Positions 1 to 64,000 of a stretch of 64,000 nucleotides of DNA are shown piece by piece; the stretch's first letter is position 1; each line of letters starts with the position of its first letter. The stretch spans positions 38,750,001 through 38,814,000 of the forward strand of contig CM114271.1 in assembly GCA_050084515.1 (NCBI GenBank), in the 5' to 3' direction. The stretch is from Blasia pusilla. Taxonomy: Eukaryota. Under the pieces are notes generated by a model. It was not told where the DNA came from. It saw only the letters and a program-made list of their open reading frames with translations, and ran no database searches. The position numbers and the translations under genes were made by a program.

Positions 1-3000
1 CCAAATGAGGATGCAAAGGAACACGGCTCTCCCACTTCCAATAACTAATCGGCAAAAGCTTGTTGTTCAATACACAAATGACCTTCCAACCTTTGAACTC
101 GCATATTTGTGGTCAATTTTATCAACTTTACATTAGACCAAAGAGATGAGCTCTTTATAGTGGCTTGCACGATTCTTGGCCGATCCCCATGATGAACAAC
201 AGGCAAAACTTGACGAAAGTCACCACCAAAAACCATGAGTTTTCCACCAAATGGTATATGTCATAGGTCATCAGAGACCGTTCCCATAATATGTTGTAAA
301 GTGAGACTCATAGCCTCGAATGCATGACGATGAGTCATATGAGCTTTGTCCTATATAATGAGCATCGCATCACGGTGCATTGTCACTATTGACTGATAAA
401 CTATAAACGACATAAGGAAGTAAATAAGAAAACTTCATATTTGGAGTTATGAAATTAAATATATTGATAGAATTGGACATAATACAAGTAATGGCACTTA
501 CTTGCAAGTAGAGCTCTCATGAAGATTGATAGGGATCTTGAAGCGTGAATGGGAAGTACACCCTCCATCTAACAATAGAGCAGCTATTCGAGATGATGCT
601 ATTGCCAAAGCGATACCGCTTACATTCCTTACACTTGCAAGAAGAAAATTTCATAAATAAGTCTTTCCCGTTCCACCTGGACCATCGATGAAATTTTTTT
701 TGGAGATGGTGGAGCATTTGCGCATATTTTATCAAACTCATAATGTATAACATCCCAAATCAGACGTTGTCCTTCATTTAGACATAATTCTCCAAGTTTT
801 ACTTGCTCAAATAATTCCTCAGTAGCATAGTTCTTATTCCTCCAAATATGAATGTGAATGTCCGCTTTGGAAATTAGCTTGGGGCATGTCAGGAAAGTCA
901 GATAGTCTCTTTCCTTGATCTTGTAAGTAATAGTGGACTTCCAACAATGCACTATTCATCAAATCATCATCAACAAGAAGATTTGGAATTCATATTTTTG
1001 GCAATTCGACAATTTCATAATACATGTTTGGTAAATCAAATGGCCAAGAAAAGATACTTCTATTAAGAAGGGAGCGAATGATTTAAGGATAGTAATTTCT
1101 TACCTCACGTCGTTCATATAAGAGATCTTCTACCAATGGATTGAAGAACTGAATCCATAATATAGCTGGTTGAGCCGGTGTGTTGTAAGCTAAAATAATT
1201 ACAAATAGTCGCCAAAGTGAAGAACTAGTAGGCATCATAGCAGCTTCTTCAAAACAAGAGAATACTTCTCTATCATCCTCCAGAAGTCCTAATTGGATTC
1301 TAGCCTCTTTGAATGTTGGACATTATACTCCGTGAAAAGTTCTCAAGCATTCGTATGTAGTTGCTCCTTGGACATTATGGAGGTAATATCAACCAATGAC
1401 GTTCTCCTTCACCTATAGATGAGTGAAATAAATTAGCTCAACCCTTTCCATGATAATTCACTCATTTAGATGGTAGAATAGTGAAATCCAATATCCAAAC
1501 AAATATTTAATGAACTTTTGAGTATTCACCTCGATGAGTAAGATATAAGCGGCCAATGGGATGCCCACAACCATTTTTTTTATCCTACCAATCCATCTCT
1601 TTTTAGTCCAACGATAATATGAAGGAAAATCTATATAGAGCTATTTTGTGGCGTTTGAGTCAGATAAATTAGTTGCAAACCATTGTGTCAAATTTTTCTC
1701 TCTATTTACTTGTAACACATCTCTGGGGTCGTCAACATCATTGAAGTACACCATTTGTTGTTCCGGAAGATGAATAGCTAATCGCACAATACTTGGAAGT
1801 TCAGCATGTAGACTAAACTTGAAGAGTTGCCAACATGCCTCTGAAGAAGATATATATCTAGGAGAATAATTCCGAGTATTGAATTAAGCAGAATGAAAAA
1901 GTAGAGTGTACAAAAAAATTATACTTCAACCAAAAATCATTAGAATCATACCTCGCATCTAAATATGATGTTGTCTCATCAATGATTTCCATTGTGATGG
2001 ATGTTTCACTATCTTTTGACACCTTAAATATTATCGCATCAGAACCCTTATATACATATTTATACAAGTATTTCATGGTAGAAATACTACTTGTGATCTC
2101 CAAATTTATGTGAGAATAAAAAAGGTGCACAACATAGGATTATAGGGCACGACCCAATGATTACCCAATGAGTGCTCGTCCTTAGTTATTGCCCTTCCAT
2201 TCTCCAATCTACAAAAAAAAATAACAAATCATAAATACATTGACGTTATATGACTTATAATAATAGTAAAGAGAAGCCAAGATGAAGAACCTTACCTGCA
2301 ATAGATTGGGTAACCATCTTCCGTGTCTGTAGTGGTGGTTGCAAAAGCTTTAGGATAGCCTTTGACACACTTTTTAGTATCTTTATCCATATATGGTGTA
2401 TTTGGATTTAACAATCCACATGGCCCGTGAACCATGCAATTAGCAACAGTGGTATACAACCTTGGGTGAGTAGCTTGATCTTGAATTTCTGCTAAAATGA
2501 TATGATCATAATCAGAAGTGGTACGTGGTTTATCCTCACGACTTAAAATAAGAAGAATGTCATCCTTCAAACTTTGGTATAATTCATATCTCAACTCCTT
2601 TTGATTTAAGCAGATCCATGACAATCTTTGCATCTCTAAAGTGGCATAAAGATCAACCATATAGTCTTGCGTAAGTCGACCAAATTGCAATAAGCGATTT
2701 TCATCTTCACCTCCAATCCGCGTTTGAAGTAAAAACATGCAAACTGCAAGGCTGTAACATTCTTTGACCTTCTTTTCTCAATATTATGACCATCAAATCC
2801 TTCCTCATGGTTACAATCATCAGAAGGTTCGATGTGTCCCTCCTCTCCATGAATAGCACGGCCTAGTCATTCAGGTCTTTGAGTCCCTTCGAGTCTTCGA
2901 AATGGTATTCCCGGATGCCAACCTACTTCACCATAGACAAATAATAGAACAAAGTGTAATGGAATATATGCTTCATTAAGGTCAAATATGCGACTTACCT

Positions 3001-4900
3001 CCTCAGTGTAGTCATACAATTATATCACGATGGTCAACATGTTCACTCTTAATATGCGGATCATTCTCAAGGCAAGTAAGAAAGGTCTTGATGCAAAGCG
3101 TTACAATTTACCAACTACTTCGGAGGTTGCGGCTATTTTACCAGATGATGGATCACTTGCTTCATATGCCATATGACGAATGATCTTCACAAATGGATTG
3201 GAGTCATGCAACATATCTTGTAGATCTTTTAGGATGTCTATGTTAAGATCAACGGATCTAGACATAACTCTTCCACGATTCTCTAATTCATTTGCAGTAT
3301 CATGACTATACAGTTGAGAAAATTGGAGATGCCCCCAATATCATGGTGTAAGGGTCCAATAGATTGATAGATTCCTCCTTGGATCCTAAAGTGTCCAATG
3401 CCACCAATTTCTTGATTTACGTACACACTAGTAGATGCAAGTTGAAGCACTGAATTGTAAGGGCGAGCATGTGAAAGGAAATGAAGACTTCTAGGACCAA
3501 CGCCCAAAATCAAAGATTTCAAAAATGGAGGAGAAGATTTCAAGAGGAGCAAATGTATTCTCCCATGGCCACAACATATGCCATATGATGACTCACTAAA
3601 CTTCATACCTCTAACAATTTCACATTTCCAGTGCAAGGCAGAACATGATGGGCATATTTATGTCATAGAACCTGACGTATGAAGACTGCTAGTATAACTC
3701 AAACCCCTTTGTAATCGCAACTTCCTAAGATCACTCTCTTACAAATTTGGACTCCTTGCAAGATTATGTAAGGTATTACATCTTACTACCCTATCAACAG
3801 TAGACACTTGACGAATTGTAGAAGCATTTGGTATAGTGGCACTCTGTAGGTAACATAACTCCATTACAGATGGAAGAAACATGATCTACTCTTGATATGT
3901 CTTCATTCCCATGATGGGTAAGAGTCAAAGAATTGTCAACAACTTCTTGTACACCTTTGAATAGTTCATCTGGAATAGGGAGAGCACTAGGTAACTCAAC
4001 TCTTGGTGGTACATAAGCAGTTGGGCTGATCGTAGAAGCATTTTCAATAACTTCATGGAGTGCACGGTGAGGTAACTCAAGTATTGGTCTTGGCAACATG
4101 TAAATGTTTTTTGTGGATCCAAAATGAACTTCTTGATTTTCTGCTACTAAGACTCTATTTGCATTGGAAGGCCTAAAAAAAAAAACATATCAATAGGCTA
4201 TAAATGACCAATGAACAATTTTGATAGGATATAAGAAGTAAGATACATACCGTATGATTTGACTTCCGGTAGTCAAAATCTCCATATTTGGAGTAGTTGA
4301 AAGAGTGTCAAGTACCAAAAGAGGCTCAATTTGAGCATGAAACACCTTCCTTCTTTTCCTATACTCACAATAGTAGATCCTCTTTTTTTTTTCTTTGAGA
4401 ACTTCCATTCTTTGTGCGCAAATGGCACGTTTTCATTTTTGGGCTTCACCACCTAGAACCTTTTGAAAATCACGTATATCAATAGGATTCAATGGAATGG
4501 GAAGTCTGGAATAACACAACAATGTAAGAAACAAAGAAAGTAATATTAGAAGGTGTGACAATGGAGGATTTAGAGAATAAAGTTAGAAGTTGTGACAATG
4601 CTAAATGATCATTGTCAACTTACGTTGGAGATGTTTCAAGCGGAAGTTCAACTTCCATGTTTTTTGTTTGTGCTAAAATCTCCTTACGACGGGCACGCCT
4701 TTTTTGTTGTGCATTCACACGCATCAATTTTCGGAAGTCACACAAATCCTTAGAACTTGATGGAATAGGAAGTCTGTCCAAAAATAAGGTTAGAACACAC
4801 CATCCCTGTGATTAGGTTATCCGAAAAAAGTATCATAGAAGGCGTCATTGTGGCTTACATTGGAGAAAGGTTCTTTTGTATGTCGATATATCTTCTTGGA
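1..4900 (-). mobile_element. Degenerate Helitron Rep/PIF1-helicase element, truncated at window start
   Basis: Fragments in the expected order: CCGHGRI/YNSVLQLAS/FRIQGGIY (3283-3636); GRLTQDYMVDLY..NQKELR and MVHGPCG..CVKGYPK (2292-2738); HINLE..KYLYKYVYKG (1858-2130); Walker A FIDGPGGTGKT (~661-695); GGDFRQVLPVV..LTTNMRV (45-236). Many stops and frameshifts; 5' end not located. Confidence 0.9.
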
Positions 4901-6429
4901 TTATATTGCAAAATCGATGTATTTGTGATATCACCGAGCGGCAATCTTTCCACATCCATTAATGATCCACTTACACTCGCCATTTTCATAACACATCACA
5001 AAAAAATTGTATAATTAAACATGGTAATTGCAAAGCAAGAAATTAAAAGAAGAAGGGAAAAAAATTAAAAGCAAAGTAAAAGGGAAAAAAGAAGAAGGAA
5101 TTGGAATTGATGAAAAAAATATAAAAAATTACTGAGAAAAAAATTATAGGTTAGGGTCGGGGACAAGTTCTATCAAATGTGGAATTTTTCAACTTTAAAA
5201 AAATAATAAATTGAAAAGAAATTAAATAGTAGGTGGAGGGGGGTTTTATTTTTATTTTTTCAAATAAAATTCCAGGTTCAGGTAGGGATAGGTTTGGAAT
5301 CTTCTCCAAACACACCCTCGCTCTATCTCTTGGCCGTGAAAATGTTCACAGAGTGGAGTTCTCCTCTTGAGCGACAGAGAGGAGCTTCGAGAGCTGAACC
5401 TCGGGAGCTGAGCTTGGGGAGCTGATCCATAGGAGTTGAACGTCGAGAGCTAAACCGGAGACAATTTGGAACCTCACCAATCCAACTACAACTTGGAGGC
5501 CTTTAGATCCCGGAGTGCAACAATCTGCTGCTTAGAATGCCGACTGCAACGGTGACTTTAGATCTCTGAAAAACTTGCATGCACATAGCAAGATGTAGAA
5601 TGAGTTAGACTAAATCCTGATGGCACCTAGGACATGAAGCTTAATTGAAAGAGCAAAGTTGGATCTCACCTAGACTACTGTTGTTAGTGATCCGATGCAG
5701 ATCTTTGCACACAAAGTTCAGAGACGTGTTAATGTCTGCACTGTCGAATCAAGCTAGGCATTAACTCTGAATGGTGGAATGGTTGTATGCACTGAGCTCT
5801 AAGCTCTATCTGATCAGAGTTTTTTAAATTGGAAAATATTTAAATGCAATGGCGGGGAGGCTCAAGACAACCTTTCGGGGATCCTTCGAGGGATCAGATG
5901 CTTCTTCACGATCGTAATAGCTTCAAGTACAGAATTCAAAATATACGGCTCCCAAAAAAACCGTTATAATCAAACGATCGTATTGAAATCCTTAAATATC
6001 CCCAAGGAAACCAAAAGGCGGAGACTGTAATTCCCAAACGCGTGAACATCCACGAGTGGATGAGAGGGACATGTATCACACTTTGGAGTGTTTGCGAAAT
6101 GAGGAGGCACTCTCCCTTCATAGTAAAGATGAGTGTCGGAGCAATGATATACGAATTTGGATTTTATTTGTGATACCACTCAAGATATTATTTGATATCA
6201 TGGTGTTTATTGTTGTTCACTTCGCACCTATTGAGAGGAGGATGAAGCCATGAGGGACACTTAGACATAAAAATAAGCACATTGGCTGGATTTGAATACA
6301 CCACCTGCTATTCTGCGAGGTAAGGAGTTTCCTATTGTGCTACAATATCTTACACACCAATAAGGGAAATGTAAAATATTTAAACTTATTATCTAGGTTG
6401 ATTTCAAAGAGGGATCAAGGTTAAGTCAC

Positions 6430-7348
<919 letters not shown>

Positions 7349-7664
7349 TGTCGTGCGCATACACATTGCTACACAACATACATCGTTGTCACCAAACACA
7401 CACACAAACACGCACAATCCCCTGCTAACTCATGGCATCCAAACAACGAGACAAGAAGTACCAAAATATCTTCAATCGCCCCTCTAGCTGGTGGTTAGGT
7501 CCCTCTAACTCCAGATAGCCATCTATCCCTACCTACCATCACATACATCTCTTGGACGCTAAGAGCAAGAAGGTCGGGTGCTCATGTGGCCCCATCCTTA
7601 GTCGCCTTCTTGTCATCCATATCACAGACACAAGTCGGAATGTATAACTACCTACTCTATGTAC

Positions 7665-9288
7665 ATCTGAGACACATCCATCATCCCTAAGGAACCCTAG
7701 TGAGAGGTGGTGTCAAACATGCCATATGCCATCCTCTCAAACACCCATCACATACTAGCATAGTGGCTGCACCATGGGCGGAACCACACAATATACACCG
7801 CAAGCTTGCAAAAACTATTGCTAAGCTTGGATCAACTCTATCGTCAATGCTTGGAAGATGACATGGCGCACAGTTACGCACATGGTCCTTCCAAACCATA
7901 CCATCGCGTCCCTCCAATAAGAGAACACTGGATGGCAAAAACTCACTCGCTCTCAAGATGGTGTGCCTTGCAGTCACATCCAACGTCGTAGGTGCCGTTT
8001 GCTACAAGTAAACATAATCTCCCAAATTAAACCTCTGGATAGTAGGTCGATAACCACCTCCCCGAATAGTCGCATACCTCAACGTATCCTGATGTTGCGC
8101 AATTGCCAAGTTCTCAAACGCCATGGGCATTACTATCCGAAATAACTCATCCCTCTGAGAAGATGCTCGCATCCATACATCAAGGTCATCAAGGTTCAAC
8201 ACCCCACCAGTATCTCGACGTATGGCCACAGGTAAATCTCGCTCTCGGCCATAAAGCAACAAGTACGGTGAGAAAGACGCTAAGGATGCCTGCCTGCTGA
8301 ATTTGTATCCCATCGCCAACCACGGAAACTGAAGGTCCCAATCTCCTAGGTGACCTCTCTGCAAGCCATACTTGCGTACTGCTCTCTTCATCGTGTGCAC
8401 AACCCGCTTTGCTAGTCCATCCACCTTAGGATGATCTCGCGTAGTAGTGCGGTGGTTGATCAGTGCTTGATCACACAAGGCCTGAAACTCCCCGTGGAAC
8501 TCTGTACCCTGGTCTACCAATACCTCAGTTGGTGCGCCGTAATGACTCAGGACTTTGTCAAGGAAGGCATAGGCTACTCCCTCACTCGCTTTGTCAGGCA
8601 ATGCAATCAACTCTATCCACTTCGAGAAGTGCTTGAAAAATCACCAACACATAACGACTATGGCGCTCCGTCAAAGGCAAAGGTCCGGCAAAATCCAAAC
8701 TCCATCTATAACCTAAACCCATGATCGGAAGTGGATGCAAGTATGGACTTAGAGCATTGAACAATGCTCGGACTTGATCATAACCCATGCCCGAGTCAGC
8801 GAGATACGACTGGAGCTCGTTGGCATGGTGAGAGTGATGAGGAGTTGGTGTCAGGATGGCATGGGTCAACCTATTTGGGCTTGTTGGCTATGGAGAGCCT
8901 GATTATTGAGACTTCGATGGCGAGGTCTGATGGAGAGTCCTTAGATCCAGAGGCCGGTGAGGAGATGACAGGTGGCCGAGATATTCACAACGATGGAGTG
9001 GTCTTGGAGTTCCTGCGTACTGGCAGCGTCGTCACACAGTGGGTGCTAGAGAGCGGGATCGGATCCTACAGCAAGCCAGACGATTCCCGTGGGAGGGCAC
9101 ACATGTGTTGCGAGTGTGAGAGGATGGTAGAGTGCGTGTAGTGCCTCATCCTTCGCAGAGAGCACGTTTGGTGCATCATGCCCACGAGGAGTTGGGTCAT
9201 TTTGGAGTGAAGCGGACGTACAGTTTGCTCCAGATTCAATATTGGTGGCGAGGCATACAGACTGACGTTCAACAATTTTTTGCCAGAT
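7665..9288 (-). pseudogene. Integrase plus C-terminal PHD finger of copy A (N-terminal part inverted)
   Basis: WSLDFAGPLP, VLVDQGTEF, HPKVDGLAKR, FSPYLLLYG; PHD CILC..MLVCDGC..WHMAC..WMCLRC. ~8781-9288 lies on the + strand. Confidence 0.9.
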
Positions 9289-9289
9289 G

Positions 9290-10565
9290 AAGTCATACTC
9301 CAGCAACAAAAGAGCCCACCTTGCAAGCTTCCATGTAAGCTTGTTGGACTCCATCAACCACTTAAGTGGTGTATGATCAATAATGATGGTAAAAGGATTG
9401 CCAAATAGATAACGTCTGAAACGTACGACAGCCCATACTATAGCCAAGCAGTCACCCTCATACGAGCTTTACTTCACCTCTACAGCGTTGTTCGAGCGAC
9501 CAGCATAAGGCACCATGAACTCTCTACCATCATTGTCATGCTGGGTGAGCATGGCTCCAAGCCCCAACATGGTCCAATCGGTATGCAATTGGAAAGGACG
9601 CCCCCTGATCGGTCTCCTCCATATGGTGCGGATGTCAATCTGTCCTTGAGCATCTGAAATGCTCTCTGTTGTTCATCCTCCCAATGCCACTCCTAATCCA
9701 CCTTGGTCATCAATTTTAGTGGATTCGCAATTGAACTGAAACCCTTGACGTACCGTCGATAGAAGTTCGCCAATCCCATGAATGCACGAACTCGACTCAC
9801 ATCTGTAGGGCGTGGAATGCGTGAAATAGCCTCTACCTTCGTCTATTGCACACTAAGGCCCCATAGATATATCATATAATCCAAGTACTCAATCTGGTCA
9901 TAGAAGAACTTGCACTTGCCTGGATGTAGCTTCAGCCTATGTACATGCAATCGTTGAAACACCTCCTCTAGATGTCACTCATGCTCCTCAACCGTGGCGT
10001 CAAAGACTACGATATCATCAATATAACATCTAGCAAAATCCACACCTACCAAGATCCTATCCATGACCCTCTGAAACTCAACCGAGGCGTTCTTTAACCC
10101 AAATGGTAAGAACCGCCACTGGTACAAACAATCCTTCCCGTGAGGATCGATGCCCCAAAATTCCGTCTTCTGCATGTCCTCCAATCTAATAGGCAACTGA
10201 TGGTATCTGGCTCGCAAATCCATTGAACTGAAGATCTTTGCATGCCCAATCGCATCAAAGATCTTCTCAGGGGTGGGCATAGCATACCTATCGGACTTTG
10301 TCTGCCGATTGATAGGTCGGTAATCTCCACACATCCTCCTATCCGTCTAGTTGCTATGCACATCCTTCTTGGCTGGCATGATAGTGGGACATGCATATTC
10401 TCCATGCAACATCTCCACTAGTCTTGCTCTAACCAAGTCCTGGCTCCTACTGTGAATCAAACCCCTCTCCATGTCACTATACCTGTAGGTTCGTCGGAAG
10501 ATTGACGTGTCACTCGAAAACTCAATGCGGATCCATGGACCATTTAGCGTACCCAAATTATACAT
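9290..10565 (-). pseudogene. Reverse transcriptase and RNase H of copy A
   Basis: RMCGDYRPIN, MDLRARYHQL, LPFGLKNA, YIDDIVVF; RNase H FQLHTDW..., LARWALLLLEYDF. Confidence 0.95.
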
Positions 10566-10989
10566 ACTAAATGCAAAATAACTCCTTTAACTCCTAAGGA
10601 ACTGGTGTATCCGACGCCGCTCTCCTGCTGTCAACTTATGCCCATATCTGGCTTCCAAGTCTCCATTGTGACTACGGTAGGACTCTCCGGCGTGGATGTT
10701 GGTGGTTGCTATGGTGCAACCCCGTTTCGCACAATAGAACTCTCATCTCCACGTGAAGTACCCGGAACCACGCTCCATGATGTGGCTATCATCTCCCGGC
10801 ATACCTGCAAAACATCCCAAGAAGTCCAAGGGTGTCCCTCCTGATCACCCCTGGTATGTCGATGTCCTCGGGTCTCGCCCCTAGCCACTGCCTCAACCGT
10901 CTCGGTAGGCATGGGGCTCACCAACGCAACTTTTTTGATCTATCACATCCTCAAACGACGTTGCTTACCTACTCCTAAGCTGAAAATCC

Positions 10990-11935
10990 ATGTCAAGCAA
11001 TTCAGGTCCATCGCTTGATCCAAGACATGACGTACTGATGCCTCCGTTAGTGATGGCACTGCCGTCACTCATGTGGGGAATCCCATCGCTCACTCTCACT
11101 CATCGGCGTTGGGCTCCACCAACCTCTATTCTTGGTACTCCCAAACCAAGTTAGGTCTGGCCTCCTTGAATGCATAAGAAGCGGGAAAACTCACCAATGT
11201 GGGAAAAGCTGCCCGTGGCCTGCCAACCTTGTTGACCACAGTCAACGGCGGTCGATCATCTAGCCTCATTGCCTGTGATTGACGGCCCAGATCCAATATA
11301 GAATCCACCAATAAATCGGAGGGACGCTCCACTCTCACATAAGCCCTCCGCAACACATCATGTGGCACCAAGTTGGTCCACATCTTTCTCCAACATACAC
11401 CCTCGAATCGCCCAAAGGTTCTAGAGCACATCGATGTGCACCAAGTTGGCGTGCATCTTTGGTAGACCAACTTGGTGCCTCATTCTCCAACATACACCCT
11501 CAAATCGCCCAAAATTGGCGATTCGAGGTGTATGTTGGAGAATGAGGCTGATGCTCTTGTAAATGTCGCAAGATCCGCATTATCTCCCAAAACAACCTGG
11601 ATCGAGTGTCAACTAATCCGCTACCTTGTCCAGCACTCGATTTTCCCTGACACGGCCAACCAGAAATGACCAAGTCTATGGTCCTTACCCGCTCCAAGTC
11701 ATGCGCCCCCAACAATAAAATGTCCCTCAGTAGGGAACTCTAGTAACCTTGAATGGCGGACGCAGACAACAAGTCGGGAAAACAGAGGCGTAACAATGCC
11801 ACATGGTGAAGTGAAGCGTGCCTTGCAACATCATCAATCTCTAGATATAGGTACTGTTGTACGCGCATTCCAGCATGCAAAACAGCAGCTAACCCAGTGC
11901 TCATCCCTCCAAAGAGATCCAACATCCGAATACCC
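10990..11935 (-). pseudogene. C5-cytosine DNA methyltransferase domain (DNMT3-like) in copy A pol
   Basis: Motif I MLDLFGGMSTG; motif II YLEID; motif IV DLVISGWPCQ; SRLFWEIMRIL; WTNL; motif IX ERAMGFP; motif X RHVLDQAMDLN. Motif VI is disrupted by a hairpin rearrangement. Confidence 0.9.
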
Positions 11936-12489
11936 TCCTTTGGGATGCACCACACAATCGGGGTGGTGTCCAAAGGGGTCATAGCATCACTCTTGCCTAC
12001 CTGGGGTTGCTCCAACCTGTCACATTCTAGTGCAAATGTCTTACTCCACACGGTCTTCATATGCTCAGTGGCTAAGCATCGAAGCTCCTTAGTCGAGCCC
12101 CAAAGCGGCACATGTCCTTCACGGACTGATGCGACTACCATGACATTCCTCTCCATAGAAATGTCAAGAACGGGAGTATCCTTTGCATGGAAATGTCCCT
12201 CTATCAAATCACTAGGCCAAGTGATGGCATTGCTCAATGCTGCTAAGATCACGATCTCTCCTGGCCGTTGCTCGATCACTGCACCTGTGAATCGAACGAG
12301 TAATGAGCTAAGGCGCCCATCACCTGACTGCCATCCTGGTCTGTAGGACGCTGACTCTTCCCAGTAATTCAGGGAAAACCCCATTCGCGTATGACATTGC
12401 TCCACCAACCAAGACATTATAGGACTCTGCATTAGTCACTATCGCCTTGGCTCACACCACGGACTCATCTGTAGGATGTCCGAGCGAAT

Positions 12490-12720
12490 CCTCACCACAA
12501 CCTCCTATCGGGTGATATACTGTGTGGTACTCGCTCTACCCAAGATGTTTGTATCTGGAATGGATAATGCTCGACATCAACTCTTGTCAAGCCTAATCCT
12601 TTGAATGACGCTTTCCCCAACATCAAGGGTTGCGCTCCTGAATCCAACAAGACGCAATGCGGACTAAAAGCTCTACCTCCAAGACTCACCAACTAGAAGA
12701 CCTCTCCTAAGTTATCCAGC
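12490..12720 (-). pseudogene. Retropepsin-type aspartic protease of copy A
   Basis: HCVLLDSGAQPLMLG active-site motif. Confidence 0.85.
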
Positions 12721-13262
12721 AACACAACACCAGGAGAAGCCATGGCACGCTCTATCGCAGGTCTAGTGGGCATCTCCGCCATCCTAGTAGTCGCAGCCTG
12801 CCATGAATCTGACGTGGACGGCCCGAGCATCCGCTCCAAGGGCAGGTCCATCACCTCCTCTACAATCACCTCTAAACGTGATGAAGGAACTCCAACTCCA
12901 CGCTCACATAATGTAGCTCAGCGGGCGTACCTCCCAACGTCATAACATCGGAAGTAGAGAATAAAGGAGCGTGGTAGAAAATGGTGGCCGCCCCCAAAAA
13001 CGTGCTCGACACATACCCCTCCTGAGCATCAGCAATAGGAGTCGTCGCACTCGCTTCTCCCATTACCCTCCGTGCCTACACACCAACAACATCACCAACC
13101 CTCCAGGAACTCTGATCAGAACCCATCGATGGGGTCCTCATCGCCTCGGAGAACGTGAAAGACTGAGGAAGCCTAGTCTGTTTCCTTGCTTCCCCTCGCT
13201 GTGGATCCAACTTTGCGGCTGCTCCATGTCGTACGCCTACTCTCCTTGAACATTAATCTTGT

Positions 13263-14269
13263 TGTTGCGGAAGGGTGCGTTCAGTAGGTCACGCTCTCAA
13301 CGCTGATCTACATCCAAACACACATTATGTTTAGTCGAATCTTGGATCAATCAGCGGGCTAACTTTCTGAGTTCTTGTCTCAGTCTCTCATCAAGCTCAA
13401 CCTCCCTTGTTTCTCGGTATACAACACGGGCAAGTCTCGAAAGACTCGGGACAGACTTTCTGGTCGGTTCAGGAACCTCAAACGGCATTTTGCACCTGGG
13501 GGTTCCAACTGTCCAATGGACATCCAATGAGTCTCTAACCGACACACGCACAAAGTGAATCTTGGGTCAGAATCCAAGCGTGGCGTACAAAGCCCACTCC
13601 CTTGGATCAGGTTTGGGTTTCGAGTTCCAACGCCAGACTCCCATTCCATCCCTAGCCTCTAAGACGCCGTTTGGTGCTCAAAGTGGGGATTTGTGTTCCA
13701 AGACATCTTGGAGAGACTCCTCCCTTACTTGTACTTCTAGGAATCTCCGCGGTTCCCTACATTTAGGGAAAGACACCCGGGCCTCTCCAATTGGCCCTCA
13801 ACCCGATTGCTCTCCCAATCCTTTTCGGCCAATATCTCCGTTTATACTTATGCGTTTTCTAAGATCTTTGGTGCGTTGGAAGCGTCTCAAGATAAGATTT
13901 CCAACACATCCTTATTTGTTGCAAATTCATCTTGGAGCTAAACCTTATGGTCCAAAACACAGTAAAATTCCCCAAGCGCTAGTAATGTTCCAAAACTGGT
14001 TCTCACCTCTTTGGCAACCAACCTTGCAATACTCGACTCATCTCAAGTCTTGGCTCGCATTTGGTCAAGGTTTCTTGGTTGCAACCACTAACGCATAAAA
14101 CCCACAACTCTATTCCGCCTTTTGTCTCTTGGACTTTTCCAAGAGACCTTTCCAAACGCCTCTCCAAAGCGCGAACATCGCAATGTGAGTCCACTTGAGT
14201 TCTGATGTTCCGCTTGGCACCTATTTGGTGTTGTTTGCTTATGAGGGTCACGATACTCCACCCGTCACA
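13263..14269 (-). repeat. LTR-like segment Y (~1 kb, TGTGAC...CAACA) inside copy A
   Basis: TG...CA ends; absent at this position in copy B; homologous to ~18800-19414. No TSD seen. Confidence 0.55.
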
Positions 14270-14639
14270 ACTGCAGTAGCCTCCATCTAGGCAACCACGC
14301 ATATCCAACCAGGATCCTCCATATCTCTGGCTGCTCCATATAATGTCGATGCCACGGATGCGGCATCGGGTAATCTCAATGCCATAGTGGCAATGTGCTC
14401 ATGTAGCTGATGTATCTGAGCAGCCATCCTAGCCTCACGCCTTGGCGTCTCCCTCGACGCGTCGATGTGGTGGGACTCTACCTCCTCCACATGCAGCTCC
14501 ACCACCATTTCGGGAAACTCTAGCTCCTCGTCCCCCAACGAGACCACTTGGTGCACGATCTCTAGGCCTACCCGGACCCGCTACTTGCTCTGGTGCCCTC
14601 TCTGGCCCTCGGTCCGAACATAACTTAGCATGTAAACTG

Positions 14640-15886
14640 AAACACCTGGCGCGTGTATGACCATAACTCTAACAAAAGTCACACTGATAACCTCTTGGTA
14701 CAGCACCATCTCCTCCTGCATGCTAAGGCACACGTCCATGATCCTGACGAGTGCAATCACACTGATGATGGGCTCCACCACATGACCAACAAGTAATTGT
14801 AGGCAGCTGCTACTGAGCGGTATATGAAGGCGCAGGTCTCTGTGGCACGGCCTCCCGATATCCTCCTTGAGCTCGTGGTGCCACAGTCGACCTATCTCAG
14901 AGTCCATGTTGCTGCACATGTGGTGTAGAAAATCGTGACTACTCTCGCCCAGAACCCATGGTGGCTACACTCTCCTCCGCCATGTTGCGCTCAATGTTCT
15001 TGACGTTCCTAAAAACATCTCTCAACGTAGGGAAGGTCTTCATAAGAAGCACCCCCTCCCGCACACATGTCCGTAGGGTCTGGTCGAGCATGGCGTACCA
15101 TGACTGGATAGCCTGAGCCTCTGTCACCCCCTGAGTGACGTTGATCAACCCGCGCAAGCGAGTGTAAGCCTCACGTAAACTCTTACCCGAGCGCCTGTGG
15201 AAGTCATGGATGCTCCGCAACTTCTCCGTCCGTACCTCCTGGTAGCTCACCCTCAACTCAACGTAGAACTCAACCACGGGATTGAACCTGGGATGAACCC
15301 GACTAGATGGTGCAATTGCTCCAGTGCGAGTGACCCCTCCTAAAACATCACTAGTGGAAGAGGAAGTAGCCTTTCTTGACTCCTCCTCCTCATCTGGGAA
15401 TGGCTCCGTCCATGACACATAGTGTGGTTCATAGTAGAGTCGCCATGCTTCAATCTCCTGGGCATATCTGTGGGAAAACTCATGGTAATTGTCCATGGGC
15501 GCCCCTTCTAAATGCTGGAAAATACCATTCCATGCTATGAACGGGTTGAACTCTCTAGAGTTCCTAGCTCGTTTTGAGTCACACCAACTCCTAAACTCCG
15601 CAATGAAGTCGTGTAGCTCTAAAGTGCCTACAGCACACGAAAACCTACGCGGTCCTCTACCCCGGTCGTCCATCTCGTACGCCCAACTAGTAGGACCACT
15701 CAATGTGTACGGTGGATCACTAACACACTCCTCTATACGCTCCTCCTTGTCTGAAAACGACAAAGAAGGAGATCGAGGTGGTCTTTCACGTGGAGACCCC
15801 CAAAACCTTGCACCACTCTGGCTAAACCCTCTAGAGCTACTCTCAGGTCCACTACCTTGCCTCTCAAAATCCTGAAAGGACGCCAT
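14640..15886 (-). pseudogene. Gag of copy A with two zinc knuckles
   Basis: 315-aa ORF 14939-15886 with a retrotransposon-gag-like core (RSGKSLREAYTRLRGL). Downstream CWSCGGAHHQCDC and CDFC*SYGHTRARC at ~14640-14795. Confidence 0.8.
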
Positions 15887-18799
15887 GATAGCCCTTGTGC
15901 CCCTCTCACATGATCACTCTCAATCTTGCAAGCAATCTCTCAATCACTCAAACTAAACATGCGACACTCAATCTACACTCTCTCAATGAGACGTGTGCTA
16001 TGTGGCAACAAGCAACGTGGTGCGGCAAATCAACTAATCTATCGTCTCATCGACAAACCATCCTCAGCTTTGGATATACCACATAGGTGTATGTCCCATA
16101 AACCCATACATCCTCGATGCTCCTAGCATCAGCACAAAACCCAATATCCCAAATAACTTCCCAATACCCGAAAATCCCTCACACGTGCAGGGTAAGAGAC
16201 CAGAATGGGTAACCTGACAATAATGTCGATGTTGCTCCTCGGCAACTACAAATCTGGACCCCAACTTGGTCGTGGAGACAACTCCTCCAATCAGCAAGTC
16301 GTACTCGTCTTGTATTGACGCTGCTCAAACCTCCTCGATGTGCGGTACATGTCCAACGGTACGGTACGATACCGGCGGCACGGAATGGCTACCAACGGCA
16401 CGACACTCAAGAATGAGGTGCAGCATTCGGCGGCATACCCTCCTCAATCAGCACTCGGCGGCATACCCTCCTCACACGCTCTGCTCCTAAGTGAAGGAGC
16501 GGCTCCGCGATCGAGACGGTGCGGTGCGGCCACGAGCGGCATGGCGTGACAATCGCCGGCGCCTTACGGCTACGGGCGTCACGGCACAGTACTCAATCGT
16601 CATCGAGCGGCTACCAATCACAACATAGAAACATGAAATAAAAACTCAAACACCATAACCCGAGGTCACCTACCATTACTGGTTGATGACGAAATTGCGA
16701 TCACAGTGGCGGCCAAACCAAGGTACATGATGGCGGCGCAAATCAGACAATCAACTTTGGTTGTGGAAGACCCTCCACTCCATAATGGCGGCAATGGCAA
16801 CCAAAGGGTGGACAACGGTCGAATGCGGCTCTAAGAAACGCTAGGCGGCAGCGGCGGTCGACGGTGGACGGTGGACCGCTGATGGTGACGGCCGACCATT
16901 GATGGTGATGGTTGACCGTCAATGGCAGACTATTGATGGTAACTATGACGGCGACAGCCGCCAATGGCATGGCAACTGGTTTAGGGTTTGAACAATTTAA
17001 CTCTAAAAATTGCCTAGCAATGGCAATTTTGCAAGATTGACCATAACATTTTGCTCACAACTCCAAATTTAGCACCATTTGTTGCCCAACATGCATATCT
17101 TCATGATCTACGACGGCAGAAAAAAATATTTTGAATAAAACATTTGAGTAAAAACTAACAGGGAGTTTTGTTAAGCCCAATGTCTCTTTCTCTTATACAA
17201 AATTTGGCAGCGCTTTCGCGCTGATTTCTCCCAACAAAAATGTAAAACCTGTGAAAATACAAATCAGAAAGCTACATGGTGATCCCAAGAGCACCGGCAT
17301 GGGGCAACTTGCCCCCATACTCAATCCCTATAAAAAATTGGGCAGCGCTTTTGCGCGCCACTCTTCCACACAAAAAATCGGCAAAGGAAACATCACAAGT
17401 AAGCAGCTCTTGCTCCGGTGAGCACTTCCATGAACCGCTGAATGGGGAATAGGATCCCCAACGTGCAAAACCAAGGAGTGACCAGCAAGCTCCCCCATGA
17501 AGCTCTGTCACTCACTCATTCTCTCTTTGTAAAATAAGATCCAATCTCTCTCAAAACACCATAGTTCTCACCTGTGTGCACTCTCACATATCTCTCTCAA
17601 TGTCAAACCAAATCCACTCTCCTAATAAGAGGCTTGGGTTACACACACAAAGCAAGCAAGACCATAGCTTCGCCGTCTCATGCCAAGAGGTTCAACAAAA
17701 AGAGAATGAGCTCTCAAGCTCTCTCTCCTTGAGGTATATCTGTCCCCTCTCCCAAGCTCTCTCCATGATAACCTATGCTCCCAAGTCACCTCCTTGGCTC
17801 TTGACCTCATGTAGGAAGTTAAGAGCCACTTACCAAAAATATAAATTCGATTATGTACTCAAAATGGTACTTATCTAAAATAGTAAGTTCCTCAATATGG
17901 CTCCAAATGAGCCGAAACGAAGGGAAAACCTGCTCTCTCAGGTTTCTCAAGGCCTCAGCAGGTCATCCTCGACCTATTGAGCATGTCCTCCACTCCTCAC
18001 AAAGGCGCTCTACTAGATCTTACCAATCTATCCTAAAAGATATGACACACTTGATGACGATCGAGTATCGTGTAGTGACGCTCGTATCCACAATGCGTCG
18101 TGCCTGCTCATGGCCGCACCGCACCGTCTCAATCACGAGCCGCATCCTCACTTTGGAGCATGGCATATGTTTCTGATTGCGGAGGATATGCCACTAAGTG
18201 CTTCATCCCACCATCGAGTGTTGTGTCGCTTGTAGCCATTCCGTGCTCCGAGTGTCGTACCGTACTGCTGGACTCGCTCCGCACATCGAGGAGATTTGAG
18301 CATCGTCAATACGAGAGGAGTATGACTTACAGATTTGAGGAGTTTGTCTTCACAATCGAGTTGGGGTTGAGCTTTATAGTTGGTGAGGAGTGACATTGAC
18401 ATTATTAAGGTTACCCATTCTGATCTTTTGCCCTACAGTGTGATGGAATTCCGAGTATTTTGCAGTTATTTGGGATATTGGGTTTGGTGTGGATGTAGAG
18501 CGCATCATGGATGTATGGGTTTAGGGGACATAGACCTGTATGGGATATTCACACTTGAGGGTATGTTCTATTGATGAGACAATAGATCTGTCAATTTTCC
18601 ACAGCACGCCGCTTGTTGCTGCACAGTACACGTCTCAGTGAAAGGGAGTGTAGGCTGAATGCCGCATGTTTGGTTCGGTGATTGAGGGATTATTCATGAG
18701 ATTGAGACTGATCGCATGGGAGGGGCACGAGGATCATCATGGCATCCTTTTGGTACTTTGAGAGGCAAGGTGGTGGACGTGAAAGTAGCTTTAGAGGTT

Positions 18800-19445
18800 T
18801 AGGCTCCAACGCATGAGAGATCTTAGAAAATGCACAAGGATCAGTTGAGATATTGGCCAAAAATTACTATGAGAGCAGTTGGATTGAGGGCCAATTTCAG
18901 GGGCCCGATTGTCTTTCCCTAAAGTAAGGGTGAAGACATGGATCCCCAAAAGAACTAGTAAGGGGGAGTGTCTCCAACGATTCTTGGAACACGAACCTCA
19001 CTTTGAGTGCCAAACAACATCTTAAGGGCACGGGATGGAACAAGACTTTGGCGTTGGAACTCGAAACCCAAACCTGATCCAAGGGAATGGATTTCGGAAG
19101 CCACACTCCAACCAGAGATTCATTTTCGTGACTCACAGCTAGATACTCATTGGATATCTATTGGACAGTTTGAACCACGAGGCATGCAAGCCCCATTTGA
19201 GGTTCCTCAACCGACTTGAAATTTTGTCCCAAGTCTTCAAAGACTTGGCTATGTTGTAAATTGTGAAACTAGGAAGATTGAGCTTGATGAGAGGCCGAAT
19301 CGAGAACTCGGATAGTTTGAATGATGATAGACCTAGATCCGAATAATGTGAGTGCATGTTTGGGTGCAGATCAAGATTGAGAGTGTGTCCTACTGGACGT
19401 ACGCTTCCGCAACATTAATGATTTACGTTCAAGGAGAGTAGGCAC
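18800..19445 (+). repeat. Partial segment Y replacing part of gag in copy B
   Basis: Reverse-complement match to ~13235-13885; ends acgcttccgcaaca...gttcaaggagagtaggc. Confidence 0.75.
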
Positions 19446-22094
19446 ATGACAATCGGGGTAGAGGACCGCGTAGGTTTCTAGGTGCTTTAGGTACCATAGA
19501 GTTACAAGACTTCATCGCAGAGTTTAGAAGTTGGTGTGATTCACAATGGGCTAGGAACTCAAGATAGTTCAACCCGTTTATAGCATGGACCAGCATTTTG
19601 ACAAGGCACCCATGGACGAATACCATGAGTTTTCTCAGAGATATGCCCATGAGATTGAGGCATGGAGACTCTACTATGACCCACACTATGTGTCCATGAC
19701 TAAGCCATTTCCACACGAGGAGGCGGAGTTAGGAGAGGCTACTTCCTCTTCCATCATTGATGAGTTAGGAGGGGTGAGTCCGACTAGGGCAGTTGCATCG
19801 TCCAGTCGGGTTCGTCATAGGTTCAACCTCGTAGTTGAGTTCTTTGGGGAGTTGCGGATGAGCTATTGGGGGTATGGACCGAGAATTTATAGAGCATCCA
19901 CGACTTCCATAGGCTCTTGGGTGAGAGTTTGCTTGAGGCCTGCACTTGCTTGCGTCATTTGATTAGTGTCACTTAAGGGGTGACAAAGTCCCAAGCTATC
20001 CAAGCATAGTACGCGATGCTCGACCGAGACATGCGAAAACTGGTGAGGGATGGGGTACTTCTAATGCGCACCTCACCTACGTTGAAAGATATTTTTGAGA
20101 CTGCGGAGAATATTGAGCGCAATATGGCTAAGGAGAGCGTAGTAGCCATGGGTTCTGTGCGAGGGCAGTCACAATTCGCTCCATCGTTAGTGGAGAAATG
20201 TGGATTTTGGGAGAGGATTGTGGCACCACGAGCTCAAAGAGGATATCGAGAGCCCGTGGCATAGCGACTTGCACCATCATATGCGGCTTAGCAGCAATCG
20301 CCAAGGATTATTTATTGGGCATGTAGTGGAGCCCATGACCAACGCGATTGCACCCGTTACGATAGTGGAGGCGTGCCTCAGCATGGAGGAGATGGGTTTG
20401 CACCAGAAGTTTATGAGTGTTACCATCATCAAAGGTACGGTCATATACGAGCCAGGTGTTTCAGTCTACTCCTGAGTTACGCCCGCAGCGAGGGCGAGAG
20501 AGGGCATCAAAGAAAGTTTTTGGTCTGGGTGGACCTAGAGGTCGTGTACTAGGTGGTCATGTTGGGGGATGAGGAGTTGGTTTTGCCTGAGTGGAGTTTC
20601 CCGTAGAGGAGGTTGAAGTCCACCACGTAGACACTTTGAGGGAGACGTCGGACGTGAGGCTGGGATATCTCCTCACATACATCAATTACAACTGCAAATT
20701 GTTGCTATGGCATTGAGGTTATCCAATGTCAGATCAGTGGCGTCGACGTCTTATAGGGAAGCTAGGGACATGAAGGATCTTGGTTGGATGTGCGCGGTTG
20801 CACAAACGGAGACAGACGCTAGAGTTACTTGTGGAGCAACTGCAGATCTAGAGTTGGATACGTAGAGAGGGGAGTCCAGGAAACAGAATGACTTCTTCAG
20901 TCTTTTAGATTCTCCGAGGCGATGAGGACCCCATCGATCGGTCTTGATCAGATTTCATGGAGGATTGATGTTGTGGGTGTACAGGCACGGAGGGTGCGAT
21001 GGAAGAAGTGAGTGCGACGACTCCTATTGCAGGTGCTCAAGTGGAGCTTGTGTCAAGCACGTTGTTGGGGGCGGCCACTACGATATACTGCGCACCATTG
21101 TTTTCTACTTTCAATGTTACGACGTTGGGAGGTATACTGATCGAGGTTTCAGGCTGGCCGCTACGCTATGTGAACATGGAGTTGGTGTTCCTCCGTCACG
21201 ATCAGAGGTGATTGGAGAGGAGGTGGTGGACCTGGCCTTGGAGCCTATGCTCGGGCCGTCCAAATTATATTCATGGCAAGCTACGGTTGCTAGGATGGCA
21301 GAGATGCACGCTAGACCCGCGATCGAGCATGCCATGGTATCGCGAGATGTTGTGTTGTTGGATAACTAGGGAGAGGTCTTCCAGTTGGTGAGTCCATGAG
21401 GCACATTGTTTTTTCCGATGCACGTCTTGTTGGATTTAGGAGGGCAATCCTTGATGTTGGGGAAGGGGGCATTTACAAGATTGGGCCTGACGAGGGCTGA
21501 CATGGAGTATTGCCCATTCATAATACATATATCCTTGGGTTGAGCGAGTATGATGCAATTTATCACCCGACATGAGGTTGTGGTGAGGATTAGCCCGGGA
21601 CATACATCAGATGAGTCCATGGTGCGATCCAAGTCGATAGTGACCAATGCTGAGTCCTATGACGTCGTGGTTGGAGGAGTATGCATCCTACAGACCAAGA
21701 TGGTAGTCTGGTCATGGTCGACTTAGCTCATTACCCGTTCGATTCACGAGTGGAGTGATCGAGAGATGGCCAATAGAGATGGCAATATTAATTGTATTCA
21801 GCAGTGCCATCACGTGGCCTACTGATGTGATTAAGGGGCATGACCATGCAAAGGACACACCCGCACCTAACACTTCTAGGGAGAGGAGTGTTATGCTAGT
21901 CGCATCATTCCATGGAGGAGAGGTGCCGTTGTGGGGCTCGATTAAGGAGCTTCCACGCTTGCCCAATAAGCACGTGCAGACGGCGTGGAGTGAGACGTTT
22001 GCACCAGAGAGCGATGGGTCAGAGGAACCCAAGGTAGCCGAGAGTGCTACGATGACATCCTTGGATACCACACCGATTGTGTGGCACATTCCAG

Positions 22095-23055
22095 AGGAGG
22101 ATATTCGGGTGTCGGATCTCTTTGGAGGGATCGGCACTACGTTAGCTGCTATTTTGGAGGCACGAGTATGTGCGCAAAAATATTTGTATATTGAGCTTGA
22201 TGAGGTTGCAAGGCACGTTTCACTACAACATGTGGCATAGTTACGCCTCCATTTCCCGACTTGTTGTGTGCGTCCGCCGTATAGGGATACCATAGTTCCC
22301 TAACGAGGGATATTTCATTACTGGGAGCGCAAGACTTGGAGCGGGTAGGGACCATTGATTTGGTTATTGTTGGTTGGCGATGTCAGGACCAATCGAGTCC
22401 TGGATGAGATAGTGGATTAGTTGACACTTGCTCCATGTTATTTTGGGAGATGATGAGGATCTTGCAACACTTGTAGGAGCATCAAATCAATCTTGTTCTA
22501 TTGCTTACATCTTGAAGAATGTAACAATTTTGGGCGATTCGACGTCACGGCTGGTGACGAGTGCACATCTAATGCCCACATGGATCAGCCCAGAAGTGTT
22601 GTTGGATGCGGTGATTGTATGTTCACAAGCTCATCGTCCACGTCTTTGGTGAACCAACTTGGTGCCCCATGAGGTCTTGCATATGCCCTATGCAAGACCT
22701 CATGGGAGCGCCCCTCCCATTTTTGGGTGGATTCTATTCTCAACCCAAGTCATCGATCAGAGGTAGTGAGGCACAATGATCAAACGTCATTCTCTATGGT
22801 CAACAAAATTTGCATGCCACGGGCAGCCTTTCCCACATTTGTGTGTTTTTCCGCTTCATGTGCATATAAGGAAGATGAACTTGGCTTGGTTTGGGATGAC
22901 TAGGTATAGCGGTTGGTGGAGCCCCACGTCATTGAGCGAGAGTGAATGATGGGATTTCCCACAAGAGTGACAGGATTACCCTCACTATTAGAGGCATGAT
23001 AATAACATGTCTTGGGTTAAGCGATAGACTTGAACTGATTGACATGGATGGTCAT
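22095..23055 (+). pseudogene. C5-cytosine DNA methyltransferase domain (DNMT3-like) in copy B pol
   Basis: VSDLFGGIGT (I), YIELD (II), DLVIVGWRCQ (IV), LFWEMMRIL, YILKNV (VI), LLDA..SQAHRPRLW*TNL (VIII), MGFP (IX), HVLG*AIDLN (X). Confidence 0.9.
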
Positions 23056-24485
23056 CTTAGGAGTAGTTGAGCAACAGGTCATAACAGTTGCGTTGGTGAG
23101 CCCCACGCCTACCAAAATGGTTGAGGTAGTGGTTGGGGGCTAGATCTGAGGAGATCGACACTCCAGGGGTGATCGGGAGAGATACCCTTGGACTTCCTGG
23201 GATATTTTGCAAGTACGTCAAGAGATGGTAGCCACAACATCGAGCGTGGTTTCGGATATTGCACATGGAGAAGATGAGATTTTGCAATTGGTTGCACGTT
23301 AGCAATCAAGCTATGTTATTCACAATGGGATTGTACCATAATAACTATCGATACCAGCCTTGGAGAGTCCTACCCTAGTCACAATGAAGACGTGGGAGTC
23401 AGATATGGGCCCTTAGTTGACAGGAGGAGAGCGGCGCCAGATAGATTAGTTCTTTTTGGAGTTATAGGAGTTATTTTGCATTTAGCATACATGATTTGGG
23501 TACGTTGAAGGGTCCAAGGATCCGCATTGGGTTGTCTAGCGACACACCAATCTTTGGACAACCTTACAAGTACAATGATATGAAGAGGGCTCTAATTCAA
23601 TGTAGGAGCCAAGACTTGGTTGGAGTAGGACGAGTGCAGATGTCGTATGGAGAGTATGCATCTGCCACTGTAATGCCCGCCAAGAAGGATGTGCATGGCA
23701 ACTGGAGGGATAGGCGGATGTGTGGAGATTACCAACCTATCAATCGGTGGACGAAGTCCAATAGGTATGCCATGCCCATTCCTAAGGAGACCTTTGATGT
23801 TATTGGGCATGCAAAGGTCTTCTATTTGTTGGATCTTCAAGCCAGATACCATAAGTTGCCTATCCTCTAATCTGATAGGCAGCTGATGGTATCCGACTTT
23901 CAGATTGGAGGATAGGCAAAAGATTACATTTTGGGGCATCAATCCTCACGGGAAGGATGGCTTGTACGAGTGGCGTTTCTTACCATTTGGGTTAAAGAAC
24001 GCTCCGGCTGAGTTTTGAGAGAGTCATAGATAAGATCTTGGCAGGTCTTGATTTTGCTAGGTGTCATATTGATGACATCGTAGCCTTTAGCGCCATGGTT
24101 GACGAGCATGAGCGACATTTGGAGGAGGTGTTTCAACGATTGCAATTACATGGGCTAACCCTACATCCAAGCAAGTGCAAGTTCTTCTATAACCAGATTA
24201 AGTACTTGGGTCATAGAATATACCTAGGTAGCCTTGGTGTGTAGCAGACGAAGGTAGAGGCTATTTCACGCATTACATACCCAAAAAATATGAGTTGAGT
24301 ACTTGCATTCATGGGATTGGCAAAATTTGATCGACGGTACATCAAGGATATCAATTTGATTGCAAAGTCGTTAACCTCGCTCATCAAGGTGGATCAAGAG
24401 TGGCACTTGGGGATGAATGGGAGAGAGCATTTCAACTGCTCAAGGTCAGGTTGATGTCTGCGCCCATATTGAGGAGACCAATCAG

Positions 24486-24726
24486 CAAGGTTGCATGTGG
24501 ACAAAGTCCATGTCCGTGGACTTATGTCTGTTCCATACTCCCCCATTTCTTCCTCCCTCCACCTCCACTCCCTCCTTCCTCATTGCTCTTATCATCCTTG
24601 CCTTGCCTTCCATCATGGACTAAAAGTGTGGGTCCTACCTCTTGGAACTCATGTCCGTGTACATGTCCAGACTTGTCCGTCCATGTCTATCCTAAGGAAG
24701 GACTTGTCCGTTTTTGTGCAACCATG
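24486..24726. mobile_element. hAT-type MITE (241 bp) inserted in copy B
   Basis: TIRs CAAGGTTGCA / TGCAACCATG; 8-bp TSD CCAATCAG (24478-24485) / CCAATGAG (24727-24734). It interrupts the RRPI|RGRPF frame. Confidence 0.85.
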
Positions 24727-24977
24727 CCAATGAGGGGGCGTCCTTTCCAATTGCATACAGATTGGAGCATGTTGGCGCTTGGAGTGGTGCTCATCCAACA
24801 TGACGATGAGGGTAGAGAGTTTGTGGTGGCTTACGCTAGCAGCTTGAACAATGTTGTAGAGACAAATTATAGCTCGTATGAGGAGGAGTGTTTGGTTGCA
24901 GTGTGGGCTATCATGCATTTCAGGTGTTACTTATTTGGCAACCCCTTTACCATCATTACTGTTCATTAGCCACTTAA

Positions 24978-25318
24978 TGTAACTCTCCAACTCCCGAAAC
25001 CACTCTAGAGTTGGTCAAAGCAAGAATAGCCTTCAAGGCCTCTCCTCTTCCTTTATATACTCAGAGATAGGTACAATGAAGACAAAGTAGCTCTTCCTAT
25101 CCTTATGCCACGTGTCTTAATCTCATAGCATGAGAGGATCTCTTTTCCCCTCTAATATTCCGACCTCATCCTTATCTTCCTTTTCACCAACTTTTGGCCC
25201 CACTCTCATCTTTATCTCATGTATCTTGCCTTTTTTCTCTTTTTGGTTGATTTTTTCCCACGTATGCGTCGCATGTCATAGATTATAACTTAACTATTAC
25301 TAACAAAGGATGGTTACA
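24978..25318. mobile_element. Solo LTR (341 bp) inserted in RNase H of copy B
   Basis: TGTAAC...GTTACA ends, perfect 5-bp TSD CTTAA, internal TATA-like tttatata. Confidence 0.9.
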
Positions 25319-27392
25319 CTTAAGTGGTTGATGGAGTCCCGAAAACTTATAGGGAAGCTTGCGAGGTGGGTTCTATTGTTGGAGGAGTATGATTTCCAAG
25401 TGGTGCATAGACCTAGGAGGCTCAACCAAGATGTAGATGGTTTGAGTTGTAACCCATGCCTGAGTGAGCAAGATGCAATTGGAGCTCAGTGGTATGGAGA
25501 GAGTGATGAGAAGTTGGTGCCAAGATGGCACGCGTCAGCCTATTTGGGCTTGTTGGCTATGGATAGCCATAGTGTTGAGACTTCGATGGCGAGGTGTGTG
25601 GGAGAGTCCTTAGATCCAGAGGTCGGTGAGGAGGCAACAGGTGGCTGAGATATTCATGAGAATATAGCAGTCTTTGTGTACCTATGTATTGGAAATATCG
25701 TGAGCACATTAATTGCTAGCTAGAGAGCGAGATTGGATCCTATAGCAAGCCAAACGATTCCGATGGGAGGAGACACATATATTGCAAGTTTGGGAGGATG
25801 GTAGAGTATGTGTAATGCCTTATCTTTCACATAGAGCATGTTTGGTGAAGCATGCTTACAAGGAGTTGGGTCATTTTGGAGTGGAGTGGATGTACAACTT
25901 GCTCTAGATACAATATTGGTGGCGAGGCATGCAGATTGACGTTTAGGAATTTGTTGCTATGTGCATGATGTGTGATCGGGTCCAAGCATCCTTCAATGCT
26001 CTTACTCTACAACTGCATCCATTTCTGATCATGGATTTAGGTTCTAGATGGATTTTGGACTTTTCAAGACGTTTACCTTTGACGGAGCGCCATAGTCGTT
26101 ATGTGTTGGTGATGGTCGAACACTTCTCGAAGTGGATAGAGTTGGTTATATTTCTTGAAAAAGTGAGTGAGGGAGTAGCATATGCCTTTCTAGAGCAAAT
26201 GTTGAGTCATTACGGTGCAACAGCTGAGGTGTTGATAGACCAGGGTATGGAGTTTTACGTGGAGTTTCAGTCCTTGAATGATCATACACTTATCAACCAC
26301 TACACCACTTCGCGGGATCATCCTAAGACGGATGGATTAGTGGAGAGGATTGTGCCAACAATGAAGAGAGGTTTGCGCAAGTATGGTTTCCTAGGAGAAT
26401 GGGACCTCCAATTTTTGTGGTTCGCGATGGGATACAAATTCGGCAGGCAAGCCTCCTTAACGTCTTTCTCACCATCCTTGTTGCTTTATGGCCAAGAGCC
26501 AGACTTACTTGCGGCCATTTGTCAAGATGTTATGAGATGTTGAATCTTGATGACCCTGATGTATGGATGGGAGTATGTTCTTAGAGGGCTGGGTTATTTC
26601 GGAAAGTAATGTCCATGACGTTTGAGAACCTGGCGATTGCGGAACATCGAGATACTTTGAGGTATGCGACTATTCGGGGAGGTGATTATCGACCTACTAT
26701 CCGGAGGTTTCATCAAGGAGGCTATGTCTACTCGCAACAGACGGCACCCACAATTTTGGATGTGAGTGCAAGGCACACCATCTGGAGAGTGCGTAAGATT
26801 TTACCATATGGTGTTCTTTTATTGGAGGGACGTGATGGTATGGTTTGGAAGGACCATTTGCATAATTTTGCGTCATGTCATCTTCTCAACATTGACAGTA
26901 CATTTGATCCGAGCTAAGCAGTAGTTCTTGCATGCTTACAATGTATGTTGTGTGGTTCCGCCCGTGGTGCAGCCACTACGTTAGTCTATGATGGATGTTT
27001 GAGAGGATGGCATATGGCATGCTTGACGCCATCTCTCACTAGGGTTTCTCAGGAACAATATATGTGCCCTAGATGTACATAGAGTAGATAGGCATATATT
27101 CCGACTTGTGTCTGTGATATGGATGACAAGAAGGCGACTACAAATGGGACCACATGAGCACCCAACCTTTTTGCTCTTAGTGTCCTAGAGATGTATATCA
27201 TGGTAGGTAGGGATAGATGGCTATCTAGCGTTAGAGGGATCCAACCACCAACTAGGTGGGCGATTGGAGATATCTTGGCACTTCTCGTCTTGTTGTGTGG
27301 ATTCCATGAGTTGAAATGGGATCGTGTTTGTTTGTATGTGCATTTGGTGATAACGATGTACGTTGTGTAGCGATGTGTATGTGCATGACAAC

Positions 27393-28017
27393 TATCACGT
27401 CTGTTAGGATAGATCAACAAGATCTAGTAGAGATCCTTCAAAGATAGTAGAGGACAATCCCTAAAGGTCAAGCATGACTTGTTGAGGCCATGGGAAACCT
27501 GAGAGAGCAAGTTTCTCCTTCATTTCGGCTCATTTGGAGCTATATTGAGAAACTTATTATTTCGGGCAAGTTACGATTTTGTATGGTTGACTTTCCACTT
27601 TGGGAAGTGGCCCTTGACCTGGTATAGTAGGTCAAGAGCCAAGGAGTTGATCTGGGAGCATAGGTTATCGTGGAGAGAGGTTGGGAGAGAAAAGGGGGTA
27701 TACCTCTAAGAGAGAGAAAGCATGAGCTCTCTTTGTTGAACCTTTTAGCATGAGGCGGCGGAACTATGGTCATCCTTGCCTTGTATGTGTAATCCAAGCC
27801 TCTCATTAAGAGAATGGGTTTGGTTTTACATATGAGAGAGAGAGTGCACACATTGTGAGACCTTGTTGTGAGTGAATTCCACTTGATCTAATTGAAGATA
27901 TTTTGGTATTTCTCATCTCGTTGTGTGGATTTCATGAATTAACATGGGATCCTGTGTGTTTGTATCCGCATTCGATGACAACGATGTATGTTATGAAATG
28001 ATATATATGCGTACAAA
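27393..28017 (+). mobile_element. Short derivative of the same family: 5' terminal ~480 bp joined to 3' terminal ~125 bp
   Basis: 27393-27865 matches the 5' end of A (18047 to 17570); 27890-28017 repeats 27262-27390. Starts 2 bp after the 3' end of B. Confidence 0.75.
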
Positions 28018-28479
28018 TTTTTTTAATAAAAATGGTTTTAAAAATTATCTTACTTGCATGAATTAAAAGTCCGATGCTTTCTTCTCCGCATGAAAGACAA
28101 GTTGTCTTTTAACTAGTCCAATATTATATTGGAGTCAACTGTTCTCCAAACCAGGCAACATCCAAGCCCATGGGCCGATGATATAAAATACGCCATTCCT
28201 ACATGCAGTCTTGCTGAAAAACAACGTTTCTTTTAACTGTCCTTGAACTAATTCCTTATAATTTTTAGCCTAGATGAAAATAGAATAAAAAAATCTACTC
28301 CTATTTTGTTTGGCCTTGTACTAGAGGAAGTCGGCCATGATTCCCATTTCTCTCCCATACTGGCGGGGCCGTATGGGCTCATTAAAAGAACAGGCAGTGA
28401 GGCACGATGATCGACTACCGTTGACTGTGGTCAACATGGTAGGCAGGCCGCGGGCAGCCTTGCCCACGCTATGCATCAC

Positions 28480-29800
28480 CTTTTGCATAGACTTTCAATT
28501 ATTGTTTCAAATTCTCATGCACTCAACATTTGAGATGACGTCTTGAAAAACTATCAAGAAGATTGTAAGGGACGAGAATAAATGCATGTAGCCTGCTACA
28601 TATAATTTATGGTGGATAAGTTCCCAATGCTTAGAAATAACATCAATCATTTATGTCGCTCTGGATATTATTACAAAAAATTCACGGCGTCATCCATCCA
28701 CACAAGGCCATGGAGTTACATGATAAAAACAAGTCTCTTCCATTATCTCAAATATACGGCAATAAATATGCTATGTCATTGGCTTATGACCATTACACTC
28801 TCTCAATAGAATAATAGTTTGCAAAGCCGTAAGAAAGAATTCTTCACCTTCTATAAAAAAATCATGATTTCCCACAATAGTCTTGATCTCTTGTTCCTTC
28901 TCCCTTTGCCTCACATTCCTCCCATTGAAATACTCCCTAAAAGCATTTGTGGCAACCATGGCATAGAATATCTCCCTTAATTCTAAGGTACGTCTCAACA
29001 TTATAAAGTTTGTTGCAAAGCGTGTATTTGCAAGAAGCAACAATCATGTCTTCATTGGGTTGATTTCCATGAATTTGGCCATCATCCAAGTTCTTGTCTT
29101 CATAAATACTACCATCTCACGAGCTTATGTAAAAATCCTGTCCACCCAAGGCTACTTATCCCAATCTTTGCATACTATATCAAGAGAATGTGAGACGCGT
29201 TCATCCCAAAGAGTATGAGGATTCCCCCTTGATGTCTACCAACTTGATCATGATCTCACCTTGAGGACACAAGATCATGATGTTCACTAAAGACTCACTC
29301 CTCATATTGGTCTAAAAGTCCGTGATGATTGTGGCCCCGAAACACAAATTATCGGATATGCCATCCATGTTTTTCTTCACCTTCCCCATATGTTTATCAA
29401 GTAGAATGGTGCACAACCAAGTATAACTAGGACTTGAGTAACACTTCACATTTCTTGTTGCCAACACTACTAGCTTGAAAGCATCTTGCCGCACTATGTT
29501 GTTGAATCGTATTTCACAATTGTAGAAACACATCACCCATATGTCATTTGCAACTTTAATTCTTTTGATGTTGAAAGAATCCTTGATATCATCTTGCTTC
29601 TTTCTGGTGCTACTAGTCATCCAACTCAGCCCAACTACTACTCTGCATTCATCGAGATTGTAACTCGGTGATATATCTGAAATCCCATCAACATTGGACA
29701 CAACATAAATACTATTTCCTATGTATTGCAAAGCTACTTGTAATGGCATCGTCTCCTCCACCTCACTCAAGGGTCTCCCTTCCCTTCTTTATTAATTTCT
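28480..29800 (-). pseudogene. hAT-family transposase remnant (DUF659-like)
   Basis: CFYNCEIRFNNIVRQDAFK..SPSYTWLCTILLDK..GATIITD; LLLANTRFATNFIMLRRTLELRE. Fragmented. Confidence 0.75.
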
Positions 29801-29885
29801 ATAACAATCTTGGAACACTCACTATGAACAAGAAAGATAAATATGCTAACCTAGATAATCGAGATACCTTTAATTATCAAGGTTA

Positions 29886-32800
29886 TGTCGTGCGCATACA
29901 CATCGCTACACAACATACATCGTTATCACCGAACACACACACAAACACGCATGATCCCATGCTAACTCATGGCATCCAAACAACGAGACAAGAAGTACTA
30001 AAATATCTCCAATCGCCCCTCCTAGCTGGTGGTTAGGTCCCTCTAACTCCAGATAGCCCTCTATCCCTACCTACCACAGCATACATCTCTAGGACGCTAA
30101 GAGCAGAAAGGCCGGGCGCTCATGTGGCCCCATCGTTAGTCGCCTTCATGTCATCCATGTCAGTGAAAAAGTCGGAATCAAAACCTACCTAGTATCTCCT
30201 CTATGTACATCTGGGACACATCCATTGTCCCCGAGGAACCCTAGTGAGAGGTGGCGTCAAACATGCCATATGCCAACCTCTCGAACATCCATCACAGAAT
30301 AGCATCGTGGCCGCACCACGGGCAGAACCACACAACATACAACGCAAGCCTGAAGGAACTACTGCTAAGCTCGGATCTACTGTATCATCAATGTTAGGAA
30401 GGTGACATGGCGCACAATTACACACATGGTCCTTCCATACCATACCATCGCATCCCTCCAGCAAGAGAACACCGGATGGCAAAACGTCACGCACTCCCAA
30501 GATAGTGTGCCTGCAGTCACATCCAACGTCGTTGGTGCCGTCTGCTGCAAGTAGACATAATCTCCCTTATGAAACCTCCAGATAGTTGGTCGATAACCAC
30601 CATCCCGAATAGTCGCATACCTCAACGTATCACGATGCCGCGCAATCGCCAAGTTCTCGAACGCCATAGGCATCACTCTCCGAAACAACTCAGCCCTCTG
30701 AGAACATGGTCGTATCCACAAATCTGGGTCATCAAGGTCCAACACCTCACCAGCATCTCGACGAATGGCCACAAGTAAATTTGGCTCTCGGCCATAAAGT
30801 AGCAAGTACGGTGAAAAAGACGCTACAGATGCCTACCTGCTAAATCTGTATCCCATCGCCAACCAGGGAAACTGGAGGTTCCAATCTCCTAGCTAACCTC
30901 TCTGCAAGCCATACTTGTGTAAACCCCTCTTCACCGTCTTCACAACTCTCTCCGCTAATCCATCCGCCTCAAGATGATCTCGCGAAGTCGTGCGGTGGTC
31001 GATTTGGGCCTGATCACACTAGGCTTGAAACTCACCGTGAAACTTGGTACCCTGGTCTGACAACACCTCAGCCGGTGCGCCATAATGACTCAAGACTTTG
31101 TCAAGGAAGGCATAGGCTACTCACTCACTCACTTTGTCAGGCAATGCAACCAACTCGATCCACTTCGAGAAGTGCTCGACCATCACCAACACATAACGAC
31201 TGTGACGCTCCGTCAAAGGCAAAGGTCTTGCAAAATCCAAAATCCATCTATACCCTAAGCCCATGATCGGTAATGGATGCAACTGTGGAGTTGAAACATT
31301 GAACGATGGTTGAACCCGATCATACACCATGCACCTGGCAACAAACTATTGAACGTCAATCTGCATGCCTCGCCACCAATACTGAATTTGGAGCAAGCTG
31401 TACGTCCGCTTCATCCCAAAGTGACCCAACTCCTCGTGGGCATGCTACACTAGTCGTGCTCTCTGCGAAGGATGCGGCACTACGCGTACTCTTCCATCCT
31501 CTAAAATCCTCAAAACATGTGTCCCCTCCCAACGGAACCGTCTGGCCCGCTATAGGATCCGATCCCGCTCTCTAGCATCCACGGTGCTCAAAACGCTGCC
31601 AGTACAAAGATACTCCAAGACTACTCCATCATCATGAATATCTCGGCCACTTGTCGTCTCCTCAATGGCCTCGGGGTCCAAGGACTCTCCAGTAGACCTC
31701 ACTATCAAAGTCTCCACATTCTGGCTCTCCATAGCCAACATGCCTAAATAGGTTGACGCGTGCCATCTTGGCACTGACTCCTCATCACTCTCTCCATGCC
31801 ATCGAGCTCAAGTCGCATCTCGCTGACTCGGGCATGGGTTACGACTCAACCCATATGCATCCTCGTTGAGCGTCCCAGGTTTATGTACCACCTGAAAATC
31901 ATACTCTTGCAACAACATAGCCCATCTCGCAAGCTTCCTTGTAAGCTTGTCGGATGATCAGCGATGATGGTAAAGGGGTTGCCAAATAAGTAACACGTGA
32001 AATGCGCGACAGCCCACACCGCAGCCAAGCACTCACCCTCATACGAGTTGTACTTTGCCTCTGCAACGTTGTTCGAGCGGCTAGCGTAAGCCACCACGAA
32101 CTCTCTACCCTCATCATCATGTTGGGTGTGCACCGCTCCAAGCCCTAACATGCTCCAATCTGTGTGCAACTGGAAAGGATGCCCCCTGATCGGTCTCCTC
32201 AAGACGGGCGCGGACGTCAACCTCTCCTTGAGCAACTGAAATGCTTGCTCTTGCTTATCCCCCTAGTGCCACTCGTGATCCACCTTGGTCAGCAAGGTCA
32301 GCGGCTTCGCAATCGAACTGAATCCCTTGACGTACCGCCGATAGAAGTTTGCCAATCCCATGAATGCGCAAACACGGCTCACATCTGTAGGGCGTGGAAT
32401 GCGTGAGATAGCCTCTACCTTTGTCTTCTGAACACCAAGGCCCCCTGGATATATCATATGACCCAAGTACCCAAGTACTCAATCTGGTTGTAGAAGAACT
32501 TGCACTTGGCAAGTTCAGCCCATGTAATTGCAATCGTCAAAACACCTCCTCTAGATGTCGGTCATGCTTCTCAACTGTGGCGCTAAAGACTACGATGCCA
32601 TCAATATAACACCTAGCAAAATCCAGACCAGCCAAGATCCTATCCATGACCCTCTAAAACTCAGCCGGGGCGTTCTTTAACCCAAATGGTAAGAACCGCC
32701 ACTGGTACAAACAATCCTTCCCGTGAGGATCGATGCCCCAAAATGCCGTCTTCTGCCTGTCCTCCAATCTGATAGGCAGTTGATGGTATCCGGCTCGCAA

Positions 32801-33690
32801 ATCCAATGAACTGAAGACCTTTGCGTGACCAATCGCATCAAAGATCTCCTCACGGGTGGGCATGGCATACCTATCGGACTTCGTCTGCCGATTGATAGGT
32901 CTGCAATCCCCACACATCCGCCTATCCGTCCAGTTGCCATGCACATCCTTCTTGGCGGGCATGACAGTGGCACATGCATACTCCCCATGCGACATCTCCA
33001 CTAGTCCTGCTCCGACCAAGTCCTGGCTCCTATTGTGAATCAGAGCCCTCTCCATATCACTGATCCTGTAGGGTCGTCGAAAGATCGGCATATCACTCGA
33101 CAACTCAATGCGTATCCCCGGTCCCTTCAGCGTACCCAAATCCTCCATGCTAAACGCAAAGCAGCTCCTATAACTCCTGAGGAACTTATGTATCCGGCGC
33201 CGCTCTCATCGTGTCAACTTAAGTCCCATATCTGGCTCCCAAGTCTCCATCGTGACTACGATAGGACTCTCCGGCTCCAGTAACGGTGGTTGCTATGGTG
33301 CAACCCGGTCTCGAATAACAACACTCGTCCGCTCTCTTGCAACCAACTGCAAACTCTGATCTCCTCTATATGCGGTGCCCTGAACCACGCTCGATGTTGT
33401 GGCTATCACCTCCTAGCCTACGTGCAAAACATCCCAAGAAGTCCAAGGGCGTCTCTCCCGATCTCCCCTGGTGTGTAGATCTCCTCGGGTCTCGTCCCTA
33501 GCCACTGCCTCCGCCGTCTCGGTAGGCATGGGGCTCACCAATGCAACCGCTGTGATGTGTCGCGATCTCATACGACGCTACTCAGCCACTCCCAAGCTGA
33601 GGATCCATGTCAAGAAGTTCATGTCCATCGCCTGACCTAAGACATGGCGTCGTGATGCCTCGACACTCTTGTGGGAAATCCCATCGCTGC
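29886..33690 (-). mobile_element. Retroelement copy C, 5'-truncated (DNMT tail-RT-RH-IN-PHD)
   Basis: Same 3' terminus GCACGACA at 29886; RT 32654-33148, RNase H 31846-32235, integrase ~30500-31450; DNMT motif IX/X remnant (MGFP..VLGQAMDMNFL) ~33600-33690. Confidence 0.92.
30201..30340 (-). pseudogene. Intact C4HC3 PHD finger at the integrase C-terminus of copy C
   Basis: CMLCGSARGAATMLFCDGCSRGWHMACLTPPLTRVPRGQWMCPRC followed by stop. Confidence 0.92.
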
Positions 33691-36229
33691 CGTCACTCTT
33701 CCAAACCAAGTCAAGAAATCCCATCGAAAACTCACAAATGCCCGACTTGTGCGTTCACCGTGTGAACACGCCAGTGTGGGTTCAGTATTCACGACTTCTA
33801 AATCCCACCTCCTTCGTTCGACCGGGTTCCCATCGTCTTTTGTTACGACCCCCATAGAGTATCCACGTGCCCTGTACACGTATGTATTAATAATTATTTT
33901 CTACCACCTCGTTACCCGTCTCAAAGGAAAGGCCCGCAGGCTGGTTTATTCTATGTTTCTGAGTGTAGCAGCCCTGGCCCTCCGGGCTGCGCTTACTTCT
34001 TCACCGGCCGGTCAGAGAGGTGACAGGGCAGTCACGACATGTGTCTTGGCACTGACTGCGCTGCGGGATCACGACCCGGGAGGGAGGGAAGAACAAAATA
34101 TATATACGTAGAAAAAAGATAGAAACTCATCACGATATAAAAAAAGGACATGGAAACCCAAAAAATAGACCACAAGTGGCCGGAATCGGCCTCGAGGGAG
34201 GGAGGCGATAGCAGCCGTCGGAGTGTCGGCGCCACCTGCCCTCCTTTGCAGAGGATGACGGGTCACACGGAGAAACAGCACACGACCAGAATCTCCTTTA
34301 CTCACCGGACCCTTTAAGAACTTGTAGGACGGATTGGGAGGCGGGTGGCACCGTGGCACTTTACTCGCTCTTAATACGCGTAGGCTGTCCACGTATTTAC
34401 TCCTACAGGCAACATGGTACGGTCGGAAGTTCAAAATCTTACGGCACCGGGAGTCCAAGCGCATGCACCGGGAAGTCACCCGTAGAGGAAAAGCAACGAG
34501 AAATGTGTTCACTATTTTAGATAATATAGAAAAAATATTATTAATATTTTTGATTTTTTCACATTCGAATTTCTTTGTCATTCGTGAATAAATGACAAGG
34601 GAGATCCGGGATTATGAGTAATGGTAACCGGTTACAATCAGAAATATCTATTTCGTTTAAACTCGCATGAAATGAGGGCTTTTGTTAGTGTGGGGAATCT
34701 CAAAATCGGTTCGGATGATACCCATTATGCACGATTGAATAAAAATTTACGAGGAATTTTTCAGAAAATAAGTTATCTCCATAGAAGAGAGAGAAAAACT
34801 CCTAACTTTATAAAAAAAAAGACATGCAAAAACTAGAGGAAAATTTTATATGTAAGGAAAAGAGGATACCATTAAAAAAAATCTAAGAGAAAAGACAAAT
34901 AAGGGCCATGAAAGAAGGCCACAAATGAAAAGGCATAAAGACAACAGTGTACAAGGTCTTCACAATAATAATTGTAGACCATGTGCTATGCTCGGAGGTG
35001 ATAGTCATGCTACCAAAAAGACGTTATTTTGATAAAAACTAGTATGGTAATAGTTTGTTGCTCTAGTATCAATGAGTCAAACATTGCTCTTATAAATCAA
35101 GAAAATATACTCCATATCATGGATGTAAGAAAATGGAATTTATATATGAAATATTATCAAGGTTTTTTGGAGTCATATCCTAAGTTCACAATTATCAACC
35201 ACCCAATTTCAATCACCCTATCTAAAAATACCACTATTTTAATTTTATTAAAACTTTTGAAGAAAAGTAGGAATTATATAGAAGAAGAGAAATACGTATG
35301 AATAGAGATTTGGTTATTGGGGGCGATATGTTTGCATTTTCAAGGACAGGGATGGTGGTATGTTGATATGGTCAGATTTAAATTTCAAAAAAATTACATT
35401 TTGATGTAATAATTTTTGGAGAATCAGAATTTAAGATTATGAGACGAGTGATTCTTGTGGAATTCTTACCTCCAACAAGTCAATAATTTCATCGCATAGA
35501 TTTTGTAAGATAATCTACATACTAATAAGAGGATTGATTTTATTTTTTCCGAATGTGACACATTTCTTGATAATACATTTATGAGATTAATGCATCGGTC
35601 ATTTGGAAAAAAATGTGACTAAGGACTACATCTACTCTTTAAATGAATTTCGAGCGATCTTATTAGTTGAGAGAGGTGATTATCATAGTGGATGAGGGGC
35701 CAAGTATCTAGACGAGAGGAGTTTGAAAATCGAGGACACTCTTCAATGATAATATCAACTTTAATAAGAAAAATTAGATCTAATAATAAAAAGGGAATTA
35801 TGAAAGAGTCATAGTAAGGTCCCTCTCAGGGGCACCTTCCCAAGTTGGGGTAATTTCATTTCATTCACTTCGACCTCTAAAAAGAGCAAAGCAAGTTTAT
35901 GTTTACAAATGTTGTCCCACAATCTACACAAGAAATATTGGGTACCCAAGAGCAATGATAGGAGAGATTTGGGATTACGAGTAAAACAAACGGTTAAAAT
36001 TGAAAATTTCCAATTTATTTTAAAATCGACTACCAAAAGGGACTAGATTTGTGTATCTTCTTTATTCATGTGTAGTGACAATTCAAAAACTGGGATTACT
36101 GTTTCAGGTTTACAATGCACCTGGTCCCACTGAAGCCACACACGTTCCTCGTTCACGTTTGACCCATGTTTTTCTCCCTTATCCCACTCTATTCCCATCT
36201 ATTTTTTTCATCTATTCTTTTTCCATATC

Positions 36230-39200
36230 ATAAGTACCTCCATACTATCTCTACATTATTTTGGGAAGGGGTTGGGCCATAGGTCATAGGTGAAGATGGT
36301 AGATGAGAGTTCATACTAGGGAGAGCATTTTCGTGGACGGGAAGAGAGTCGATTACCATTAGGGCTAGTTCGAATGGGGGTTGTGGGGCGGATTTTGGTG
36401 GGGTTTGTCTCTTGAGTTTGACGGAGGGGGTCATGTTCTCTTCTTGGTGAGAGGTGTCTCGCCCCACATCGGCCCCTCCCGTAGGGGCTCGTGGGTCGTC
36501 TAGCTGGGATACGAAATGCCCTTGTTGTCCTGAATTCTTCACTCGTTCAAGAATTCGGAACCATTTAGCGGCTAAACATCCTGACTTTGATAGATTCGGA
36601 TGGGTGGTTCCTCCAGTCGATCATGGATCATGGAGGCATGGGAGTGGTGGAGGTTCCACCTTGGCAGCATCACAGGTCTCTTTGAGACCCATTTTCCGTG
36701 CCCGAGGTTGTTTCATAGGATCCCCCATGCTATTTGGGATGAGCTTCGCCAATCTTTCCTCCTTCACTTATCTAGGATCGCACTTGATCCTATGGATGAG
36801 GTCTCGTGGTATCTACTACTTCTCCTTCCACGATGGTATCTTCGCTATACCCGAGAAGGGAAGGCTGGCCATAGAGAGGTTGTGGCCCGATTGCGGCGCT
36901 TCCGAGGAGGTGATTGGAGTCTCTGCAGAGCGAGTTCGTGGCATATGCCAGGGGTAGCACTCCACGTGGTTTCCCAACAGACGATCTTATAGCTGCCAGA
37001 TTGCGACGATGTAGGAGACTTGGGCAAGCCGGGGAGTACTCGCAAGCGGCTCGTGCGCTCCGCCCTATGGATATGGCTCCTCCTTCCGCTGTTACCATCG
37101 ACACCCTCTGGAGCCTACACCCTCGTCCAGTGGTTGACATCCCAGCATTTGTACGTGACTTCCATCTAGACACGACCTTATGCCTAGACCCGTCCCTCTT
37201 TGCACGGGCACTCGGGCATTCCCCTAGGATAGCAGCTGGAGGGTTGTCCGGTATGATGTATGAACACCTTCGTGATTGCTTTCCCTCCAAGGACTCTGCT
37301 AGCCGCTTTTCAGAGTTGCTTCAGGTTGCCTCTCACCTAGCTCAGGGGAGAGTGCCAACAACAGTAGCCCAGGTATTGGGGGCGGGGTGACTTTTGGCGT
37401 TATCGAAGGAGGGTGGAGGGATCCGTCCGATTGCCATAGGGGAGGTGCTCTTGCGGTTGTTGAGTCACACTATTGCTTTGCAATTCCGTGAGGATTTCCA
37501 ATCACATTTGAGTCCGCACCAATTCGGAGTTGCCACGCCAGCCGATTGTGAGGCTGTAGCCTTAGGTTTGAGGGCTTGTTTAGATATACATCCCGAGTGG
37601 ATGGTTCTCCAAGTTGATGTGGAGAACGCCTTTAACTCAGTGTCTCGGGCAACTATCTTCATGGAGCTGAGAGACGCAGGGGGTCCCATAGCGATCCTGA
37701 TTCCCTTCGTGCATGCTTTTTATGGGGGCCCCTCGGCTCTCTATTTTCACCACGGTAGGTTTGAGGAGGAGGTCACGGCCTTGGAGTCCGCTACCAGGAG
37801 GCGTCAGGGTGATCCCTTCGGTGGGGCATTGTTTGCTTTGCTTCATTATCGAGCGGTTCTTTCTACGGTGGAGGCTTTCCCGGGTTGCATTTTCCCTTCG
37901 TTGGTAGATGATACTCACATTGTTGGCCTTGGAGACTTGGTTGTTCCTGCACTTCAGCACTTTTCAGCACAGTTGGCACACGTCGGCCTCGCGGTGAAGG
38001 TGAGAAAGTGCAAGGCTTGGTCTTCATTAGGCTTGTCAGTGGATACTCATTTACCTGACGGTTTTTTGACACCTGCTGCAGGGCTTCGCGACTTGGGAGT
38101 CCCACTCGGGAGCCAGGACTTTGTATCGAGTTTTGTGGCGATGGCTCTTACCGAGGATCTTCTTCATGTTGACTATCTCACGAGGATTCGTGATCCTCAA
38201 GTAGCTTATGGAATCCTCTCGTCATGTTTTGCACGTAGGCCTGATTATCTATGTATAACCGTGTGGGCGACTAGCCATATTTCTTCCTTGTATAGATCCT
38301 TTGATAGAAAGATTATGCATGCATTTGGGGATCTTCTAGGACCCGGCTCATTAGAGTGCTCCGCGGGGGAGTTAGCTCGTAGACAGGCTTCTTGGCCGAT
38401 TGCCTTTGGTGGAGTAGGTCTCATAGCGACTGAGTTAGTGGCGTCTTCAGCCTTTTTAGGGAGTTGGGCCACTGTAGCACCCCTCCTTTGCTCCTGATTT
38501 TTGGTTAGGGATAGACCGCTACTTTTACAGTATGTTTCCCAGGTTGAGGATGGTCTTTTCCCACTTCAATCTTCACTCACAGCTTGTAGAGACTCCCTTC
38601 TTATTGAGGCTAGAGTAGTTCTTCCCGCTTTCTCTTCCCTAGTTACCACTAGACAGTTTGGGCTCCAATCTTCTTTGATGGAAGCCCACTTTGATGGATG
38701 GTTTAGAGCTACTATGTCGGACAAGAATATCCCCATGGAGGTTCGGGCCCGTATTCGCTCTTGCTCCGGAAAGGGGAGAGGCTCATGGGTGGGGGGTCGT
38801 CCCCTCATCCTGGGGGTCGTCCCCTCATTGCACCACTTACCTACACTACAGCGATGAGGTTCCAACTGGGCCTGCCCCAACCAACGGTGGTTGGTTCCAC
38901 ACATTGCGAGTGTTGCCGGAGTCTGGATCCACTTGGTGTGCATTTGGCACGGTGTCCGGTTGGGGGTGAGAGGATAGCCACTCACGATGCAGTGCGGGAT
39001 ATTATGTTTTCTATTGCTGGGAGAGTGGATTCCATGTACAAAGAGAGAGGCACTACTCCATGCGGGATTCCCTTATCCGTGCCGATCTCTACATGACGAG
39101 GGAGTGTGAGGTGGTGGTAGCGGATGTTGTAGTGACGGATCCTACGCGGGAGGCGGTGCGAGCCCAAGTGATAGCACAAGGGAGATTGCTACAAGGAGCG

Positions 39201-39650
39201 GCGGCGGCGGCGGTCAAGAAGACCCACATTTATAGTCGACTTTATGACGGACATCGATTTATCCCCCTAGCCATTGAGATGTACGGGGCGATGGGGGAGA
39301 GGTTTGACTCGTTCCTTACGGATTGCGCCCATCATCTCCAGTCGAGAAATGGGTTATCCTTAGTCACTGCGATACTTTATTGTATGCAACGGGTCTCTAT
39401 AGCTTTGCAACGCGCGCAGGCAAATGGGCTTCTGCGGCGGGCTCAGGCGGTTGGAGACGCCAATGCTAGAGGCCCGCTTAGTAGTAGTCATAGTTCTCTA
39501 GGTGTTGTTGATATTGTCTCTACTGTTGGTGATTTTGGTCGTTAGGAGAAGGCCCCCTTCTTTCTCCGATTGAGGTATATTTCTTTCTCTCCATGCCCCC
39601 TCTTTTGTATCGTGATGGGTTTCCCATCCTTTTTCTACATATATATTTCA
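36230..39650 (+). mobile_element. CRE-like non-LTR retrotransposon (C2H2 ZnF-RT-CCHC-restriction-like endonuclease), lightly degenerate
   Basis: CPCC..HLAAKH; GIRPIAIGE, QFGV, DVENAFNSVSR, RQGDPFG, SLVDD, LGVPLG, GGVG; CEC..HLARC..THDAVRD; RADL..ADV..K..FIPLAIEMYG. Stop at 39543-39545. Ends are approximate. Confidence 0.88.
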
Positions 39651-40409
39651 TTTGTTTCCCACCAGATAGAATCGTACGAGGAACTTCCGGATAGTTAGTT
39701 GTAAACGGACTGCCTAAAAGAACTGTCCGAGCCTTGGCCGTTGGTAACGCAATCGCTTGAACGCCTGCCTCAGCACGATACTTACTCCACGGGACAGACT
39801 AGTACCGCAACGTGTCTCCTGAGCCTCACTCCACCTGCCAATATCGTATCCAACCAATATCGTCTCGAACTTCCAAACAGCACGCCTTCAATTTATTCCA
39901 TGTCCTTCCTTCCTTCCTTCCTTCCTTTTGTGTGTGTGCGTGCGTTCATTCGTTCGTTCATCGCTCATTCGAAGGTGGTACGTTTACTACGTTGCCGTGC
40001 GAAGCTCGACCACAAAATTCCCCAGCGCGGAATTCATGGCTGCTCCGTTCTGCTGCAACAACCTCCAGCGAACGCAGAGTTCGCCACAATTGCACGCACT
40101 CGAGGACCTGGGGGCGAGCGAGCGAGCGAGCGAGGGGCACTCCGAGGACCTCACATAATGAACGGTCTCGGGGTACGACGGGGAGCTGATAATTGGAAGC
40201 GATCCAATCAATCCGCATCCATGATCCAGCTGTTCCGTCTTAATAGCGTTTGGTCGCTTCGCGTTCGCAGCTGATCGGAGTCGCGGAATGTCTCCCCCGG
40301 GTTTGCAACTTTGCAACATGCACGTGGCGTTTGTGCGTTGATCGACCTTCGCAGTCGATCTGGAGGGCGAGCCAAGATCCGCTGGGCGCAGCGCGTCCAG
40401 AGAACACTG

Positions 40410-40560
40410 GGAGGGTGGGACAGCGGGGGACGGAGAGCGTGGAGGTGGGAGACCGGAGGACGGAGAGTGTGGACGGTGGGACAGCGGGAGACGGAGAGCG
40501 TGGAGGTGGGACCGTGGGAGACCGGAGGACGGAGAGTCGGGAGGTGGGACGGCGGGGGAT
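40410..40560 (+). repeat. G-rich minisatellite (about 2.3 copies of a ~60-bp unit)
   Basis: Repeated gggacagcggg..gacggagagcgtggaggtggga..gaccggaggacggagagt. Confidence 0.8.
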
Positions 40561-40772
40561 GGACTCTGGAGGGGATGGAAATCGGAACGACGAGAGAACA
40601 TGGAGCCAGTCAGACAAGGGAGCTCAGGAGGCAGAAGCCGGGAGCCACGCGTCGTTGTGGTCAATCAAAGACTCGTACGGCCAAAATTCTACTCTTCTGT
40701 CGCCTCTTCAGCGAAGCAGCGGGACACATCCTCGGGGTTTCCTAACGGGCTCGATGGGGCGTGTCACTCGGG

Positions 40773-40878
40773 TGGCCCGTGAAGGGGTCCGTAGCGTTCA
40801 ATTACGACCATTCTTCCGCGACAATTCTCGGGGAAGAATATGCCTGTGGATGAAGTCTACGGACCCCTTCACGGGCCA
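40773..40878. repeat. Inverted repeat with perfect 22-bp arms
   Basis: TGGCCCGTGAAGGGGTCCGTAG (40773-40794) / CTACGGACCCCTTCACGGGCCA (40857-40878), with further internal pairing. Confidence 0.9.
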
Positions 40879-43800
40879 ATAATGTACCCTACGGGACCCC
40901 AAATGACACGCCGCAATAATGTACCCTTCCTTTTACGTAGCCCTTGTGCAAACTCATCAATTTTTGTTGGAATGATAATTTACATTACTTACATAAATCA
41001 GGTCTCGGACACGAGGCAGATCTCGAGTTATAGAAAACCCTCTTAATTGCCTATTCCCTAGAATTAAATGGTCTCTTATAATTTTCTAAGATCATCTTAA
41101 ATCGATTCCAAATGATCTCCTATAATTCCTTTAATTACCTCCTATAATTTTCAAAGATCATTTTAAAAATATTCTAAATGATTTTATTAATTCAAAAAGT
41201 GAATTATTTTATTGGTTGAAAATTCCAAATAATTTATAAAATAAAAGACACTCTCAGATAATAATTAAAATTAAAATTATAAGTCCATTAAAAATAAAAT
41301 TTGTATTAGCATAGTGGCATATACATATGAAGAGTAGGGAAGCAAAATAAACACTGGTGAAAAATGATAGGAGAATGAAAAAAATAATTTGAATTCCGAA
41401 TCCCCACTAGTATTAGAAAATTATACATGCGTCTATTATATACGCGTGCTCGGCAGGGTAAAAGATTAATTCATTGTCGACCAACTAACAGTCAAGAGGA
41501 CAAAAGTTCAGGCATATCAAAAATTTTCAAAAAAGTTTATTTTGACTTGTAAGAAAAATTTATATTATTAATGGAGAGTGCTTTGTTGATTTACAAACAC
41601 CTCTCTATCTGGTAATTGGGATAGAAGAAAATATTTCATAATATTACAGACAAAAAAAATATTTGAATTTATATGGAACATGATTAATTCTTCAAACACC
41701 TTTTTATTCCCTATCCATAGCACGACCACCTTATTAGTATGATATAAGACATGTGTCAAGAAACTACAGAAGTAAAAAATACGGGTGTCCCATAAGAATG
41801 ATACCCGTCCAAGGGCACTCTCCCATGATTAGTAAAGATTGAGAATAGTTGTATCGGAAACCATCCGAAAAACTACGCGGTCTCATCAGAGGGAGTTCAC
41901 ACTCTCAGCTTTTTCTTGTTTCTCCTCCACTGCTATCGCAGACGGGAAATCCAGTCGGCAAGCTGACATTCCCGACAGCTTCTGCGGATAGCCCTTGACC
42001 TCCCAATGCCTTTTGGGAGTTGTGCACTGCTCGCTATGCCCTAAAGTTCCCATACGCGTGGCAACAAAGTCAGCAGAGGTGCGGGGATGGTAAGCTAAGC
42101 TAAAGTCCATCGCTCGCGTTCCGCCTCAGACTCCCAAAGGAGGCCATCGCGTTGAAACTCGGCGCATCAAAGAATGTGAGACTGGTCCTAGTTCGGTCTC
42201 CCTATAGCGAATCGCGCGCGCGAATGTTGCAGTGTCGCCATTTCCAATCCCCCCGCCATGTTTCCAGATTCCAGCGTTGTGCTCGCAACGGATCCGCTTC
42301 TATCGAAACGGCACCGGTGCGACGAGCGTCCGAGCGAGAGGCGAGAGCAGGAGAAATTGGTGATCGATTGACTGCACAGATTCGATACATCGGCGAAATC
42401 ATCCTCGATCGCCCCCGCGGCCTACACTGACGGAGTTAAGCACAGACGTGGGAATCTTGAGACGGGCGCACGTTCCGCACGCTCGCTCGCTCGCTCTCGT
42501 CCATGAGCAGTGGTGGATAATATGCAGGTGGTGCACGAGAGCTCGATTCCCATGACCGAATGTTTCCCCCGCACTGTTCGCAACTCTTCATCGCCCGTCA
42601 GAAATGATCGCAGGAGTGAGCGCATACATGGCCACTTTGAGTGCGATCGTTCAACAACTCTTGCGCCGGCCAGCAGCGCCGTGGAATTCGTCGGCGATGA
42701 GCCCCTTCGTCTCGCGAAACTAGACGCCGGGATCCACCACGTGGATATTTCTGTCTAGAACTCAGTCCGCAATTGTCTGTACTGCTTCGAGCATTCGAGC
42801 AAACGTACGTGAGTCGATGAGGAGGCTCCTCGACTTCGCGGGACAGCAGGAGAGAGAGAGATAGAGACGCTTCTTTGATGTTCTCTTCTCTTCTTTTCTT
42901 TCTCGTTATCGCTCGTCCGCAGGTTCGGACGGAGCGAATGGATCATGGACATCGACGGAGCGCGTACTGCATGTCCGGAGAACACGGAAGGGGATTGCTC
43001 CGCGTCGTCCGCTCAGTCCGAACCGGACGGCGGTCGGATGGTGGACTGCGACTTAAGAGCATGGCTCCCGTCCTCTTCGTATTCTAGGGCGGGGATTCCG
43101 TTAGTTTGAATCCCGTTGTCCATATGTTGTTTGCGGGAATCCCATTGCGGGTATTCCTTAATATTTGAATGTTTATGGTCACCCATGCTCATTTATGGAG
43201 TGAGCACGAGTGCAGTGCTCATTCCATGCATTGAAAAAAAACGCTTTCAATTGATCAATCATCTCATTTTAAATGTGCGGTTATATTTTGAATTTAATTA
43301 AGCGATTAAGATTTAAATCACAAATAAACATGTTTATTTAAGTCGAGACTTGAAATTTTAGAAGTCTAAACTAGACAATGGTAGTAAAGTCGGCGGGCAC
43401 TTTAGACAATACTAACGGGGAATTATTATGTTAGCCAAAAAGAAATATGAAGGTTACACTCTTGTAAAGTGAAAAAGACGACTTCTAAAATTAAAAGGGA
43501 AAGAAGATAGAAGTTGATCACGAGAAGCTACCGTCCAAAATTAACGGTGCAGTTGGTATCTTGTCGACGGCCAAAAAGATATCTTGTGATTATTGTTGAG
43601 ATTGGAAGAAGAGAGAAAGAGAGAGAATGAAGTCTTTCGAGCTTGTAGATTGCCGTACAGGTTTGATAGCTTAATTTTGACTCTTGGATCTTGAGTTGTG
43701 GTGATCAGAGTGAGTGGTCTTTGTATTGAGGAGAACTGAGCCCTGAATTTTTTATCTCAGAGTTCAAATGTATAGTTGAAAGTGGTTTGAGTTGTCAATT

Positions 43801-46800
43801 GCCACTCAATTTGGTAATAAAGCCAAAATTGAAAATTGAAATTTAACTCTGAGATATTTTTTATCTCAGAGTTCAAATGTATAGTTGAAAGTGATTTGAG
43901 TGGTCAATTGCCACCAATTTTGGCTTTATTACCAAAATTATTTGCGTGGAAAATTTTCAATTTTGGCTTTATTACCAAAAGCTTCAATTTTGTCAATAGT
44001 GGGGATGTGATTTTGGCGTTGGTAGTATTTTTCTGCGAAAATTAGAAAAGCACCACATTTCTTCACAAGAGAACATGTTTGTGACGATTTTACTAATCGA
44101 TTTATGCTCACACATAATCCTAACTTTAAGTGGCCCTATTAGACCGAGTCGAACTTGTCGCAAAATAACTAAATCAATTGGTCGAATTCATGAAGACTAA
44201 TGGTCTATGTGATGAGTGATTTAAATTATCCATCATCATGGTAAAAATTGTGAGTAATGATTTAACCAAACCTTGAAACTCTTAAGAGACCTTTTCAATG
44301 AACTTTGAGGGATCCTATTGGCTTAGAGGGAGAGTGATCTTATCGGTTGAGAGGGCCCAGTGTCAAAAAGAAGAGTTGGTCATACAATCAAGAGGGTACT
44401 CTCCCATAATAATGTAGGGTTTTGGTTAAATATTAATTGCTTATAGGGAACGAGCTTTTGATTAGAGCCCTAAAATATTTACTTGTTTATCCTTTACTGC
44501 TATCTCTCCAATGGGCAGAGTAGGGTCCTCACGTAGGCAACCCCTACTTTGCCGTGGTGAGTCATTGAGATATGGAAATTTAGTTAGGGCTCCTCAAAGT
44601 TGTAAGAGTTCTAGTACTTTAATAGGGATACTCATTTTTTGCCTACGAGATAGTGACTTTTATCACCTTGGATGCCCTTGTTACAAGTATTCCCATTTAG
44701 AGAAAACATATATCTATTTTGGTATGCCATTTCTCCAAATGGAAATTTAATAACAACGTCCAAAAGAGAAATATTTACTCTTTCGGATAATAATAGAATA
44801 TAATTAAAATTTTAAGAATAGAAGATTAAGATTATTGAACGTACACACTGGGATATAAACATGGTTTCCTTCCATCTTCGAACTTCCCCCTTATAAGGGA
44901 GAAATGAGTAGCCCTAGTAGGGCGGCTCAAAGATATGGCGGATAGCCATAAGAGACTTATGGGAAGTTTGGTAAGGGTGGTCAAATCTAGCTTTGTGCAA
45001 GACATGAAGTTCTTCCCATGGAGTCGACACATGTGGTTTCTATCTATATATATTAGCGCTCTTAGTGCTAGTGCCCAAGCAATGAATTGTGTGTGAGAGA
45101 CCCTCTCAAGCCACATAGAGAGGGCCTCATCATTTTCATCTCTCTAGGGAGAGAGACACACTGATCTAATTTTGTACCTTCACACTTGATAGAATAGAGG
45201 GTCACTCATTGTCACAACTTGGCTCACACTCATCCAACCCATCACCTCCACAAGATCTATTGCAAGTTTTATCCGATATCCAACACCCTCAATGACAAGA
45301 GACTAATGCAAGAATATAATTGGAATGAATAACTTGAACAAGCATTTCCTTTTGTGTTGGATGACACATTATTGAGTGTCGTACATGTAGTGGTTCCAAT
45401 TGAGCCAACGAGGCCCAAGTTGGATGGAATTAAAGGGATTTACCTCTTATAAAAGGACTTTCCTTGTTAACGTTGCATCTTCTAACCATGTTATTTACAT
45501 AGGTATAGAGAGGATTGACTTGGAGTTATTGGAGAGTTTCGGCATCTATCATGATAGGTTGAATATGACATATTGAGGAGATGGGAAACTTGAATGTGTA
45601 TTTTCCCCAATTTAGGGTCCATTCGGGGAACTTACAAACTTATTACTTCAAGTAAGTTCCCCTTTCCTAGCATAGTTGACTTCTTGATATGGAAGGTGTC
45701 TCTTTATATACTATAGAGGGTTAGGGTTAGACATGACAGAAGCAGAGGGTATACCTCAAGGGAGTTGATTCTCTCTATAGTAGCCCTACTCCCATAAGGC
45801 GACAAAGCTATGGTCTCTCTTGCATTATGAGTAACCTTAAGCTTCTCACTAGGAGAGTGTGTTTCATTTGACATAGGATAATTTTTTTATGTACATTGAT
45901 TTACTCGTATGTTGGGAAGATCGACGGAGTTTTTTCATAGATATGATCATCGATGTAGACTATGTAGCGATATGTATGGGTGGGATAACTATTATATCAT
46001 AGTTGGCCCATTGGTAGAGTTTTATTGTGTAGACTATGTAGGAAGTCTATGAGTTTTCTACGCATAACTCCTAATCGATAGATTTGATAAGGTTGGCTAT
46101 AATTTCATTTCATTGGGATCTTTGTTTATAACCATCCTTCTATTTTGCTTATTCAAGCTAGGGGACCTGTTGTTTGAGTCAATGGTCATGCGATAGCTTG
46201 TGTTCGTAGGTTACCATTTTTGGCTATTTTTAGTGGAAGAGCTATTTTGGCTCTTCCCAAGGGTATGAAAGGTGGAGAGATGCCTCTCACTAACCATCTT
46301 TCTCATGTGGAGCACATATCCTTTTAGGGTTTGGTAGGAGCTTGAGTGTTAGAGTACTGATTCCCTAATAGCAAAGGGTAGATGTGGGTTGATGACTATA
46401 TGGAGATTTGAGAGTGGATTTTTCCCTAGGATATGAAGAACTAGTATTCGACCCCGATTTTGAGTTTTATAAAGCCTGTGGAGGTTCGAAAACATGTATA
46501 CAGTGAGAACTAATAGAGTTACGAGTCAGAACTATAAGCGGTGTGTTTGGAGGTTGGGTGAATACGAATACAACGTGGTAGTCGGGAGTAACAGGGAGAG
46601 GAAGGTGTTAATATTAATGAGAGCATTAATATTTTAATACAAACACCGTGGGCACTAACACGATGGAGTTTACATCCATCCGCTAAAATGTTCATATCCC
46701 AAGGTCGAGACCATAAAAAACCCACAAAATAATACCTACTTTGTTTTGTGCATATACATCAATACAACCCTACAATAGTCAACTCCAAGTGCACAAATGC

Positions 46801-49800
46801 AAGTTATTCTGCAAGGGTTTTGTGGGTTTTTTATGGTAAGAAATTCTACATAAATTTGAAGTTGTTTATTTTTTATGGTCTTGGGTATATCATCCGACGA
46901 CCATAATTGTGGTAATGGGGTGAGCGGCTACCTAAATCATTGGGAATAAATCCATGTGAAGATACTAAAAGGGTAGGGCCATATGGAAGCCCTTTCAATC
47001 AACCTTCTAAGGTTGGTCAAACCTCAATTCACCTTTATAAAAACAACTACAACATAGTTCTGGAGATTTGGTTTTAAGTAAAATAAAAAATCATTTGTAT
47101 AAGATATAAATTAGCTCTTAAGATCACAACAAATGATCCTCTTTATTTTATATGAATTTTATGCTATTGAGAAGAAAATAATTAGAAGTGAATCTATATA
47201 TATATATAAAATATGTATTATTTTAAATCAGTGTAAATCACACATATGATCTAAATTCAATATTTCATGCTTCCAAAAAAAATAACCTTGCCCCTTCATA
47301 TGTGTAGATATGTGTAACTTTGTACTAAAATATTTGTACCACACTACAAATAATTTAGTATGGATTTTATTTGAAAAAGTTCCATTTTCTCCCTCCTTCG
47401 TCAATAAATCCTCCCGTTAGAGGAAGGATATCCAAAAATTTTGAGGGGATGGTTAAGATTCAAACACAAGACATGGTGATATGACATGAAGCTATAGCTA
47501 TCTATACCATTAAAATACAACGTAAGTTTCACAAAATAAAAAAAATTTCAACATGTTACAAATTTATTTTCTCCCAACATGCATTACATGTCAAGAGGAA
47601 ATTAGGGATGATAGAGTGGGAAATCAAGGGAGGTTCTCCACTTCTCCAATATTTGATTCATGAAAGATATAGAAAATGTAATCCCAACAAGAATTGACTC
47701 ATGCTTAACACAAATATACCCCTAGTTGTAACAAAGTCTACAAGAATGAAGGAAACCTGAAAGAACACATTCACACAAAACCCATGATTAAACTATCTCA
47801 ATCATTAAAAAGAGATAATTTATAATGACACCCACAATGAAATCCCTTCCCTTACAAGTTCTTCCTTTTTCCTTCTCCTCCATCTAACCTATCCATCCCT
47901 CCATCTAACCTATCCATTCTAAACGCACATTTTTAATAACTATTTTCTCTCCACCTATAGTTTCTAAGTACTTTACATGTGCTTTTTTTATTTTAACTCC
48001 TCCATCTATATCTTATTCTACACACATGTGCAGGATAAAGATAGATATGTTTATTAATATATTGCACCCTCTTAAAGGATTGCAGAATGGTTGATTGATA
48101 TACATAAATTAATTAGTAAAGTGCCATGTGCAATGCATACTAAATAAAAAATGTTTAAAAATTTAACGTATAATTTATGAAGGGAAAAAATAATAATGAA
48201 GGGAAAAAAATTCATGTTTTCAAAATCCTTTTTTATGACATTTTTTTATCGAATTGTTTCATAATAAATATATAAATTTTTATAATAAAAAAATTTCTCT
48301 CGAAATAACATAAATATTATTTTTATCGCTTAATTAGTAATACTACCAAAATCGTTGTACCGATTTTAACATCCACCAAAGCAATTCACGGGAGGATTTT
48401 GCTCCTGAGTCCGTTGACGGAGATGGACAGACCGTCGTCATTTCAACTCCGGCTGCTCGCTAGACTCGCTCGGCAAAGGGAGTGTCAGCGGTCGCGCGAA
48501 TCTGAGCGTTTCAGCAGCTGCAGTTGTGCTGACCTTCGCGTCTGCTTTCTCCCGAAATCACGGGAACGCTTGTGCGGTAGCGCTGCGGAGAAAAAACACC
48601 ACTGCCAAATTCGCCTGCAGCAAACCGACAATTGGAGGCCGGCTCCGGGGACGGCTAGGGAAGTGCGATGGACCTTCGCTCGATGATTCATCGTGACTAA
48701 CCGCTGAGGGAAGTAGGTCTAGAGAGGGTTCGAGGAAGGTGCACTCGACCTCCGCCTTCTTCTCAGCCAGAGGGTTTAATTCTACTGTACCGAGAGGTAC
48801 GATTTGCTGAAGTAGTGAGTATTTCATGTCGAATACGGTATCCTCGCGGTTACCTCGATACGATCATCCGGAGTCAGGAAAGAGGAGGAAAGAGAGGTCA
48901 CTGAGGAGCGAGCGCAGGAGAGGCGACTTTGCAGGCTTGCCCTTGGAATTTGCATCAAGTCCACTGTCTTTGGTGGTAGCGCTTTTCACTGACATGTTCC
49001 TATCACCGCGCTGTCAAGCTTCTGGAGGGGAGCGCCGGTGTTGCAACTCGGAAGAATTTTAGATTTAGAGCCTCGGTTCGAGGACATTCTTGTCGAGATT
49101 AGCAGCTCCGAGAACACGCGGCCGGTGACGCCCTAATAACGGGCTAATAAGGGCTTTTGGGAATTCACCGTTTCATTTCAAGATCCGCGAAAGTGGAAAC
49201 TTCGAGTTGGACATCGCACATCGCACTGAGGAGAGCGAGCGGTTTCCGGTCCTTCGGGATTTGAACCACTGGATCTCGGAGCCACGCAAGAAGGGTGGAA
49301 AATGAACCAAGTGAACAGTCTGGATCACTCTGGAAGGGCCGGGAAATGATTCTTTATGGGGTTGTAGCAATGTGGCCTCTTGCATAAATCAAGAATTTGG
49401 TCATGATGACCTCGCCAATAGTTTTTCGCGAGTTTCGATGAGATTCCTCACACCCTGTTCATAGATAGGCGATGATGCCGACTCGCCGAGGGAAGTGCAG
49501 GAAATGCAATTTGGGTGGAAATCGGCGGTCGACCTGACACCTACCCCCTGTGGAGTGGAGAACTGTCGGCCATTGCGGTTCATTGTCCTAGAGATATAGA
49601 CTTTTATCATATTTCGGATTCTCAGTGATTATGATGAGGGTGGACGGCGCTACTGAATTCAAGGCCTTCAAACGCTTAACAATTATAGGAAGCTGTTGCG
49701 AGACGATCCATAAACTGATAAGGCATAGGACTTCAATAGAAGCATGCAGAGAGATGTTGCCGCGTCCACGATGTTCTGCTACACGCACGCAGAGGAAGTC

Positions 49801-51369
49801 GGCTTCATTTACTACATTGCGAACTGTCAGACTCGCATGAGGACTATAAACAGACTATCACCACGTGACAGACTGATTTCCATTACGTGACATTTCGCCG
49901 TAAGTGTCGATGCTTGAAATAGCTTCCACCTGACGAATGTTCACAGCGGTGATCGATGGTTGTGGTGCTGATGCAGAGCTGATGGCGCCTCCACCATTGT
50001 GATGTCGATTCTTCCTAAACCGCCTTACATACCATACCTCCTTGCAGCCCAATTGGATAAAATAAAACGGTTGAATGAATGGTTTAAGAATTGTTATGGA
50101 TGTAGGCAAGACCAACTGTCATCGAGATAAGAGTTCTTTGAAGGCATGAGAAAGTTCAGAGAAATAAGATTCAATTTCAATAAACGTTCGAATTTGACGT
50201 TGGCTCCGAGGCTGGTCATGAGTTAATGTGAAGCGGCGGAGCATCATGGAAGAGATCACTCGGAGACCTGACACAGTTCGTGGGGAACGAACAGGTCGAT
50301 GCGCACACAAGCGGATAGTGAATATCGTTCCCTTGACGGCGAACCAGTGGCCACTCTGTGTGGAGGCTACTTGTTCCGCGACAGAGCTACAGATCCTCAA
50401 GAATTGACAGGCACGTTCCAGGATTGCAACATCGATCGAGAGAGAAAATCCCGGAAAGCATGTCGACGAGTTCTGTAGGTTCCGAACTCGAACACTGCAT
50501 ACTCCTTGACCACCCACTGGCACATACGGAGCAATGTTCTCCTTGAAGTGCGGACGCTACAACAGAATTTTGGCCATCGATCATAGAACAATATCGCAAT
50601 TTCCCCACGGCCGCAAAAAGCAAAAGAGGACAGACCGGAACTGAGGCACCAACACCGATTACCGCGTTTGTCGGTGCTTTTGAATGGACTAATCCTACCT
50701 AGACGCTCTGGAATCTGGACAGCGCTGGCTTGGAGTCGTGAAGAAACGCTCGACGAAAATGGCAAAATACATCTTCGATTCTGCGCAATCCATGGGAATC
50801 CCCGGACCGCGACAGGCTCGTTACAGTAAACGAGGTGAACTGTCCGTGACTCCGGATAAGGATACGAGCTCAATGAGGCAAGACGTCTAGTACTGTGAGG
50901 AGAAACGGATGAGGCGAGAGCACTGGTAGTCCAGTGACAAGAAACGGATGATACTCGCCTGAGTAGACTGACAAAAACGTGGGATCTGTTCCCTTGGATA
51001 AGTCGCGACACCTCCAACAGATTCAAGGGCGGACGGGGCATCGGCATGCCGGACAATGAAAGCAAATGACACCAACTCCAACTCTCATGCGTTTCTTTAT
51101 TCGAAGAGGGCTGAGGATAGTTGAAAGAAGAAGTCACCAACTCTCCTAAGAACAGCAATATATACACAGAGATCGACTATTGAGTCAAATTGTTGCCGCC
51201 CAAGAGTGTGCTAGCACTACTATGAAGCTCGTGATCATGACGAGCGTTATCGATATGGCTGTACTTCGTCTCAGATGTGGTGTCGGTTGCAGGACTCGAG
51301 CGGTGAATTATCGGCGGGCATTCAGAGCTCGTTATACTTCTGTACACAGTCGCTCAGGGATGTGGAGTT

Positions 51370-51747
51370 TCAATAAAACCGACGTCGAGAAGGATCCATG
51401 ATTGGGTAAACCGAATGCAATCCCATGGCGAATCCTCCACCGCTTCCCATGTGGTCCTGAGCGCCCAGCATCAAGCTAACGTATGCGTCTGCCAGTTTCT
51501 TCAGCCAAACAAGGGGAGTAATTCTGGTCCGAATTCGCAGTCTCGAAACGCGGACTCTGAACGCTCGCAGGCGTCTTCTGAAGCTCTTCCTACGTCCCAA
51601 CCGCAGCGGTCTCTGTAGCCTGGTCGACTCAGGCGCCCCGTTCTCTATCCCATTGATCCGATCGTAGATCACCTTATTCCATCTCCACTTTGCCAACTGA
51701 GCTCGCCAATTCCCCGAGCGCAAGCCGCCGCTCTTGCTCCTATACAT
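51370..51747 (-). CDS. Small Arg/Lys-rich plant protein of unknown function (125 aa, single exon)
   Basis: RLG..RRRLRAFRVRVSRLRIR..PLVWLKKLADAYVSLML resembles an uncharacterised land-plant family. The ORF is open up to 51891; the start was set at the second Met. Confidence 0.75.
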   Translation of the reverse strand: MYRSKSGGLRSGNWRAQLAKWRWNKVIYDRINGIENGAPESTRLQRPLRLGRRKSFRRRLRAFRVRVSRLRIRTRITPLVWLKKLADAYVSLMLGAQDHMGSGGGFAMGLHSVYPIMDPSRRRFY

Positions 51748-54604
51748 TCTCACACCAATTGCAGCGGCGACTGGCAGCCACCCGCTCCAACATAAACGCC
51801 CCACTACTACCTCGAATCGAAACCACGCGTCGGAATGCACTGGCAGAAGCTCTCCCTCCCGAGCTACTCCCAACGCCCCGCCAGCCTGCACGATCAGCAG
51901 CCGGCTTCCAGGCTCACTGACAGAAGTTCGTTACACACATCCATCACTACTGCAACGGCGAGGAAATTGGGGCGTCCTTTCGTCGACTTTCATGCACTCG
52001 CTTCTTGTGACATTAGCCGACTCCGCTGCCACCTGCACCGACACCGCAGCACCCACATTGTCTCCCGTCACCTAGACTGCGATTCCGAAAGGTAGTTGCG
52101 CTCTCGCTCGCTCGCTCTCCTCGTGAGCCCGCCGGACGAGCTCCGACGATGCCTCGGAAACAATGCAATAGAACGATTCGGCAGGGAGAGCGTGCTCTTC
52201 GCCTTTACTCACAAGCGAAGCCGCACATCCACAGAGTCCACTTTTTAGTTCCTCCACCCACTGTACAACCCCCCAGCGCAGATTTCACCGACGAAATGCC
52301 CTCGTCTCTCGACCAAAAGCAGAACCTTTACGTTACCGCAGCACTGACAACGTCGAAAATCTGAGCACTTAAATAATTGTCTGTGATCTACGGAGGAACG
52401 CAGGACCACTACTGTAGGGAGCGTAGTGCCGTCGGATGCTGGATCTGAAGGCAGCGTAGTGTGAGTTGAGTCACTTCACTCACGATGCATATCTATGTGT
52501 ATGTGTGTGTGCATGCAGTCGGGGCATGTTAATATGTGGTGGACTGCATGGATGTTTATGCCATCCATCTTGGAATGAAAATAATGATACTAAATTATTA
52601 ATTAAACACCTGTTGGAGTACACGTGGATAATCTAGAATTTTTTTAATATCAGTAAAAAAAAGAAGTGTACATCTATTAATAACAGTCCACTTGTGTATT
52701 TACATAGATGAACAAATAATCCTTTCTTCTTCATGATTAATTCTCAAAATTTTAATAAAAATATTTTTTACATTCCCTATGTGAACCAATGGCATGTATC
52801 AGATCAAACTCTGTGCATAATTTTAATAGTAAAGATGAGACCAGTTTCATAGGATAACCTCTTTTCTAATAAATAGGGCGTGCATGTATTTCTCCATTTG
52901 GTTGGAAGGGGATTTTCGCTTAGGTTGGAACTTCCGGCCTCAAAAGTGAAAGGCTGGGTCATGTCAAACTCTTTGAAGGAACCGGGAAGCCCAAAATGGG
53001 CACTTCCATAGCTATCAGGGTTACATGTAGACCGAGCTGGTTAAATTTTCAAATTTGCATTTCTATTTTTGAGCTACCGACTAAAAATTGAAAATATAAA
53101 GTTCTTTGTACAATATCAAATGACTTATTGGTATCGAAAAACTTCGGAAATGAGCACTACCAATTCTCTCAAAACCACTATCCGGACCCTCCTCCAATTC
53201 CCACTATATAAGGGCTAGTCATATTGGTCAAGTCGAAATTTGTGAACAAGTCGGGAAGCCCAAAGTTGGCAATTCCATAGCTATGTTTGGGGGAGCCGGG
53301 GTTACGTCTTGACCAAGTTGGCTGAAGTTTCAAATTAGCGGTTTCTATTACTTAATCACTATGTTAAAACTTGAAAATATGAGGTCATTTGCATCTATAT
53401 TATGATGGGCGAACCCATATGCATGAAACGACAAAATAGCAAGACAATAGACATAAAAGAAACATGGGTAGATGAGTCCAATTTTTTTCCTCAATCTTGT
53501 AAGATGGTTAGAAAAATAAATTTGAATGGAATTTTTTTAAATAATTATAAAATTATAATATAAATAATAATTTATATTATAATGGATCATCAAAAGTGTA
53601 TATAAGAAATAATAATCAGATAAATAAAAAATATCCAAGAATATAATTTTATTCTTTGATTCATATTTATGGGAAGAGAAAATATCTTTTAATGGAAATG
53701 GAGTAGAAACTTTCCAAATTTTATGGAAAGGTGGAAAAATTTTTAAATTTTGGAAAAAAAATAATAAGAAATTTATTCTCATATGATATTGTGAAAAGGA
53801 AAATGAATTTGAATGGAGAAGGAAAATGAATTAACTAATTAAAATTAACGAAAAATTTAATTAGTCAATATTATTTTAGTGGGAAAAGTAGAAGGGGAAG
53901 AATAATTATTATTTAGCTTTCATAGAAGAATGAAATTAATTAGATGAATTTTATTCAAAAATTCTTATTATTTTAAGATTTTACAAATTTTACTTTATTT
54001 TTTTAATGAAATTTTTTGTTAAAAAAATAAATTTTGTGGAAAGCACCGGCAGGCTAACTAGTACTATTAAATAACACTTCGGAACCGAAAAACTTGAAGA
54101 AATTCCGTCTGGTTTTATGAACGCTACCGTTTCTCTGAACATAAGTATCGGAATTGGAGCGCTTTAGGCGCCGATTATATAAGCGCTGGTCATACTTTGA
54201 CCGGATAGAGGCCAAGTTCTACCCGGCCAAGGTATTCACATGCCCAGCTCATCATGCAGTCGTCGACATACATGGATGGCCATGACAGGAAATCGGAAAC
54301 TGCTGTGCATGCATGGATGCATGCATGAATTGGCGGCCTCCAAAGCACCATGCTTGGGTAGGTGACGCGTGTGGCTCGTAGTTTTTTTCCTCCTCGTTGA
54401 ATGATGTAAAAGTAACAGCCAATAGCCGGTGGTGCGCATATTTCTTCTGACATTGACGGAGGAGGGTGACATCATCTGTCAACGTGCCGATTCACTGCAG
54501 AATGCTAGTCGTGTCAGTTGATGTTGACTCGGATATCTACGAGGTTGACGTGCTCACCGCCACGTCCCCACTGTAGCAGTACAACAGTAGCCAACTGGGG
54601 ACTG

Positions 54605-54627
54605 ATATATATATATATATATATATA
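54605..54627. repeat. (AT)n microsatellite
   Basis: About 11 AT units. Confidence 0.9.
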
Positions 54628-57360
54628 ACTTTTCTAGATTTCCTCCGGTATTAGTGTTTATAAGACATATAAGACAATATTATATTCAAGAGATCTTTGT
54701 ACCACGACCTTCTTGGATAGAAAGTGCCATAGGAAAGTCAAAACGCTCTCATGGAAGAGTGAGATGAAAAGTGGCGTTGTATTGATTCCAAATGGCATGA
54801 TGTGGTCAAAGCTAGATCATCATACAACATCTTATTTATAAATTGAAAGAAATAGGGAAGAAACAAATTGGGGAAAAAAAAGAATCAGGTATCTCCACTT
54901 TAAACATGGAGTATGCTTAAATGGATTTGGGTTTGTGGGGTTTCGCTTTTGAGGGAAGGCTTTGCTAAAAGGGATATTTTTCTCTCATTGGAGGAACAAC
55001 ATGGGTCACGCTGAAGCAATTTTTTTTGGAAAGAATCCATATAATTATATAAAAGAAGAAAACTTCCAAAAAGTACAAAAAAAAGGCAACATCATCCTAA
55101 GGAAGCAAGAAAGGAAAAAAGGAACGCAAATATAAACTTTGGGCATAATAGACTTGGGTATCCTTATGAAGTTGAGGTGGTCCCTTATTGTACTTGTATC
55201 ATTTTTTTCACTTCATAAGCAAGTGCCACTCACTCACTTCCTTTTCCACTAATATATTCCAACGACTTGAAAGGAAATCATGTTTATCATGATTGCCTCG
55301 TGACAAATCTTTCAAAAGGATTCATTTTATCTAGAAAGACCTCGTTTATCGTGCCAATACGATAAAGGGTTCCATGAAGTAAATGGTGGGCAAAAGTTTT
55401 TGTGTTTCCAACCCACTTTATGTAGTGGGGTGGAGATGTCCTTAGTAAGGTTAAAAACAAATTTAGCTTGTATATTATAATGTAAAGATTGTGGTGATGA
55501 ATGATTGTAACAGTTAATTTATTTGAATTTGATATCAAAAAATTTCTAATATCTAGAATTGGGTGTAGAAGTAGTTAAAAGTGAGTACTTCAAGTTGATA
55601 TTAATCTATTGGTTCGAATAGTAACATCATAACATGTGCACAAAAATTACCATGGAGTGTTGAAAGGGGATTATACCCTTGATAGCGCTCATTTATAAAT
55701 TTTAAAATTTGAGAGTGAGTCCTTGGTACATTGCACTAAGGCTAAGCTCATGCTTTGAGCTTGGAGTCTCTTGAGTTACGGATGGGCTAGGATTGATATA
55801 GAAGTAACATCTCTTTATTAAGTTTTTTTCTCACATCTCTTTATTGAAAGCATGGGGTGCATATGTAGTATAACTATCCTTCATGGTTCGGCACTAGAGT
55901 ATAGATTGCATTAGGTGTACCTGTGCAACCTACTCTCTTTCCAAGAGGCAATCGTGTGTAGTTGTCCTAGGATTCATTTAGATGGATAGAACTTAGAAAT
56001 GCATTGGTGATAGCCAACATATGCTAATAGCACAAAAATTTCAAAATGAGTCATCATAGTTGAAGTTTCAAATATTAAGGATTTCACCTTCTCATATGCC
56101 TATGTTTACTAATATTACTCTATTGAAGTTCTCATCCATGGAGTTGCTTCCTCCATGGTATTCTCCTTAATAGCTACCCTTAACAATACCAATGGAATCT
56201 AAATACTTGAGATATATTAGGAAGAAGGAACATATGAATTCATATCTAAAGTGCCTACATGCATGAATACTAAATCTACAATAATGAAAAAATGACACAT
56301 TAGGCCTAAATTCGTCAATTAATAATATGCATGCATGATATTGGTTGATAGTTGGAGAATTAATATCTATTGATTCAAAAAATACGTGAGATGAAGAAAT
56401 TCCTATTTAATAATTGGAAGGAGATGCGAAAAATTCATTTGACTTTAAAAGAAGAGAAACATCCATTTGACTTTAAAAGAAGAGGTGAGTAGAAAGTTAT
56501 ATGACTAATATGACTTAGCATAGGCCCATTTCCTAGAAAAAGATTGAGGATGTACTCGTTTCATGTGGGTTTTTCTTTGTATATGGATTAGGTCCCACCT
56601 TTCCACATGAAGAAAAAGAAGAACCAAGAAGCACTCCATCACAAATAAAAGAACCGGGGATGGGGTCAGAAAAGGAAGGGATGTAGGTGGGGAAAAGCAA
56701 AACCCCACAAGGTAGAAAATTGCCCCCATGGGTAAAGGGAGGAGAGCACTCTCAACTTTTCCATGAATTTTTAGTGCAATACACTGCCAATAAATAAAGC
56801 AAAATTCAAGAAGATCAAAAAGTTTAAAAAATTGTCACTATGGTGAATGGAGGATGGGGTTGAGAGGATCATCCGCATCCGACAAAACAATTATGATGAA
56901 ACAATGAAGTAAGGTCTCAAACAAAAAATCAAAAGGTCTTTTAAAAAACATGATGTCCGATTTAGTAAGTAATGAACATGGCATTTAGGGTCATGAAGAT
57001 AGTCATTTGGAGAATCTTGAGGGGAATTCTTCATGAGAGTAGTCATGTGTGACAGTGTGAGAGTTCAAGGTGATGAGTTATGTGATAGCCCTAGAGGGAG
57101 GTCCTCGTAGAATGAAAACTTGAGGAGTTTCTGAGTGTGAGCTCAAACACTGAAAAAACTAAATAATTATGGACTCAAAAGGTGATGGAGGTTTCCTAAT
57201 GTAAAAGATGGATGAGGGCGAACAAAATTTGCCAATCTTTTCTATGTTCAGTTTGAGAAAATAACTCAACCGATCTTGACAGCCTCACCCAAACTCATTA
57301 AAAGAAATGGAGGATTAGTTTCATTCTCAACCCATCAAAATCCTCCACCTCTATATCTTT

Positions 57361-60300
57361 CTAGAATTTGTCCTTGGCACTGCGCACGGCTGCAAAGACT
57401 TCGGCATCAGTGGCAGAACTGGGCTTCTTGACACTTTCCCGCAATTCCAAACTGAAAGGTCGCAAGAATGGATTAAAGCTCTTCTCTTCTCCAATTGTGG
57501 TGGGAATCTGCACAAGACAGATAGGGAACACCATATGACAAGTCGGTCTCATCATCTCATCCTACTATGCTCTTAAATCACACCAAAACAAGAAGTCAAA
57601 GTCTTCAAACTCATTTCAAAACATCCCCATTAGCTCTTTGATCCAGTGCTACTATCACTGCCTTGCACTCGTGCACACACACACCCAGAAGTAGTGGGAA
57701 GTAATAACATTGGGCGAGCACCCGTATTTTGAGAATTTCCGAGAATCATTTAAAAGCTTTTGAAAAATGCTGGCAAAGAAAGGTTGCTCCCATTGTATCA
57801 TTTTGAAAAAGAAGACAATCTCAGAAACGAGCCACATGTAATCTCAGGCGACCGACACTCTTGACAGTTAAAAAGGATTCTGCAGCGGAAGCAACATGAA
57901 ACCCAGTAGGACATGTGAAGCTTTGACATGCCTTGCACAAACATGACCAATACCCTGGAGAGTGAAAAAGATATTTGTCTGCAGAGGAAGGACCGTAAAA
58001 CCCCAGTGGACATGTGAAGCTTTGACATGCCTTACACAAACATCAACAACACCCTGGACAGCCAAAAAGGTACTTGTCTGCAGAGGAAGCAACAACGCAA
58101 GGGGCCATGTGGAGCTTTGACATGCATTAAACAAACTTGAGCACAACCTTCTGTTAAACATAGACAAGCCCCATACTGCCTATTTAGGTTGTAGGAGGGT
58201 TGGTGTGACTTACTGTTGGTTGGCCCTTTTCGCGCAGCTGCTCAATGAGTGCCTTGTGAGACTGCAGAGCTTCATTCTTTGGTTCCACTGATATTGCGAA
58301 TTTGGAGTTTGCCTGTAGGAGCACAGATCAAATCAGTCAGGACATGATAATACAGACCAAATAGAAAAGGACTGACACCTGACAAAGGAGTTATCGGTAA
58401 ACTTTTTGGCCCATGACCCAACAAAAAACACAAGAGTTTTCAGTGGAGAGTCGACAGAACCTTAAATCCTGGTGTTAGCAGCTTGTATTTGCTGTTAGCT
58501 CTCAAAGCTAGATCGCTATTGTGATTCCAAAGAAGTTGACTTTACTGCAAGGTAACTCACTTGTAAGCAACAACGATTCAGAGGTCTCTGTGTGATAGTG
58601 AAAGCAAAGGAAAATAGGAATACCAAGGAATACTCATGGCCACAGAAAACTCGGGTGTCATCTGGCAGCGATGCCAGCTTTGAGAGGGAGTCCCACATCT
58701 GGAGCACAAAGAAGATTCTACATTAGTCTAACCACTTCCAGTCTCAAAACGCGTCCTTGTGGAAGCAGAAAGCAGGGTTCATGTTCAGAACACTAGCAAG
58801 AAAAAGTATACTCATTCCCTAAAGGTGCCTGATGGGACAGGCATAATAGCTATGTACTTCATTATCCCAATATTCAACTGTTTGTCAATTCATGAATGTG
58901 GGGTGCATGACCAAGGATTTGCCTTGGATCAGCGACACTTGTGTTCTGTGCAGAGGCCACTAGAAGGTATCATGAAAAATATGAAATGTTCCTGAAAGAT
59001 GCTGAATCAGGATGAAAGATGAACCTGTTCCATAGTCCCTTCAAAAACCCTTCCACATCCAATAGAAAATAAAGTGTCGCCAGTGAAAACAGCTTTGGAA
59101 TCTTCGAAGTAGTAGCACACATGCCCTGCACTCAAACCTTGATAAGTGAAATAGAATCTCAAAAGAGTTCTTCCGGAAACTTCCTTGGTCTATACTACAC
59201 CAATCATGTTTGCTCCTCTCTCACTAACTCTAGGCATTTGTGCTTGACTGTTTCAATCATGCACACAATAGAAATCTATTCCCATCACATTCCTGATGAC
59301 TGCCATGGTTTCATTGAGAACGAGCCAAATGTGTTTGAGGCTACACATTGCTGTGTCAGTTATATAGAGACTCTTGTTTCTGGCTCGAATACTGTGCAAA
59401 AGAACTTGCAGTTCCTGCAAGACCCAGAAGAATGACTTCACTACAATGCTAAATTGATACCCCATCTGCTTTCATGAACTCAAACATAACTACCTGATGG
59501 AAATCCCCGAAACTAAAATCTTGAAGATCATGCATGCGTCCATGAAGGTAACAGTACATGAATAACTAACCAGGAGTGCTTGTAAAGTTTTAAAACATAC
59601 CTTGCAGAAGTGAGAAACGGGAACTTCCTAGGTGCAAAACAAAGGGTAGGAAAATTGAATATTGGGAAATTTTGAACACCCCAACTAAACCGTTGTCCAT
59701 GGTTTACGGTTCTGACATGCTGAAAATGAAAATTCCTCACAGGCTGGTGTACATATCCCCAGTGGCTGAAAGAAATGAAACAGTGGGCAACCCAAACTAA
59801 ATTGTGTTCAGAAATCCGTCTGTGTCACACATGCAATTCTCTCAGGATTGAAGGGGATTACCCACCTCGTGTATGCCCAGGACAATCCAATGCTTGCATC
59901 ACATGGTTTCCAAACTTCCAGCTCTCATTGCTCAGAGCAATATCAATCTCTGGGATCCGATCCTTGTCAGCCTTTGGGCCCACAACCTACAGTCACAAAG
60001 CCAAATTCATCAGCCACTTCAACCCCTTCACCACCACCAAAAAGAAGACCTGGACTCAAATACTTTGTGTGGAGTTCATTTGGTATCAGTACGTCCTGTG
60101 ATTTGATAGACTGGAGGGAATAGACCTACAAATGCGCGATTTCACCAAGAACAGGCACACTATGTCAGAACAAACTACATATACATCCTCCCCATTGGTG
60201 ATTTAGTTGCAACCTCTGCCCCGTTGGGATCTGACAGAAACCCCCGAATCCACATTTTCTGTCCTTCCCTCTATTTACCTCGGACATCAGCCCTCTCGAC

Positions 60301-61168
60301 CACAAGGAATAGTTTGGATTCTCAATTTCGGGTTCAACAGCAAACCCGAAAAGAGGATCATTTTCTTTCCTTCCTGTATATTCAAATGCTGCAAATTTTG
60401 TGATTTCAAGTCCCATGGCCCTCTTGGATCCCCGTGGTCAATAAAGCTCATTCATTCTCTTCGAAATATCTGGATTTCCAGGAGGAGACCACAGAAACAA
60501 ATGTAAAAATGCGAGTGGAGCATAAATTTCGCCGATAGAACTGGATTCATAGATACAAACCTTCGCATTAAATTTCCGTTTGAGTTCTGCATTTCCACCG
60601 GTATGATCCCAGTGATGGTGGGTGTTGAGAACATAGTCCAGCGACAGACCTTTTTCTTTCAGTGCCCTCACAACAGGTTCCGCCTCAGAAGGGTCTACTA
60701 TACCCGTCACTCCTGAGCTCGTGTCATGCAGCAGATATGCATAATTGTCTTGCAGACATGGGACCTACAAACCACACCACCCATTAAAAATCGATCCACT
60801 TCAAATAATTCAAGTTCGTTTATCACAAGCAGCAACTGTTATCGATGAATCTGGAAGTCACAAAACTGTCTACTCCAGTCCAACGACATCCACTGCTGCT
60901 CTAACAAGTCCAACTCGCCCGAAGTGTGCGGTCTTCTTCACGAGAATTTCTTGCCGTCCCACGGGTGTGCATAATTCAGCCACGCAACATCCAATTTCCC
61001 ACCAGACTATCTCACTGAAGTGCGACACCAGCAACTTCTGCTCTCAGCATTCAAATTCGACCAAAATGTTGAGCCATCTTCACCAGAATGTTTTGCCCTT
61101 TCACTGATTAACTTAACTCGGCAGCACAAGAACCAATTTACCAGCGCAATTTGCAATGATGAGTCCAT
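57361..61168 (-). CDS. GLX2: Hydroxyacylglutathione hydrolase (glyoxalase II), 7 coding exons
   Basis: GT-AG exons 61168-61142, 60764-60561, 59986-59866, 59125-59025, 58698-58624, 58312-58214, 57507-57361 splice in frame. Motifs [48 protein letters not shown]-terminus uncertain. Confidence 0.96.
57871..58137. repeat. Intronic tandem repeat, ~99 bp x ~2.7
   Basis: ctgcag(c/a)ggaag...catgtg(a/g)agctttgacatgc occurs three times in the last GLX2 intron. Confidence 0.9.
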
Positions 61169-62146
61169 GGGATCTCTAAAATCCGTCCAAGTAGAGCTCC
61201 CAAACACACTCTTTCAGCCCAGAACTCCAACCGAACTCCCAGAGATTTACTTTCCCACCCGACTTCCCCGCCTCCTCCTGTACGTCAGAAAATTCAGTGA
61301 TCCCCTAACCCCAAGAAGACTGCACACTACTACTCTCACTCGATGCTCCTGGCACTTTTCCCTTTCTCAACCTTCTAAACTTGGCCCCCAGCAACCCTCC
61401 AATTCCAGTCTCCAGCTTTGGACCCACATTCCACCAGCTTTGACCCTTTTTCACACTTTCGCCGCTCCCAGGTGTTCACCAGCTGAAGATTGTCCCCGGC
61501 TCATGGAGAACGCACCACATGGCAAATCCTAGACTGCCCAACGTGAGGCTCTTGGCATTTGTCACTACTTTACTTTGCATGTCATAATTTCAGGACTCCG
61601 CAAGATTGGGCCCTTTAGGGTACTCTAATCCGCTGCGGTTAAACAAGAACTGCCAGCTTAACTAACGAGCAGGATAAGTTCAGGGTTAATTAGCCAGTGA
61701 AGTGAGCCCACAGAGGAGACAGACCTGGCGATGGATAACATGAGAGCGCATTGGACTGCAATGTGCTACAGAGGTGTTTTGACATTACCCAAGTTCGATT
61801 CTTGCGTGCTTGTGCTCTCACTACAGTGGAGTAGAGAAGCCGCACTTAGGGGGTGTGGTATAGTGATATAAGGAGATGTTAGTAGTAGGGTTTTCAGAGG
61901 GTAGGAGTGGTTACTCGGTGATCTCTGGAATGGGAAGTAGGAGGGGTTTCAGGAGTTGTGAGAGTTGATTGTTGCGCATAAATGTAGGAGTCTGCCAATG
62001 AATGTGTTCACAAGTGTGAGGATTCTGCCGTGGGTTGGAATTTTCTTCGCCTGTATGGATTTCGGGGGGTATGGAAGGAGTGGTGGTGGAGGGTGTAATT
62101 CGCAATGAGGACTGTGGAACAAATATAACTGTAGAGCTTAGCAGCG
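61169..62146. promoter_or_regulatory. Divergent promoter/5' UTR region shared by GLX2 and TGD1
   Basis: Head-to-head start codons ~980 bp apart; regulatory role inferred from geometry only. Confidence 0.55.
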
Positions 62147-63778
62147 ATGGCAATCTCGTCTTGTCTAGAGCCTTCAGTTTCGCCACATAGTGCTCTTGTG
62201 CAGCAGGCGCAGCAGAGCTGCGGCAGCTTCGGAAGCAAGTCAATGTTTGAGATTTCTTCACCTGTTTTTCAGTCTCTGCCGAGCTCCCATTTCTTCTCGC
62301 CATTTTCAAGGACCTCGCCAGCGACCCGAACTCGTTCCCTGAAATCTGTCAATTCCTGCATTCGCTCCCAACATCGACATGGATCCCTGCAATGCATCGC
62401 ACCTGAGGTTTCCGAGAACTTCTCCTTCGCTGGGGCTAATGGACTCCGGAGGATCGCTTCCATCGAACGTAGGTTTCCGAGCATGAATTCGCTGAATGGA
62501 GGAAAGGAATTCGGGCTGAGCAGAAGGAAGGAACTGCTGGCAAGGGCCAGAGCTTCCATATCCATTTCTACCGCGGTTGTCGGAGAAGACGATGGTGCCA
62601 CGACTCCCCAGCCCATAGCGGACCTCCAGCAGCAGGCGAAAAGAATACCTCTGCTGGCAAATTGGAAGCCACCTCGCTACGTCTGGAGATCCGTTGCTTG
62701 TCTCATCATTGCTGGCCAGGTACATCATCAATCGAAACACAAATTAGGCTTCTTCATGGTGACGTGAATCCTACCTCTGGACGAATTCTTCCAAGACTCC
62801 TGTGTGCTGCCTTCTTCCAGAAACAGTGAAATCTCAACTCTTCCATCACCGCAACCCTTAATGAGCTTCAAAGTTGTCACTGCTGGATTTTAAATCAATT
62901 TCAGTGGTAGAGCTTGGCACCACTGAAACTTCCACCCATCTCTAGGAATACCCATGTGCAGTTGTTGATAGCCAAACCCTTTACAAAGCTTAAAAGGAAA
63001 CTTGTGTTCCAGATGGAGAAGTGTCTGTTGAGGGCACATGAAGGACATGCGGATATTAGGGTTCTGATTTGAACGTCGAGAGAATGCTGCGTGAGAATTA
63101 TTTAAGAATAACTGAATCTATAAAGAGAGGCTTTTCTACTCACATTTATCAATTGTGGCCTGTGATGGTTTGCCATGTTCTTTGTTCCACTGTGCTCTTG
63201 AAGTAGGGTTTTCTCTCCTGAAACTAAACTTCTACTCCCCTCACAGGTAATTGTGAGAGTGTTTACTGGAAAGATTCATGTGCGGAATTCCATACAGCAA
63301 CTTGAATCGGTGGGACCTCATTCACTTGGTGTGAGTCTGCTGACCGCATCCTTTGTTGGGATGGTCTTCACAATCCAGGTATGTCTATTCTTTAATCCTT
63401 TTGAGGTGGTTCCCGTGTTGTGATTTGCCACCTTCATTCTTAGATTTCTCAACTGTCATTCTGCTCTGGCTCACCACCTTGAAAGTTGGGTACTTACCTT
63501 ACTTGTGTCGATGGACTTCTTGTAGTGTCTTTTAACTCACTCAACACTATATTCAGCTTATCCGTTAGGATATGTCACACAAGCTGCTTTGGAAGAAGTC
63601 TTACTGAATTGAATCTTTCCTGCAGTTTGTTCGTGAGTTCGCACGGTTGGGCTTAACCAGGTCGGTTGGAGGTGTGCTCGCCTTAGCACTGGCTAGGGAA
63701 CTTTCGCCTGTGGTTACTGCCATCATTCTGGCTGGACGAATTGGCAGTGCCTTTGCTGCAGAACTTGGGACAATGCAG
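62147..63778 (+). CDS. TGD1: TRIGALACTOSYLDIACYLGLYCEROL 1, chloroplast MlaE-type lipid ABC permease (first 3 exons; continues beyond window)
   Basis: Exons 62147-62719, 63247-63378, 63626-63778 in frame. Ser-rich transit peptide; [70 protein letters not shown]. Confidence 0.96.
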
Positions 63779-64000
63779 GTATGTCCTTTTGCCTTGTGTG
63801 TAGTACAAGGCTTCAGTCCTATAGTATCATTCCTGTGATGTCCAATTACCGACTTGAACAGTAGGGCTGCCCACATAATGGTCTAGGTTTTGCAGGCCGA
63901 GTCCAGTCCCATTAGAAATTATAGTTCACAATTTCATATGAAACTGGTAACGTCTCACACAGCCTCTGGTCTGAAATGTTGAGGTCAAGCTTTGGCTTGG

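What the first reader, a model, noticed from the sequence alone, without database searches (positions are those of the whole stretch)
7349..18047. Integrase-type ends and a 4-bp TSD but no long terminal repeats
Seen: copy A starts TGTC, ends GACA and is flanked by CACT/CACT, yet its ~2.1-kb 5' leader and ~300-bp 3' trailer share no direct repeat that I can find. Copies A, B and C all stop at the same GCA(C/T)GACA about 300 bp after the PHD, and A and B share the same leader, so this is a family trait rather than a one-off deletion. I found no tRNA PBS. Known: Ty3/Gypsy reverse transcription normally needs terminal redundancy. Inference: this family may use a non-canonical replication route (circular/tandem template, or Ginger-like DNA-level mobilisation).
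Basis: partly seen in the sequence, partly recalled or inferred. Interest (0 to 1): 0.8.

Follow-up and report, generated by a model that had tools for sequence, protein, structure and literature searches.

The report
Gypsy retrotransposon with split, permuted repeats
Copy A really is an integrase-made insertion with no terminal repeats, but it is the short form of an abundant bryophyte Gypsy family whose full form carries DIRS-style split repeats, a layout already noted once in a green alga.

Summary
It has TGTC...GACA ends and a CACT duplication. Its borders are proven exact by an older copy (H) that it interrupts. There is no repeat between its ends (alignment score 13, shuffles 13.2).

"No LTRs" is not a family trait. 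In this window H's 3' end (GACA, 27390) is followed after 2 bp by a second copy of the 5'-terminal 0.5 kb (R), then by the 3'-terminal 127 bp (T). The layout is R-body-T-nn-R-T.

This form (F2) and the short form R-body-T (F1, like A) coexist in related moss and liverwort loci: 15 F2, 13 F1 and 2 other among 30 distinct places. F2 is flanked as a whole by 4-bp duplications (6 perfect of 8).

Reads of the same species label show the T|nn|R junction (441 DNA reads; 44-59 sense RNA reads per run) and the R|T junction (753 DNA reads).

A self-priming-type site abuts the end of R, and a G-rich tract abuts the start of T. So reverse transcription probably makes an LTR of T-nn-R, while integrase uses the palindrome GACA-RY-TGTC inside it. 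That step is inferred.

The family encodes gag, protease, DNMT, RT, RNase H, integrase and PHD. It resembles KnitGypsy-Dnmt3 of Klebsormidium, reported in 2018 with "DIRS-like repeats". Verdict: a new member of a known kind.

The parts
7349..18047 (-). Copy A: short form (F1) R-body-T, a degenerate Gypsy/DNMT/PHD element
   Evidence: Exact borders shown by the paralogous empty site in H. Domains by Pfam. No end repeat.
7345..7348 (.). Target-site duplication CACT, left copy on the + strand
18048..18051 (.). Target-site duplication CACT, right copy
17530..18047 (-). R of copy A (518 bp), the 5'-terminal segment. It starts TGTCAT.
   Evidence: The end of R is fixed by the genome-wide R|T joint 7475->17530. 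It aligns with the second R behind H.
17695..17709 (-). R positions 339-353, complementary to the PBS-like site. This is the putative RNA 5' end, with ATATA about 30 nt upstream.
   Evidence: 14 of 15 complementary; 0 of 2000 shuffles reach this. The transcription start itself is inferred.
17515..17529 (-). PBS-like site (self-priming type): the first 15 nt after R
14942..15913 (-). gag-like ORF (324 aa)
   Evidence: It resembles the N-terminus of Sphagnum protein P0027 by eye. Pfam gave no hit.
13222..14255 (.). Private 1034-bp insertion in copy A, a small element with TGTCGT...CACGATA ends and a CTCCA duplication
   Evidence: 314 DNA reads skip it. Borders.
11743..12435 (-). ORF holding the start of the DNMT-like domain (motif I region)
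   Evidence: BLASTP E = 4e-15 to the DNMT-RT ORF of L012, which hits Pfam DNA_methylase at E = 2e-9. This ORF itself has no Pfam hit.
9978..10346 (-). Reverse transcriptase
   Evidence: RVT_1, E = 1.6e-14.
8782..9288 (.). Inversion private to copy A. It turns the integrase zinc-finger region around.
   Evidence: Opposite-strand joints 8781/8790 <-> 9286/9293.
8005..8640 (-). Integrase core
   Evidence: rve, E = 5e-8.
7690..8001 (-). PHD finger at the C-terminus of pol
   Evidence: PHD, E = 2.7e-7.
7476..7489 (-). G-rich PPT-like tract directly before T
   Evidence: The same arrangement occurs in two other families.
7349..7475 (-). T of copy A (127 bp), the 3'-terminal segment. It ends CACGACA.
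   Evidence: Joints; alignment.
6554..27390 (+). Copy H, the older host copy, split by A (6554-7348 and 18052-27390). Its 5' ~450 bp are missing at a (GA)n tract.
27387..27396 (+). Junction J: T end GACA, then AC, then R start TATC (a mutated TGTC)
   Evidence: The same junction occurs in 26 rows of related loci and in reads.
27393..27891 (+). Second R (R2) behind H
   Evidence: End-to-end alignment with R of A.
27892..28016 (+). Second T (T2); its end is decayed
29886..33661 (-). Copy B: the 3' 3.8 kb only. T is followed directly by flank.

Best explanation
Copy A is the short form (R-body-T) of a Ty3/Gypsy-type family. The family encodes gag, protease, a DNMT3-like methyltransferase, RT, RNase H, a DDE integrase and a PHD finger. 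Its complete, self-sufficient form is R-body-T-nn-R-T.

Shown:
- Both forms end in TGTC...GACA.
- Both forms, each taken as a whole, are flanked by 4-bp duplications, so integrase inserts them as units.
- The internal junction T|nn|R reads GACA-RY-TGTC.
- That junction is abundant in DNA and is transcribed in sense.

Inferred:
- RNA starts inside R1 (about R position 339 here) and ends inside R2. It therefore has ordinary terminal redundancy.
- The minus strand is self-primed at the site abutting the end of R, as in Tf1.
- The plus strand starts at the G-rich tract abutting T.
- The cDNA is therefore LTR*-body-LTR*, with LTR* = T-nn-R.
- Integrase does not use the tips of this LTR. It uses the palindromic site inside it.
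- Cutting both LTR*s gives R-body-T (F1, like A). F1 lacks the second R and is sterile.
- Cutting only the left LTR* and joining the natural cDNA tips gives R-body-T-nn-R-T (F2). The R|T joint is then a U5-end|U3-start joint, as in a two-LTR circle. F2 is fertile.
- Some F1 copies may instead arise from F2 by T x T recombination.
For: Borders and duplication of A.

No end repeat in A.

H followed by nn-R-T in this window.

Related loci (253 relatives, 80 kept):
- In the moss family I classified 41 loci, which fall into 30 distinct places: 15 F2, 13 F1, 2 T-R-other.
- Duplications around whole F2: 6 perfect and 2 at 3 of 4, out of 8 distinct places.
- Duplications around F1: 3 perfect, 1 at 3 of 4, and 2 with none, out of 6.

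Junction J:
- 26 rows in four families; nn is purine-pyrimidine in 23.
- Reads: 441 DNA reads. In element orientation nn is AC 154, GC 87, GT 69, AT 40.
- Sense RNA reads per run: 44, 59 and 49.
- The R|T joint has 753 DNA reads but only 15, 8 and 11 RNA reads.
- The RNA/DNA depth ratio rises from about 0.01 (leader, gag) to 0.07-0.08 (integrase, T, first half of R).

PBS-like complementarity starts at the first base after R:
- Window: 14 of 15.
- Moss L012: 12 of 12.
- 0 of 2000 shuffles reach either value.
- At least 10 nt in 12 of 15 moss loci.

A G-run ends exactly at T(1) in three families.

Within-copy identity R1/R2 is 83-92% and T1/T2 is 87-95%. Between copies the means are 81% and 89%.

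No tyrosine recombinase appears in the Pfam scans.
Against: - No cDNA ends, transcription start or poly(A) site were mapped. The RNA picture rests on coarse depth bins and joint counts from short reads at 80% likeness.
- The model predicts a permuted form (R-T-nn-R-body-T) unless the left LTR* is preferred. None of the 15 distinct loci that hold R1 has a T upstream. The preference is explained only by an untested idea: that the right LTR* becomes double-stranded late.
- In the closer family L the sequence just after R has no complement in R (7 of 12; 1923 of 2000 shuffles reach it). There the 10-nt complement lies at the very end of R.
- The tracts before T are G-runs, not long polypurine tracts.
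- Two F1 loci show no duplication.
- R|T joints occur in some RNA reads, so a minority of transcripts carry T2.
- Junction reads could also come from full tandems or circles.
Confidence: 0.55

Rival explanations
1. DIRS/Ngaro-like end regeneration. The RNA lacks both tips of the element. The internal T|nn|R junction serves as the template and priming point from which both tips are rebuilt. F2 is copied as such, and F1 arises when one template switch is skipped.
For: The layout A1-body-B1-A2-B2 is the split-direct-repeat layout of PAT/Ngaro elements. The junction is present in RNA, and a few RNA reads carry the R|T joint. The junction motif is conserved across four families.
Against: Beyond about 7 nt the start of R is not conserved between families, so no common primer site lies at J. 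A significant PBS-like complementarity lies instead at the end of R, and a G-run lies before T. These fit ordinary priming and explain why the R|T joint falls exactly there. Most transcripts appear to stop before T2.
Confidence: 0.12
2. Integration always delivers the long form. Copy A and the other short copies are later deletions, produced by unequal recombination between T1 and T2. This keeps the duplication, just as solo LTRs keep theirs.
For: T1 and T2 are direct repeats of 127-177 bp. F1 keeps a perfect duplication in 3 of 6 loci and in A. R|T joints (753) outnumber J joints (441) in DNA, as expected if R x R recombination also leaves R-T remnants.
Against: F1 is nearly as common as F2 (13 against 15 places), although T is short. 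No sequence scar can tell the two origins apart, so this was not testable here.
Confidence: 0.3
3. The family has no terminal redundancy at all. It moves either as DNA through its integrase (Ginger-like) or from circular or tandem templates.
For: Copy A and 13 related places have no repeat. Head-to-tail junction reads exist in DNA and could come from circles or tandems.
Against: The repeat-bearing form is as frequent as F1 and is inserted as a unit. RT, RNase H and gag are kept intact in relatives, including a transcriptome ORF, P0008. Transcription is in sense. The repeat borders coincide with PBS-like and PPT-like sites, which has no meaning for a DNA transposon.
Confidence: 0.05
4. The R-T unit behind H and its relatives is a separate small element that happened to land beside a full copy.
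For: R-T units look like deletion derivatives with both ends.
Against: The same order, with a 2-nt spacer, recurs in 15 distinct places and in three further families. The 4-bp duplication flanks the composite, not either part.
Confidence: 0.02

Closest known systems
KnitGypsy-Dnmt3 of Klebsormidium nitens (de Mendoza et al. 2018, PMC5890265; I read section 9 with the Fig. 4 legend, plus search passages)
   Same: Gypsy domain set with a Dnmt3-type methyltransferase inside pol. The legend says the repeat structure is that of a DIRS element while the domains are Gypsy. A Klebsormidium protein (P0076) aligns colinearly with the moss DNMT-RT ORF, E = 3e-34.
   Different: The hosts here are bryophytes; that paper describes the acquisition as specific to the K. 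nitens lineage. Target duplications, the palindromic junction and the PBS/PPT positions are not in the text I read. I did not verify that P0076 is a KnitGypsy-Dnmt3 copy. PHD is not mentioned in the main text (0 occurrences).
PAT-like and Ngaro elements (DIRS order), with split direct repeats A1-body-B1-A2-B2
   Same: The same order of repeats, including an internal junction of the two ends (passages).
   Different: Those elements encode a tyrosine recombinase and are thought to integrate from circles (passages read). That they leave no target duplication is recalled, not read. Here there is a DDE integrase, TG...CA ends and 4-bp duplications, and no recombinase was found.
Tf1/sushi-type self-priming Gypsy elements (Tcn1 clade in mosses; Neumann et al. 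2019, PMC6317226, passages read)
   Same: The sequence abutting the repeat is complementary to a site inside the repeat, rather than to a tRNA.
   Different: Those elements have ordinary LTR pairs and a chromodomain. Here the repeats are permuted and there is a PHD finger. Phylogenetic relatedness was not tested.
Retroviral two-LTR circle junction as an integrase substrate (recalled: Panganiban and Temin 1984; foamy virus and HIV integrase cleavage of the palindromic junction, Delelis et al.; not read here)
   Same: A palindrome made of the two att ends, which integrase could cut in a staggered way. The family's integrase matches foamy virus integrase best among solved structures (E = 9e-23).
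   Different: Here the palindrome is built into the middle of the LTR and inherited through the RNA. It is not made by ligation. Cleavage is inferred, not shown.
Ginger DNA transposons
   Same: A Gypsy-like integrase, TGT... ends and short duplications (recalled).
   Different: Ginger elements have long inverted repeats and no gag or RT. This family has RT, RNase H and gag, only about 7 bp of imperfect inverted ends, and sense transcripts.

Membership tests
Ty3/Gypsy LTR retrotransposons | Pol order RT - RNase H - integrase (DDE, with H2C2 finger) | tested here: met
   Pfam RVT_1, RT_RNaseH and rve, in that order on the minus strand. Intact relatives P0008 and L012 have RVT_1, RNase H, Integrase_H2C2 and rve.
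Ty3/Gypsy LTR retrotransposons | Two identical long terminal repeats at the very ends of the integrated copy | tested here: not met
   A has no repeat. The long form has R and T each twice, but the copy begins with R and ends with T.
Ty3/Gypsy LTR retrotransposons | TG...CA ends and a 4-5 bp target duplication | tested here: met
   TGTC...GACA with CACT. In related loci, 9 of 14 duplications are perfect.
Ty3/Gypsy LTR retrotransposons | PBS next to the 5' repeat and PPT before the 3' repeat | tested here: inconclusive
   A self-priming-type complement abuts R in the window and in the moss family, but not in family L. A G-run lies before T, not before R. Function was not tested.
DIRS order (PAT-like / Ngaro) | Split direct repeats A1-body-B1-A2-B2 | tested here: met
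   H plus R2-T2 in the window. 15 distinct related places. Joints in reads.
DIRS order (PAT-like / Ngaro) | Tyrosine recombinase instead of a DDE integrase | tested here: not met
   No Phage_integrase hit in 10 window ORFs or 7 ORFs of L012. rve is present.
DIRS order (PAT-like / Ngaro) | No target-site duplication | tested here: not met
   4-bp duplications are present.
DNMT3-encoding Gypsy with DIRS-like repeats (KnitGypsy-Dnmt3 type) | C5 cytosine methyltransferase domain inside pol | tested here: met
   L012 ORF 8693-11233: DNA_methylase E = 2e-9, N-terminal to RVT_1. Window ORF 11743-12435 aligns to its start, E = 4e-15. The window copy itself is decayed.
DNMT3-encoding Gypsy with DIRS-like repeats (KnitGypsy-Dnmt3 type) | DIRS-like repeat layout together with Gypsy domains | tested here: met
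   The published description is in the Fig. 4c legend.
DNMT3-encoding Gypsy with DIRS-like repeats (KnitGypsy-Dnmt3 type) | Sequence relatedness to the Klebsormidium elements | tested here: inconclusive
   Klebsormidium protein P0076 aligns at E = 3e-34. Whether it is one of the published copies could not be checked, and no tree was built.
Ginger DNA transposons | Integrase-only element with long terminal inverted repeats and no RT | tested here: not met
   RT, RNase H and gag are present. The inverted ends are about 7 bp only.

The most novel reading that the evidence does not exclude
In this plant lineage the retroviral-type integrase does not act on the tips of the reverse-transcribed DNA. 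It acts on a palindromic att site (GACA-RY-TGTC) built into the middle of the LTR. The integrated copy is therefore a circular permutation of the cDNA: the left part of the left LTR ends up at the far right. This would be a natural, inherited version of the old 'circle-junction' route of integration. It would also be a convergence of a DDE-integrase element on the repeat layout of tyrosine-recombinase (DIRS-like) elements. Because such copies have no LTR pair at their ends, LTR-based annotation would be expected to miss a family present in thousands of copies.
Probability: 0.4. Interest if true: 0.8.

Novelty: new member of a known kind. Interest (0 to 1): 0.6.

Why it matters
Three reasons.

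1. Annotation. The family reaches about 3000-fold read depth over pol in about 2 Gb of sampled reads. Yet its copies have no LTR pair at their ends, so tools that look for LTR pairs with duplications should miss or mis-delimit it. Neumann 2019, a survey of plant LTR elements, has no occurrence of 'PHD' or 'Marchantia' (passages only).

2. Distribution. The one published Gypsy element with DIRS-like repeats and its own DNA methyltransferase is extended here from a charophyte alga to liverworts and mosses. Weaker protein hits occur in Closterium and in chlorophytes. That points to an old streptophyte lineage rather than a one-off.

3. Mechanism. The repeat borders coincide with PBS-like and PPT-like sites, and whole-unit duplications are present. 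Together these give a concrete, testable proposal: ordinary reverse transcription followed by integration at an internal palindromic site. This bears on how integrases choose their ends and on how DIRS-like layouts arise.

Tried and rejected
- No whole genome is held for this window, so no genome-wide census of forms was possible.
- The search of earlier findings by place, words and sequence returned nothing.
- Run search. I queried window:40000-49999, a non-element stretch, only to find runs of the species. No RNA holder was listed among the indexed rows, so RNA evidence comes only from laying raw runs X18-X20.
- A tRNA-type PBS was not found (recalled motif).
- The idea that the priming site lies at the junction was dropped, because the start of R is not conserved beyond about 7 nt.
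- The idea that the R-to-T joint is a splice was dropped. The borders are not GT...AG in the moss family or in family L.
- A circle cut at random at either of two equal junctions was rejected. The permuted form is absent in 15 distinct loci.
- I tried to estimate the proportions of forms from loose-end agreement values. This gave inconsistent numbers and was abandoned.
- Pfam found no DNMT in the window ORF or in P0020, P0024 and P0027. The domain was shown only through L012, by weak PDB and NCBIfam hits, and by pairwise alignment.
- Literature. Four searches found no paper describing this bryophyte family. 'KnitGypsy' occurs in one paper only. A five-term search for DNMT3 Gypsy elements in bryophytes found none. 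Supplements were closed.

Full report
**What is at the coordinates**

The element at 7349-18047 is read on the minus strand. Stop-to-stop frames and Pfam give the following, from 18047 down:
- a gag-like ORF (14942-15913; no Pfam hit)
- an ORF with a methyltransferase-like start (11743-12435)
- RVT_1 (9978-10346)
- RT_RNaseH (9049-9468)
- rve (8005-8640)
- PHD (7690-8001)

The + strand begins TGTC at 7349 and ends GACA at 18047, with CACT on both sides.

**Are the borders real?**

Yes. A self-comparison of the window shows that A lies inside an older copy H of opposite orientation (6554-7348 and 18052-27390; about 76% identity to A).

A's own stretch around 16607 is homologous to H's insertion point. 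It reads ...AGCCGCT|CGATGACG..., where H reads ...AGCCACT[copy A]CACTTGATGACG.... This paralogous empty site fixes both borders to the base and shows a 4-bp duplication.

A local alignment of the first 2200 nt against the last 700 nt of A scores 13. In 100 shuffles the mean is 13.2, sd 1.4, max 17. Copy A has no terminal repeat.

Copy A also carries two private lesions. One is a ~505-bp inversion (about 8782-9288). The other is a 1034-bp insertion (13222-14255). Both are seen as joints against the bulk of the family's reads.

H ends ...GCATGACA at 27390. Two bases later (AC) a sequence begins that aligns end to end with the first 518 nt of A (R) joined directly to the last 127 nt of A (T). R2 is 27393-27891 and T2 is 27892-28016.

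H is thus body-T-nn-R-T. Its own first ~450 bp are lost at a (GA)n tract.

Copy B (29886-33661, minus strand) is a 3' fragment. Its T is followed directly by unrelated flank.

**Host and relatives**

The integrase ORF finds proteins named from Calypogeia, Marchantia, Riccia and Sphagnum, and ~1040-aa RT-RNaseH-integrase-PHD ORFs.

With an alignment of five such ORFs I scanned the metagenome contigs. 462 stretches matched a pattern, 253 encode a relative, and 80 loci were kept.

**Two forms, both inserted as units**

In the best-sampled (moss-type) family I mapped R, T, leader and the pol end in all 80 loci. I classified the 41 loci in which the end of T1 and enough downstream sequence are present. 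The other 39 are too short or belong to other families.

After merging loci with the same flank, 30 distinct places remain:
- 15 are R-body-T-nn-R-T (F2). T2 length varies from 29 nt to more than 300 nt.
- 13 are R-body-T (F1).
- 2 have T-nn-R followed by something else.

None of the 15 distinct loci that hold R1 has a T upstream of it.

Four-base duplications flank the whole F2 unit:
- Perfect in 6 of 8 distinct places: L012 GGTC, L018 ATGT, L024 TGAC, L034 CCAC, L040 GGTA, L043 CCAT.
- 3 of 4 in the other two.

For F1, out of 6 places: 3 perfect (L011, L022, L062), one at 3 of 4, and two with none.

The R-T unit behind a full copy is therefore not a second insertion. The composite went in as one piece.

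A closer family (about 70% nucleotide identity to A) shows the same parts:
- L079 has ...CACAACA-GC-TGTCATGACC...
- L049 ends at ...CGCACGACA followed by flank.
- L057 ends R-T.

The junction motif occurs in 26 rows over four families. The two middle bases are purine-pyrimidine in 23 of them.

**The family in this species' reads**

I laid one DNA run and three stranded RNA runs carrying the same species label on window:7300-18100, at 80% likeness.

DNA depth, both mate directions summed:
- about 3000 over pol
- about 3600 over the first half of R
- 950-1500 over the leader

Junction T|nn|R. Reads that run off base 18047 and continue at 7348-7351 number 441 in DNA. In RNA they number 44, 59 and 49 per run, almost all in the orientation that means sense RNA of the element. 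The bases between, turned to element orientation, are AC 154, GC 87, GT 69 and AT 40.

Junction R|T. Reads joining 17530 to 7471-7476 number 753 in DNA. 546 of these are at one exact point. In RNA they number only 15, 8 and 11.

Expression profile. The RNA/DNA depth ratio in run X19 rises from about 0.01 (leader, gag) to 0.04 (RT) and 0.07-0.08 (integrase, T, first half of R). It then falls to 0.044 over the second half of R. The simplest reading is that sense transcripts run through T and the junction into the second R and mostly end there.

Caveats: these are short reads from many diverged copies, no ends were mapped, and junction reads could also come from full tandems or circles.

**Where the repeat borders lie**

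The end of R and the start of T were defined only by the repeats and joints. Both coincide with priming-type signals.

PBS-like site. The first 15 nt after R in A are complementary (14 of 15) to R positions 339-353. An ATATA lies about 30 nt upstream of that site. In moss L012 the first 12 nt after R are complementary (12 of 12) to R 165-176. In each case 0 of 2000 shuffles of R reach the value. Pairing of at least 10 nt is kept in 12 of 15 moss loci (G-T pairs allowed). This is the Tf1-type self-priming signature, which Neumann et al. 2019 predict for the moss Tcn1 clade (passages).

PPT-like tract. Immediately before T(1) lies a G-rich tract in all three families...GAGGGGCGA...AGGGGGGCGAG and ...TGGGGGGGG.

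Against. In family L the bases after R have no complement in R. There a 10-nt complement sits at the very end of R.

**Mechanism (inferred)**

If these signals are real, reverse transcription is ordinary. It yields LTR*-body-LTR* with LTR* = T-nn-R. The R|T joint of the long form is then the joint of the two cDNA tips (U5 end to U3 start). The integrase sites TGTC and GACA lie back to back inside LTR*, as the palindrome GACA-RY-TGTC.

- Using the site in both LTR*s gives R-body-T. This form has lost the second R and cannot make a terminally redundant RNA. Copy A would be such a sterile copy.
- Using both faces of the site in the left LTR* alone, and joining the tips, gives R-body-T-nn-R-T. This is the only form that is both integrable and fertile.

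The absence of the mirror form needs a bias towards the left LTR*. I can only suggest that the right one stays single-stranded until plus-strand synthesis ends.

Consistent but weak support comes from within-copy identity. R1/R2 (83-92%) and T1/T2 (87-95%) exceed the between-copy means (81% and 89%).

Short copies may alternatively be T x T recombination products of long ones. I could not separate the two origins.

**Comparison with what is known**

Split direct repeats A1-body-B1-A2-B2 are the hallmark of PAT-like and Ngaro elements, which use a tyrosine recombinase. None was found here, and duplications are present.

The moss element's pol carries Pfam DNA_methylase (E = 2e-9) ahead of RVT_1. 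The window ORF 11743-12435 aligns with its start (E = 4e-15).

De Mendoza et al. 2018 describe KnitGypsy-Dnmt3 of Klebsormidium. Their Fig. 4c legend states that its repeat structure is that of a DIRS element while its domains are Gypsy. A Klebsormidium protein aligns colinearly with the moss DNMT-RT ORF (E = 3e-34).

So the layout has been seen before in a related alga. The following I did not find in the text available to me:
- the bryophyte distribution
- the whole-unit duplications
- the palindromic junction and its transcription
- the PBS/PPT coincidence
- the sterile short form

The paper's supplements were closed and may hold part of this. 'KnitGypsy' occurs in that paper only.

**Verdict**

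The observation on copy A is right. The inference of a repeat-less family is not. This is a new member of a known, little-studied kind, with a testable non-canonical integration step.

Noticed in passing
window 13222-14255 (and 18805-19451 in copy H): Copy A holds a private 1034-bp insertion with TGTCGT...CACGATA ends and a 5-bp duplication, CTCCA. A ~650-bp part of it recurs at another position in copy H, ending ...CACATGACA. It looks like a small non-autonomous relative with the same type of ends.
   Followed up: partly
window 8782-9288: A ~505-bp inversion, private to copy A, turns the integrase H2C2 zinc-finger region onto the other strand. Most genomic copies have the other orientation, shown by opposite-strand joints in reads.
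   Followed up: yes
window 11743-12435; L012 8693-11233: The family encodes a C5 cytosine methyltransferase (Dnmt3-like) domain fused ahead of RT. Homologues are named from Calypogeia, Marchantia, Sphagnum, Closterium and Klebsormidium, and weaker ones from chlorophytes. Its spread in land plants seems undescribed in the papers I could search.
   Followed up: partly
L079 3342-3880: Here the second R (about 360 nt) is followed not by T but by an inverted copy of the first ~170 nt of R. The copy turns at a CAAAGAAC/GTTCTTTG palindrome and again ends ...GTCATGACA before the flank. This is as expected if a self-primer taken from R was copied.
   Followed up: partly
window 6433-6533: A (GA)n microsatellite of about 100 bp sits where copy H loses its first ~450 bp. 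It appears to have grown from a short GAGAGA stretch inside R.
   Followed up: no
window 7300-18100 (read differences): Among sites where reads differ from copy A, C>T (1216) and G>A (1204) far outnumber the other changes (A>G 426, T>C 466). This is the pattern expected from deamination of methylated cytosines across the family.
   Followed up: no
window 2292-2777 and 37391-38497: Other repeats share the window: a minus-strand ORF that looks helicase/Helitron-like, and a 368-aa ORF with reverse-transcriptase-like motifs of LINE type. Both were judged by eye only.
   Followed up: no
L005 3756: A fourth, more distant family also carries the junction, ...CAGCACGACA-GC-TGTCATGCC...
   Followed up: no

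Follow-up and report, generated by a model that had tools for sequence, protein, structure and literature searches.

Decayed copies of a Ty3/Gypsy retrotransposon family with a DNMT3-like cytosine methyltransferase domain in Blasia pusilla

Described Gypsy-DNMT3 elements and the place of the Blasia family

To our knowledge, methyltransferase-carrying retrotransposons have been studied so far in dinoflagellates and in a single charophyte alga, and nowhere else. Elements with a methyltransferase of their own reverse the usual picture of a host acting against its transposons. The available part of PMC5890265 (de Mendoza et al. 2018) describes KnitGypsy-Dnmt3 of the alga Klebsormidium nitens, a Gypsy-type element. 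Its polyprotein includes a DNMT3-like domain that is unpermuted and under purifying selection, and its direct repeats are split in the DIRS-like manner; all of these features are shared by the family analyzed here. According to the same part of the paper, a yeast assay of the Klebsormidium enzyme was inconclusive, and the SymbioDIRS-Dnmt3 enzymes methylated CG in yeast.

The window, i.e. the whole 64,000-nucleotide stretch of the Blasia pusilla assembly GCA_050084515.1 that was analyzed (contig CM114271.1, positions 38,750,001 to 38,814,000), contains three copies (A, B and C) of one family with the polyprotein order gag - protease - DNMT3-like domain - RT - RNase H - DDE integrase - PHD finger. 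Its prediction as Ty3/Gypsy was confirmed by the Pfam matches RVT_1, RT_RNaseH and rve and by the protease-RT-RNase H-integrase order seen in tblastn, while Integrase_H2C2 was present in relatives (Pfam). Judged by a domain tree (FastTree, unrooted, 196 rows) and by the shared domain order and split direct repeats, the family is a member of the streptophyte 'Gypsy-DNMT3' lineage, whose first description came from Klebsormidium nitens. Copies A and B paired (support 99) inside an 11-row clade (support 98), which also included six Marchantia proteins, P0001, P0002 and P0004. The wider protease-DNMT-RT group includes two Closterium proteins and KFL_013780020 from K. nitens, a protein in which zinc knuckle, protease and DNMT follow one another in this order; both the latter and the K. 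nitens protein P0081, located on the window side of a split with support 99, may or may not be among the copies of PMC5890265. The Marchantia copies were nearest, with ~50% identity over the polyprotein, and identity to the K. nitens domain, estimated via P0004, was ~37%. The window family has a PHD finger, whereas the available text of PMC5890265 holds no mention of 'PHD' for the Klebsormidium elements.

Relatives are present as 'hypothetical proteins' in the gene sets of Marchantia polymorpha and Sphagnum fallax, a search of the representative library resulted in 269 clusters at E <= 1e-30, and the named family members found in protein searches come from a liverwort, a moss, Klebsormidium, Closterium and chlorophytes. 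The family is not a new kind of element: it falls into the Klebsormidium Gypsy-DNMT3 lineage. In the literature searched, which lacked most subscription journals, retrotransposons with a DNMT were not described from any land plant.

Architecture of the nested copies

The positions of all features are collected in Table 1. The location of copy A inside the leader of copy B was evident from the target-site duplication and the empty-site alignment, with read joints and loose ends marking the boundaries at 7348/7349 and 18047; in sense orientation, the ends of the insertion are TGTCAT... and ...CGACA. Its A1 repeat, seen also in the read joints 7475>17530 and 18047>7348/9, was 76% identical to the A2 repeat of copy B in the opposite orientation. 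An interpretation in which each copy is flanked by terminal inverted repeats was rejected, because the joints, the duplication and the empty-site alignment show that A lies within B.

The gag frame of copy A had 45–47% identity to gag-like proteins, including one that has a CCHC knuckle, and nothing above 47% was found in the protein search. Downstream, a ~1 kb segment is skipped by the joint 13221>14256 in 313 DNA reads and is characterized by a halved bin depth and a reversed RNA strand; it is probably another repeat inserted in copy A. The inversion near the integrase was recognized from opposite-strand joints and an RNA strand flip in the corresponding bin. In copy A, RT was matched by Pfam RVT_1 (E 1.6e-14) and RNase H by RT_RNaseH (E 3.1e-16), and the solved PHD fingers closest to that of copy A were those of KMT2D/C, PHF21A, KAT6A, DPF3, ATXR5, KDM5A/B and UHRF1. 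Among other long frames of the window, Pfam matched only Helitron, PIF1 and LINE RT and no host gene, and Rfam gave no match in the window.

Table 1. Positions of the retrotransposon copies and their parts in the window
Feature	Position	Strand	Basis or detail
Copy B, 5' part	6433..7348	+	A1 remnant with (AG)50 array 6433-6553; leader 6554-7348
Target-site duplication CACT around copy A	7345..7348 and 18048-18051	.	
Copy A, whole insertion nested in copy B leader	7349..18047	-	4-bp TSD, seamless empty-site alignment
Repeat B1 ('t', ~128 bp), 3' end of copy A	7349..7475	-	
Purine-rich tract, just before B1 in sense orientation	7476-7490	-	
PHD finger 3' of integrase, copy A, stop-shortened	7687..7800	-	Pfam PHD E 2.7e-7; PDB matches
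Integrase, copy A	8002..8779	-	Pfam rve E 5e-8; tblastn to P0228
Inversion private to copy A	8781..9289	.	Direct-repeat families D7, D8
RT and RNase H, copy A	9166..10661	-	Pfam, tblastn; YIDD 10014-10025
DNMT3-like C5 methyltransferase domain, copy A, pseudogene	10958..12048	-	PF00145, tblastn with natural relatives
Motif X, copy A	11000-11026	-	
Motif IX MGFPT, copy A	11072-11086	-	
Motif IV GWPCQ, copy A	11647-11661	-	
Motif I DLFGG, copy A	11905-11919	-	
Aspartic protease region, copy A	12492..12929	-	tblastn to P0001, P0206; LLDSGAQ 12630-12650
~1 kb in copy A, skipped in many family members	13222..14255	.	
gag open frame, copy A, 324 aa	14939..15913	-	ORF list
Repeat A1 ('Y', 518 bp), 5' terminal repeat of copy A	17530..18047	-	
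Copy B, main part	18048..28009	+	Leader continues at 6554-7348 across copy A
DNMT3-like domain, copy B, pseudogene	21974..23077	+	tblastn with natural relatives
Motif I DLFGG, copy B	22115-22129	+	
Motif IV GWRCQ, copy B	22372-22386	+	
YILKNV, copy B	22506-22523	+	
AHRPRLW, copy B	22629-22649	+	
Motif IX MGFPT, copy B	22949-22963	+	
Copy B 3' split direct repeats	27263..28009	+	B1 27263-27391, A2 27392-27890, B2 27891-28009
Stray 29-codon DNMT domain piece, same family	28388..28474	+	
Copy C, truncated at both ends	30193..33684	-	DNMT tail (motif IX MGFPT 33670-33684, motif X 33617-33643), then RT-RNase H-integrase-PHD

Neither copy A nor copy B has direct terminal repeats. The repeat layout of the family is A1 - internal - B1 - A2 - B2, i.e. 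a permuted LTR, which is not complete in any window copy: A is without A2-B2 and B without most of A1. This absence would fit an artefact of local rearrangement, nesting or tandem copies in a family with ordinary LTRs, which is nevertheless highly improbable: the layout was complete, with the 4-bp duplication AAGG on either side and the ends TGTCA...GACA, in L027, an element from another organism, and parts of it in L031 and L004; both junction types were frequent in the genomic reads (685 over A2/B2 and 373 over B1/A2); and the Klebsormidium elements have the same repeat structure according to the available part of PMC5890265. The purine-rich tract before B1 was conserved in the window, L027 and L031, and no tRNA-type primer-binding site was recognized by eye after A1.

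Type, decay and selection of the methyltransferase domain

In agreement with the original prediction, tblastn located a C5 methyltransferase domain 3' of the protease and 5' of RT in copies A and B, with its tail in copy C; the bounds predicted for A and B were at most ~110 bases off those obtained by tblastn. In copy A, the piece containing motif IV matched PF00145 well above the curated cut-off (E 1.5e-10; 41.4 bits versus 22), which upholds the predicted domain family. Six of the seven relatives scanned also had a PF00145 match at E <= 0.01, five of them above 22 bits and P0006 at 19.4 bits, while P0007 had none. 'Complete', as the domain had been called, is correct for its homology footprint but not for its coding content: copy A is interrupted by 6 in-frame stops and one or more frameshifts, and a small duplication or frameshift has removed its motifs VI and VIII, while in copy B there are 13 stops and 3 frameshifts, Pro>Arg in motif IV and a Glu>Lys replacement in motif VI. 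LEID belongs to copy A and IELD to copy B, YILKNV and AHRPRLW are confined to copy B, and MGFPT and VL[DG]xA[MI]D[LM]N are common to A, B and C. With the catalytic set of Cys (IV), Glu (VI) and Arg-x-Arg (VIII) incomplete in both A and B, of which B keeps AHRPRLW, neither copy, judged from its sequence, encodes a working enzyme.

Searches against PDB ranked DNMT3A first, both with phmmer (DNMT3A 6e-12, tobacco DRM 1.2e-8, HaeIII 3.5e-4) and with a profile (DNMT3A 2.5e-24, tobacco DRM 6e-15, Arabidopsis DRM 7e-12, HhaI 6e-9, DNMT2 2e-8), and the profile found no DNMT1 or chromomethylase chains at E 0.01. The AlphaFold model of the domain (pLDDT 87) gave the same result in Foldseek: the matches listed were all DNMT3A, B or C (E ~1e-19 to 5e-16), with target-normalised TM-scores of 0.79–0.85 against methyltransferase-domain chains. 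By search ranking, DNMT3 comes before DRM, DNMT1/CMT, DNMT2 and the bacterial enzymes as the nearest type. The alignment with DNMT3A was collinear, first through motifs I to VIII (query 47-231 versus chain 7-171) and then in IX-X (query 320-353 versus chain 235-268), so that the prediction of a DNMT3-like and unpermuted enzyme, unlike DRM, is well supported by sequence, profile and fold rankings and by motif order.

The domain shares with the animal DNMT3A/3B/3C, its top match by all three approaches, the collinear motifs I-X and a short target-recognition region. It differs from them in an identity of only 20–23%, in being embedded in a retrotransposon polyprotein and, compared to DNMT3A, in motif X (GQAMD versus GRSWS); PWWP and ADD had no Pfam match in the window pieces or relatives. 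The plant DRM enzymes are also DNMT3-related, but were matched over motifs I-V only and at the C-terminal end of the chain (query 11-142 versus chain 229-350), which fits the permuted DRM order.

The domain was further predicted to have moved as a part of the element, and this was corroborated by its same place in three copies, by read depth and by the same order in intact natural polyproteins. The depth over DNMT (1348–2050) was near that over gag (1867–2211) and protease (2164) and reached 50–75% of the RT depth (2330–2742). The single-ORF polyproteins P0240 (2811 aa) and P0221 (2568 aa) both have the order protease-DNMT-RT-RNase H-integrase-PHD; P0221 has a CCHC match at E 6.4e-5, with no single stretch passing alone, and in P0240 no zinc knuckle was found by Pfam. 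Between copies A and B, the dN/dS in protein-guided codon alignments was 0.53 for DNMT (bootstrap 0.38–0.72), 0.52 for RT-RNase H and 0.51 for integrase-PHD, a figure of ~0.5 to which both selection and subsequent neutral decay contribute and which is well above the values below 0.2 reported for the Klebsormidium copies. Neutral evolution of the domain is thereby rejected. Among 135 relatives of at most 50% identity, the catalytic Cys, motif VI Glu, Arg223 and Asn230 were kept in 135/135 domain segments and Arg225 in 134/135. In 71 of the 135, the Pro of the 'PC' motif was replaced by Glu, which is unusual among C5 methyltransferases, and this Pro/Glu split did not track domain order.

It is hardly credible, therefore, that the domain is a passenger, i.e. 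part of a DNMT3 gene of the host, captured once by one element, passively copied and never used. Both window copies are broken, as expected of a passenger, and the available part of PMC5890265 demonstrates no activity for the lineage; against this stand the dN/dS below 1 and equal to that of RT, the invariant or nearly invariant catalytic residues, and the 269 clusters of a family extending from liverwort and moss to Klebsormidium, Closterium and chlorophytes. The methyltransferase is an inherited and selected component of the element.

The family accounted for 1.67% of the sampled genomic reads (207,995 of 12,434,590 DNA reads on the window). Each RNA run had 7,595–8,286 reads on the window, with a strand bias following the orientation of each copy, and most RNA reads (5,394 of 7,595 in run X16) were <90% like copy A; these reads show transcription of the family, not intact or translated copies. 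C>T changes were in excess at CG and CHG sites, which shows past methylation without pointing to the enzyme behind it.

Possible role of the enzyme and comparison with known systems

The copies in the window are best explained as decayed Gypsy-DNMT3 elements, in the active members of which the enzyme probably methylates the DNA of the element or of its insertion site and the PHD finger steers integration; the window copies themselves no longer perform these proposed functions. In active members, the enzyme would be made within the polyprotein and travel with the particle and pre-integration complex, it would methylate the new element DNA or the DNA around the insertion, and the PHD finger on the integrase might direct integration to chromatin with an unmodified H3 tail.

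A retained enzyme whose substrate is not the double-stranded DNA of the element, acting on RNA or RNA-DNA hybrids or as a module that recruits or blocks the host methylation machinery, seems rather unlikely. It would be consistent with the Glu in the PC motif of 71/135 relatives, with the inconclusive yeast assay of the Klebsormidium enzyme and with the location of the domain between protease and RT, where the polyprotein forms the particle. However, the top sequence and fold matches were DNMT3-type DNA enzymes, with DNMT2 far lower at 2e-8, both Arg-x-Arg of motif VIII and the region of motifs IX-X are conserved, and SymbioDIRS-Dnmt3 did methylate CG in yeast. The target might also be the host DNA at or near the insertion, with the enzyme and the PHD finger building a methylated, silent and insertion-tolerant neighbourhood. 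The position of the PHD finger after the integrase, where chromoviruses have a chromodomain, points in this direction, as does the window being a transposon nest with A inside B, beside Helitron and LINE remains; nesting is, however, common in many families, and this possibility, to which we give a low probability, overlaps with methylation of element or insertion DNA as preferred above and does not exclude it.

As a broader and tentative scenario, less likely than not to be correct as a whole, a PHD-Gypsy element may have captured a DNMT3-like enzyme a single time, very early, before chlorophytes and streptophytes separated, founding a clade that spans the green lineage, has two domain orders and persists in bryophyte-grade plants, where it can make up ~2% of the genome and is still transcribed, with integration from circular cDNA. 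The circle would be opened at a palindromic ...GACA/TGTCA... inside the LTR and then integrated, and such an opening would explain both the 'DIRS-like' repeats and the copies with only A1 and B1, such as A. The charophyte lineage extends to liverworts and mosses, can be abundant and transcribed and has a large chlorophyte sister group, which makes Marchantia and other such plants tractable models for what a transposon gains by methylating DNA and raises the question of how the element enzymes relate to plant DNMT3 and DRM. Permuted repeats combined with true target duplications also bear on how a DDE integrase works without ordinary LTR ends.

In its split direct repeats the window family resembles the DIRS-like elements, some of which, such as SymbioDIRS-Dnmt3, also have DNMT3-like domains; it differs from them by a DDE integrase, 4-bp target duplications and TG...CA ends, and Pfam found no tyrosine recombinase or phage-integrase match in the window or relatives. 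Like the chromoviruses, it has a Gypsy integrase with a chromatin reader joined to its C-terminus, in this case a PHD finger and not a chromodomain, for which there was likewise no Pfam match in the window or relatives. The chlorophytes, judged by domain order and the domain tree, hold a sister group: their Gypsy elements, including the 'pol' of Scenedesmus sp. PABB004, have the order RT - RNase H - DNMT - integrase - PHD and have in common with the window family the DNMT family (35–48% identity, all motifs), the integrase-PHD tail and the Gypsy-type RT/RNase H. The four named members with the RT-RNase H-DNMT-integrase order were all chlorophytes. In contrast to the window domain, which precedes RT, the chlorophyte domain follows RNase H, and the two orders are split on one branch of the domain tree with a support of 99.

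Domain order and affiliation of the methyltransferase

Three copies of the element, mutually 76–91% identical, were recognized in the window by repeat finding (see the table below). In copy A, stop-to-stop frames combined with Pfam searches identified RT, RNase H, the core of the integrase and a PHD finger, and a 79-residue frame of the same copy, containing SGWPCQG, matched the PF00145 model above its cut-off (E 1.5e-10; 41.4 bits against 22). With natural relatives as tblastn queries, copies A and B displayed one order, protease, methyltransferase, RT, RNase H, integrase and PHD finger, while the first part of copy C proved to be the methyltransferase tail. The place of the methyltransferase between protease and RT is the one given in the original prediction, whose coordinates were off by no more than about 110 bases. 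The gag region upstream of the protease was represented by a 324-aa gag frame in copy A and by a gag-tail match to the natural relative P0001.

The domain is DNMT3-like according to sequence, profile and fold-model searches. The phmmer search against PDB with P0004, a naturally open 368-residue relative, ranked DNMT3A first (6e-12), followed by DNMT3B (1.4e-9) and DNMT3C (6.1e-9), with tobacco DRM (1.2e-8), Arabidopsis DRM2 (1.6e-4) and HaeIII (3.5e-4) at lower ranks. The gap became wider with a 17-sequence profile (DNMT3A 2.5e-24, DRM 6e-15, HhaI 6e-9, DNMT2 2e-8), which retrieved no DNMT1 or chromomethylase chains at E 0.01. The alignment of P0004 with DNMT3A was collinear over motifs I to VIII and then again over IX–X, pairing SRAHRPRLWWTNL with SAAHRARYFWGNL and DERERAMGF with TEMERVFGF, whereas the DRM matches were confined to motifs I–V at the C-terminal end of the DRM chain, as expected of a permuted enzyme. 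All matches that Foldseek listed for the AlphaFold model (pLDDT 87) belonged to DNMT3A, DNMT3B or DNMT3C (E about 1e-19 to 5e-16, 20–23% identity), with a target-normalised TM-score of 0.79–0.85 against chains holding the methyltransferase domain alone. The earlier description of the domain as DNMT3-like, unpermuted and unlike DRM was thus upheld. Pfam searches of the window pieces and of the relatives found no PWWP or ADD domain.

All three copies have the PHD finger behind the integrase, and so do relatives of either domain order. Its nearest solved counterparts were the fingers of KMT2D/C, PHF21A, KAT6A, DPF3, ATXR5, KDM5A/B, UHRF1, AIRE and CHD4; those of PHF21A, ATXR5, KDM5A/B, AIRE, CHD4 and UHRF1 are readers of unmodified H3 tails.

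Features of the window
Feature	Position	Strand	Details
Copy A	7349–18047	minus	
Copy B	6433–7348 and 18048–28009	plus	
Copy C	30193–33684	minus	truncated
Copy B 3' end	B1 27263–27391, A2, B2 27891–28009	plus	
Perfect (AG)50 array	6433–6532		in A1 remnant of copy B
Small local duplication with short inverted matches	11367–11548		in copy A methyltransferase; removal of motifs VI and VIII
Inversion, about 500 bp, specific to copy A	8781–9289		opposite-strand joints in most family reads; RNA strand bias flips
Stretch of ~1 kb skipped by 313 genomic reads	13222–14255		depth halved; RNA from opposite strand
RT–RNase H regions compared	9290–10700, 23420–24990, 31950–33300		
Integrase–PHD regions compared	7640–8780, 25960–27100, 30193–31340		
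Helitron remains	1–4400	minus	PIF1-like helicase frame 45–260 (E 1.4e-21), Helitron_like_N frame 2292–2777
LINE-like element	36400–39550	plus	368-aa RT frame 37391–38497, RVT_1 E 8e-14
GC-rich stretch	39990–40880		long overlapping frames on both strands, rich in Pro, Ser and Arg, Gly repeats

Split repeats at the ends of the element

No direct LTRs were found in copies A and B. Read joints demonstrated a family arrangement in which the 518-bp unit (A; 17530–18047) has a 128-bp unit (B; 7349–7475) joined to it at each side; 685 reads spanned one of these junctions and 373 the second, which was seen in RNA too. Copy A has A1 at its start and B1 at its end, with a CACT duplication on both sides; after removal of this copy together with one CACT, the flanks aligned unbroken to copy A's own leader, indicating that copy A is nested in the leader of copy B. 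Only the last part of A1 remains in copy B, now with the (AG)50 array, which seems to be an expansion of a short GAGAGAG run within this remnant. A stray 29-codon piece of the family methyltransferase (28388–28474) lies just beyond the end of copy B. Near the same end there is a frame (28771–29043) which we take to be reminiscent of a hAT transposase; it had no Pfam match.

A relative of the domain was encoded in 206 of the 225 matched metagenome stretches. One of these loci, L027, contained a full element of the layout A1 – internal – B1 – A2 – B2 with an AAGG duplication and the ends TGTCA...GACA, and two others, L031 and L004, contained parts of it. Immediately before B1 there is a purine-rich tract (...AGAGGGACCTAACCAC.AGCTAG.GGGGC.A; window 7476–7490), conserved in L027 and L031 from other organisms, and the B1|A2 junction, ...GACA|TGTCA..., is like an LTR-LTR junction. 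These two features suggest that the integrated form would be a canonical element with an LTR composed of B+A, circularised and opened at the ...GACA|TGTCA... palindrome. The copy A form may be the direct product of a one-repeat circle, although recombination between B1 and B2 would account for it equally well.

Decay, selection and abundance of the family

The complete methyltransferase domain of the original prediction holds as a footprint, but not as a coding enzyme. Copy A retains motifs I, II, IV, IX and X and carries 6 in-frame stops together with one frameshift, and motifs VI and VIII have been removed from it by a small duplication, while copy B keeps every motif position, yet has 13 stops and 3 frameshifts, together with GWRCQ for GWPCQ and KNV for ENV. 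Neither copy is able to make the enzyme, and both are dead. The three-way comparison of the copies over their shared RT–RNase H and integrase–PHD regions gave C>T rates per site of 0.122 at CG, 0.124 at CHG and 0.048 at CHH (T>C 0.034), such changes being about 2.5 times commoner in the first two contexts than in the third. At places differing between the window and the genomic reads, the window had A/T and the reads G/C in 1150 cases, with 322 of the reverse. The C>T pattern fits deamination of 5-methylcytosine at CG and CHG and points to no particular enzyme.

The family is abundant and transcribed, with the methyltransferase as a selected part of it. Codon comparisons of copies A and B, guided by natural proteins, gave a dN/dS below 1 for the domain, 0.53 (0.38–0.72), similar to RT-RNase H (0.52), integrase-PHD (0.51) and gag tail with protease (0.52), with 0.30–0.45 for RT in comparisons with copy C; all these values mix in neutral post-insertion decay, and the protein guide may bias them, equally across domains. 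Across 135 domain segments, taken from clusters sharing no more than 50% identity, four residues were invariant (the catalytic Cys, the Glu of motif VI, Arg223 and Asn230), and Arg225 was retained in 134. The residue before the catalytic Cys, in the position of the Pro-Cys dipeptide, was Glu in 71 and Pro in 54 of the 135, and this split of motif IV had no correspondence with domain order among these segments.

A sample of about 1% of one genomic run was compared with positions 6560–24000, on which 207,995 of 12,434,590 reads (1.67%) were placed at ≥80% likeness. The summed depth over the methyltransferase (1348–2050), compared with gag (1867–2211), protease (2164) and RT (2330–2742), confirmed that the domain belongs to the element; it was 3072–3131 over the integrase and 36 in the flank bin. 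If the 295 placed reads at least 99% alike represent this locus (roughly 2.5-fold single-copy depth), the family would comprise, as a rough estimate, on the order of a thousand copy-equivalents. The copy B subfamily was several-fold rarer, with a depth of 45–266 over its 5' half (18200–21691) and 296–712 in the DNMT and RT bins versus roughly 1040–3370 across copy A.

Of the 10.13, 11.97 and 11.05 million reads of three RNA runs, 7,595, 8,286 and 8,030, respectively, were placed. First mates were on the plus strand over the minus-strand copy A (e.g., 90.9 vs. 5.95) and on the minus strand over the plus-strand copy B, which, assuming the usual library chemistry, means sense transcripts. Most of the RNA reads were <90% like copy A and, therefore, originated from other family members. 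The stretch skipped by genomic reads in copy A is probably a second repeat inserted in this copy or in a subfamily.

Relatives and known elements

The full HMMER pass over 1.84 billion representatives recovered 4,268 proteins at E ≤ 0.001, of which 269 remained at E ≤ 1e-30; polyproteins of 1,000–3,400 residues were frequent. Among 237 proteins, the domain stood before RT in 48 (with knuckle/protease upstream), between RNase H and integrase in 117 and alone in 68, with none in 4. The 196-row FastTree of the domain split the two domain orders by one branch (support 99) and paired copies A and B (99) within an 11-row clade (98), whose other rows are P0001, P0002, P0004 and six proteins of Marchantia polymorpha. 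Named members of the window's group came from Marchantia, Sphagnum fallax (outside the tree), Klebsormidium nitens (KFL_013780020, with the order knuckle – protease – methyltransferase) and two Closterium species, and those of the other group from Scenedesmus, Chromochloris and Haematococcus. The identity of copy A with the Marchantia copies was about 50%, and with the Sphagnum copy 45%. Intact single-ORF forms exist among natural relatives: in P0240 (2811 aa) and P0221 (2568 aa) the polyprotein is unbroken and follows the window's order between the protease and the PHD finger, a zinc knuckle being seen, weakly, only in P0221 and not in P0240.

The proteins with the domain between RNase H and integrase (117 of 237, among P0008–P0235) read RT – RNase H – DNMT – integrase – PHD and make up a large sister group. 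Its four named members are chlorophytes without exception, and no description of the group was found in the literature searched.

The same literature, limited to openly accessible main texts, yielded no description of a DNMT-carrying retrotransposon from a land plant. The role of the enzyme we infer; the original prediction suggested that it could methylate the element's own cDNA or insertion sites. In the available text of PMC9940879 on Chlamydomonas, Gypsy-7a_cRei has a PHD finger, with the methyltransferase absent. The available part of a 2026 preprint (10.64898/2026.05.21.726589), whose own subject is different DNMT4-like captures, mentions "streptophytes (Gypsy-DNMT3)", and that of PMC5890265 covers SymbioLINE-Dnmt, SymbioDIRS-Dnmt3 and KnitGypsy-Dnmt3. 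The family adds a new member to the known Gypsy-DNMT3 kind and does not constitute a kind of its own, and it shares with KnitGypsy-Dnmt3 of Klebsormidium the same "DIRS-like repeat structure with Gypsy domains", as worded in the available text of PMC5890265, published in 2018.

Follow-up and report, generated by a model that had tools for sequence, protein, structure and literature searches.

The question raised by this locus is whether a retrotransposon can choose its insertion site by chromatin state and then mark that site. The window, which is the whole stretch of 64,000 nucleotides analysed here (Blasia pusilla, GCA_050084515.1, contig CM114271.1, positions 38,750,001 to 38,814,000), contains three copies of an element, A, B and C, in which the initial annotation saw a PHD finger fused to the integrase and a DNMT3-like methyltransferase, that is, a reader plus a writer in one polyprotein. 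A C4HC3 PHD finger with all eight ligands kept was confirmed on the minus strand of copy C, at 30341-30207, and a stop codon at 30203-30201 (-) terminates the frame directly after it, at the end of pol as annotated. Profile search with PF00628, the check proposed in the annotation, gave E 1.9e-13 and 50.6 bits, above the curated cut-off of 24. The further PHD copies noted near 7665-7800 and 26940-27078 were located at 7803-7660 (-) and 26936-27079 (+). Copy C had been called intact, which is right for the PHD itself, in a stop-free frame of 121 aa, but not for the integrase, which has six stops and lies in a frame different from that of the PHD, nor for the 5' end, which is lost at 33661, leaving no more of the DNMT than its last 22 aa. 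The three copies are decayed members of one family, and their features are as follows.

29886..33661, minus strand: copy C, 5'-truncated, with DNMT tail, stop, RT, RH, INT, PHD, PPT and a single repeat B; pol broken (about 90% identical to full copies)
29886..30013, minus strand: repeat B of copy C, GACA at its end (window copy comparison)
30014..30023, minus strand: polypurine tract adjoining repeat B, copy C (junction comparison)
30204..30347, minus strand: C4HC3 PHD finger, C-terminal end of pol, copy C (ligand pattern and PF00628 match)
30566..31480, minus strand: integrase of copy C, six stops, frame other than that of the PHD (window copy comparison)
33293..33295, minus strand: in-frame TAG, then CAA CCA, between DNMT and RT, copy C (copy and genome-wide stop comparison)
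7349..18047, minus strand: copy A, A-body-B form, all domains, decayed, antisense within the 5' UTR of copy B (window copy comparison)
18048..18051, minus strand: target-site duplication AGTG, 4 bp, 5' side of copy A (end pairing)
17530..18047, minus strand: repeat A1 of copy A, TGTC at its start (window copy comparison)
17515..17529, minus strand: PBS-like 15-mer of copy A, self-priming type, complementary to a stretch within repeat A (PBS comparison)
10979..11931, minus strand: DNMT3-like methyltransferase domain of copy A, broken (domain match)
10709..10711, minus strand: TAG CAA CCA stop of copy A (stop comparison)
7660..7803, minus strand: PHD of copy A, two stops (window copy comparison)
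7349..7476, minus strand: repeat B of copy A (window copy comparison)
7345..7348, minus strand: target-site duplication AGTG, 4 bp, 3' side of copy A (end pairing)
6559..7136, plus strand: 5' UTR piece of copy B, separated from its body by copy A (window copy comparison)
18095..28014, plus strand: body of copy B, with gag, PR, DNMT, RT, RH, INT, PHD and B1-A2-B2; the most decayed (window copy comparison)
22103..23053, plus strand: DNMT3-like domain of copy B, broken (window copy comparison)
26936..27079, plus strand: PHD of copy B, no stop, Cys3 changed to Tyr and core Trp to Tyr (window copy comparison)
27263..28014, plus strand: split repeats of copy B, B1 27263-27390, A2 27393-27872, B2 27891-28014 (self-comparison)
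27387-27396, plus strand: decayed internal end-to-end junction, copy B (self-comparison)

Inverted matches in the window were rejected as terminal inverted repeats, their source being copy A nested antisense in copy B. Inserts at 13226-14256 (copy A) and 18800-19457 (copy B) lie in different places and are absent from full-length copies; they are about 75% alike over 650 bp and probably represent a small mobile element in its own right. The RH-INT region of copy A has a 513-bp inversion (8778-9289), and isolated fragments of the family's DNMT and repeat A occur at 28390-28468 and 45762-45878. A further reverse transcriptase ORF at 37391-38497 (+) (RVT_1, E 8e-14), with no family match in self-comparison, is probably LINE-type, and a Helitron helicase-like fragment at 2292-2777 (-) reached E 3.9e-06, under the cut-off.

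The PHD terminates the integrase frame across the whole family. Integrase_H2C2, rve and PHD follow one another with no stop in four of four long frames scanned from other natural copies, as expected from the annotated fusion to the integrase C-terminus, and these four INT-PHD frames gave no chromodomain match. Among copies fetched by their 5' end, the PHD is present after 8 of 9 full integrases and the DNMT in 17 of 20, the latter being 20 of 30 loci chosen for an intact start. The domain order is gag (zinc knuckle)-PR-DNMT3-like, stop, RT-RH-INT-PHD. Of the solved structures, that of Ty3 comes nearest to the RT (E 1.5e-40), which together with the order PR-RT-RH-INT identifies the element as Ty3/Gypsy. 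Within Ty3/Gypsy, this high-copy family is best placed with the streptophyte Gypsy-DNMT3 elements, a kind already described. The 390-Mb genome yielded 8,966 PHD and 7,545 DNMT first-look candidates, which are not copy numbers; in 40 sampled 3.5-kb stretches the family makes up about 16% of the DNA overall, with 25.5% in the 20 stretches on early C1 and 7.6% in the 20 elsewhere.

Named INT-PHD homologs were found in Klebsormidium, Calypogeia, Marchantia and Sphagnum, together with a Riccia integrase with no listed PHD, and DNMT homologs in Marchantia, Calypogeia, Sphagnum and Closterium; Closterium P0153 gave no PHD match. In the integrase tree the family falls in the starred clade with Marchantia and Calypogeia proteins, and Klebsormidium proteins fall in the wider clade; the placement points to a liverwort-like bryophyte as the probable host. 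Three Marchantia genes annotated as hypothetical proteins, Mp4g09160, Mp8g17980 and Mp7g09570 (P0124, P0125, P0028), are pieces of this retrotransposon clade, with 59-67% identity over the matched DNMT part. The DNMT lies between RH and INT in P0154 and P0156 (RT-RH-DNMT-INT-PHD in a single ORF) and before RT in P0161 and P0162 (DNMT-RT-RH-INT-PHD in a single ORF), so it has moved or been captured more than once.

What the PHD binds bears directly on the proposal that it reads the H3K4 state. Its nearest solved structures are KDM5A/B PHD1, KAT6A, DPF3, BHC80, ATXR5, CHD4, AIRE and UHRF1. These are readers of unmodified H3. Several of them are named as such in the accessible text of a published study (PMC4225485). 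Residues were counted in the 59 homologs with the full pattern, out of 120 collected: 55 of 59 retain an Asp behind Cys3, 26 of 59 have Asp ahead of Cys1 (at Cys1-3), and the cage-Trp position holds Gly in 55 of 59 and Trp in none. This position was assigned from the ING2/BPTF alignment. PHD fingers that read H3K4me3 have an aromatic cage with an invariant Trp (PMC3241642, accessible text), so H3K4me3 reading by a PHD lacking that residue in all 59 homologs is unlikely. In KDM5B, D328 binds H3R2 and D308 binds K4 (PMC4225485, accessible text). The Asp after Cys3 of the element corresponds to D328. Like the P-x-G-x-W pocket and the hydrophobic residue that precedes Cys3, it is retained both in the homologs and in the genome's own copies. 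Contact with the H3 N-terminus is plausible from these residues.

K4me0 readers are marked by acidic residues before Cys1 (PMC3241642, accessible text). The Blasia family PHD has no acidic cluster before Cys1 and no acid at the D308 position. Its net charge is +3 to +7 in 29 of 30 copies scored, which had been picked for likeness to copy C, against a median of -1 in 61 homologs; in the nearest clade, with Marchantia and Calypogeia, the charge is +1 to +4. With the D308 acid missing and so basic a domain, the PHD may bind histones weakly or have lost the ability, and it is doubtful that it reads K4 strictly. The annotated reading of the H3K4 state was thus not borne out, for want of the cage Trp and of the acidic K4 contact and because of the positive charge. 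Compared with PHD1 of KDM5B and KDM5A (PMC4225485, PMC3241642, accessible texts), the element PHD shares the fold, the Asp after Cys3, the hydrophobic residue before it, the C-terminal Trp and the lack of an aromatic cage; however, it has no equivalents of D308 or E321 and is basic, not acidic. A predicted complex with H3(1-30) scored 0.30 against a mark of 0.34 and was counted neither way.

These features leave some room for the idea that in this sub-lineage the PHD no longer reads histones and is kept on the integrase as a basic module that binds DNA or the nucleosome surface, or that is structural. The charge, the missing acidic cluster and the equally basic Marchantia/Calypogeia clade speak for it, but retention of the R2-binding Asp, of the hydrophobic residue before Cys3 and of the P-x-G-x-W pocket makes it unlikely, though it stays a serious alternative. 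Tethering is most likely the job of the PHD.

The repeats of the element raise a second issue. The copy layout is A (about 514 bp)-body-B (about 126 bp)-A-B: among 30 PHD-anchored loci, 20 have the form A-body-B-A-B, seven a single B and three another form, and two complete direct LTRs flanking the element were not found at these loci. The element ends are TGTC...GACA. In 25 paired ends, tallied by eye, a 4-bp target-site duplication (TSD) is exact in 15, matches at three of four positions in six, which differ solely by C>T or G>A, matches at two of four in one, and is absent in three. None of the 15 exact TSDs fits NCGN, the target preference given for Phygy (Neumann 2019, PMC6317226, accessible text). 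Where B meets A inside the element, the junction reads GACA-NN-TGTC (palindromic when NN is GC) and has 666 exact matches. Repeat A ends at the PBS 15-mer, which is complementary to a site 162 nt upstream within A; the complement is at least 10 nt long in 33 of 41 cases, and the PBS conforms to the published definition of self-priming, namely at least 10 bp located 0-5 bp after the LTR (Neumann 2019, PMC6317226, accessible text). A purine tract directly precedes repeat B; the repeats have the PBS exactly at their end and the PPT exactly at their start.

Some loci depart from the common layout. At L075, L082 and L097, what follows the PBS is repeat A in reverse complement, and such a fold-back is consistent with self-priming pairing. 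L019, L081 and L113 are tandem body-B-A-body arrays, in which one complete B-A repeat is common to both bodies. Solo A-B units, the equivalents of solo LTRs, occur at L065 (its first A-B pair, with an exact 4-bp duplication) and L089.

The A/B join itself was compared among copies. In 46 joins, one or two A's alternate; a PBS remnant is present in L076 and L089, which were picked up by a PBS pattern, and a PPT remnant in L117. On a tree of 42 copies, with three insertion joins not counted, the one-A/two-A class requires 10 changes (shuffled mean 9.0), and an inherited control marker on the same tree requires 2 (shuffled mean 8.3; 0 of 1,000 shuffles as low). Since the join class does not track the tree and PBS and PPT remnants are found, the A/B join looks newly made in each cycle. 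This sequence pattern suggests an integrase that opens the cDNA within one of the LTRs. No copy of the mirror form A-B-A-body-B was found (0 against 726 A-B ends and 402 PPT-B-A junctions), and symmetric opening of a 2-LTR circle was rejected on these counts. The same strict asymmetry is the weak point of the internal-opening model; that the 5' LTR becomes double-stranded first, or that methylation shields the other junction, are guesses at its cause.

The layout equals the split repeats of DIRS elements. The DIRS order is defined by a tyrosine recombinase and by the lack of TSDs; this element has a DDE integrase and 4-bp TSDs. A DIRS/Ngaro-like replication could nevertheless be imagined, in which the RNA extends as far as the end of B2, the parent passes on its A2/B2 join, the ends are restored by template jumps and the integrase inserts the product. 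It would account for A-body-B-A-B being the sole form seen, and RNA reads across the A/B join (12 and 8 in two RNA runs, whose organism is possibly a relative of the genome's source) speak for such a route. However, an inherited join is at odds with a join class that does not track the tree and with PBS and PPT remnants within the junction, and nothing in such replication requires repeat limits placed exactly at the PBS and the PPT; we regard it as improbable. Reads of the two runs cover 30 of 30 bins of the element and are strongly biased to one strand, which is the sense strand for a dUTP-type library; they are mostly 90-95% alike to the element and do not fix the start site. In a separate search of sequencing runs, none of those containing the element was recorded as RNA. 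At L199:548-9693, some RNA reads (4 and 6) pass from the region ahead of B straight to an internal site of A and leave out about 500 nt of the 3' end, which reflects either a splice or a deleted copy.

The third issue is the methyltransferase. The annotated DNMT3-like domain was found in copies A and B, and a genome copy used as query has DNMT3A/B as its nearest solved structures (E 2e-11). Stop-free frames contain motifs I, IV, VI, VIII and X, the domain is unrearranged, and separate open frames join the knuckle to PR and PR to the DNMT. Between DNMT and RT, an in-frame TAG is present in 27 of 29 copies and is followed by CAACCA in 26. The flanks of this boundary have 1,702 exact matches genome-wide; among the 100 listed, 91 have TAG, four TAA and five a sense codon. 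The phrase "one polyprotein" does not agree with a stop at this point in 27 of 29 copies and 95 of the 100 listed matches. UAG followed by CAR YYA (UAG-CARYYA) is the readthrough context of TMV (PMC2754532), and many Gag-PR-DNMT proteins of relatives, about 1,200-1,430 aa long, end shortly after the DNMT. Because the stop is conserved, the bulk of the DNMT is expected to be translated together with Gag, and the PHD through readthrough alone: the main product would be Gag-PR-DNMT, and RT-RH-INT-PHD would be a readthrough product. Our literature searches, which covered few subscription journals, found no account of a readthrough stop in the Gypsy-DNMT3 family. The split is not universal, since P0154, P0156, P0161 and P0162 have DNMT and PHD in a single stop-free ORF.

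If Gag-PR-DNMT is the main product, methylation of cDNA in the particle is favoured over marking of the target. Methylation of cDNA inside the particle has been raised for DIRS elements (de Mendoza 2018, PMC5890265, accessible text), and in the same text the DNMT of KnitGypsy did not methylate yeast DNA, a result its authors call inconclusive. Insertion targeting was examined by a single test, the comparison of flanks, and this showed no bias: flanks lie within the own family in 7 of 30 cases (5') and 10 of 55 (3'), against 70 of 440 control windows, the sample being small and the control uneven (55 of 220 windows for early C1, 15 of 220 for the rest). Own-family nesting was rejected as a sign of heterochromatin targeting, the flanks not being enriched, and the annotated sequence of events, to target and then to mark the site, gains nothing from these counts. 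Of "reader plus writer", the INT-PHD fusion and the presence of a DNMT3-like domain in the element stand, whereas a stop parts the DNMT from the PHD. Separation of polyprotein domains by a protease is established for LTR elements. That the PHD reads the H3K4 state and steers integration while a fused DNMT3 marks the new site is therefore quite improbable, since the conserved stop places the DNMT with Gag, the K4-binding acids are missing, the flanks are not enriched and the element's own protease would probably cut PHD and DNMT apart, even though the PHD is closest to unmodified-H3 readers, both domains would be present in a readthrough product, a single ORF of P0154 and of P0156 contains the PHD and a DNMT flanked by RH and INT, and chromodomain and MBD targeting have precedents in print.

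The best explanation as a whole, to which we assign a probability of roughly 0.6, combines stop-split expression, a permuted-LTR cycle and a PHD tether. The RNA would start inside A and prime itself on the 15-nt PBS. Most ribosomes would stop at UAG-CAA-CCA to give Gag-PR-DNMT, and a minority would read through to give RT-RH-INT-PHD. The methylase would be packaged at capsid level, and its most likely substrate would be newly made cDNA inside the particle instead of the target site. The true LTR would be B+A, bounded by the PPT and the self-priming PBS, and reverse transcription would yield BA-body-BA. The integrase may then cut the palindromic GACA-NN-TGTC inside the 5' LTR and join those ends to the target, and joining of the blunt A and B ends of the cDNA would give A-body-B-A-B. 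The PHD would stay on the mature integrase as a nucleosome tether. It may descend from readers of unmodified H3 (A1/R2) and exclude H3K4me3; in the basic sub-lineage it is probably only weakly K4-selective and may also hold DNA. For the clade, we consider slightly better than even the chances of a wider proposal: that its LTRs carry head-to-head integrase sites, that the palindrome of the 5' LTR is opened and the cDNA ends are joined to give DIRS-like integrants, and that, beside the PHD tether, a DNMT3 made at Gag level ahead of a leaky UAG enters the particle in quantity, where it might shield the unused junction or silence the cDNA in advance.

The closest known system is KnitGypsy-Dnmt3 of Klebsormidium nitens (de Mendoza 2018, PMC5890265, accessible text), which shares the Gypsy domains, the DNMT3-like domain in the polyprotein and the DIRS-like split repeats noted in the 2018 legend. 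A PHD is not mentioned in that text, although a figure may show one, and the Klebsormidium proteins KFL_015960010 and KFL_005000010 are INT-PHD homologs of the Blasia element. The accessible description does not include a readthrough stop, a self-priming PBS, a TSD or an internal integrase junction such as are seen or proposed for the Blasia element, whose family also fills about 16% of the sampled DNA. Chromoviruses of the Tcn1/Tf1-Sushi group (Neumann 2019, PMC6317226, accessible text) likewise have a reader domain at the integrase C-terminus and a self-priming PBS; the Blasia element differs in its PHD in place of a chromodomain, its DNMT and its permuted repeats. EpiLTRs (bioRxiv 10.64898/2026.05.21.726589, accessible text) are LTR elements that combine DNA methyltransferases with a chromatin reader, but these are DAM, a DNMT4-related DNMT and a chromodomain, in the hosts Cymbomonas and Euglena. 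The initial annotation mentioned PHD-bearing Gypsy elements from lycophytes: retrotransposon PHDs and reader fusions are indeed in print (PMC6673714; bioRxiv 2021.11.30.470311), but, figures aside, "PHD" is absent from the accessible main text of Neumann 2019 and two Selaginella papers, as from that of de Mendoza 2018. Foamy virus integrase (PMC1180852, accessible text) likewise produces processed ends by cleaving a palindromic junction of two ends; there, however, the junction arises from circularised ends, whereas in the model for the Blasia element it is a heritable site inside each LTR, with only one of the two used. No account of an internal integrase junction in the Gypsy-DNMT3 family was found in our literature searches, with their coverage of few subscription journals, and no title among the 25 papers listed out of 505 on split repeats, integrase and circles points to this mechanism. 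The circle junctions of IS3/IS911 are a similar case.

In conclusion, the pairing of PHD and DNMT3 is a modest extension of a known family, and what is worth following is the proposed expression split together with the permuted-LTR anatomy, which would alter the understanding of these elements. If the DNMT precedes a leaky stop, the enzyme is expected in particles in amounts like those of Gag, with cDNA as its substrate, and the readthrough stop makes the role of retrotransposon DNMTs directly testable. Integrase ends located inside the LTR would explain the DIRS-like repeats noted in 2018 and, if true, represent a different route from cDNA to provirus. Tools that seek two direct LTRs should miss such elements, despite their making up about one sixth of the sampled genome.
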